Shown: positions 1 to 64,000 of the stretch, in pieces
How positions within the stretch are numbered: position 1 is the first letter of the stretch
Layout: every line of letters begins with the position of its first letter
Assembly (NCBI RefSeq): GCF_009914755.1
Contig: NC_060937.1
Strand: one strand, 5' to 3'
DNA: 64,000 nt
Origin: the human T2T-CHM13v2.0 reference genome, Homo sapiens
Notes under the pieces: generated by a model
Told to the model about the DNA's origin: nothing
The model's database searches: none
The model's input: only the letters and a program-made list of their open reading frames with translations
Made by a program: the position numbers and the translations under genes

Positions 1-1920
1 TGCTCCAAATAGTGTAAAGGGTGCACACCAGCACTGTGATATTATTCCTAGTATCCAGAGAAGGAGAGAATGGTATTATTTTTAATATCACAGAGGGTGC
101 ACACTCCCCTTGTGATACTGCTCCTAACATCCAAGGGGTAGAGGATGAAATTACTCCCAATATCACAGTGGGTATACACCCCCCCGTGGTATTGTTCCTA
201 ATATCCAGGGGGTATAGGACGATAGTACTATAAATATCGCAAGGGGTGTACACCCCTTCTGATATTGTTACTAATATCCGTGGGGGGAGTCGATGATATT
301 ACTTCCAATATCACAGGGAATGTACACCCCACTTGTGATATTGTTCCTAATATCCTGGGAGGAGACTACGATATTACTGGCAATATCGCAGGGTGTGTGC
401 ATTCCCGTGATATTGTTCCTAATGTCCAGCAAGGGAGAAAATATTACTCCCAATATGGCGGGGGTGTACACTTCCCATGCGATATCGTTCCTAATATCCA
501 TGGGGGAAAAGGATGATATTACTCTAAATGGCGCAGGAGGTGTAAACCGCCCCTGTGATATTGTTCTCAATATCCATAGGGGGAGAGAATGATATTACTC
601 CCAATATCACAGGTGGTGTACACCCCTCCTTTTATATTATTCCTAATATCCAGATTGGGAGAGAATAATATTACAGGTAAAATAGCAGGGGGTGTACACT
701 CTGCCTGTGATATTGTTCCTAATATCCCAGGGAAGAGTGGACAATATTACTCTCAATATCGCAGGATGTGTACACCCCCTTTGTGATATTGTTCCTAATA
801 TCCATAGGCGGAGAGGGTGATACCACTCCCAATAGTGCAGAAAAGGTACAGCCCCGCTGTGATATCATTCCTAATATCCAGAGGGGACAGGATGATATTA
901 CTCCCAATATCAGAGAGGGCATACACCCCCTCCCCATGATATTGTTCATAATACCCAGGGGGTAGAGGATGATATTACTCCCAATATCACAGTGGGTGTA
1001 CACCCACCCTGTGATATTGTTCCCAATATCCATGTGGAAAGGGTATAAAGTTACTCCCAATATCACAGGGGTTGTACAACCCCCTTGTGATATTGTTCCT
1101 TATATTCGGGGGAGAGACAATGATATAGCTGTCCATATTGCAGATGGTGTACCACCCCCTGGGAATTTGTTCCTAATATTCAGTGGGAAAGATGATATTA
1201 ATTAAAATGTCACGGGGGGTATACAACCCCTTTGTGATATTATTCCTAATATCCAGGGAAAGAAAGAATATTATTCCCAATATCGCAGGGGATGTACACC
1301 CCTCTCTGATACTCTTTCTAATATCCCTTTGGGGAGTCTATAATATTACTGGCAATATCATAAGGAGTGTATACCCCCCGTTATATTGTTCCTTATGTCC
1401 AGCAAGGGAGAAAATATTAATCCCAATATGGAACAGGGTGTACACACCCATGAGGTATTGTTCCTAATATCCAGGGAGGGAAAGGATGATATTACTCCCA
1501 ATGTTGCAGTGGTGTATAACCCCCCGTGATATTGTTCCTAATATCTAGGTGAGGAAAGTACAGTATTACTCCCAATATAGCAGGGGTTGTACACCACCTT
1601 TGTGATATTGTTCTACATATCCATGGGGAAAGAAAATGATAGTACTCCACAATATCACAGGTGGTGTACAACCCCTTGTGATACTGTTTCTAATATCCAT
1701 GTTGGGGGAGGATATTACTCCCAATATTGCACGAGTTGCACAGACCCCCTTTGATATTGCTTGTACTATGCAGGGTGTGGGGGGAGAGGATGATATTGGG
1801 AGTAATATCACCCTCTCTCCCCGGATAGTAAAAGCAATATTCAGGGTGGTCGACACTTCCTGCACTATTGAGTATAATATCCTCTCCCAACCTGGATATT
1901 AGGAACAATATCACAGGGGC
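1..1920. repeat. SATR1/SATR2-type satellite (~70-bp diverged monomers)
   Basis: Recurrent 'tgtacaccccc..tgtgatattgttcctaatatccagggg..gaggatgatattactcccaatatcgcagg' motif about every 70 bp. Orientation flips at ~1795. Family name from recalled consensus. Confidence 0.85.
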
Positions 1921-3967
1921 ATGTACACTTCCTTCCTTTCACCATATACAAAAATCAACTCAAGATGGATGAAGGACTTATGTAAGACCCAAAACTATAT
2001 AAACCCTAGAAGAAAACTTAGGAAATATCATTCTGGACATAGACGCAGGCAAATATTTCATGATGAAGATTCCAAAGCAATTGCAACAAGAAGAATTGAC
2101 GAGTGGGACCTAATGAAACTAAAGAGCTTCAGCACAGCAAAAGAAACTATCAACAGAGAACACCCTATAGAACAGAAGAAAATATTTTCAAATTACATAT
2201 CTGAAAAAGGTCTAATACTTAGCATGTATAAAGAATCAATAAGCAAAAAACAAACCCACTACAAATAGGCAAAGAACATGAGCCCCCACATTCACCATCC
2301 TCAAGTCCATGTGCAACTTCTTTCTGGATGCTGGACAAGGACTTGGGTACCAAGAGGGCACTGAACGGGTTAACACTTAAGCCGTCTGTGGATTCTATTT
2401 TCAAAAGACAACGTATGTATGGCAAACAACCATATGAAAAAATACTCAACATCACTAATCATCAGAAAATCAGAACCATGAGATACCATATCACACCGGC
2501 CAGAATGGCTATTGTTAAAAAATCAAAATATAACAGACGGTGCCGAGTTTGTGGAAAAAAGGGAATGCTTATACACTGCTGGTGGTGATATAGAAAGGAG
2601 ACAGGGAAATACTGGGTAGAAGAGAGTGGTTCCCTGGCAAAGCCCTGCCCACAAGCCTGGAAACCCATGGCCCTAAATGGGAACAGGCATTCCTGCTTTT
2701 GCACCCAAAAGTTGTCTTTCAGCTCACCATGCAACCCCTGTCCTGTACCCATATATGCCCCAGACCCCAGGCTCCAGAAGCAGACAAGCAGATGAGGAGA
2801 TGAACAGAAGAGCAGAATTGCAGAATGATGTGGCAGAAAGAAGAGAAGGAGCATCTGAATGCCAAGAGGAGTTTGGCTGGCAGTGGTTGGAGAGATCAGC
2901 CTCTGGATGGCAAAGCTCCCAGGGAAGATCATCTTCCCATTCCATCCCCTTTCCAGCTCCCCATCCATCCCATTGACTGCCACCTCCACCACTCAATAAA
3001 ACCCCCACATTCACCATCCTCAAGTCTGTGTGCAACTTAATTCTTTCTGGATGCTGGACAAGGAACTGGGTACCAAGAGGGCACTGAACAGGTTAACACT
3101 TAAACCGTCTGTGGATGGCAAAGCTAAAAGAGTGCACTGTAACACATGCCCACTTGGGCTGTGGGAGTCGCAGGAACCCACCCCTAAGACAGTACCATGG
3201 CCACTTGCCCTGCCTATTGCAACTGCCTGTCTGCATGCTCCCCTGCCCAGTAAGGGGTTTGACAGCAAACACGGTGGCCAGACAAGCCACACCCCTGTTG
3301 CACATCCTGCCAAGGGGAGTCAGGGAAGTCTCCAGTTTCATCAGGAATGTAAATTTGTTCAGCCATTGTGGAAAGCAGTTTGGAGATTTCTGAAATAACT
3401 TAAAACAGAACTACCATTCAACCCAGCAATCCCATTATTGGGTATATACCCAAAGGAATATAAATCATTCTGTCATAGACATATGCACGCATATTTTCAT
3501 TATAACACTATTCACAATAGCAAAGACACGGAATCAACTTAGATGCCTGTTAACAGAAGACTGGATTAAAAAAATGCAGCGTACATACACCATGGAATAC
3601 TACACACCTATAAAATAGGATGAAATGATGTCTTTTGCAGCAACATGAATGGAGCTGGAGACCATTATTCTAAGTGAATTAATGCAGGAACAGAAAACCA
3701 AACAAACACTGCATGTTCTCACTTATAAGTGGAGGCTAAACATTGAGGCCACATGGACACAGAGAAAGGAACAATAGACACAAGGTCTACTGTGGGTGGA
3801 GGGTGGGGGGGAGAGTGAGGATCAAAAAACTCCCTATTAGATACTACGTTCACTACCTGGATGACTACCTAATCTGTACACCAAATCCCATTGACACACA
3901 TTTTACCCATATAATAAACCTGCACATGTACCCGCTGAACCTAAAATAAATGTTGGAAGGAAATAAA
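1921..3967 (+). mobile_element. LINE-1 (L1PA/L1PB-type) ORF2 3' end and 3' UTR, interrupted by an LTR
   Basis: ORF2-like translation 'SPYTKINSRWMKDL..IDEWDLMKLKSFSTAKETINR' and 'VQPLWKAVWRFLK'; typical 3' UTR ending 'aacctgcacatgtaccc..aacctaaaataaa'. Confidence 0.9.
2586..3340 (+). mobile_element. Solo ERV1 LTR (MER50-like) inserted in the L1
   Basis: TG...CA termini ('tgatatagaaaggagacagggaaatactgggtagaagag'...'ccagtttca'), internal AATAAA at ~2995, and L1 sequence resumes on both sides. Confidence 0.75.
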
Positions 3968-5793
3968 GTTACAACCAACTCTTGTACTATTGTGAGGAAA
4001 CAATCATATGAGTTGACAAAAAATCAGCTACTAATAGATTTATAATAGTATATATGTAGCAGAAAAATATCAGATATAACTTATATACCCAAAAGTATGA
4101 CTTAAAAACAGCATGACAATCTTTATGATGGGATATTGTGCAACTACTAGAAGCACATTTTCAGAGATTATTTATTAACATATGATAATGACTACATTGA
4201 GTGGTTTTTAGAAGCATGAATTGAAACCATGTATAAGCATGAATTTATTGAACTTATATATAACATTACACACACATTTACATAATTATAAAATAAGTAT
4301 GCTCATGTTCATAATATGTATTTATTTATATTCATATGTAAGGCCAATAGGAAGTAATCTCTGTATCTGAGTTATTATTTCATAAATAATTTATGCTTGT
4401 TCTGTGAAAATACAAACACTGCTATGGATCTTCCAAGTATCCTGAAAGGATACCGTTTATAATTAAACAATAACAATTTTAGAAATAATTATTTTAAATA
4501 AGGCTATGATAAATCTGGTTTCATTGCACACTTTAATTTTGGAACATTTCATGAAGCGTCCCTTGATCATGACTCTCATATTCAGGAGTTTTTTGAGATC
4601 AAAATGGGACAATCAGTATGAATCTATTTTTTAGACATGCAAATGGATAACTTTAAATAGCAGTAGCGATATAATCAGAGTGCACAGTTGCTCTGGGACA
4701 AAACTTGGAAATGAGCATATTTTTAGATTCTTAATGTTTTACACACTTTAGCATTCCACAGCACCATTACATACTCATTTTTCTACTAGAATACCTTGGT
4801 AAAAATTCACAGTAGAGATCAGGCTTGTCCTTCATACATTAACTAATCAAGTAGGAAACTGCAAATGAGAACACAGTGCCAAACATAGGCACCACATGGA
4901 AACAAGCATGGAACTGCCAGGAAGCCATTTTTGTAGCTTTGTAGCCCAATTATATTTTTCCTAATGTATTGCACACAAAACTTGGGGGAAAAAAAAGAGG
5001 CAGAGAGAAAACAGGTTATATCAGCCCTATCTCACAATCCACAAGTTCATCCTATTAGAGGAGTAACTATGTAAAACAAATTTTATCTGTTGAATGTCCT
5101 ATTTAGTTAATCGCAAAACTGTATGAGAACACACTTGTGACTTATTTAGCAGCTTGTTTTTTCGCTTTCCACTGGCTTCACAAATGTCCTTTGGAAATAG
5201 AATGTACATTTGGAAGCTTGTACACCTTTTCTTTCTCCAGTACCCTGTTGTCACTTCCATCACTAAGGTGACAGAAGCAACTAGGGGCAATGCATTTGTA
5301 GCACCCCTGGGTCAGAGGTATCCTCCAGGGGAAGGATCAGACCTACTTGAAAGCATGTCGTTGGAATTGGGAGGCTTCTAGTAGCTATAACATAAGCACT
5401 GATGTTTACTGTTCCCTGCCCTCCACTTTGATCACTCTGGGAAACGTTTTTTTTTAAAAAATCAATTGTATTGAAACATAATTTACATAAAATAAATACT
5501 ATTTTAAAGTGCACAGTTTGCTGAGTTTTGCCAGATGTAACCATCCAGGTGAATAAAATTGATTAAACTGATCTTTCAAATAATAAATTAACTTTGCAAT
5601 CTTGCTAGAAATTTAATTTGTTCACAGTTTATTATCCATTCTATGTACTGCTACATTCAATTGGTTATTATGTTTTAAGGACTTTTGAGTCTATGTTTAT
5701 GAGGGATAAACATCAAAGTTGTATAATGCCTTTGTCTCGATTTGGAATCGGCAATACTGGGTTCATAAAATAAGACAGGAAGTGTCCCTTTAA

Positions 5794-6104
<311 letters not shown>

Positions 6105-6149
6105 CTTAAATTCTATTTCTTAAAAAGAGTCCGTTCAAGATTGATATTA

Positions 6150-6332
6150 TAGATACTCCTCAACTTACAATTGTCTTATGTCTTAATGAACTCATCCTAA
6201 ATTGAAAATATTGTAAGTCTAAAACGCATTTAATATATTTAACCTACTGAATATCATGACTTAGCCTCACCTACCTTAAACTTCCTCAGAACACTTACTT
6301 TATCCTACAATTGGGCAAACTCATCTACCACA
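6150..6332 (+). mobile_element. MER47/Tigger5-like DNA transposon fragment, truncated by the ACRO array
   Basis: 'agatactcctcaacttacaa..gacttagcctcacctaccttaaac..cctacaattgggcaaactcatcta' matches the recalled MER47 consensus. Confidence 0.7.
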
Positions 6333-7441
6333 AGGGCTGGGGGTGAAGACGTGAGAGAGACTGGCGAGGATCTCACTGAGGTCTGTGAGTTTGTAGGTGT
6401 TTCTGGGGTGTGGGGTACAGACTCCCGCTGAAATCTGGGCGTAGTTGGAGAGTAGCTGGGACAGACAGGAGAGTCATGGGTGGCTGGGGGTGAGCTGCTG
6501 GATGATGGCAGTAAGAACATATGGTACATTATTGATGAATGAGGTGACTGTGAAGAATCTCCAGAGGAGGACACGGGAGAACACAATGACATGAGTGACT
6601 GTCCTGCTTGGTTAGGAAAGGGAAACGTAAAGTTGTGGAATTCTGTTGATGATGGATGTGAGAGTGGTGAAGCCCTGCGGGATGATGTAGAGGACTTCCA
6701 CATCCCTGGTGAGGAGCTGCCCCTTGGGTCTGAGTTTCTGGGAGGGGAGAGGGAGAAGCTGGGTGAGGCAGGCATGAATCTTGAGGAGTCAGGGCTGGGG
6801 GACCGCTCATATTCTCCCGAGACCTGTGAGTCTCTGGGGGACTCCTGGGTGCATGGGGCTGACTCCCGCAGGAACCTGGGGATGGCTGGAGAGTAACTGG
6901 GAGCCACAGGAGGGTCCCTGAGGCCTGGGGGTGAAGAGATGCAAGACACAGGGGTGGAGCAGCGTGAGGCTCGTGAGTTTGTAGGTGATTCCTGGGTGTG
7001 GGGGGCTGACTCCAGCTGAAATCTGGGGTTGTTTGGAGAGTAGCTGGGAGACACAGGAGACCCCCCGAGAGCTGGGGGTGAGCTGCTGGGTGATGGCAGT
7101 AAGAACATGTGGTATATTATTGATGAACGTGGGGACTCTGAGGAGTCCTCAGAGGAGGACACGGCAGAGCCCAATGGCTTCATTGATTGCCCATCACGGT
7201 GAGGACAGGGAAATGGGAGCTTGTGGGATTCTGGTGATGACAGAGGTGAGTGTGGTGAAGCCCTAGGGGATGGTGAATGGTAGTTCCGGATCCCTGGTGA
7301 GGAGCTTCCCCTTAAGCCTGAGTTTCTGAGAGGGGAGAGGGAGAAGCTGGGTGAGGCTCGCATGGACCTTGGGGTGTCCGTGCTGGGGGACCGTTCATAA
7401 GAAGAGCCAGACAAGACCCTACTGTTCTTAGGTGCAGACAT
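6305..7441 (-). pseudogene. 3'-truncated copy of the ACRO ORF (378 aa), reading into MER47
   Basis: Near-identical N-terminus. Diverges after 'SSPPAL' at ~6332 and ends 'VVDEFAQL*' in flanking transposon DNA. Confidence 0.75.
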
Positions 7442-7502
7442 GATTAGGAAACCTGCAGCTCCCAGGGGCCCCCACTAATGTTCTAACTCGCAGAAGGAAG
7501 GA

Positions 7503-7516
7503 GTGTGTGTGCGTGT

Positions 7517-7548
<32 letters not shown>

Positions 7549-7567
7549 TTGTGTGTGTGCGGTGTGA
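7503..7567. repeat. (GT)n/(GC)n microsatellite in the ORF leader (also 13838-13903, 20156-20217)
   Basis: Direct dinucleotide repeat, followed by (GACA)n. Confidence 0.95.
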
Positions 7568-7752
7568 GGTATGGGCCCCTTAAGGAAATGGAAATCAACC
7601 AACCAATGGGACAGACAGACAGACAGACAGACAGAGATTCACTTGCCCAAGTGTTCTGTCCTGTCCTCTGAATCCGCTTTCAAGTCGCAAGACGCTGTGA
7701 GCTCCAAGTCCACGCAGAGTCCGCCAAACGCTCCGGCCGCTGATCCGCTCCG

Positions 7753-7828
7753 CGAAGATCTGAGTACAGGCCAGCCAGGGTGGGTTTAAATAGCCTCGGG
7801 CGCAGCCTAGCAGCGGAAAGGGCGGAGC
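7753..7828 (-). promoter_or_regulatory. Same predicted core promoter, upstream of the truncated copy
   Basis: TATTTAAA 7792-7785, Inr A at 7761, GGGCGG 7820-7825. Confidence 0.55.
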
Positions 7829-8329
7829 TTCACTCCTCCTTTCCATCAGTCACCCCCAACTTTCCCAGGCTACACCTCGTAGGAAACTGTTCTCCTGCTT
7901 TGATTTCATGCGCCACCTTTGGGACAATCTAAGAACTTACAGGTTTTCTTGGCCAGATTTATTAGGAGTTGTATGCACTGAAACACTGAAAACCAACTAG
8001 TGGTTCTGTGCTTCCCACGTTGTGGTTTTGACACCAGCAGCATCCTTGCCACAATCAAACCCCGGAGATCCGCAGATCTGTGTTGTAACAAGACCTCCCC
8101 CTGACCCTGATGCATGGCAGTTGAAGAAGTCTTTCCGTGTAAGCGAAAAGACTTTGAAGAAAAGGTGGAGATATGCGTAGTATAAACATTCTTTGGCTCT
8201 GGAACCACGTAGAGACTTGGGAGCCAGTTGGGTGGAGCATTCGTTGGATGAGGGTGCTCGGGTTAGGAATATCAAGGTGTTTCTCCAGATAATCCAATCA
8301 TCTAATTAAGATTCCAGTTATGCTCATCT

Positions 8330-8840
8330 GTTTTAAAATTCCGTTTGGGTAAATTCTTTTAGTCAGACTGAGAATGGCAAAGCCTCAACCCCAATTTCCA
8401 GGGAGGGTGGAGAGCCTCAGGTGGAGTTGATCACCAATAGCCTATGGTTTAACCCATCATGCCTATAGAATGAGGTCTCCATCAAAACCCAAAAGGACTG
8501 GGTTCAGAGAGCTTCTGGATAACACTTCCTGGAAGGTAGTGCACCCCTCCCCGCATGCCGGGCCCCACATTTATTTCTGAACTTTGTGCAATGTCCGCTA
8601 AAATACAACGGCAAATGTAAGTGTTTCCCTGCGTGCTGTGAGCTCTTCCAGCAAATGAATGCAACTAAATCTGGGAGTGGTGGCAACCTGATTTATAGCC
8701 AGTTGCTGAGAAGCACAGGTAAAACAACGTAGGGCTTCCCATTGTTATTGGTGTGGGAGGCCTGTCTGGCGGGACTCGGCCCTTTGGAATCTAATGCTAT
8801 GTCCCGGTAGATAGCGTCACCATTGAATTAGAAGACACAC
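8330..8840. mobile_element. MER21-like LTR fragment in each unit (also ~14660-15170, ~20980-21490)
   Basis: 'ttgatcaccaatagcc..atcatgcctat..ctccatcaaaacccaaaaggactgggttcagagagcttc' resembles recalled MER21. Boundaries approximate. Confidence 0.65.
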
Positions 8841-9014
8841 ATATGTGGAGAATAATCTTTCTGGTCATTTACTGCATGTCATATTTACAATATGTGATCA
8901 AATTCTTTATCCTGACCTTATGGCACCTGGGTTTAGGACCATGATTTGAACCAAACGTTGGTCTGTCACTTTCTGAGTTTGAAACTTTATTTTGCCTTTA
9001 GCGTTTTGCTATTG

Positions 9015-9312
9015 CTTTTTCGTTTTCTTTTGTTTCGTTTCGTTTCTAAGTTCTGGGGTATATGTGCAGGATGTGCAGATTTGTTACTAAGGTAAACGTG
9101 TGCCATGGTGGTTTGCTGCACCTGTCAACCCGTCACCTAGGTATTAAGCCCAGCATGCAGTAGCTGTTTTTCTTAACGCTCTGCCTCCCGAAAGGCCCCA
9201 GTGTGTGTTGTTCCCCTTCCTGTGTCCATGGGATCTCACTTTTCAGCTCCCATTATAAGTGAGAAGGTGGCGTTTGGTTTTCTTTCCCTGGATTAGTTTG
9301 CTGACGATAATG
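9015..9312 (-). mobile_element. L1PA 3' end fragment in each unit (also ~15345-15641, ~21665-21961)
   Basis: T-rich tail then 'aagttctggggtatatgtgcaggatgtgcagatttgttac..cctaggtattaagcccagcatgc'. Confidence 0.85.
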
Positions 9313-10060
9313 ACCACACATCACCACTGTTTTTGTTTTTTAGTATAAAGAGTAGTATTTTATTGAATAAGATTTGCTCACAGAAAAATAAGCTTAAATC
9401 TACAATGAATGCCAGACCCTACAGCAGAAAGCAATTTTCTCACTTTTCCACACACAATGGTTCCTACTAAGTGAAAAAAAAAGCCATAAAATTTCATTCA
9501 CAAATGTACTACTCTGTCTCAAAACATCTCACGTAATCATGCACTGTACTAAAGCCATCAGATCAGTTCTTCAGTCAGGTTAAAGAAGTATCCCTCTAAT
9601 AACTGACTTTTATAATGCTATCAATATCCACTCCCAATCAGTCTGCCATTGTTAATGGTGTACAGCATTACTGAATACAACGGAATTGATGACGCCCATA
9701 TCCACAGACAAACCGTGACTTATGATGGTTTGATTTATGATTTTTCAACGTTATGATGGGTTTATTGGAATATTAGATTCCTTTCTGAGTTACACTGGGT
9801 TTATGAGTATGCGACCCTACACTCCAGAAACAGCTGTATAAGGAAAAACAGGAGTACCTAATAAAAATATGCTTAGTGACTTGGGATAAACCAATAGATG
9901 TTCACAAGTGATGGAGAGCCGTGAAAGAGAGATAGCGGTAAATAGTTACAATAACACAATTTTCCTGCACCTGTCGAGGATTTCCCCCAAAAAACGCAGA
10001 ATGTGGGATGCACCTAAGGCATATGAAAGAGAGAGGGCAGAAGGAGTAAGAGAGAAATAG

Positions 10061-10197
10061 GAGGAAGGAAGGAAGAAAGCAAGGAAGAAAGGAAGGAAGG
10101 AAAGAAGGAAGGAAGGACGGAAGGAAGGAAGGAAGGAAGGAAGGAAGGAAGGAAGGAAGGAAGGAAGGAAGGAAGGAAAGAAGGATGAAAGGAAGGA
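10061..10197 (+). repeat. (GGAA)n microsatellite (also 16391-16515, 22711-22880)
   Basis: Direct tetranucleotide repeat whose length differs between units. Confidence 0.97.
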
Positions 10198-10239
10198 GAA
10201 AACACCGGTGTTACTAAAACCCCCCAAAAAATGGTTTCC

Positions 10240-10590
10240 CCCTGTGGGTAAGCCTACAATGTGGATGAATCTTGAAAATATTGTGCTACGTGTTATGTCA
10301 GTCATAGCAGCTCACCTATTGTGCAATTCCGTTTATAGGAAATGTCCACAATATGGAAATCTATGCATATGGGATTGATCGCACTAGGTAGTTGCTACCT
10401 AGGGCTGAGGGTCAGGGAGAGGGTTTGAGACAGAATGAGGAGTGACTAATGTCTACAGGGTCTTTCTCTGGTCGGGGGTGATAAGACGTTTTACAATGGA
10501 TTGCGAATTAAAATTGAATGTGCACAACCACAGGTATACTAAAAGCCACTCAATTCATGACCTTTAATGGGGGAATCTTACGTGGCGTAG
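10240..10590 (+). mobile_element. Old L1M (L1MB-like) 3' fragment in each unit
   Basis: 'atgtggatgaatcttgaaaatattgtgcta..attccgtttataggaaatgtcc..tactaaaagccactcaatt' resembles L1M 3' UTRs. Confidence 0.65.
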
Positions 10591-10794
10591 TCTCATGGAG
10601 ACCACGGCAGACATAGTGAGAGAGAAAAAGGTGAGTAAATATCTGAAACGGAGGCAGAAACAGAGAGAATGAAAAGCCCTGTGAATGGAAGGGAGAGCGA
10701 AAAGGGAAAATGGTCCTATTTACAAATGACAGATGTGAAACTGGGGTTCACATCAACAGTGTCACTGCCAGGAAGGAGGGTCATGCTAGCCATG

Positions 10795-13776
10795 TCACCG
10801 GTAGTGTGGCCCGCAGGGACGCCGACCTGCTGGAGCGTCGTGCCAGCATGGGCTGTGGCAACCACGTGGGCCAGCAGGAGGTTCCCGCTGCACAGCTGTG
10901 GGGTGAGGATAGACTGGGTGGTGATATCGGCCATTACAGGGGCCTCTTCTGCTGGCAAGAGTGTGACAGTAGCAAGTAGATGGACAGGCCTGCGTGTGAG
11001 GACGGAATGCAGGAGGGGTTCTTGTGCGCCTGGGTGTGGGGCCCTCACGGGAACCGTGGAGAAATGGCCAGGTAACTGCGTCATGTGGGCTAGTAGATTG
11101 GCCAGGGCTTCGAACTGAAGGACGATAACGGGGAGTAGCTGTCAGGCCCTGGGAGTGCCTGAGTGTAAGTGGAGATGGGTTTGGGGTCACTGAGGGATGC
11201 GTGGGAGCCATCCCTGTATAGGTACAGGTCATAGGGAGATAGTCTCGTGAGGCCTGTGAGTGTCTAGGGTTGTCCTGGGTGCCTGGGGCTGACTGTGGCA
11301 GAAATCTGGGGAAGGCTGGAGAGAAGCTGGGAGACCCAGGAGAGTCCCTGAAGGCAGGGGGTGAAGAGGTGAAAGAAATGGGGGAGGGTTGCAGTAAGGT
11401 CCGTGAGTTTGTAGGTGATTCCTGGGTGCGGGAAGCTGACTCCAGGTGAAATCTGGAGATGGTTGGAGAGTAGCTGAGAGAGACAGAAGAGTCCCTGAGG
11501 GCTGGGGGTGAGAACATGAGGGAGACGGGGGAGTAAGTCAGTGAAATTCGTGAGTTCGGTGGTGTATCGTGGGTGCCTGGAACTGACTCCAGCTGGAATC
11601 TAGAGAAGTTTTGAGAGTAGCTGAAGGAGACACCAGAGTCCCTGTGGGCTGAGGGCAAAGACCTGAGACAGACCAGGGAGGACCTCAGTGAAGTCTGTGA
11701 GTCTGTAGGTGATTCCGGAGTGTGGGAGGCTGACTCCCGCTGAAATCTGGGCGTGGTGGGAGAGTAGCTGGGACAGACAGGAGAGTCCCAGGGGTCTGGG
11801 GGTGAAGACGTGAGAGAGACTGGGGAGTAACTCAGTGAAATTGCTGAGTTGGTTGGTGATACCTGGGTGCCTGGAACTGACCCCCGCTGAAATCTGGGCA
11901 TGGTTGGAGAGTAGCTGGGACACACAGGAGAGTCCCTGAGGGCTGGGGGTGAAGACATGAGCGAGACCGGGGAGTAACTGAGTGAAACTGGTGAGTTTGG
12001 TGGTGACTCCGGGGTGCCTGGAACTGACTCCAGCTGAAATGTGGGCGTGGTTGGAGAGTAGCTGGGACAGACAGGAGAGTCCCTGAGGACTGGTGAAGAC
12101 ATGAGAGAGACTGGAGAGTAATTGAGTGAAATTGGTGAGTTTGGTGGTGATTCCTGGGTGCCTGGAACTGACTCCCGCTGAAGTGTGGGCGTGGTTGGAG
12201 AGTAGCTGGGACACACAGGAGAGTCCCTGAGGGTTGGAGATAAAGACGTGCTAGAGACTGAGGAGTAACTGAGTGAAATTGGTGAGTTTGGTGGTGATTC
12301 CGGGGTGCCTGGAACGGACTCCAGCTGAAATGTGGGCGTGGTTGGAGAGTAGCTGGGACAGACGGGAGAGTCCCTGAGGGATGGTGAAGACATGAGAGAG
12401 ACTGGGGAGTAACGCAGTGAAATTGGTGAGTTTGGTGGTGATTTCTGGGTGCCTGCAACGGACTCCCGCTGAAGTGTGGGCGTGCTTGGAGAGTAGCTGG
12501 GACAGACAGGCGAGTCCCTGAGGGTTGGAGATAAAGACGTGCTGGAGACTGGGGAGTAACTCAGTGAAAGTGGTGGGCTTGGTGGTGATCCCAGGGTTCC
12601 TGGAACTGACCCGCGCTGAAATGTGGGCGTGGTTGGAGAGTAGCTGGGACAGACTGGAGGGTCCGTAAGGGCTGGGGGTGAAGACGTGAGAGAGACTGGC
12701 GAGGATCTCACTGAGGTCTGTGAGTTTGTAGGTGTTTCTGGGGTGTGGGGTACAGACTCCCGCTGAAATCTGGGCGTAGTTGGAGAGTAGCTGGGACAGA
12801 CAGGAGAGTCATGGGTGGCTGGGGTTGAGCTGCTGGATGATGGCAGTAAGAACATATGGTACATTATTGATGAATGAGGTGACTGTGAAGAATCTCCAGA
12901 GGAGGACACGGGAGAACACAATGACATGAGTGACTGTCCTGCTTGGTTAGGAAAGGGAAACGTAAAGTTGTGGAATTCTGTTGATGATGGATGTGAGAGT
13001 GGTGAAGCCCTGCGGGATGATGTAGAGGACTTCCACATCCCTGGTGAGGAGCTGCCCCTTGGGTCTGAGTTTCTGGGAGGGGAGAGGGAGAAGCTGGGTG
13101 AGGCAGGCATGAATCTTGAGGAGTCAGGGCTGGGGGACCGCTCATATTCTCCCGAGACCTGTGAGTCTCTGGGGGACTCCTGGGTGCATGGGGCTGACTC
13201 CCGCAGGAACCTGGGGATGGCTGGAGAGTAACTGGGAGCCACAGGAGGGTCCCTGAGGCCTGGGGGTGAAGAGATGCAAGACACAGGGGTGGAGCAGCGT
13301 GAGGCTCGTGAGTTTGTAGGTGATTCCTGGGTGTGGGGGCCTGACTCCAGCTGAAATCTGGTGTTGTTTGGAGAGTAGCTGGGAGACACAGGAGACCCCC
13401 CGAGAGCTGGGGGTGAGCTGCTGGGTGATGGCAGTAAGAACATGTGGTATATTATTGATGAACGTGGGGACTCTGAGGAGTCCTCAGAGGAGGACACGGC
13501 AGAGCCCAATGGCTTCATTGATTGCCCATCACGGTGAGGACAGGGAAATGGGAGCTTGTGGGATTCTGGTGATGACAGAGGTGAGTGTGGTGAAGCCCTA
13601 GGGGATGGTGAATGGTAGTTCCGGATCCCTGGTGAGGAGCTTCCCCTCAAGCCTGAGTTTCTGAGAGGGGAGAGGGAGAAGCTGGGTGAGGCTCGCATGG
13701 ACCTTGGGGTGTCCGTGCTGGGGGACCGTTCATAAGAAGAGCCAGACAAGACCCTACTGTTCTTAGGTGCAGACAT
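10795..13776 (-). CDS. Putative 993-aa Ser/Pro/Thr-rich protein made of Pol II CTD-like heptads (ACRO1-encoded ORF, full copy 1)
   Basis: Uninterrupted ATG-TGA ORF of 2982 bp; A at -3; first ATG after the predicted TSS; 49-aa repeats 'DSPVCPS YSPTTPT FQLESVP GTPESPP NSPISLS YSPVSLM SSPPALR'. Translation not demonstrated. Confidence 0.6.
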   Translation of the reverse strand: MSAPKNSRVLSGSSYERSPSTDTPRSMRASPSFSLSPLRNSGLRGSSSPGIRNYHSPSPRASPHSPLSSPESHKLPFPCPHRDGQSMKPLGSAVSSSEDSSESPRSSIIYHMFLLPSPSSSPPALGGSPVSPSYSPNNTRFQLESGPHTQESPTNSRASRCSTPVSCISSPPGLRDPPVAPSYSPAIPRFLRESAPCTQESPRDSQVSGEYERSPSPDSSRFMPASPSFSLSPPRNSDPRGSSSPGMWKSSTSSRRASPLSHPSSTEFHNFTFPFPNQAGQSLMSLCSPVSSSGDSSQSPHSSIMYHMFLLPSSSSSTPATHDSPVCPSYSPTTPRFQRESVPHTPETPTNSQTSVRSSPVSLTSSPPALTDPPVCPSYSPTTPTFQRGSVPGTLGSPPSPPLSLSYSPVSSTSLSPTLRDSPVCPSYSPSTPTLQRESVAGTQKSPPNSPISLRYSPVSLMSSPSLRDSPVCPSYSPTTPTFQLESVPGTPESPPNSPISLSYSSVSSTSLSPTLRDSPVCPSYSPTTPTLQRESVPGTQESPPNSPISLNYSPVSLMSSPVLRDSPVCPSYSPTTPTFQLESVPGTPESPPNSPVSLSYSPVSLMSSPPALRDSPVCPSYSPTMPRFQRGSVPGTQVSPTNSAISLSYSPVSLTSSPPDPWDSPVCPSYSPTTPRFQRESASHTPESPTDSQTSLRSSLVCLRSLPSAHRDSGVSFSYSQNFSRFQLESVPGTHDTPPNSRISLTYSPVSLMFSPPALRDSSVSLSYSPTISRFHLESASRTQESPTNSRTLLQPSPISFTSSPPAFRDSPGSPSFSPAFPRFLPQSAPGTQDNPRHSQASRDYLPMTCTYTGMAPTHPSVTPNPSPLTLRHSQGLTATPRYRPSVRSPGQSTSPHDAVTWPFLHGSREGPTPRRTRTPPAFRPHTQACPSTCYCHTLASRRGPCNGRYHHPVYPHPTAVQREPPAGPRGCHSPCWHDAPAGRRPCGPHYR
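11300..12830. repeat. ACRO1 147-bp satellite, homogeneous core (also ~17620-19150 and ~23980-25510)
   Basis: Landmark 'agagtagctg' (variant 'agagaagctg' at the first site) at 11320, 11467, 11614, 11761, 11908, 12055, 12199, 12346, 12490, 12637, 12784; spacings are 147 or 144. Confidence 0.9.
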
Positions 13777-14084
13777 GATTAGGAAACCTGCAGCTCCCAG
13801 GGGCCCCCACTAATGTTCTAACTCGCAGAAAGAAGGAGTGTGTGTGCGTGTGTGCGCGTGCGTGTGTGTGTGTGTGTGTGTGTGCTTGTGTGTGTGCGGT
13901 GTGAGGTATGTGCCCCTTAAGAAAATGGAAATCAACCAACCAATGAGACAGAGAGACAGACAGACAGAGATTCACTTGCCCAAGTGTTCTGTCCTGTCCT
14001 CTGAATCCGCTTTCAAGTCGAAGACGCTGTGAGCTCCAAGTCCACGCAGAGTCCGCCAAACGCTCCGGCCGCTGATCCGCTCCG

Positions 14085-14160
14085 CGAAGATCTGAGTACA
14101 GGCCAGCCAGGGTGGGTTTAAATAGCCTCGGGCGCAGCCTAGCAGCGGAAAGGGCGGAGC
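14085..14160 (-). promoter_or_regulatory. Predicted Pol II core promoter of the ACRO ORF (GC box, TATA, Inr)
   Basis: Minus-strand TATTTAAA (14124-14117), Inr-like 'CTCAGAT' with A at 14093 (31 nt from the TATA start), GGGCGG at 14152-14157, and a CpG-rich surround. Confidence 0.6.
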
Positions 14161-17112
14161 TTCACTCCTCCTTTCCATCAGTCACCCCCAACTTTCCCAG
14201 GCTACACCTCGTAGGAAACTGTTCTCCTGCTTTGATTTCATGCGCCACCTTTGGGACAATCTAAGAACTTACAGGTTTTCTTGGCCAGATTTATTAGGAG
14301 TTGTATGCACTGAAACACTGAAAACCAACTAGTGGTTCTGTGCTTCCCACGTTGTGGTTTTGACACCAGCAGCATCCTTGCCACAATCAAACCCCGGAGA
14401 TCCGCAGATCTGTGTTGTAACAAGACCTCCCCCTGACCCTGAAGCATGGCAGTTGAAGAAGTCTTTCCGTGTAAGCGAAAAGACTTTGAAGAAAAGGTGG
14501 AGATATGCGTTGTATAAACATTCTTTTGCTCTGGAACCACGTAGAGACTTGGGAGCCAGTTGGGTGGAGCATTCGTTGGATGAGGGTGCTCGGGTTAGGA
14601 ATATCAAGGTGTTTCTCCAGATAATCCAATCATCTAATTAAGATTCCAGTTATGCTCATCTGTTTTAAAATTCCGTTTGGGTAAATTCTTTTAGTCAGAC
14701 TGAGAATGGCAAAGCCTCAACCCCAATTTCCAGGGAGGGTGGAGAGCCTCAGGTGGAGTTGATCACCAATAGCCTATGGTTTAACCCATCATGCCTATAG
14801 AATGAGGTCTCCATCAAAACCCTAAAGGACTGGGTTCAGAGAGCTTCTGGATGACACTTCCTGGAAGGTAGTGCACCCCTCCCCGCATGCCGGGCCCCAC
14901 ATTTATTTCTGAACCTTGTGCAATGTCCGCTAAAATACAACGGCAAATGTAAGTGTTTCCCTGCGTGCTGTGAGCTCTTCCAGCAAATGAATGCAACTAA
15001 ATCTGGGAGTGGTGGCAACCTGATTTTAGCCAGTTGCTGAGAAGCACAGGTAAAACAACGTAGGGCTTCCCATTGTTATTGGTGTGGGAGGCCTGTCTGG
15101 CGGGACTCGGCCCTTTGGAATCTAATGCTATGTCCCGGTAGATAGCGTCACCATTGAATTAGAAGACACACATATGTGGAGAATAATCTTTCTGGTCATT
15201 TACTGCATGTCATATTTACAATATGTAATCAAATTCTTTATCCTGACCTTATGGCACCTGGGTTTAGGACCATGATTTGAACCAAACGTTGGTCTGTCAC
15301 TTTCTGAGTTTGAAACTTTATTTTGCCTTTAGCGTTTTGCTATTGCTTTTTCGTTTTCTTTTGTTTCGTTTCGTTTCTAAGTTCTGGGGTATATGTGCAG
15401 GATGTGCAGATTTGTTACTAAGGTAAACGTGTGCCATGGTGGTTTGCTGCACCTGTCAACCCGTCACCGAGGTATTAAGCCCAGCATGCAGTAGCTGTTT
15501 TTCTTAACGCTCTGCCTCCCGAAAGGCCCCAGTGTGTGTTGTTCCCCTTCCTGTGTCCATGGGATCTCACTTTTCAGCTCCCATTATAAGTGAGAAGGTG
15601 GCGTTTGGTTTTCTTTCCCTGGATTAGTTTGCTGACGATAATGACCACACATCACCACTGTTTTTGTTTTTTAGTATAAAGAGTAGTATTTTATTGAATA
15701 AGATTTGCTCACAGAAAAATAAGCTTAAATCTACAATGAATGCCAGACCCTACAGCAGAAAGCAATTTTCTCACTTTTCCACACACAATGGTTCCTACTA
15801 AGTGAAAAAAAAGCCATAAAATTTCATTCACAAATGTACTACTCTGTCTCAAAACATCTCACGTAATCATGCACTGTACTAAAGCCATCAGATCAGTTCT
15901 TCAGTCAGGTTAAAGAAGTATCCCTCTAATAACTGACTTTTATAATGCTATCAATATCCACTCCCAATCAGTCTGCCATTGTTAGTGGTGTACAGCATTA
16001 CTGAATACAACGGAATTGATGACGCCCATATCCACAGACAAACCGTGACTTATGATGGTTTGATTTATGATTTTTCAACGTTATGATGGGTTTATTGGAA
16101 TATTAGATTCGTTTCTGAGTTACACTGGGTTTATGAGTATGCGACCCTACACTCCAGAAACAGCTGTATATGGAAAAACAGGAGTACCTAATAAAAATAT
16201 GCTTAGTGACTTGGGATAAACCAATAGATGTTCACAAGTGATGGAGAGCCGTGAAAGAGAGATAGCGGTAAATAGTTACAATAACACAATTTTCCTGCAC
16301 CTGTCGAGGATTTCCCCCAAAAAACGCAGAATGTGGGATGCACCTAAGGCATATGAAAGAGAGAGGGCAGAAGGAGTAAGAGAGAAATAGGAGGAAGGAA
16401 GGAAGGAAGCAAGGAAGAAAGGAAGGAAGGAAAGAAGGAAGGTAGGACGGAAGGAAGGAAGGAAGGAAGGAAGGAAGGAAGGAAGGAAGGAAGGAAAGAA
16501 GGATGAAAGGAAGGAGAAAACACCGGTGTTACTAAAACCCCCCAAAAAATGGTTTCCCCCTGTGGGTAAGCCTACAATGTGGATGAATCTTGAAAATATT
16601 GTGCTACGTGTTATGTCAGTCATAGCAGCTCACCTATTGTGCAATTCCGTTTATAGGAAATGTCCACAATATGGAAATCTATGCATATGGGATTGATCGC
16701 ACTAGGTAGTTGCTACCTAGGGCTGAGGGTCAGGGAGAGGGTTTGAGACAGAATGAGGAGTGACTAATGTCTACAGGGTCTTTCTCTGGTCGGGGGTGAT
16801 AAGACGTTTTACAATGGATTGCGAATTAAAATTGAATGTGCACAACCACAGGTATACTAAAAGCCACTCAATTCATGACCTTTAATGGGGGAATCTTACG
16901 TGGCGTAGTCTCATGGAGACCACGGCAGACATAGTGAGAGAGAAAAAGGTGAGTAAATATCTGAAACGGAGGCAGAAACAGAGAGAATGAAAAGCCCTGT
17001 GAATGGAAGGGAGAGCGAAAAGGGAAAATGGTCCTATTTACAAATGACAGATGTGAAACTGGGGTTCACATCAACAGTGTCACTGCCAGGAAGGAGGGTC
17101 ATGCTAGCCATG

Positions 17113-20094
17113 TCACCGGTAGTGTGGCCCGCAGGGACGCCGACCTGCTGGAGCGTCGTGCCAGCATGGGCTGTGGCAACCACGTGGGCCAGCAGGAGGT
17201 TCCCGCTGCACAGCTGTGGGGTGAGGATAGACTGGGTGGTGATATCGGCCATTACAGGGGCCTCTTCTGCTGGCAAGAGTGTGACAGTAGCAAGTAGATG
17301 GACAGGCCTGCGTGTGAGGACGGAATGCAGGAGGGGTTCTTGTGCGCCTGGGTGTGGGGCCCTCACGGGAACCGTGGAGAAATGGCCAGGTAACTGCGTC
17401 ATGTGGGCTAGTAGATTGGCCAGGGCTTCGAACTGAAGGACGATAACGGGGAGTAGCTGTCAGGCCCTGGGAGTGCCTGAGTGTAAGTGGAGATGGGTTT
17501 GGGGTCACTGAGGGATGCGTGGGAGCCATCCCTGTATAGGTACAGGTCATAGGGAGATAGTCTCGTGAGGCCTGTGAGTGTCTAGGGTTGTCCTGGGTGC
17601 CTGGGGCTGACTGTGGCAGAAATCTGGGGAAGGCTGGAGAGAAGCTGGGAGACCCAGGAGAGTCCCTGAAGGCAGGGGGTGAAGAGGTGAAAGAAATGGG
17701 GGAGGGTTGCAGTAAGGTCCGTGAGTTTGTAGGTGATTCCTGGGTGCGGGAAGCTGACTCCAGGTGAAATCTGGAGATGGTTGGAGAGTAGCTGAGAGAG
17801 ACAGAAGAGTCCCTGAGGGCTGGGGGTGAGAACATGAGGGAGACGGGGGAGTAAGTCAGTGAAATTCGTGAGTTCGGTGGTGTATCGTGGGTGCCTGGAA
17901 CTGACTCCAGCTGGAATCTAGAGAAGTTTTGAGAGTAGCTGAAGGAGACACAAGAGTCCCTGTGGGCTGAGGGCAAAGACCTGAGAGAGACCAGGGAGGA
18001 CCTCAGTGAAGTCTGTGAGTCTGGAGGTGATTCCAGAGTGTGGGAGGCTGACTCCCGCTGAAATCTGGGCATGGTGGGAGAGTAGCTGGGACAGACAGGA
18101 GAGTCCCAGGGGGCTGGGGGTGAAGACATGAGAGAGACTGGGGAGTAATTCAGTGAAATTGCTGAGTTGGTTGGTGATACCTGGGTGCCTGGAACTGACC
18201 CCCGCTGAAATCTGGGCATGGTTGGAGAGTAGCTGGGACACACAGGAGAGTCCCTGAGGGCTGGGGGTGAAGACATGAGCGAGACCGGGGAGTAACTGAG
18301 TGAAACTGGTGAGTTTGGTGGTGACTCCGGGGTGCCTGGAACTGACTCCAGCTGAAATGTGGGAGTGGTTGGAGAGTAGCTGGGACAGACAGGAGAGTCC
18401 CTGAGGACTGGTGAAGACATGAGAGAGAGTGGAGAGTAATTGAGTGAAATTGGTGAGTTTGGTGGTGATTCCTGGGTGCCTGGAACTGACTCCCGCTGAA
18501 GTGTGGGCGTGTTTGGAGAGTAGCTGGGACAGACAGGCGAGTCCCTGAGGGTTGGAGATAAAGACGTGCTAGAGACTGAGGAGTAACTGAGTGAAATTGG
18601 TGAGTTTGGTGGTGATTCCGGGGTGCCTGGAACGGACTCCAGCTGAAATGTGGGCGTGGTTGGAGAGTAGCTGGGACAGACGGGAGAGTCCCTGAGGGAT
18701 GGTGAAGACATGAGAGAGACTGGGGAGTAACGCAGTGAAATTGGTGAGTTTGGTGGTGATTTCTGGGTGCCTGCAACGGACTCCCGCTGAAGTGTGGGCG
18801 TGCTTGGAGAGTAGCTGGGACAGACAGGCGAGTCCCTGAGGGTTGGAGATAAAGACGTGCTGGAGACTGGGGAGTAACTCAGTGAAAGTGGTGGGCTTGG
18901 TGGTGATCCCAGGGTTCCTGGGACTGACCCGCGCTGAAATGTGGGCGTGGTTGGAGAGTAGCTGGGACAGACTGGAGGGTCCGTAAGGGCTGGGGGTGAA
19001 GACGTGAGAGAGACTGGTGAGGATCTCACTGAGGTCTGTGAGTTTGTAGGTGTTTCTGGGGTGTGGGGTACAGACTCCCGCTGAAATCTGGGCGTAGTTG
19101 GAGAGTAGCTGGGACAGACAGGAGAGTCATGGGTGGCTGGGGGTGAGCTGCTGGATGATGGCAGTAAGAACATATGGTACATTATTGATGAATGAGGTGA
19201 CTGTGAAGAATCTCCAGAGGAGGACACAGGAGAACACAATGACATGAGTGACTGTCCTGCTTGGTTAGGAAAGGGAAACGTAAAGTTGTGGAATTCTGTT
19301 GATGATGGATGTGAGAGTGGTGAAGCCTTGCGGGATGATGTAGGGGACTTCCACATCCCTGGTGAGGAGCTGCCCCTTGGGTCTGAGTTTCTGGGAGGGG
19401 AGAGGGAGAAGCTGGGTGAGGCAGGCATGAATCTTGAGGAGTCAGGGCTGGGGGACCGCTCATATTCTCCCGAGACCTGTGAGTCTCTGGGGGACTCCTG
19501 GGTGCATGGGGCTGACTCCCGCAGGAACCTGGGGATGGCTGGAGAGTAACTGGGAGCCACAGGAGGGTCCCTGAGGCCTGGGGGTGAAGAGATGCAAGAC
19601 ACAGGGGTGGAGCAGCGTGAGGCTCGTGAGTTTGTAGGTGATTCCTGGGTGTGGGGGGCTGACTCCAGCTGAAATCTGGGGTAGTTTGGAGAGTAGCTGG
19701 GAGACACAGGAGACCCCCCGAGAGCTGGGGGTGAGCTGCTGGGTGATGGCAGTAAGAACATGTGGTATATTATTGATGAACGTGGGGACTCTGAGGAGTC
19801 CTCAGAGGAGGACACGGCAGAGCCCAATGACTTCATTGATTGCCCATCACGGTGAGGACAGGGAAATGGGAGCTTGTGGGATTCTGGTGATGACAGAGGT
19901 GAGTGTGGTGAAGCCCTAGGGGATGGTGAATGGTAGTTCCGGATCCCTGGTGAGGAGCTTCCCCTTAAGCCTGAGTTTCTGAGAGGGGAGAGGGAGAAGC
20001 TGGGTGAGGCTCGCATGGACCTTGGGGTGTCCGTGCTGGGGGACCGTTCATAAGAGGAGCCAGACAAGACCCTACTGTTCTTAGGTGCAGACAT
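17113..20094 (-). CDS. Putative 993-aa CTD-like repeat protein (full copy 2)
   Basis: Same length as copy 1, roughly 17 aa substitutions by eye, no stops or frameshifts. Confidence 0.6.
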   Translation of the reverse strand: MSAPKNSRVLSGSSYERSPSTDTPRSMRASPSFSLSPLRNSGLRGSSSPGIRNYHSPSPRASPHSPLSSPESHKLPFPCPHRDGQSMKSLGSAVSSSEDSSESPRSSIIYHMFLLPSPSSSPPALGGSPVSPSYSPNYPRFQLESAPHTQESPTNSRASRCSTPVSCISSPPGLRDPPVAPSYSPAIPRFLRESAPCTQESPRDSQVSGEYERSPSPDSSRFMPASPSFSLSPPRNSDPRGSSSPGMWKSPTSSRKASPLSHPSSTEFHNFTFPFPNQAGQSLMSLCSPVSSSGDSSQSPHSSIMYHMFLLPSSSSSPPATHDSPVCPSYSPTTPRFQRESVPHTPETPTNSQTSVRSSPVSLTSSPPALTDPPVCPSYSPTTPTFQRGSVPGTLGSPPSPPLSLSYSPVSSTSLSPTLRDSPVCPSYSPSTPTLQRESVAGTQKSPPNSPISLRYSPVSLMSSPSLRDSPVCPSYSPTTPTFQLESVPGTPESPPNSPISLSYSSVSSTSLSPTLRDSPVCPSYSPNTPTLQRESVPGTQESPPNSPISLNYSPLSLMSSPVLRDSPVCPSYSPTTPTFQLESVPGTPESPPNSPVSLSYSPVSLMSSPPALRDSPVCPSYSPTMPRFQRGSVPGTQVSPTNSAISLNYSPVSLMSSPPAPWDSPVCPSYSPTMPRFQRESASHTLESPPDSQTSLRSSLVSLRSLPSAHRDSCVSFSYSQNFSRFQLESVPGTHDTPPNSRISLTYSPVSLMFSPPALRDSSVSLSYSPTISRFHLESASRTQESPTNSRTLLQPSPISFTSSPPAFRDSPGSPSFSPAFPRFLPQSAPGTQDNPRHSQASRDYLPMTCTYTGMAPTHPSVTPNPSPLTLRHSQGLTATPRYRPSVRSPGQSTSPHDAVTWPFLHGSREGPTPRRTRTPPAFRPHTQACPSTCYCHTLASRRGPCNGRYHHPVYPHPTAVQREPPAGPRGCHSPCWHDAPAGRRPCGPHYR

Positions 20095-20403
20095 GATTAG
20101 GAAACCTGCAGCTCCCAGGGGCCCCCACTAATGTTCTAACTCGCAGAAGGAAGGAGTGTGTGTGCGTGTGTGCGTGTGCGTGTGTATGTGTGTGTGTGTT
20201 TGTGTGTGTGCGGTGTGAAGTATGGGCCCCTTAAGGAAATGGAAATCAACCAACCAGTGGGACAGACAGACAGACAGTCAGACAGAGATTCACTTGCCCA
20301 AGTGTTCTGTCCTGTCCTCTGAATCCGCTTCCAAGTCGCAAGACGCTGTGAGCTCCAAGTCCACGCAGAGTCCGCCAAACGCTCCGGCCGCTGATCCGCT
20401 CCG

Positions 20404-20480
20404 CGAAGATCTGAGTACAGGCCAGCCAGGGTGGGTTTAAATAGCCTCGGGCGCAGCCTAGCAGCGGAAAGGGCGGAGCT
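20404..20480 (-). promoter_or_regulatory. Same predicted core promoter, upstream of full copy 2
   Basis: TATTTAAA 20443-20436, Inr A at 20412, GGGCGG 20471-20476. Confidence 0.6.
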
Positions 20481-23475
20481 TCACTCCTCCTTTCCATCAG
20501 TCACCCCCAAGTTTTCCAGGCTACACCTCGTAGGAAACTGTTGTCCTGCTTTGATTTCATACGCCACCTTTGGGACAATCTAAGAACTTACAGGTTTTCT
20601 TGGCCAGATTTATTAGGAATTGTATGCACTGAAACACTGAAAACCAACTAGTGGTTCTGTGCTTCCCACGTTGTGGTTTTGACACCAGCAGCATCCTTGC
20701 CACAATCAAACCCCGGAGATCCGCAGATCTGTGGTGTAACAAGACCTCCCCCTGACCCTGATGCATGGCAGTTGAAGAAGTCTTTCCGTGTAAGCGAAAA
20801 GACTTTGAAGAAAAGGTGGAGATATGCGTTGTATAAACATTCTTTTGCTCTGGAACCACGTAGAGACTTGGGAGCCAGTTGGGTGGAGCATTCGTTGGAT
20901 GAGGGTGCTCGGGTTAGGAATATCAAGGTGTTTCTCCAGATAATCCAATCATCTAATTAAGATTCCAGGTATGCTCATCCGTTTTAAAATTCCGTTTGGG
21001 TAAATTCTTTTAGTCAGACTGAGAATGGCAATGCCTCAACCCCAATTTCCAGGGAGGGTGGAGAGCCTCAGGTGGAGTTGATCACCAATAGCCTATGGTT
21101 TAACCCATCATGCCTATAGAATGAGGTCTCCATCAAAACCCAAAAGGACTGGGTTCAGAGAGCTACTGGATAACACTTCCTGGAAGGTAGTGCGCCCCTC
21201 CCTGCATGCCGGGCCCCACCTTTATTTCTGAACTTTGTGCAATGTCCGCTAAAATACAACGGCAAATGTAAGTGTTTCCCTGCGTGCTGTGAGCTCTTCC
21301 AGCAAATGAATGCAACTAAATCTGGGAGTGGTGGCAACCTGATTTATAGCCAGTTGCTGAGAAGCACAGGTAAAACAACGTACGGCTTCCCATTGTTATT
21401 GGTGTGGGAGGCCTGTCTGGCGGGACTCGGCCCTTTGGAATCTAATGCTATGTCCCGGTAGATAGCGTCACCATTGAATTAGAAGACACACATATGTGGA
21501 GAATAATCTTTCTGGTCATTTACTGCATGTCATATTTACAATATGTAATCAAATTCTTTATCCTGACCTTATGGCACCTGGGTTTAGGACCATGATTTGA
21601 ACCAAACGTTGGTCTGTCACTTTCTGAGTTTGAAACTTTATTTTGCCTTTAGCGTTTTGCTATTGCTTTTTCGTTTTCTTTTGTTTCGTTTCGTTTCTAA
21701 GTTCTGGGGTATATGTGCAGGATGTGCAGATTTGTTACTAAGGTAAACGTGTGCCATGGTGGTTTGCTGCACCTGTCAACCCGTCACCGAGGTATTAAGC
21801 CCAGCATGCAGTAGCTGTTTTTCTTAACGCTCTGCCTCCCGAAAGGCCCCAGTGTGTGTTGTTCCCCTTCCTGTGTCCATGGGATCTCACTTTTCAGCTC
21901 CCATTATAAGTGAGAAGGTGGCGTTTGGTTTTCTTTCCCTGGATTAGTTTGCTGACGATAATGACCACACATCACCACTGTTTTTGTTTTTTAGTATAAA
22001 GAGTAGTATTTTATTGAATAAGATTTGCTCACAGAAAAATAAGCTTAAATCTACAATGAATGCCAGACCCTACAGCAGAAAGCAATTTTCTCACTTTTCC
22101 ACACACAATGGTTCCTACTAAGTGAAAAAAAAGCCATAAAATTTCATTCACAAATGTACTACTCTGTCTCAAAACATCTCACGTAATCATGCACTGTACT
22201 AAAGCCATCAGATCAGTTCTTCAGTCAGGTTAAAGAAGTATCCCTCTAATAACTGACTTTTATAATGCTATCAATATCCACTCCCAATCAGTCTGCCATT
22301 GTTAATGGTGTACAGCATTACTGAATACAACGGAATTGATGTCGCCCATATCCACAGACAAACCGTGACTTATGATGGTTTGATTTATGATTTTTCAACG
22401 TTATGATGGGTTTATTGGAATATTAGATTCGTTTCTGAGTTACACTGGGTTTATGAGTATGCGACCCTACACTCCAGAAACAGCTGTATAAGGAAAAACA
22501 GGTGTACCTAATAAAAATATGCTTAGTGACTTGGGATAAACCAATAGATGTTCACAAGTGATGGAGAGCCGTGAAAGAGAGATAGCGGTAAATAGTTACA
22601 ATAACACAATTTTCCTGCACCTGTCGAGGATTTCCCCCAAAAAACGCAGAATGTGGGATGCACCTAAGGCATATGAAAGAGAGAGGGCAGAAGGAGTAAG
22701 AGAGAAATAGGAGGAAGGAAGGAAGGAAGCAAGGAAGAAAGGAAGGAAGGAAAGAAGGAAGGTAGGACGGAAGGAAGGAAGGAAGGAAGGAAGGAAGGAA
22801 GGAAAGAAGGAAGTTAGGACGGAAGGAAGGAAGGAAGGAAGGAAGGAAGGAAGGAAGGAAAGAAGGACGAAAGGAAGGAGCAAACACCGGTGTTACTAAA
22901 ACCCCCCAAAAAATGGTTTCCCCCTGTGGGTAAGCCTACAATGTGGATGAATCTTGAAAATATTGTGCTACGTGTTATGTCAGTCATAGCAGCTCACCTA
23001 TTGTGCAATTCCGTTTATAGGAAATGTCCACAATATGGAAATCTATGCATATGGGATTGATCGCACTAGGTAGTTGCTACCTAGGGCTGAGGGTCAGGGA
23101 GAGGGTTTGAGACAGAAGGAGGAGTGACTAATGTCTACAGCGTTTTTCTCTGGTCGGGGGTGATAAGACGTTTTACAATGGATTGCGAATTAAAATTGAA
23201 TGTGCACAACCACAGGTATACTAAAAGCCACTCAATTCATGACTTTTAATGGGGGAATCTTATGTGGCGCAGTCTTATGGAGACCACGGCAGACATAGTG
23301 AGAGAGAAAAAGGTGAGTAAATATCTGAAACGGAGGCAGAAACAGAGAGAATGAAAAGCCCTGTGAATGGAAGGGAGAGCGAAAAGGGAAAATGGTCCCA
23401 TTTGCAAATGACAGATGTGAAACTGGGGTTCACATCAACAGAGTCACTGCCAGGAGGAGGGTCATGCTAGCCATG

Positions 23476-26151
23476 TCACCGGTAGGGTGGCCCGCAGGGA
23501 CGCCGACCTGCTGGAGCTTCGTGCCAGCATGGGCTGTGGCAACCACGTGGGCCAGCAGGAGGTTCCCGCTGCACAGCTGTGGGGTGAGGATAGACTAGGT
23601 GGTGATATCGGCCATTACAGGGGCCTCTTCTGCTGGCAAGAGTGTGACAGTAGCAAGTAGATGGACAGGCCTGCGTGTGAGGACGGAATGCAGGAGGGGT
23701 TCTTGTGCGGCTGGGTGTGGGGCCCTCACGGGAACCGTGGAGAAATGGCCAGGTAACTGCGTCATGTGGGCTAGTAGATTGGCCAGGGCTTCGAACTGAA
23801 GGACGATAACGGGGAGTAGCTGTCAGGCCCTGGGAGTGCCTGAGTGTAAGTGGAGATGGGTTTGGGGTCACTGAGGGATGCGTGGGAGCCATCCCCGTAT
23901 AGGTACAGGTCATAGGGAGATAGTCTCGTGAGGCCTGTGAGTGTCTAGGGTTGTCCTGGGTGCCTGGGGCTGACTGTGGCAGAAATCTGGGGAAGGCTGG
24001 AGAGAAGCTGGGAGACCCAGGAGAGTCCCTGAAGGCAGGGGGTGAAGAGGTGAAAGAAATGGGGGAGGGTTGCAGTAAGGTCCGTGAGTTTGTAGGTGAT
24101 TCCTGGGTGCGGGAAGCTGACTCCAGGTGAAATCTGGAGATGGTTGGAGAGTAGCTGAGAGAGACAGAAGAGTCCCTGAGGGCTGGGGGTGAGAACATGA
24201 GGGAGACGGGGGAGTAAGTCAGTGAAATTCGTGAGTTCGGTGGTGTATCGTGGGTGCCTGGAACTGACTCCAGCTGGAATCTAGAGAAGTTTTGAGAGTA
24301 GCTGAAGGAGACACAAGAGTCCCTGTGGGCTGAGGGCAAAGACCTGAGAGAGACCAGGGAGGACCTCAGTGAAGTCTGTGAGTCTGTAGGTGATTCCGGA
24401 GTGTGGGAGGCTGACTCCCGCTGAAATCCGGGCGTGGTGGGAGAGTAGCTGGGACAGACAGGAGAGTCCCAGGGGCCTGGGGGTGAAGACATGAGAGAGA
24501 CTGGGGAGTAACTCAGTGAAATTGCTGAGTTGGTTGGTGATACCTGGGTGCCTGGAACTGACCCCCGCTGAAATCTGGGCATGGTTGGAGAGTAGCTGGG
24601 ACACACAGGAGAGTCCCTGAGGGCTGGTGGTGAAGACATGAGCGAGACCGGGGAGTAACTGAGTGAAACTGGTGAGTTTGGTGGTGACTCCGGGGTGCCT
24701 GGAACTGACTCCAGCTGAAATGTGGGCGTGGTTGGAGAGTAGCTGGGACAGACAGGAGAGTCCCTGAGGACTGGGGAAGACATGAGAGAGAGTGGAGGGT
24801 AATTGAGTGAAATTGGTGACTTTGGTGGTGATTCCTGGGTGCCTGGAACTGATTCCCGCTGAAGTGTGGGCGTGGTTGGAGAGTAGCTGGGACACACAGC
24901 AGAGTCCCTGAGGGTTGGAGATAAAGACGTGCTAGAGACTGAGGAGTAACTGAGTGAAATTGGTGAGTTTGGTGGTGATTCCGGGGTGCCTGGAACGGAC
25001 TCCAGCTGAAATGTGGGCGTGGTTGGAGAGTAGCTGGGACAGACGGGAGAGTCCCTGAGGGATGGTGAAGACATGAGAGAGACTGGGGAGTAACGCAGTG
25101 AAATTGGTGAGTTTGGTGGTGATTTCTGGGTGCCTGCAACGGACTCCCGCTGAAGTGTGGGCGTGCTTGGAGAGTAGCTGGGACAGACAGGCGAGTCCCT
25201 GAGGGTTGGAGATAAAGACGTGCTGGAGTCTGGGGAGTAACTCAGTGAAAGTGGTGGGCTTGGTGGTGATCCCAGGGTTCCTTGAACTGACCCGCGCTGA
25301 AATGTGGGCGTGGTTGGAGAGTAGCTGGGACAGACTGGAGGGTCCGTAAGGGCTGGGGGTGAAGACGTGAGAGAGACTGGCGAGGATCTCACTGAGGTCT
25401 GTGAGTTTGTAGGTGTTTCTGGGGTGTGGGGTACAGACTCCCGCTGAAATCTGGGCGTAGTTGGAGAGTAGCTGGGACAGACAGGAGAGTCATGGGTGGC
25501 TGAGAGTGAGCTGCTGGATGATGGCAGTAAGAACATATGGTGCATTATTGATGAATGAGGTGACTGTGAAGAATCTCCGGAGGACACGGGAGAACACAAA
25601 GACATGAGTGATTGTCCTGCTTGGTTAGGAAAGGGAAACGTAAATTGTGGAATTCTGTTGATGATGGATGTGAGAGTGGCGAAGCCCTGCGGGATGATGT
25701 AGGGGACTTCCACATCCCTGGTGAGGAGCTGCCCCTTGGGTCTGAGTTTCTGGGAGGGGAGAGGGAGAAGCTGGGTGAGGCAGGCATGAATCTTGAGGAG
25801 TCAGGGCTGGGGGACCGCTCATATTCTCCCGAGACCTGTGAGTCTCTGCGGGACTCCTGGGTGCATGGGGCTGACTCCCGCAGGAACCTGGGGATGGCTG
25901 GAGAGTAACTGGGAGCCACAGGAGGGTCCCTGAGGCCTGGGGTTGAAGAGATGCAAGACAGAGTGGTGGAGCAGCGTGAGTCTCGTGAGTTTGTAGGTGA
26001 TTCCTGGGTGTGGGGGGCTGACTCCAGCTGAAATCTGGGGTTGTTTGGAGAGTAGCTGGGAGGCACAGGAGACCCCCCGAGAGCTGGGGGTGAGATGCTG
26101 GGTGATGGCAGTAAGAACATGTGGTATATTATTGATGAACGTGGGGACTCT
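23476..26151 (-). pseudogene. 5'-truncated, frameshifted copy of the ACRO ORF
   Basis: Lacks promoter and ATG (array ends at 26151). 1-bp deletion at ~25644 ('cgtaaattg' vs 'cgtaaagttg') and 3-bp deletion at ~25578. Confidence 0.85.
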
Positions 26152-27142
26152 AGCTTGTCAATGATTCTAGCTTATATTAATATGCAATGTATACAATATG
26201 CTAACATTTACAATATATGTTTATAGTTTAAACATTTCTGTCATATTTTCAGATTCTTTAAAGATTATATTACACTTCCTGTTTCAGATAGCTGCTTAAA
26301 ATGAGTAAGGCAGGAAAACAAATACAGACCAGACCATGGAGGGTTTGTGTTTCATGGCTCCCATCTGGGTACCCAAGGAACCTACATGTAGCTCGTGTGT
26401 GGAGAGCCTACATTGCCCACTCAAAGCAATTGAGGATGGAACAGTCTTGGGGCTGGAGCTCATTTTTTGGAATGATAACCACATCTGCACAGAGAGGACC
26501 TGATAAGATGTTGTCCTTCCATGTATATCTGGGAATCCTTTGTAGGGTCTCTCTGTAAGGACAGGGGCAGTGTTGTCTCCTTGGCCTCTAGTTAGCCTCA
26601 CGAGTAGTCTAGTAAAGGCTTTGCCAACTTGTCACCATCTGTGGATATTCTGGCCAGCTCTTGTTTTCACCCTACTGACTTCTTCAGACACTAGGCTTTT
26701 GCTTTAGACCACTCATGGTTTTTCTTCCTCTTCAAATCAGTAATCAATAAATCCTCTTCAAATCAATAGATTTCCACTCCTTTAGGAAACTCTGATCTTC
26801 TGGTCATGCCAAGGTTTAATTAACTGGTTTAATTGTTTTTCTGTTTTCTTGGTTTCTTTTTCCTTCTTCCTGGGGGTTTCTAGTAATTTTAGTTTCATGT
26901 CTCACTTTCTCCATTTTTTAGTTCTTAGTTTTCTTCTGTGATTATTTTCACTGCAGCTGCAGGGCCTAATCCTGGGTTGGCAGAGAACTAGCACTTACTC
27001 TGCCCTAATTGGAATCCGGGAGAGATAGGAGGTGCCCTAGTTTGAAAATGTGTTTGCTCCTCTCTGCTTCTGGTAGTCTCTCTGTAGGAGTACTTTACGT
27101 ATTCTGAATATTCACTTCTTATGAGATACATGATGTGCAACT

Positions 27143-27357
27143 ATAGGTTGAATGTCTCTGATCCAAAAATCTGAAATCCCAAATGCTCCAAATTCTGAAA
27201 CTTTTTGAGTGCCAACATGACACTCAAAGGAAATGCTTAGTGGAGCATCGCAGACTCAGGTGTTTGAATTCGAGATGCTCAACCAGTAAGAATAATGCAA
27301 ATATTACAAAATCTGAAACACATCCCAAGCATTTCAAATAAGGGACACTCAACTGGT
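27143..27357. mobile_element. Tigger4a/MER46-like MITE
   Basis: Terminal inverted ends 'taggttgaatgtctct'...'agggacactcaactgg' and internal 'aaatgctccaaattctgaaactttttgagtgccaacatgac'. Confidence 0.75.
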
Positions 27358-27359
27358 AT

Positions 27360-30120
<2,761 letters not shown>

Positions 30121-30241
30121 TTTGTCCTATTGTAATATAATTGCATTGTTTTTAATAAAGGTAATTAATGAAACAGATAATGAATTTTGCTTCTGTTTTT
30201 ATAATATTTTAAGCATTCTTAACTCAGAAATGTAAATTTTA

Positions 30242-32123
<1,882 letters not shown>

Positions 32124-32164
32124 CTAAAATATACCCTCTTAAGTTTTTTTTTAAGTGTACAATA

Positions 32165-35410
<3,246 letters not shown>

Positions 35411-37200
35411 CTTTTGATAGGCTCTGACAATCTCTATCTTTGAATTGGTACATTCATACTATTAACATTCAAAGTGATTATTGATATCATTGGATTAATA
35501 TATATTATATTTGTTACTGTTTTCTATTCATTCTCCTCAGTCTTCATTCTTTTGTCTACCACTCTTTTTCTGCCTTTTGCAGTTTTCATTGATGATTTTA
35601 GATGACTACATTTTCCGTCTTTTTTAGCATGTACTTCTCTTTTTAAAATTTTTTTTAACTATTTGCCACAGAATTTGCAATATACATTTACAACAAATTC
35701 AAGTCCACTTTCAAATAACACTATCCCACTATCCCACAAATAGGACTACCTGCTTAACAAACAAAACACCTAATTCCTCAATATACATTTACAACCAATT
35801 CAAGTCCACTTTCAGATAACACTATCCCACTTCACGGGTGACTACCTGCTTAACAAAGAAAACACCTGATTCCTCCCTCCCATCCTTCCATTCCATTCCT
35901 TGTATTATTGTTCCTTATTTCCCTTGTGTATAAGCATACATAATCTATCTGTGTGTATTTGTTGTTATCTACAAACTTATTGGTCAGATCAATTATGAAT
36001 AAATACATGTTTTTATTTTACCACAATTCCTCCCTCCCATCCTTCCATTGCATTCCTTGTATTAGTGTTACTCATTTCACTTGTGTATAAGCATACATAA
36101 TCTATCTGTGTGTATTTGTTATTGTCTGTGAACTTCTTGGTCAGATCAATTAAGAATAAATATATAGGTTTTTATTGTACCGCAATTCTTTCTTTAATGA
36201 TCTTTTTAAAAAATTGTTGATCCAAGTTTCAGTTAAATATCTTTTGTTTCCCTCTAAAGAATTTCATTTAACATTTCTTGCAAGACAGGTCTCCTGGCAA
36301 CAAGTTTCTTGAATTTTTATTTTTCTGAGGAAGGCCTTAATTCTCCTTCACTTTTGAAGGGTGGTTTCAGTGTGTACAGAAACTTAGGTTGGTGGGGTTT
36401 TTTCTGTCAATATTTTCAATTTTTCATTTCACTGTCTTCTTGCTTTCACAATTTCTGCAATGTTGAATGCCGTTCTTATCTTTGTGTCTCTGTAGGTAAG
36501 GTGTTTTCTGCCCCACCTCTGGTTTCTTTCAGAGTTTTCCTTTATCTTTTATTTCATATAGTTTGAAAATTATATGTCCAAGTGTAGGTTGTTGGCATTT
36601 ATTCTGCATGGTGTTCTCGGAGCTTCCTGGATCTTTGGTTTGGTGTCTGACATTAATACTGGAAGTTCTCAGACATGGTAGTTGCAGAACTTTCTTCTAT
36701 TTCTTCTCCTCCTGGTATTCTCATTACTCTGTTTCACCTTTTGTAGTTGTCCCACAGTCTTGGATATCATCTTCTGTTCTTTTCAGTGTTTCTTTTCTTT
36801 AGTTTTTGAAGTTTCTGATGATAAATCCTCAAGCTCAGAGACTCTTTACTCAGCTGAGTCCAGTCTACTAATAAGCCATCAGAGGTATTCTTCAGTTATT
36901 TACCACATTTTTTATCACTACATTATGTTGAAGGTTCTTACGATGTCTGTCTTTCTGATTACATTACCCATCTACACTTGAATGCTGTCTACTTCATTCA
37001 TTAGAGCCCTTAACATATTCTCCAGAGGTTTAAAAAAAATCCAAAATCATATTTTTGTCTGCTTATGAAGCTTGCTCTGTTGACACAAATTGTATTTTTT
37101 TCTTTTTTTGGACTTTAGTATGCCTTGCAATTTGTTCCCTTTAGTCTCATGCATGAAGTACCCACGAAAAGTGACTGCTGTTAGTATAGCTTCAGTAATG
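35411..37200 (-). mobile_element. Degenerate old L1M sequence
   Basis: T-rich strand with L1M-like motifs ('atttcttgcaagacaggtct','ttttcagtgtttctttt..aagctcagagactcttt'). Boundaries approximate. Confidence 0.55.
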
Positions 37201-37229
37201 TGGTGATGAGGTGACAGGGCAGCTGATGC

Positions 37230-37368
37230 TCTCTTAGTCTCTTTAGGCTACTATAACAAAATACTTTAGACTGAGTAATTCATAAACAACAGAGATTATT
37301 GCTCACAGATCTGGAGGCTGGAAAGTCCAAGACTAAAGGACCAGGATATTTGGTGTTTGGTGAAGGTC
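37230..37368 (-). mobile_element. MaLR LTR fragment (MLT1A/MST-like)
   Basis: 'tcttagtc..aggctactataacaaaatactttagactgagtaattcataaacaacagag..ctggaggctggaaagtccaagactaaagg..tttggtgtttggtgaagg'. Confidence 0.8.
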
Positions 37369-40300
37369 AAACATTCAGACACTTGCAACGACTATAGTGA
37401 CAGCAGCAGTCTTCAGAAATCCTATGTGAGGGACAAACACTCAGAAGCCAGCTGGAGTGTTCTAGAATCCTACGTGAGGGAAAAACATTCAGACCCCAGC
37501 AGTAGTGTTGTGGAATCCTATGTGAGGGAAGAACATTCAAACCCTCGTAGCAGTGTTCTGGAATCCTATGTGAGGGAAAAAAATTCAGAACCTCGTAGCA
37601 GTGTTCTGGAATCCTATGTGAGGAACAATCAGACCACATCAGGAATGTTCTGGAATCCTATGTGAGGGACAAACCTTCAGAGTACAGCAGGAGTGTTGTG
37701 GAATCCTATGTGTGGGACAAACATTCATACCACAGCAGGAGTGCTCTGCAATCCTATGTGAGGGACAAACATTTCAAAACCTCGTAGCAGTGTGCTGGAA
37801 TGTTATGTCAGGGACAGACATTTAGACCCTCACAGCAGTGTTCTGGAATCCCATCTGCGGGACAAACATTCAGACACTCGCAGCAGTGTTCTGGAATTCT
37901 ATGTGAGGGACAGACATTCAAACCCCAACAGCAGTGTTCTGGAATCCTATCTGAGGGACAAACATTCAGAACCTCATAGCACTGTACTGGAATACTATGT
38001 GAGGGACAAACATTCAGACCATGGCAGTTCCGAAATGCTATGTGAAGGACAAACATTCAGACCTTCGTAGCAGTGTTCTGGAATCCTATGTGAGGGACAA
38101 GTTTCAGAACCTCGTAGCAGTGTCCTGGAATCTTATGTGAGGGAGAGACATTTAGACCCTCGCAGCTGTGTTCTGGTATCCCATGTGAGAGACAAACATT
38201 CAGACCCTCCCAGCCGTGTTCTGGAATTCTATGTGAGGGAAAGACATTCAAACCCCAGCAGCAGTGTTCTGGAATCCGATTTGAGGGGCAGACATTCAGA
38301 CCCCAGCAGCAGTGTTCTGGAATCCTATGTGAGGGACAAACATTCAGACCCCAGCAGCAGTGTTCTGGAATCCTATGTGAAGGAAAAATATTAAGACCCT
38401 CGTAGCAGTGTCCTGGAATCATATGGAAGGGACAACCATTCAGACACCAGCAGAAGTCTTCTGGAATCCTAGGTGTGGGAAAAACATTCAGAACCTAGTA
38501 GCAGTGTTCTGGAATCCTATGTGAGGGACATACATTCAGACCACGGCAGCAGTGTTCTGGAATGGTATGTGAAGGACAAACATTCAGACCCTTGTAGCAG
38601 TGTTCCGGAATCCTATGTGAGGGACAAACATTCAGACCACGGCAGCAGTGTTCCGGAATCCTGTATGACGGACCAACATTCAGACCCTTGCAACAGTGTT
38701 CTGGAATACTAGGTGAGGGAGAATTATTTATACCCTCGTAGCAGTGTTCTGTAATCCTATGTGAGAGACAAACATTCAGACCCCAGGAGCAGTGCTCTGA
38801 AATCCTAAGTTAAGGGAAACATTGAGACCCCAGCACGAATGTTCTGGAATCCTATGTGAGGGACAAACATTCAGACCACGGCAGGAGTGTTCTGGAATCC
38901 TATGTGAGGAACAAACATTCAGACCTCAGCAGGAGTGTTCTGGTATCCTATATGAGGGATAAGCATTTAGACCCTCGTAGCAGTGTTCTGGAATCCTATG
39001 TGAGGGAGAAGCATTCAGAGCACAGCAGGAGTGCTCTGGAATCCCATGTTAGGGACAAACATTCAGAACCTGGTACCATTGTGCTGGAAACCTATGTGAG
39101 GGACAGACATTTAGACCCTCGCAGCAGTGTTCCGGAATCCCATGTGAGGGACAAACATTCAGATCCTCGCAGCAGTGTTCTGGAATACTATGTGAGTGAC
39201 AAACATTCAGACTCCAGCAGCAGTGCTCTGTATTCCTATGTGAAGGACAAACATTCAGAACCCAGGAGCAGTGTTTTGAAATCATATGTTAAGGGCAAAC
39301 ATACAGACCCTAGCATCAATGTTCTAGAATCCTATGTGAGGGACATACATTCAGACCCTTGCAGCAGTGTTCTGGAATCCCAGATGGGGGACAAACATTC
39401 AGACAATGGCAGCAGTGTTCTGGAATCCTATGTGAGGCACAAACACTCAGAGCCTCGTAGTGGTGTTCTGGAATCCTATGTGAGGAACAAACAATCAGAC
39501 CACAGCAAGAGTGTTCTGGAATCCTTTGTTAGGGACAAACATTCAGATCACAGCAGCAGAGTTCTGGAATCCTATGTGAAGGACAAACATTCAGACCCTC
39601 GTAGCAATGTTCTGGAATCCTAAGTGAGGGACAAACTTTCAGACAACAGCAAGAGTGTTCTGGAATCCAATGTGAGGGACAAACATTCAGACCCTCGTAG
39701 TAATTTTCTGGAACCCTAAGTGAGGGACAAACATTCAGAATTTCATAGCAGTGTTCTGGAATCCTACATGAGGGATAAACATTCAGACCACAGCAGGAGT
39801 GTTCTGGAATCCTATGTGAGGGACAAAAATTCAGATGCCAGCATAAGTCTTCTGGAATCCTATGTGAGGGACAAACATTCAGACCCTCATAGCAGTGTTC
39901 TGGAATCCTGTGTGAGGGACAAACATTCAGACCACAGCAGGAGTGTTCTGGAATCCTGCGTGAGGGACAAACATTCAGACCCTTGTGGCAGTGTTCTGGA
40001 ATCCTATGTGAGAGACAAACATTCCCACCACAGCAGGAGTGTTCTCGAATCCTATGTGAGGGCAAACATTCAAACCACAGCAGGAGTGTTCTGGAATGCT
40101 ATGTGAGGGACAAACATTCAGACACTCACAGCAGGCTTCTGGAATCCTACGTGAGGGACAAATATTTAGACAATGGCAGCAGTGTTCTGGAATCCTATGT
40201 GGGGGACAAACATTCAGAGCCTTGTAGTGTTGTGGAATCCTATGTGAGGGACAGACATTTAGACCACAGCAGCAGTGTTCTGGAATCCCATGTGAGAGAC

Positions 40301-43300
40301 AAACATTCAGACCCCGAACAGAAGTGTTCTGGAATCCTATGTGAGGGACAAACATTTAGACCCTCTTTGCAGTGTTCTGGAATCCTATGTGAGGGACAAA
40401 CATTCAGACGCCAGCAGCAGAGTTTTGGAGTCGTATGTGATGGACAAACATTCAGACCCTTGTAGCTTCTTCTGGAATCCTACGTGAGACACAAACACTC
40501 AGAACCCAGCAACAGTGTTCTGGAATCCTATGTGAAGGACAAGCATTCAGACCCTCGTAGCAGTGTACTGTAATCCTATGTGAGGGACAAACATTCAGAC
40601 CATAGCAAGATTGTTCTGGAATCCTATGTGAGGAACAAATATTCAGACCAGGACAGCAGTGTTTTGTAATCCTGTCTGAAGGACAAACATTGAGACCCTT
40701 GTAGCTGTTTTCTGGAATCTTATGTGAGGAACAAACACTCAGACCATAGCAGGAGTGTTCTGGAATCCTGTGTGAGGGAGAAATATTCAGACCACTGCAT
40801 GAGTGTTCTGGAATTCAATTTGAGGGACAAACATGCAGACCCTCGTAGGAGTGTTCTGAAATCCTATGTGATGAACAAACATTCAGACCACAGCAAGAGT
40901 GTTCTGGAATCCTATGCGAGGTACAAACATTCAGACCACAACAGGAGTGTCCTGGAATCCCATGTGAGGTGCAAACATTCAGACCCTCATAGCAGTGTTC
41001 TTGAATGCTATGTGAGGGACAAAATTTCACAGCACAGCAGGAGTGTTCTGGAGTCCTATGTGATGGACAAACATTCAGAACACAGCAGGAGTGTTCTGAA
41101 ATACTATGTGAGGGACAAATATTCAGACCACAGAAGGAGTGTTCTGGAATCCTTTGTGAAGGACAAACGTTCAGACCCTTGTAGCAGTGTTCAGGAATCC
41201 TATGTGAGGGACAAACATTGAGACCCCAGTAGGAGTGTTCTGGAGTCCCATGTGAGGGACAAAGATTCAGACTTTCGTAGCAGTGTTTTGAAATCCTATG
41301 TGAGGGACAAATGTTCAGACCACAGCAAGGGGGCTCTGGAATCCTATGTGAGGGACAAACATTCAGAACTTCGTAGCCGTGTGCTGGAATTTTATGTGAG
41401 GGAGAGATATTTAGACCCTTGGAGCAGTGTTCTGGAATCCCATAGGTGAGACATACATTCAGACCCTCCCAGCAGTGTTCTGGAATTCTATGTGAGGGAC
41501 AGACATTCAAACCCCAGCAGCAGTGTTCTGGAATGTGATGTGAGGTACAAACATTCAGACACCAGCAGAAGTGTGCTGGAATACTATGTGAGGGAGAAAC
41601 ACTCAGACCCTCGTAGCAGTGTTGTGGAATCCTATGTGAAGGACAAGCATTCATACCCTCGTAGCAGTGTCCTGGAATCATATGTGAGGGATAAACTTTG
41701 AGAATCCAGCAGAGGTGTTCTGGAATCCTAGATGTGGGACAAACATTCAGACCCTCATAGCAGTGTTCTGGAATCCTATGCGAGGGAGAAACTTTCAGAC
41801 CACGGCATGGAAGCAGAGGTGTTCTGGAATCCTAGGTGTGGGACAAACATTCAGACCCTCATAGCAGTGTTCTGGAATGCTATGTGAGGGAGAAACTTTC
41901 AGACCACGGCAGCAGTGTTCTGGAATGCTACATGAAGGACAAACATCCTGACCCTCCTAACAGTGTTATGCAATCCTATGTGAGGGACAGACATTTAGAC
42001 CCTCGCAGCTGTGTTCTGGAGTCCTATGGGAGGGACAAACATTCAGACCCTTGCAGCAGTTTTCTGGAATCCTTTGTGAGGGAGAGACATTCAGACCCTC
42101 ATAGTGGTGTTCTGGAATCCTGTGTGACAGACAAACATTCAGAACCTGGTATCAGCGTTCTTCCATCCTATATCAGGGACATACATACCCCAGCCACAGT
42201 GTTCTGGAATCCTATGTGACAGACAAACATACAAACAACAGCAGGAGTGTTCTGGAATCCTATGTGAGGAACAAACATTTAGACCCTCGTAGCAGTGTTC
42301 TGGAATCCTATGTCAGGGACCAACATTCAGACCCTAGAAGCAGTGTTCTGGAGTGTTATGAGACAGAAAAGCATTCAGACCCTCATAGCAGTGTTCTGGA
42401 ATTCTATGTCAGGGATATTCAGACCACAGCAGAAATGTTCTGGAATCCTATGTGAGGCACAAACCTTCAGACCACAGCAGGCGTTTTCTGGAATCATATG
42501 TGAGGGACATTCAGACCATCACAAGAGTGTTCTGGAATCCTATGTGAAGGGCAAACATTCAGACTCCAGCAGCATTGTTCTTCAATGCTATCTGAGGGAG
42601 AAACTTTCAGACAACAGCAGGAGTGTTCTGGAGTCCTATGTGAGGGACAAACTTTCAGAACACAGCAGGAGTGTTCTGAAATCCTATGTGAGGGACAAAC
42701 ATTCAGACCACAGCAGGAGTGTTCTGGAATCCGTTGTGAAGGAGAAATATTCAGACCCTTGTAGCAGTTCTCTGGAATCCTATTTGAGGGACAAATATTC
42801 AGAACACAGTAGAAGTATTCTGAAATCCTATGTGAGGGACAAACATTCAAACGACAGCAGGAGTGCTCTGGAGTCCTATGTGAGTGTCAAACATTCAGAC
42901 AACAGCAGGAGTGTTCTGGAATCCTATGTGAGGAACAAGCATTCAGACCCCAGCAGCAGTGTTCTGGAACCCTATGTGAGGGAAAAGCATTCGTATCCTC
43001 GTAGGGGTGTTCTAGAATCCTATGTGAGGGAAAAAAACTCAGAATCCAGGAGCAGTGCTCTGGAATCCTATGTGAGGGACAAACATTCAGTCCACAGCAG
43101 CAGTGTTCTGGACTGCTATGTGAGGGGCCAACATTCAGACCATAGCAGGAGAGTTCTGGAGTCCTATGTGAGGGATAAACATTTAGACCACAGCAGGACT
43201 GTAACAGAACCCTACATGAGGGACAAACATTCAGACCACGGCAAGATTGTTCTGGAATGCTCTCTGAGGGACAAACATTGAGACCTCAGCAGCAGTGTTC

Positions 43301-46300
43301 TGGAATCCTATGTGATGGACAAACATTCAGCTCACAGCAGGAGTGTTCTGAAATCCTATGTGAGGGACAAACATTTGGACCCCATCAGCAGTGTTCTGGA
43401 ATCCTATTTGAGGGACAAACACTCAGAACCCAGCAGCAGTATTCTGGAATCCTAAGTGAGGGACAAATATTCAGACCCTCTTAGCAGTGTTCTGGAATCC
43501 TATGTGAATGACAAACGCTCAGAATCCAGCACCACTGTTCTGAAATCATATGTGAAGGACAAACCTTCAGACCAGAGCAGTAGTGCTGTGGAATTTTATG
43601 TTAGAGACAAACATTCAGACTCCAGCAGCAGTGTTCTTGAATGCTATCTGAGGGACAAACATTCTAACCACAGCATGAGTGTTATGGAGACGTATGTGAG
43701 GGACAAAAATTCAGAACACAGCAGGAGTGTTCTGGAATCCTATTTGAGGGAAAATCTTTCATACCCTCATAGCAGTGTTCTGGAATCCTATTTGAGGGAA
43801 AAAAACTCAGAATCTAGGAGCAGTGTTCTGGAATCCTATGTGAGGGAAAAACATTCAGTCCGCAGCAGCAGTCTTCTGGAATGCTATGTGAGGGACAAAC
43901 ATTCAGATCGTAGCAGAATTGTTCTGGAATCCTATGTGAGGGACAAACAGTCAGACCACAGCAGCAGTGTTATGGAATCCTATGTGAGGGACAAATATTC
44001 AGACCACAGCAGGAGTGTTCTGGAATGCTGTCTGAGGAACAAACATTGAGACCCCAGCAGCAGTGCTCTGGAATATCATTTAATGGACAAACATTCAGAC
44101 CCTTGAAGCAGTGTTCTGGAATCCTATGTGTGGGACAAACACTCAGAACCCAGCAGCAGTATTCTGGAATCCTAAGTGAGGGACAAATATTCAGACCCTC
44201 TTTGCAGTGTTCTGGAATCCTATGTGAATGACAAATGCTCAGAATCCATCACCACTGTTCTGAAATCATATGTGAAGAACAAACCTTCAGACCAGAGCAG
44301 TAGTGCTGTGGAATTGTATGTTAGAGACAAACATTCAGACTCCAGCAGCAGTGTTCTTGAATGCTATCTGAGGGACAAACATTATAACCACAGCATGAGT
44401 GTTATGGAGACGTATGTGAGGGACAAATATTCAGAACACAGCAGGAGTGTTCTGGAATCCTATGTGAGGGACAAATTTTCAGAACACTGCAGGAGTGTTG
44501 TGAAATCCTATGTGAGGGACAAACTTTGAAACCAAAGCAAGAGTGTTCTGGAGTCCTATGTGAGTGTCAAACATTCAGACAACAGCAGGGGTGTTCTGGA
44601 ATCCTATGTGAGGAACAAACATTCAGGCCACAGTAGGAGTGTTCTGGAATCCTATGTCAGGGACAAAGATTCATACCCTCTTAACAATGTTCTGGAATCC
44701 TATGTGAGGGACAAACATTTAGACACCAGCAGCAGTGTTCTATAATCCTCTGTGAGGGTAAAACATTCATACCCTCGTAGTGGTGTTCTGGAATCCTCTG
44801 TGAGGGAATAAAACTGAAAATCCAGGAGCAGTGTTCTGGAATCCTATGGGAGGGACAAATATTCACTCCACAGCAGGAGTGTTCTGGAGTCCTATGTGAG
44901 GGACAAACATTCAGACCCTTGTAACCGTGTTCTGGAATTTTATGTGAGGGACTTTCAGACCCCAGCAGCCGTGTTCTTGAATGCCATGTGAGGGACAAAC
45001 ACTCAGACTCGAGCAGCAGTTTTCTGGAATCTTATTTCAGGATCAAATATTCAGACCCTCGTAGCAGTGTTCTGGAATCCTATGTGAGGGACAAACATTC
45101 AGAAGACAGCAGGAGTATTCTGAAATCTTATGTGAGGAACAAACAGACCACAGCAGTAGTGTTCTGGAATCCCATGTGAGGGAGCAACATTCAGACCTTC
45201 GTAGCAGTGTTCTGGAATCCTATGTGAGGGACAAACATTAGAACAATGTAGCTGTGTTCTGGAAGCCTTCGTGAGGTACAAACATTCACCACCCAACAGC
45301 AGTGTTCTGGAATCCTAAGTGAGGGACAAATATTCAGACCAAAACAGGAGTGTTCTGGAATCCTATGTGCAGGACACACATTCATACCCCATAGCAGTGT
45401 TCTAGAATCCTATCTGAGGGACAAAGATTTATACCCACGCAGCAGTGTGATATGAGCACAGCAGGAATGATCTGGAATCCTATGTGAGGGACAAACATTC
45501 ACACCACATCAGGAGCGTTCTGGAATCCTATGTGAGGGACAAATATTCAGATGACAGCAGGAGTGTTCTGAAATCCTAAGTGAGGAACAAGCATTTACAC
45601 CACAGCAGGAGTGTTCTGAAATCCTATGTAAGGAACAAACATTTAGACCACTGCAGGAGAATTCTGGAATCCTATATGCCGGACAAACATTCAGACGACA
45701 GCAGAATGGTTCTGAAATCCTATGTAAGGAGCAAACAGTTAGACCACAGGAGGAGTGATATGGAATCCTATGTTAGGGACAAACATTCAGACCCTGGTAG
45801 CAGTGTTCTGGATTCCTATGTGAGTAACACACTTTTAGACCCAAGTGGCAATGTTCTGGAATTGTACGTGAGGGACAAATAATCAGGACCCAACTGCAGT
45901 GTTCTGGAATTCTGAGTGAGGGACAAACAGTCAGTGCACAGCAGGGGTGTTCTGCAATCCTCTGTGAAGGACAGACATTCAGACGACAGTAGGAATGTTC
46001 TGAAATCCTATGTGAGGTACAAACATTTATACCACAGCAGGAGTGTTCTGGAATTTTATGTGTGGGACAAACATTCAGAACCTCATAGCAGTGTTTTGGA
46101 ATCCTATACGAGGGAGAATCATTTAGACCCACATAGCTGTGTTCTTGAATCTTACGTGAGGGACACACAGTCAGAACCCAACAGCAATGTCTCTGGAATC
46201 CTACGTGAGGTACAAACATTCAGATGACAGCAGGAGTATTCTGAAATCATAAGTGAGGAACAAACATTTCGACCACAGCAGGAGTGTTCAGGAATCCTAT

Positions 46301-49300
46301 GTGAGAGACAAACACTCAGACAACAGCAGGAGTGTTCTGGAATCCTACGTGAGGTTCAGTCATTCATGCCCTCGTAGCAGTGTTCTGGAATCTTATCTGA
46401 GGGAGAAACACTCAGAACCCAGTAGCAGTGCTCTGGAATCGAATGTCAGGGACAGTCATTCAGACCACAGCTGGGGTGTCCTGGAATCCTACACGTGGGA
46501 CAAACATTCAGACACTTGTAGCATTGTTCTGGAATCCTATGTGAGGGACAAACATTCAGAACACAGCAGGAGTGTTGTTGAGTCCTACGTGCGGGACAAA
46601 CATGCAGACTCTCATAGCATGGTTCTCGAATCCTATGTGAGGGACAAATATTTAGACCCACCTAGCAGTGTTCTTGAATCGTACGTGAGGGACAAACACT
46701 CAGAACCCAAAAACAGTTTTCTGGAACCCTAAAGGAGGGAGAAACATTCAATCCACAGCAGGAGTGTAGTGGTATCCTATGTGAGGGACAAACATTCAGA
46801 CGACAGCAGGAATGTTCTGAAATCCTTAGTGAGGAACAAACATTTAGACCACAGCAGGAGTTTTCTGGAATCCTATGTGAGGGATAAACATTCAGACATT
46901 GACAAGAGTGTTCTGCAATCCTATGTGACGTACATTCAGACCCTCGTAGCAGTGTTCTGGAATCCTATGTGAGGGAGAAACATTCAGAACCCAGCAACAG
47001 TGTTCTGGAATCTTATGTGAGGGACAATCATTCAGACCACAGGTGGGGTGTTCTGGATTCCTACGTGTGGGGCAAACGTCCAGACCCTCGGATAATTGTT
47101 CTGGAATCCTATGTGAGGGACATTTAGAACAAAGCAGGAGTGTTGTGGAGTCCTATGTGAGGAAAAACTTTCAGACCCTCGTAGCAATATTCTGGAATCC
47201 TATGTGAGGGACAAACATTCAGACCCTCCTAGCAGTGTTCTGGAATCCTAGGTGAGGTACAATCATTCAGAACCTCGTAGCAGTGTTCTGGAATCCAATG
47301 TGAGGGAGAAACACTCAGAACCCACCAGCAGTGTTCTGGAATCCTATGAGAGGGACAATCTTTCAGACCAATACTGGGGTGCTCTGAAATCCTAAGTGTG
47401 GGATAAACATTCAGACACTCGTAGCATTCTTGTGGAATCTTATGTGAGGGACAAACATTCAGATGACAGCAGGAGTGTTCTAAAATTGTAGGTTAGGAAC
47501 AAACATTTAGACCACAGCAGGAGTGTTCAGCAATCCTATGTGAGGGACAAACACTCAGACAATTGCAGGAGTGTTCTGGAATCCTATGTGAGGTTCAGTC
47601 ATTGATACCCTCATATCAGTGTTCTGGAATCCTATCTAAGTGAGAAACACTCAGAACCCAGCGGCAGTGTTTGGGAATTGCATGTCAGGGACAGTCATTC
47701 AGACCACAGCTGGGGTGTTCTGGACCCTACGTGTGGGACAAACATTCAGACCATCGTAGCATTGTTCTGAAATCCTATGTGAGAGACAAACATTCAGAAC
47801 ACAGAAGGAGTGTTCTGAAGTCCTATGTGCGGGATAAAAGTTCAGACCCTCGTAGCTGTGTCTGGAATCCTATGTGAGGGACAAACATTTAGACCCACGT
47901 GGCAGTGTTCTTGAATCGTACCTGAGGGACAAACACTCAGAACCCAACAACAGTGTTCTGGAATCCTAAGCGAGGGACAAAAATTCAGACCACAGCAGGA
48001 GTGTTCTGGAGTCCTATGTGAGGGACTAACATTCTGAAGACAGCAGGAGTGTTCTGTAATCCTACGTGAGGAACAAGCATTTAGAACACAGCTGGAGTGT
48101 TCTGGAATCCTATGTGAGGGACATAAATTCAGACGACAGCAGGATTGTTCTGAAACTCTGTGTGAGGAACAAACATTTAGACCACTGCAGGAGTGTTCTG
48201 GAATCCTATGTGCGGGACAAACATTCAGACCCTCGCAGCAGTATTCTGGAATCCTTTGTGAGGGACAAACATTCAGAACACAGCAGGAGTGTTCTGGAGT
48301 CCTATGTGTGGTACAAATATTTCGTCCCTCGTAGCAGCGTCTGGAATCATATGTGAAGGACAAACATTCAGACCCACGTGGCTGTGTTCTGGAATCGTAC
48401 AAGAAGGACAAAGACTCAGAACACAACAGCAGTGTTCTGGAATCCTAAGTGAGGAACAAACTTTCAGACCACAGCAGGAGTGTTTTGGAATCCCATGTGA
48501 GGGACAAACCTTCTGAAGACAGCAGGGGTGTTCTGAAATCCTACCTGAGAAACAAACATTTAGATCACAGCTGGAGTGCTCTGGAATTCTATGTGAGGGA
48601 CAAACATTCAGACGACAGCAAGATTGTTCCGAAATCCTTTGTGAGGAACAAACATTTAGAACACAGCAGGAGTGTTCTGGAATCCTATGTGCAAGACAAA
48701 CATTCACAACTTCGTAGCAGTGTTCTGGAATCCTATCTGAGGGAAGAACATTCAGACCCACGTAACAGTGTTCTGGAATCCTACGTGAGGGACAAACACT
48801 CAAAACAGCAGTGTTCTGGAATCCTAAGAGAGGGACATACATTCAGTCCACAGCAGTAGTGTTGTGGAATCCTATGTGAGGGACAAAAATTCAGACGACA
48901 GCAGCAGTGATCTCAAATAATATGTGAGGAACAAACTTTTAGACCACAGCAGGAGTGATCTGAAACCCGTGTGAGGAACAAACATTTAGACCACAGCAGG
49001 AGTGTTGTGGAATCCTATGTGGGGGACAAACATTCAGATCCTCGTAGCAGTATTCTGGAATCCTATGTGAGGCACAAACCTTTAGACCCACGTAGCAGTG
49101 TTCTGGAATCCTACATGTGGGACAAACACTGAGAACCCAAGAGCAGTGTTCTGGAATCCTAAGTGAGGGACAAACATTCACTCCACAACAAGGGTGCTCT
49201 GGAATCCTAAGTGAGTCACAAACATTCAGACGACAGTAGGAGTCCTCTGAAATCTAATGTGAGGAACAAACATTTATACCACAGCAGAAGTGTGCTGGAA

Positions 49301-49945
49301 TGTTATGTGCGGGACAAATATTCAGAAACTCAAAGCAGTGTTCTCGAATCCTATGTGAGGGAGAATCATTTCGACCCATGTATCTGTGTTCTGGAATCCT
49401 ACATGAGGGAAAAACATTCAGAACCCAACAGGAGGAGTGTTCTGGAATCCTATGTGAAGTACAAATATTCAGATGACAGCAGGAGTGTTCTGAAATCCTA
49501 TGCGAGGAACAAACATTTAGACCACAGCAGTTGTGTTCGGGAATACTATATGAGGGACAAACCCTCAGACAATAGCACGAGTGTTCTGGAATCCTATGTG
49601 AGGTTCAGTCATTCATCCCCTCGTAGCAGTGTTCTGGAATCTTATGTGAGGGAGAAACACGCAGAACCCTGCAGCAATGTTCTGGAATCGTATGTCAGGG
49701 ACAATCATTCACACCACAGCTAAGGTGTTCTGGAATCCAACATGTGGGACAAACATTCAGACCCTCGTAGCATTGTTCTAGAATCCTATGTGAGGGAGAA
49801 ACATTCAGAAAACAGCAGAAGTGTTCTGGAGTCCTATGTGCGGGACAAACTTTCAGACCCTCGTAGCAGCGTTCTGGAATCCTATGTGAGGGCTAAATAT
49901 TAGACCCACATGGCAGTGTTCTGGATTCGTACGTGAGGGACATAT
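37369..49945 (+). repeat. CER (D22Z3-type) 48-bp satellite, left block
   Basis: Tandem 'gtgagggacaaacattcagaccctcgtagcagtgttctggaatcctat' monomers. Confidence 0.93.
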
Positions 49946-49952
49946 ACCCAGT

Positions 49953-55153
<5,201 letters not shown>

Positions 55154-56076
55154 AAAGAAGTAGACATAGGAGACTCCATTTTGTTCTGTACTAAGAAAAA
55201 TTATTCTGCCTTGAGATTCTGTTAATCTATGACCTTACCCCCAACCCCGTGCTCTCTGAAATATGTGCTGTGTCAAACTCAGGGTTAAATGGATTAAGTA
55301 TTGTGCAAGATGTGCTTTGTTAAACAGTTGCTTGAAGGCAGCATGCTCCTTAAGAGTCATCACTACTCCCTAATCTCAAGTACCCAGGGACACAAAAACT
55401 GCTGAAGGCCGCAGGGACCTCTGCTTAGGAAAGCCAGATATTGTCCAAGGTATATCCCCATGGGATAGTCTGAAATATGGCCTTATGGGAAGGGAAAGAC
55501 CTGACCGTCCCCCAGCCCGACAACCGTAAATGGTCTGTGCTGAGGAGGATTAGTATAAGAGGAAGGCATGTCTCTTGCAGTTGAGACAAGAGGAAGGCAT
55601 CTGTCTCCTGCCCGTCCATGGGCAATGGAATGTCTCGGTATAAAACCCGATTGTACGTCCCATCTACTGAGATAGGGAAAAAACGCCTTAGGGCTGGAGG
55701 TGGGACATGCGGGCAGCAATACTGCTTTGTAAAGCATTGAGATGTTTATGTGTATGCATATCTAAAAGCACAGCACTTGATTCTTTACCTTGTCTATGAT
55801 GCAAAGACCTTTGTTCACGTGTTTGTCTGCTGACCCTATCCCCACTATTGTCTTGTGACCCTGACACATCACCCTCTCGGAGAAACACCCACAAATGATC
55901 AATAAATACTAAGGGAACTCAGAGGCTGGCGGGATCCTCCATATGCTGAACGCTGGTTCCCTGGGTCCCCTTATTTCTTTCTCTATATTTTGTCTCTGTG
56001 TCTTTTTCTTTTCCATGTCTCTCATTCCACCTAACAAGAAAAACCCACAGGTGTGGAGGGGCAACCCACCCCTTCA

Positions 56077-59000
56077 GAATTCTATGTGAGGGAGAAAATT
56101 CAGACCCCAGCAGCAGTGTTCTGGAATCCGACGTGAGGGACAATCACTCAGACACTCGTATCAGTGTTCTGCAATTCTGTGTGAGGACGAACATTCAGAC
56201 CACAACAGGGATGTTCTGGAATCCTATGTGAGGGACAAACATTCGGACCCCAGATGTAGTGTTTTCGAATACTATGTGTGGGACAAACATTCAAACAACG
56301 GCGGGAGAATTATGGAATTCTATGTTTCGGACAAACATTCAGACCCTCGTAGCATTGTTCTGGAATCCTATGTGACGGACTAACATTTAGACCCTGCAGC
56401 AGTGTTCTGGAAACCTATGTGATGGACATGCATGTAGACCCCAGCAGCAGTGTTCTGGAATCCTATGTGATTGACAAATGTTCAGACCCCCGCAGCAGTG
56501 TTCTGGAATCCTATGTGATTTGCAATCATTCAGACCCTCATAGCAGTGCTCTGGAATTCTGTGTGAGGGACAAGCATTCAGACCCTCTTAGAAGTTTTCT
56601 GGAATCCTATGTGAGGGACAAACATTCAGACCCCTGCAGCAGTGTTCTGGCATCGATGTAAGGGACAATCATTCAGACCCACACAGCACTGTTCTGGAAT
56701 TCTGCTTCAGGGCCAACATTCAGACCACAAAAGGAGTGTTCTGGAATCACCTGTGAGGAACAAACTTTCAGAACCCCGTAGCAGTGTTCTGGAATCCTAT
56801 GTGTCAGACAAACATTTAAACCCCAGCAACAGTGTTCTGGAATCTTATGTGAGGGAGAAATATTCAGACAATCGTAGCAGTGTTCTGGAATCCTGTGTAA
56901 GGGACAAACTTTCTGATCCAAGCAGCAGTGTTCTGGAATCCTATGTGAGGGACAAACATTCAAACAACAGCGGGAGTGTTCTGGAATCCTATGTTACAGA
57001 CAAACATTCAGGTTCTCGTCACAGTGTTCTAGAATTCTCTGTGAGGGAGAAACACTCAGAACCCAGCTGCAGTGTTCTGGAATCCTATGTAGTGGACATA
57101 CATGTAGACCCCAGAAGCAGTGCTGTGGAATGCTGCGTGAGGAACAATCATTCAGACCCCAGCAGCAGTGTTCTGGAATATTGCTTGAGGGACAATCATT
57201 CAGACCCTCGTAGCAGTGTTCTGGAGTCCAGTGTGAGGGACAAATATTCAGATCACAACAGGAGTATTCTGGAATCCCCTATGAAGAACAAACATTCAGG
57301 CTATCGTAGCAGTGTTCTGGAATCCTATGTGACTGACAAACATTGAGACCCCAGCAGCAGTGTTCTGGAGTGCTACGTGAGGGACAAACATTCAGACACT
57401 AGTAGCAGTGTTCTGGAATCCTATGTGAGGGACAAACACTAAGAACCCAGCAGCATTTTTCTGGGTCCCTATGTGAGGGACAAATACTCGGAACACAGCT
57501 TCAGTGTTTTGCCATTTTATGTGAGGGACAAACATTCAGACCCTCATAGAAGTGTTCTGGAATCCTATGTGAGGGACAAACTTTCCGACAATTATAACAG
57601 AGTTCTGTAATCCTACGTTAAGGACAAATATTCAGACACTCGTAACAGTGTTCTGGAATCGTATGTGAGGGACACACATTCAGACAATTGTAGCAGTGTT
57701 TTGGAATCCTATGTGAGGGACAAACATTCAGAAGCCAGCACAAGTGTTCTGGAATCTTCTGTGAGGGAAAAACATTCAATCAACAGCGGGAGTGTTCTGG
57801 AATCCTATGTTATGGACAAACATTCAGATGCTCATCGCAGTGTTCTGAAATTGTATGTGAGGGAGGAACACTGAGAACCCAGCAGCAGTTTTCTGGAATC
57901 CTATATGATGGATGTACTTGTAGACCCCAGCAGCAGTGTTCTAGAATCCTATGTGAGGGACAAACATTCAGACCTTCGTCGAATTGTTCTGGAATCCTAT
58001 AAGAGGGACAAACACTCAGAAACCAGCAGCAGCATTCAGGAACCCTATGTGAGGGACAAACATTCAGACAACAGCAGGATTGTTCTGGACTCCTATGTGA
58101 GTAACATACACTCAGAAAACAGCAGGAGTGTTTTGGAATCCTATGTAAGGGACAAACATTCAGATCCTCATAGCAGTGTCCTGGATTTCTGCGTGAGGGA
58201 CAAACATTCAGACCCCCATAGCAGTGTTCTGGAATCCTATGTTAGAGAGAAACATTCAGACCACAGCAGGAGTGTTCTGGAATCTCCTGTGAGGAACAAA
58301 CATTCAGACTCCCCTAACAGTGTTCTGAAATCTTATGTGACTGACAAACATTTAGACGCCAGCAGCAGTATTCTGGAATGCAATGTGAGGGACAAATATT
58401 GAGACCCTCGTAGCAGTGTTCTGGTATCCTATCTGAGAGACAAACTCTCAGAACCAAGCAGCGGTGTTCTGGAAAATTATGTAAGGGATAAGGATTCAGA
58501 CCAGATCTGGTATGCTCTGGAATTCTATGTGAGGAACAAACTCTCAGAATACTGCAGGAGTGTTTTGGAATCCTATGTGAGGGACAAACATTCAGACCCT
58601 CGTAGCAGTGTTCTGGAATCCCATGTGATTGACATTCAGACCACAGCAGGAGTGTTCTGGAATCCCCTGTGAGGACCCAACATTCAGACCTCTGTAGCAG
58701 TGTTCTGGAATCCTAAGTGAGAGACAAACATTTAGACCCCAGCAGCAATGTTCTGGAATCCTATGTGAGGGACAAACATTCAGACCCTCGAAGCAGTGTT
58801 CTGGAATCCAATGTGTGGGATAAACATTCAGACAATAGTAGCAGTGTTCTGTAATCCAATGTGAGGGACACACATTCAGGCCCTCGTCGGAATGCTTTGA
58901 ATTCTATGTGAGGGACAAACACTGAGACAATCTTAGTACTATTCAGGAATCCTCTGTGAGGTACAAATTTTTAGACCACAGCAGAAGTGTTCTGCAATCC

Positions 59001-62000
59001 TATTTGAGGGACAAACATTCAAACAACAGAGGGAATCTTCTGGAATCCTATGTTACGGACCAACATTCAGACCCTCGTTGCAGTGTTCTGAAATTCTATG
59101 TGAGGGAGAAACAAGTAGAACCTATCAGCTGTGTTCTGGAATCCTGTGGGGGGGACATACATGTAGACACCAGCAGCGGTGTTCTGGAATCCTATGTGAG
59201 GGACAAACATTCAGAACCGAGCAGCAGTGTTCTGGAACTCTGTATGAGGGACAAACATTAAGAACACGGCAGGATTGTTCTGCAATCCTATGTGAGGGAG
59301 AAACACTCTGAAAACCGTAAGTGTGTTTTGGAATCCTACATGAGGGCCAAACAATCAAACCCTCATAGCTGTGTTCCGGAATCCTATGTGAGGGGCAAAC
59401 ACTCAGACAATCGTAGCAGTTTTCTGGAATCCTTTGTGAGGGACAAGCATTCATTCCCTCGTAGCGGTGTTCGGGAACCCTGTATGAGGGACAAACATTC
59501 AGACCACACCGTTCTGGAATCCCCTCTGTGGGAAAAACATTCAGACCCTCGTGGCAGTGTTCTGGAATCCTATGTGACGGACAAAGATTTAGACCACAGC
59601 AGCAGTGTTCTGAAATCCTATGTGAGGGACATTCAGACCCTCTTAGCAGTTTTCTGGAATCTTATGTGAGGGACAATCATTCAGACCTCAGCAGGAGTGT
59701 TCTGGAAAACCCATGTGAGGGACAAACACTCAGACTACAGCAGGAGTGTTCTGGAATCCCCTGTGAGGGACAAACATTCAGACTGTCGTAGGGGTGTTCT
59801 GCAATCCTATGTGACGAACAAACATATAGAATCCAGCAGCATTGTTCTGGAATCCTATGTAGGAGACAAACATTCAGACAATAGTAGCAGTGTTCTGGAA
59901 TCCTATGTGAGGGGCAAACATTCAGACCACAGCAGCAGTGTTCTGGAATCCTATGTGAGGGACAAACATTCAAACAACAGCGAGAGTGTTCTGGAATCCT
60001 AAGTTATGGACAAACACTCAGACCCTCGTGGCAGTGTTCTGGAATTCTATGTGATGGAGAAACACTCAGAATCCAGCAGCAGTGTTCTGGAATCCTATAT
60101 GACGGAGATACACGTACACCCCAGCAGCAGTGTCCTGGAATCCTATGTGAGAGACAAACTTTCAGACCCCAGGAGCAGAGTTCTGGAATCCTACATGAGG
60201 GATAAACATTCAGACCCTCTTAGCAGTTTTCTTAATCACTATGTCAGGGACAAAGATTCAGACCTCAGCACCATTGTTCTGGAATCCTACATGAGGCTCA
60301 AACATTCAGACCCTCGTTGCAGTCTTCTGGAATCCTGTGTAAGAGACAATCATTCAGACAACAGCAGGAGTCTTCTGGAATTCCCTGTGAGAAATAAACA
60401 CTCAGATCCTCCTAGCAGTGTTCTGGAAACCTATATGACGGACAAACATTTAGACAACTGAAGCAGTGTTATGGAATCACATATGAGAGACAGACATTCA
60501 GAAACTTGTACCAGAGTTCTGGAATCCTTTGAGAGGGACAAACATTCAGAACCCAGCAGAAATGTTCCGGAATCCTATGTGAGGGACAAGCATTCAGACA
60601 CTGGTAGCAGTGTTCTGGAATCCTAAGTGAGAGACAAACACTCCGAACCCAGCAGCATTGTTCTGGAACCCTATGTGAGGGAAAAACATTCATACCACAG
60701 AAAGATTGCCTTCGAATCCTATGAGAGGGACAAACACTCAGAACACAGCAGGAGTGTGTTGGAATCCTATGTGAAGGAAAAACATTGAGACCCTCGTAGC
60801 AGTGTTCTGGAATCCTATGTGAGGGACAAACATTCAGATCCTCGAAGCAGTGTTCTGGAATCTAATGTGAGGGATAAACATTCAAATAACAGCGGGAGTG
60901 TTCTGAAATCCTGTGTTACGGACAAATATTCAGACCATCGTGGCAGTGTTCTGGAATTCTATGTGAGGTAGAAACATTCAGAACACAGCAGCAGTGTTCT
61001 GGAAACCTATGCGACGGACATACATGCAGACCCCTGCAGGGGGGTTCTGGAATCCTATGTGAGGGACAAACATTCAGAAGCCTGCAGCAGTGTTATGGAA
61101 TCTTATGTGAGGGACAATCATTCAGACTCTCGTAGCAGTGTTCTGGAATTCTGTGTGAGGGTAAAACATTCAGAACCTCATAGCAATTTTCTGAAATCCT
61201 ATGTGAGGGACAAACATTCAGAACACAGCAGGAGTGTTCTCAAATCCTCTGTGAGGGAAAATCATTCCGACCCTCATAGCAGTGTTCTGGAATCCTGTGT
61301 GAGGGACAAACATTCAGACCCCAACAACAGTGTTCTGTAATCCTATGTGTTGGACAATCATTCAGAACCCCATAGCAGTGCTCTGGAATTCTGTGTGAGG
61401 GACAAATATTCAAGCTGTCATTGCAGTGTTCTGGAATCCCGTGTGAGGGACAAACATTCAGACACTGGTAGCAGTGTTCTGGAATCCAACGTGAGGGACA
61501 AACATTCAGACAACAGCAGGATTGTTCTGGAATCCTATGTGAGGGACAAGCATTCAGACAATCGTAGCAGTGTTCTGGAATCCCATGTGAGGGACAAACA
61601 TTCAGACCTTCATAGCAGTGTTCTGGAATGGTATGTGATGGACAAACATTCAGACAATCATAGCATTGTTCTGGAATCCTATGTGAGGGACAAGCATTCA
61701 GACAATCGTAGCAGTGTTCTGTAATCCCCTGTGAGGAACAAACGTTCAGACAGTCGTAGCATTGTTCTGGAATATTATGTGAGGGACAAACATTCAGACA
61801 ATTGTAGCAGTGTTCCGGAATCCTATGTGAGGGACAAACATTCAAACAACAGCGGGATTGTTCAGGAATCCTATGTTATGGACAAACATTCTGACCCTCG
61901 TAGCGGTGTTCTGGAATTCTATGTGAGGGAGAAACACTCAGAACCCAACATCAGTGTTCTGGAATCCTATGCGACGGACATACCTGTAGACCCCAGCAGC

Positions 62001-64000
62001 TCTATTCTAGAATCCTATGTGAGAGACAAACATTACGACCCCAGCAACAGTGTTCTGGAATCCTATGTGAAGGAAAGTCATTCAGACACTCGTACCAGTG
62101 TTCTGGAATTCTGTGTGAGGGACAAACATTCTGATGCCCGTAGCAGTGTTCTGTAGTCCTGTGTGAGGGAAAAACATTGAGACCACAGCAGGAGTGTTCC
62201 AGAATCCCCTGTGAGGAACAGACATTCAGACCCTCATAGGAGGGTTCTGGAATCCGGTGTGACGGACAAAAATCTAGACCCCAGCAGCAGTGTTCTGGAA
62301 TCCTATGTGAGGGACAAACACTCAGAACCCTGCAGCAGTGTTCTGAAACCCTATGTGAGAGATAAATATTCCGACGACAGGAGGATAGTTTTGGAATCCT
62401 ATGTGAGGGACAAACACTCAGAAAACAGCAGGAGTGTTCTGGAATCCTAAATGAGGGACAAACACTCAGAAAACAGCAGGAGTGTTCTGGAATCCTAAAT
62501 GAGGGACAATCTTTCAGATCGTCATAGCAGTGTTCTACAATTTTGTGTGAGGGACAAACATTCACACCCCAGCAGAAGTGTTGTGGAATCCTAAATGAGG
62601 GACAAACATTCAAACCCTCATAGGAGTGCTCTGGAATAGTGTGTGACGGAGAAACTTTTAGACTCCAGCAGCAGTGTTCTGCAATCCTTTGTAAGGGAAA
62701 AACAATCAGACCCTCACAGCTGTGTTCTGGAATCCCATGTGATGGACAAACACTCAGAACCGAGCAGCAGTGTTCTGTAACTATATGTGAGGGGCAACCA
62801 TTCAGAACACAGCAGGATTGTTCTGGAATCCTACATGAGGGACTGACACTCAGAGCACAGCAGGCGTGTTTTGGAATCCTATGTGAGGGACAAACATTCT
62901 GACACTCATAGCAGGGTTCTGGAATCCTACGTGAGTGACAAACATTCAGACAATCTTAGCAGTGTTCTGGAATACTATGTGAGGGACAAACATTCAGACA
63001 CTCGTAACAGTGTTTTGGAATACTATGTTGCAGACAATCATTCGTATGCTCGTAGCAGTGTTCTGGAATCCTGTGTGAAGGACAAACATTCAGACCACAG
63101 CAGGATTGTTCTGGAATCCCCAGTGAGGAACAAACGTTCAGACCTTCATAGCAGTGTTCTGGAATTCTATGTGACGGACAAACATTTAGACCCCAGCAGC
63201 GGTGTTCTGAAATCCTATGTTAGTGACAAACATTCAGACCCTTGTAGGAATGTTCTGGAATCTATGTGAGGGACTTGCTTTAAGACCACAGCAGGAGTGT
63301 TCTGGAATCTCATGTGAGGTACAAGCATTTCCACTCTCATAGCTGTGTTCTGGAATCCTATGTGATGAACAAACATTTAGACCCCAGCAGCAGTGTTCTG
63401 GAATCCTACGTGAGGGAAAAACATACAGACCATCATAGCAGTGTATTGGAATCCTGTGGGAGGGACAAACATTCAGACAATCGAAGCAGTGTTCTGGAAT
63501 CCTAAGAGAGAGACAAATATTCAGAACACAGAAGGATTGTTCTGGAATCCTATGTGAGGAGCAAACACTCAGAACACAGCAGGAGTGTTGTGGAATCCTA
63601 TGTGAGGGACAAACTTTGAGACCCTCGTAGTAGTGTCCTGGAATCCTATGTGAGGGACAAACATGCAGACAATTGTAGCAGTGTTCTGGAATCCTATGTG
63701 ATCGACAAACCTTCGAACAACAGTGGAAGTGTTCTGGAATCCTATGTTATGGACACACATTCAGAACCTTGTGGCAGTGTTCTGGAATTCTATTTGAGAG
63801 AGAAACATTCAGAGCCCAGCAGCAGTTTTCTGGAATCCTATGTGATGAACATACATGCAGACCACAGCAGCAGTGTTCTGGAATCTTATGTGAGGGACAA
63901 ACATTCAGACAATTGTAGCAGTGTTCTGGAGTCCTCCGTGAAGGACAAACATTCGGAACCCAGCAGCAGTGTTCTGGAATCCAATGTGAGGGACAAACAT
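56077..64000 (+). repeat. CER 48-bp satellite, right block (runs off the window)
   Basis: Same 48-bp monomer, same orientation; begins 'gaattctatgtgaggg'. Confidence 0.93.

What the first reader, a model, noticed from the sequence alone, without database searches (positions are those of the whole stretch)
10795..20094. ACRO1 'satellite' reads as a 993-aa protein of RNA Pol II CTD-like heptads: a candidate hidden multicopy gene
Seen: two adjacent units each hold a 2982-bp ATG-to-TGA ORF. The 147-bp monomer is 49 aa, exactly 7 heptads in register: DSPVCPS / YSPTTPT / FQLESVP / GTPESPP / NSPISLS / YSPVSLM / SSPPALR, mostly S/T2-P3 and often S/T5-P/L6. A distinct His/Cys/Arg/Pro-rich C-terminal tail follows. 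Established: the RPB1 CTD consensus is Y1S2P3T4S5P6S7, phosphorylated by CDK7/9/12. Inference: ACRO1 is the coding repeat of a tandemly amplified gene, either derived from or convergent on the POLR2A CTD. Its product would be a disordered, phosphorylatable CTD mimic or decoy. I recall that ACRO1 RNA has been linked to Pol II binding and CTD similarity before, so the novel part may be the complete gene structure.
Basis: partly seen in the sequence, partly recalled or inferred. Interest (0 to 1): 0.92.

Follow-up and report, generated by a model that had tools for sequence, protein, structure and literature searches.

The report
Hidden multicopy gene inside ACRO1 satellite
The 6-kb ACRO 'satellite' unit of human acrocentric chromosomes holds a 993-codon open frame with promoter, splice and poly(A)-like signals and has protein-level relatives as far away as rabbit, so it is likely an overlooked gene in roughly 200 copies, predicted to make a disordered, polymerase-tail-like protein in the early embryo, although no transcript of that strand or protein has been shown.

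Summary
Confirmed: two minus-strand 993-codon ORFs, one per 6.3-kb ACRO unit, with real 7-residue periodicity (40% identity to YSPTSPS in register, no exact heptad). The CTD likeness of ACRO1 is published (PMC7714431). I found no paper describing the gene. Each unit carries GC box, TATA box, an initiator 31 nt on, a predicted non-coding exon and 188-bp intron, first-ATG start, ATTAAA, and a DUX4-type site 0.5 kb upstream. About 227 starts exist in this genome; 24 of 30 close copies are fully open. Stops and frameshifts are modestly depleted (P 0.007-0.04), but amino-acid changes look near neutral (dN/dS 0.7-1). Relatives exist in marmoset and rabbit, sharing the repeat and a CPS(T/S)CYCH tail, so the family is older than primates, against the literature. 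[quoted passage not shown] Best reading: an old mammalian gene amplified as a macrosatellite, like DUX4 in D4Z4, likely expressed at embryonic genome activation as a disordered phosphorylatable protein. Strand-specific transcripts and peptides are missing, several monkey and dispersed human copies are broken, and the CTD-decoy role is inference only.

The parts
10795..13776 (-). 993-aa ORF, copy A, all in one exon: Ser/Pro-rich N-terminal part with a 196-aa internal duplication, about 11 ACRO1 monomers, Cys/His tail
17113..20094 (-). 993-aa ORF, copy B (17 aa differences from A)
11273..12810 (-). 147-bp ACRO1 array in copy A = 49-aa monomers of seven degenerate heptads
17591..19146 (-). 147-bp ACRO1 array in copy B
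10798..11079 (-). C-terminal Cys/His/Arg tail with CPSTCYCH motif conserved to rabbit; no confident fold
14117..14124 (-). TATA box (TATTTAAA), copy A; GC box at 14152-14159
13976..14093 (-). predicted non-coding exon 1 (118 nt) starting at an initiator-like CTCAGA whose A lies 31 nt from the TATA start
   Evidence: predicted from sequence
13788..13975 (-). predicted 188-bp GT-AG intron with TCTG and CA microsatellites; acceptor 11 nt before the ATG; polypyrimidine tract weak
   Evidence: predicted from sequence
10563..10568 (-). ATTAAA poly(A)-like signal 229 nt after the stop, copy A (copy B: 16881-16886)
14622..14632 (+). DUX4-type site TAATCCAATCA about 0.5 kb upstream of the TATA box, copy A (also 8290-8300 and 20941-20951)
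   Evidence: motif is one of the four tested flavours in PMC4730607
20436..20443 (-). TATA box of copy B; predicted start 20412, donor near 20293, acceptor near 20106
6305..7792 (-). 5' half of a third copy: promoter, intron and 378-codon truncated ORF that runs into unrelated DNA near 6330
23476..26150 (-). fourth copy lacking promoter and first ~100 codons, with a frameshift; 709-aa 3' ORF remains
14100..20420 (.). one whole 6.32-kb ACRO composite unit; neighbours 98.9% and 97.8% identical

Best explanation
Each 6.3-kb ACRO unit contains a 993-codon open frame with Pol II gene signals and is likely a copy of an old mammalian two-exon gene, amplified in apes as a macrosatellite and likely switched on by DUX4 at the 4-cell stage to make a predicted disordered, proline-directed-kinase substrate. 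Shown: the ORF, the signals, the copy number, the relatives. From print: ACRO1 RNA peaks at 4-cell and rises with DUX4. Inferred steps: (1) DUX4 binds the site 0.5 kb upstream and fires the TATA promoter; (2) a ~3.4-kb spliced, polyadenylated mRNA is made; (3) it is translated from the first ATG; (4) the ~100 S/T-P sites, arranged as degenerate CTD-like heptads, are phosphorylated by CDK/MAPK-type kinases, so the protein acts in bulk as a transient phospho-scaffold or sink for CTD kinases and readers, while the conserved Cys/His tail anchors it to a partner or binds metal. Selection would then act on keeping the frame open and on composition, not on exact residues. The published cis-acting Pol II stalling by ACRO1 RNA would help keep the gene silent in somatic cells. 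Odds: descends from a real protein-coding gene 0.85; still translated in humans 0.55; works through CTD-like phosphorylation 0.25.
For: Gene anatomy in correct order and spacing in 3 of 3 promoter-bearing units; the ORF's ATG is the first ATG after the TATA box, spliced or not; TATA plus initiator spacing occurs at 6 places in the window, 3 being these. 227 acceptor/ATG sites and 226 TATA sites in the genome, 0 in reversed controls. 24 of 30 close copies fully open, 2 with a late frameshift, 4 with a stop; 86 of 114 loci scored have a stop-free frame of 950 codons or more. Nonsense changes 3 against 8.2 expected among 214 unique alleles (P 0.037); 0 against 3.5-4.3 among 112 monomer alleles (P 0.007-0.017); 1 of 7 frame-breaking indels in the ORF, which is two thirds of the length compared (P 0.007). 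Relatives: marmoset 832 aa, 73% in the tail; rabbit 575 aa with repeats and CPSSCYCH; P0040, 38% over the whole short form with the same acceptor-ATG context. Intact 358-aa short form on contig 2 with a 98% relative elsewhere. DUX4-type site once per unit and nowhere else in 64 kb, kept as another consensus flavour in 5 of 5 dispersed copies checked, exact context in 164 places. Expression statements in PMC6545021, PMC5832720, PMC11467316, PMC8990217 (passages).
Against: No strand-specific transcript, ribosome or peptide data were available; the expression papers count reads on the repeat. Synonymous changes among recent copies are as neutral predicts (61 against 59); dN/dS is 0.67-0.90 between internal repeats and 0.89 against the contig-19 copy. 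A control frame in the monomer test is also somewhat stop-poor (P 0.05-0.10), and copies are not independent. 5 of 6 dispersed human copies read are broken. The Papio and Piliocolobus models stop near 290 aa after a frameshift, the titi models are fragments, and the marmoset model has an out-of-frame stretch and a shorter tail. Rabbit has 0 YSP and marmoset 5 against 17 in human. RefSeq annotates nothing here. No stable ACRO1 RNA in HeLa; 'ACRO' is absent from the text and 2 supplements of a DUX4 direct-RNA study. The DUX4 site is lost in 2 of 2 distal copies sampled from contigs 15 and 21. The splice acceptor has a weak pyrimidine tract.
Confidence: 0.55

Rival explanations
1. Fossil gene: the unit descends from a real mammalian gene, but the human copies are no longer under selection as proteins; a still-open copy was amplified recently and is carried along by concerted evolution of acrocentric short arms. 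Any RNA is non-coding or incidental.
For: Amino-acid change is near neutral; most dispersed human copies and several monkey models are broken; at about 1% divergence 40-70% of copies would stay open by chance; short arms homogenise repeats regardless of function (bioRxiv 10.64898/2025.12.22.696095, passages).
Against: Depletion of stops and frameshifts in both old and recent changes; promoter, exon 1 and ORF vary less than the upstream flank (0.07 against 0.11 alleles per base); the amplified lineage stayed open while the 7%-diverged contig-19 copy gained 3 stops.
Confidence: 0.3
2. The functional product is RNA: ACRO1 transcripts bind Pol II and stall it in cis, or help organise nucleolar or pericentric chromatin in cleavage embryos; the ORF is a leftover of origin from CTD-like coding DNA.
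For: ACRO1 RNA of the C/A-rich, CTD-coding sense was enriched 1029 to 1 in Pol II SELEX and blocks reporter elongation in cis (PMC7714431, results read).
Against: An RNA role does not predict selection against stops, a conserved Cys/His tail in rabbit, or a first-ATG start; SELEX used yeast Pol II and in vitro RNA. It can coexist with the coding model.
Confidence: 0.1
3. Chance ORF in a C-rich satellite whose 147-bp period is a multiple of three; no gene, past or present.
For: The consensus monomer is also stop-free in one other frame and has one stop in the third; the window's 48-bp satellite gives chance ORFs of 150-320 aa.
Against: About half the ORF lies outside the array; the non-repetitive tail is conserved to rabbit with invariant Cys, His, Arg and Asn; promoter, intron and poly(A) signals frame the ORF.
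Confidence: 0.05

Closest known systems
ACRO1 satellite / ACRE / ACRO_Comp 6-kb composite (PMC7714431; PMC2588610; bioRxiv 2021.07.12.451456; bioRxiv 2025.12.22.696095)
   Same: Same DNA: 147-bp monomer, 6-kb unit, arrays on acrocentrics and chromosomes 3 and 4. PMC7714431 already reports 23 of 49 identity of the translated monomer to the CTD and suggests origin from CTD mRNA.
   Different: Those papers treat it as a non-coding, primate-only repeat; PMC2588610 files it among megasatellites without genes. The passages read describe no long ORF, promoter, intron or non-primate relative. The primate-only claim rested on MegaBLAST.
DUX4 in D4Z4 and other macrosatellite-embedded genes (USP17, FAM90A, TAF11L; these three recalled, not from a call)
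   Same: One gene per tandem unit, coding part in a single exon, high and variable copy number, many broken copies, silent in soma, linked to cleavage-stage expression.
   Different: Here the named satellite is itself the coding repeat, the product has no known domain, and no protein is demonstrated.
POLR2A (RPB1) C-terminal domain
   Same: 7-residue period, S2-P3 and S5-P6 bias, same serine codon families at positions 2, 5 and 7, 56% DNA identity to the heptad consensus; best PDB sequence hits are RPB1 tails.
   Different: No exact YSPTSPS; Tyr in 17 of 70 heptads; 49-residue higher-order repeat; no polymerase domains; unique N-terminal part and Cys/His tail.
Automatic gene models named 'RPB1' or 'RPB1-like' in marmoset, Papio, Piliocolobus and rabbit; ESM Atlas cluster 'putative extensin-like' (70 members, 993 aa)
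   Same: These are the same family, so pipelines have predicted the protein before.
   Different: They are named by low-complexity similarity; I found no paper linking them to ACRO1 (search 'subunit RPB1-like': 9 listed, none mammalian by title).

Membership tests
ACRO1 satellite / ACRO composite | 147-bp monomer arrays of 1.3-2.4 kb inside a ~6-kb unit | tested here: met
   definition
ACRO1 satellite / ACRO composite | arrays on acrocentric short arms and chromosomes 3 and 4 | tested here: met
Protein-coding Pol II gene | promoter, splice and poly(A) signals in order around a long ORF | tested here: met
   (sequence signals only)
Protein-coding Pol II gene | selection against stops and frameshifts | tested here: met
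   P 0.007-0.04 in three tests; modest, copies not independent
Protein-coding Pol II gene | dN/dS clearly below 1 | tested here: not met
   0.67-0.90 for old duplications, about 1 for recent copies
Protein-coding Pol II gene | capped, spliced sense transcript and detectable protein | not testable with these tools
   only repeat-level expression in print
RPB1 / POLR2A family | RNA polymerase catalytic domains | tested here: not met
   no Pfam match above cut-off; PDB hits only to the tail
RPB1 / POLR2A family | tandem consensus YSPTSPS heptads | tested here: not met
   0 exact, 40% identity in register
CTD-derived sequence | DNA-level descent from the POLR2A CTD exon | tested here: inconclusive
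   real heptad ranks in the top 0.75% of all synonymous encodings, top 5% within its serine-codon class; no similarity outside the heptads
DUX4 target gene | consensus DUX4 site near the start | tested here: met
DUX4 target gene | DUX4 binding and induction of this transcript | not testable with these tools
   induction of ACRO1 RNA stated second-hand; primary paper not held
Macrosatellite-embedded multicopy gene (D4Z4/DUX4 type) | one whole transcription unit per tandem repeat | tested here: met
   227 starts and 226 TATA sites at unit spacing

The most novel reading that the evidence does not exclude
Human acrocentric short arms carry, beside the rDNA, a ~200-copy protein-coding gene that has been masked as satellite DNA. 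[quoted passage not shown] The family is at least as old as the primate-rabbit split and sharpened its CTD likeness and copy number in apes.
Probability: 0.22. Interest if true: 0.95.

Novelty: new variant of a known kind. Interest (0 to 1): 0.78.

Why it matters
If translated, this would be one of the highest-copy protein-coding genes in the human genome, on chromosome arms described as nearly devoid of coding genes, hidden by repeat masking and multi-mapping. It gives a concrete reason for published but unexplained facts: ACRO1 expression at the 4-cell stage, its induction by DUX4, its hypomethylation in sperm and its enrichment on ape acrocentrics. It is directly testable with existing embryo and FSHD long-read, Ribo-seq and proteomics data. 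Even as a fossil, it corrects the view that ACRO1 is a primate-only non-coding satellite and shows a satellite born from a gene's coding repeat.

Tried and rejected
Pfam gave no family for the human, marmoset, rabbit or other relatives, except IGFL at the N-terminus of P0047, probably a fused gene model. AlphaFold2 of the 166-residue tail with 9 sequences gave mean pLDDT 53, pTM 0.11, no usable fold, so no fold search was run. An apparent dN/dS near 10 in the N-terminal part between two copy types (1 synonymous, 23 non-synonymous) vanished over the whole ORF and all 30 copies, so positive selection is not claimed. Searching the genome with divergent relatives found no older human paralogue apart from ACRO copies; IGFL genes lie 1.6 Mb from the contig-19 cluster, so synteny is only a lead. 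Plasmodium-named hits (P0018, P0034) are near-identical to human sequence and were treated as contamination; low-scoring rows P0086 and P0091 are unrelated repeats and were dropped; many 'ena' rows look like frameshifted human reads and were not counted. A full census of all 227 copies and a search for intronless retrocopies were not done. The primary DUX4 embryo paper was not held. Literature searches: 'ACRO1' (32 of 38 listed); ACRO+composite+acrocentric+transcri (19); 'subunit RPB1-like' (49); DUX4+ACRO+satellite+4-cell (50); acrocentric+ACRO+open reading frame+CTD (72); long-read preimplantation terms (83, none); DUX4+HSATII+ACRO1 (88); CTD-like+heptad+decoy+ZGA (98). None showed a paper on this ORF, but subscription journals and bioRxiv supplements were not searchable.
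Full report
OBSERVATION. The two ORFs are real, on the minus strand, at 10795-13776 and 17113-20094, 993 aa each, in adjacent 6.32-kb units 98-99% identical. The other five frames have 12-93 stops. The array is about 10.5 copies of 147 bp at about 80% match; 8 of 10 core monomers are 49 aa and 2 are 48 aa. The protein is 23% Ser and 18% Pro with 100 S/T-P sites. Seven-residue periodicity survives a control that permutes columns within the monomer (0.225 against 0.115; 40% against 24% identity to YSPTSPS; 0 of 5000 permutations), but there is no exact heptad.

GENE ANATOMY (sequence signals; function predicted). Reading the minus strand of copy A: DUX4-type site (14622-14632), GC box (14152), TATTTAAA (14124-14117), an initiator-like CTCAGA with its A 31 nt from the TATA start (14093), a 118-nt exon, donor GTGAAT, a 188-bp intron, acceptor CAG 11 nt before the ATG, the ORF, and ATTAAA 229 nt after the stop. 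The ORF's ATG is the first ATG after the TATA box in 3 of 3 promoter-bearing units, with or without splicing. TATA-initiator spacing of this kind occurs at 6 places in the window, 3 of them these. The DUX4-type motif occurs 3 times in 64 kb, once per unit, 0.44 expected; it is the CC flavour tested in PMC4730607 (passages). Dispersed copies on contigs 19 and 2 carry the TC flavour at the same place (5 of 5 checked); 2 of 2 distal copies sampled from contigs 15 and 21 have lost it. The primer positions in PMC2588610 (passages) place the promoter in the non-transposon part of the unit and the motif at the edge of the MER21 element (inference).

COPY NUMBER AND INTEGRITY. The genome has 227 matches to the acceptor/ATG motif and 226 to the TATA motif, none in reversed controls; only the first 100 of each were listed. 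Arrays lie on contigs 3, 4, 13, 14, 15, 21 and 22, with dispersed copies on 1, 2, 19 and 20 and a cluster of four promoters on 19. Of 30 loci fetched (the best of 40 scored among 886 candidates, two being the window's own), 24 are fully open, 2 have a late frameshift and 4 a stop. Of 114 loci scored, 86 have a stop-free frame of at least 950 codons. Both samples favour close matches. Of 6 dispersed copies read, 5 are broken; one on contig 2 is an intact 358-aa short form, and a 98%-identical whole relative exists in another assembly.

SELECTION. Among 214 unique ORF alleles in the 30 copies, synonymous changes match neutrality (61 against 59) while nonsense changes are fewer (3 against 8.2, P 0.037). 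Among 112 unique monomer alleles none makes an in-frame stop (3.5-4.3 expected, P 0.007-0.017); the control frames give P 0.05-0.10 and 0.37-0.44. One of 7 frame-breaking indels outside microsatellites falls in the ORF, two thirds of the length compared (P 0.007; events counted by hand). dN/dS is 0.76-0.90 between monomers, 0.67-0.81 for the 196-aa duplication and 0.89 against the contig-19 copy, which has 3 stops. So the frame seems protected while residues drift. That fits a low-complexity disordered protein, but also a recently dead gene; copies share history, so the P values are soft.

RELATIVES. The tail finds a marmoset protein of 832 aa, 73% identical, named RPB1 in UniRef/nr. The short form finds Papio and Piliocolobus 'RPB1-like' and titi models, all truncated or fragmentary. 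A profile search found 5 proteins among 8000 scored, including a 575-aa rabbit protein, also named RPB1, that aligns at 35% over 584 columns and shares the repeat and ACPS(T/S)CYCH tail. Unnamed P0040 is 38% identical over the whole short form, has a single monomer and the same acceptor-ATG context; P0093, P0052, P0075 and P0079 are further divergent pieces. Seven tail columns are invariant in 9 sequences. The family therefore predates primates, against PMC7714431 and the ape acrocentric preprint; the former used MegaBLAST (supplement passages). The ESM Atlas has a 70-member, 993-aa cluster automatically named 'putative extensin-like', probably this protein's own. YSP counts are 17 in human, 5 in marmoset, 1 in P0040 and 0 in rabbit: the conserved features are S/P richness and the tail, not the CTD heptad.

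RELATION TO THE CTD. In 28 POLR2A heptads Ser2 and Ser5 are mostly TCN and Ser7 mostly AGY; in ACRO1 they are TCN 45 of 45, TCN 39 of 39 and AGY 14 of 16. The monomer consensus is 56% identical to the POLR2A heptad, in the top 0.75% of all synonymous encodings and the top 5% within that codon class. Nothing outside the heptads aligns to the 3-kb POLR2A stretch. Descent from a CTD fragment is plausible, not shown.

LITERATURE. PMC7714431 (abstract, introduction, results, passages of discussion and methods, supplement passages): ACRO1 RNA binds Pol II and stalls it in cis; monomer 23 of 49 identical to CTD; 'open reading' does not occur and 'ORF' only for LINE1; no stable RNA in HeLa. PMC6545021 (passages): ACRO1 peaks at 4-cell, in data the authors describe as poly(A) pre-selected. 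PMC5832720 (passage): hypomethylated in spermatogonia and sperm, expression rises in early embryo. PMC11467316, PMC8990217 and bioRxiv 2025.12.22.696056 (passages): DUX4 raises ACRO1 RNA, citing a paper not held here. PMC2588610 (passages): unit filed under megasatellites without genes. bioRxiv 2025.12.22.696095 (section 5, passages): ACRO is the repeat most specific to ape acrocentrics; no ORF mentioned. bioRxiv 2021.07.12.451456 and 2024.07.31.605654, PMC6581058 (passages): nothing on coding. PMC8120133 (passages, 2 supplements): no 'ACRO'. Preprint supplements, subscription papers and current Ensembl/CAT/RefSeq models at other copies were not visible and could hold a prior description.

MECHANISM AND VERDICT. 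Most likely an old mammalian two-exon gene whose internal 49-codon repeat expanded and whose whole unit was amplified on ape acrocentric arms, in the manner of DUX4 in D4Z4; likely DUX4-driven at embryonic genome activation; product predicted disordered (tail pLDDT 53; no Pfam family) and heavily phosphorylatable. Descent from a coding gene 0.85, present translation 0.55, CTD-type decoy action 0.25. It is not a member of the RPB1 family. The CTD likeness is known and automatic models exist in other species; the link between ACRO1, a whole gene, a DUX4 site and non-primate relatives was not found in the searches listed. Interest 0.78.

Noticed in passing
window ~50000-56000: HERV-K pol and env frames, broken into several pieces, sit inside a 48-bp satellite array (37401-49942 and 56077-64000); matches the annotated LOC124907012.
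   Followed up: no
window 37401-64000: The 48-bp satellite yields chance ORFs of 150-320 aa on both strands, a useful caution for ORFs in satellites.
   Followed up: no
L032 (G000:C2:161739300-161743900): Intact 358-aa short form of the gene with promoter, intron and DUX4-type site, outside any array; a unique-mapping copy that would be the easiest to test for expression. A 98% relative (P0005) is whole too.
   Followed up: partly
G000:C19:47232221-47284787: Cluster of four promoters, three tandem and one inverted, 87-91% identical to the array copies; the two read are broken. Candidate ancestral locus, 1.6 Mb from the IGFL genes; P0047 joins an IGFL domain to an ACRO-like repeat.
   Followed up: partly
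G000 contigs 15, 21, 22 distal arrays: Open frames of 1050-1580 codons show copy-number variation of the monomer in frame; two sampled distal copies have lost the DUX4-type site.
   Followed up: partly
P0018, P0034: Proteins named as Plasmodium ovale, one as RPB1, are near-identical to human ACRO sequence and look like host contamination.
   Followed up: no
window 19-1759: 76-bp tandem repeat, 23 copies at 70% match, not examined.
   Followed up: no
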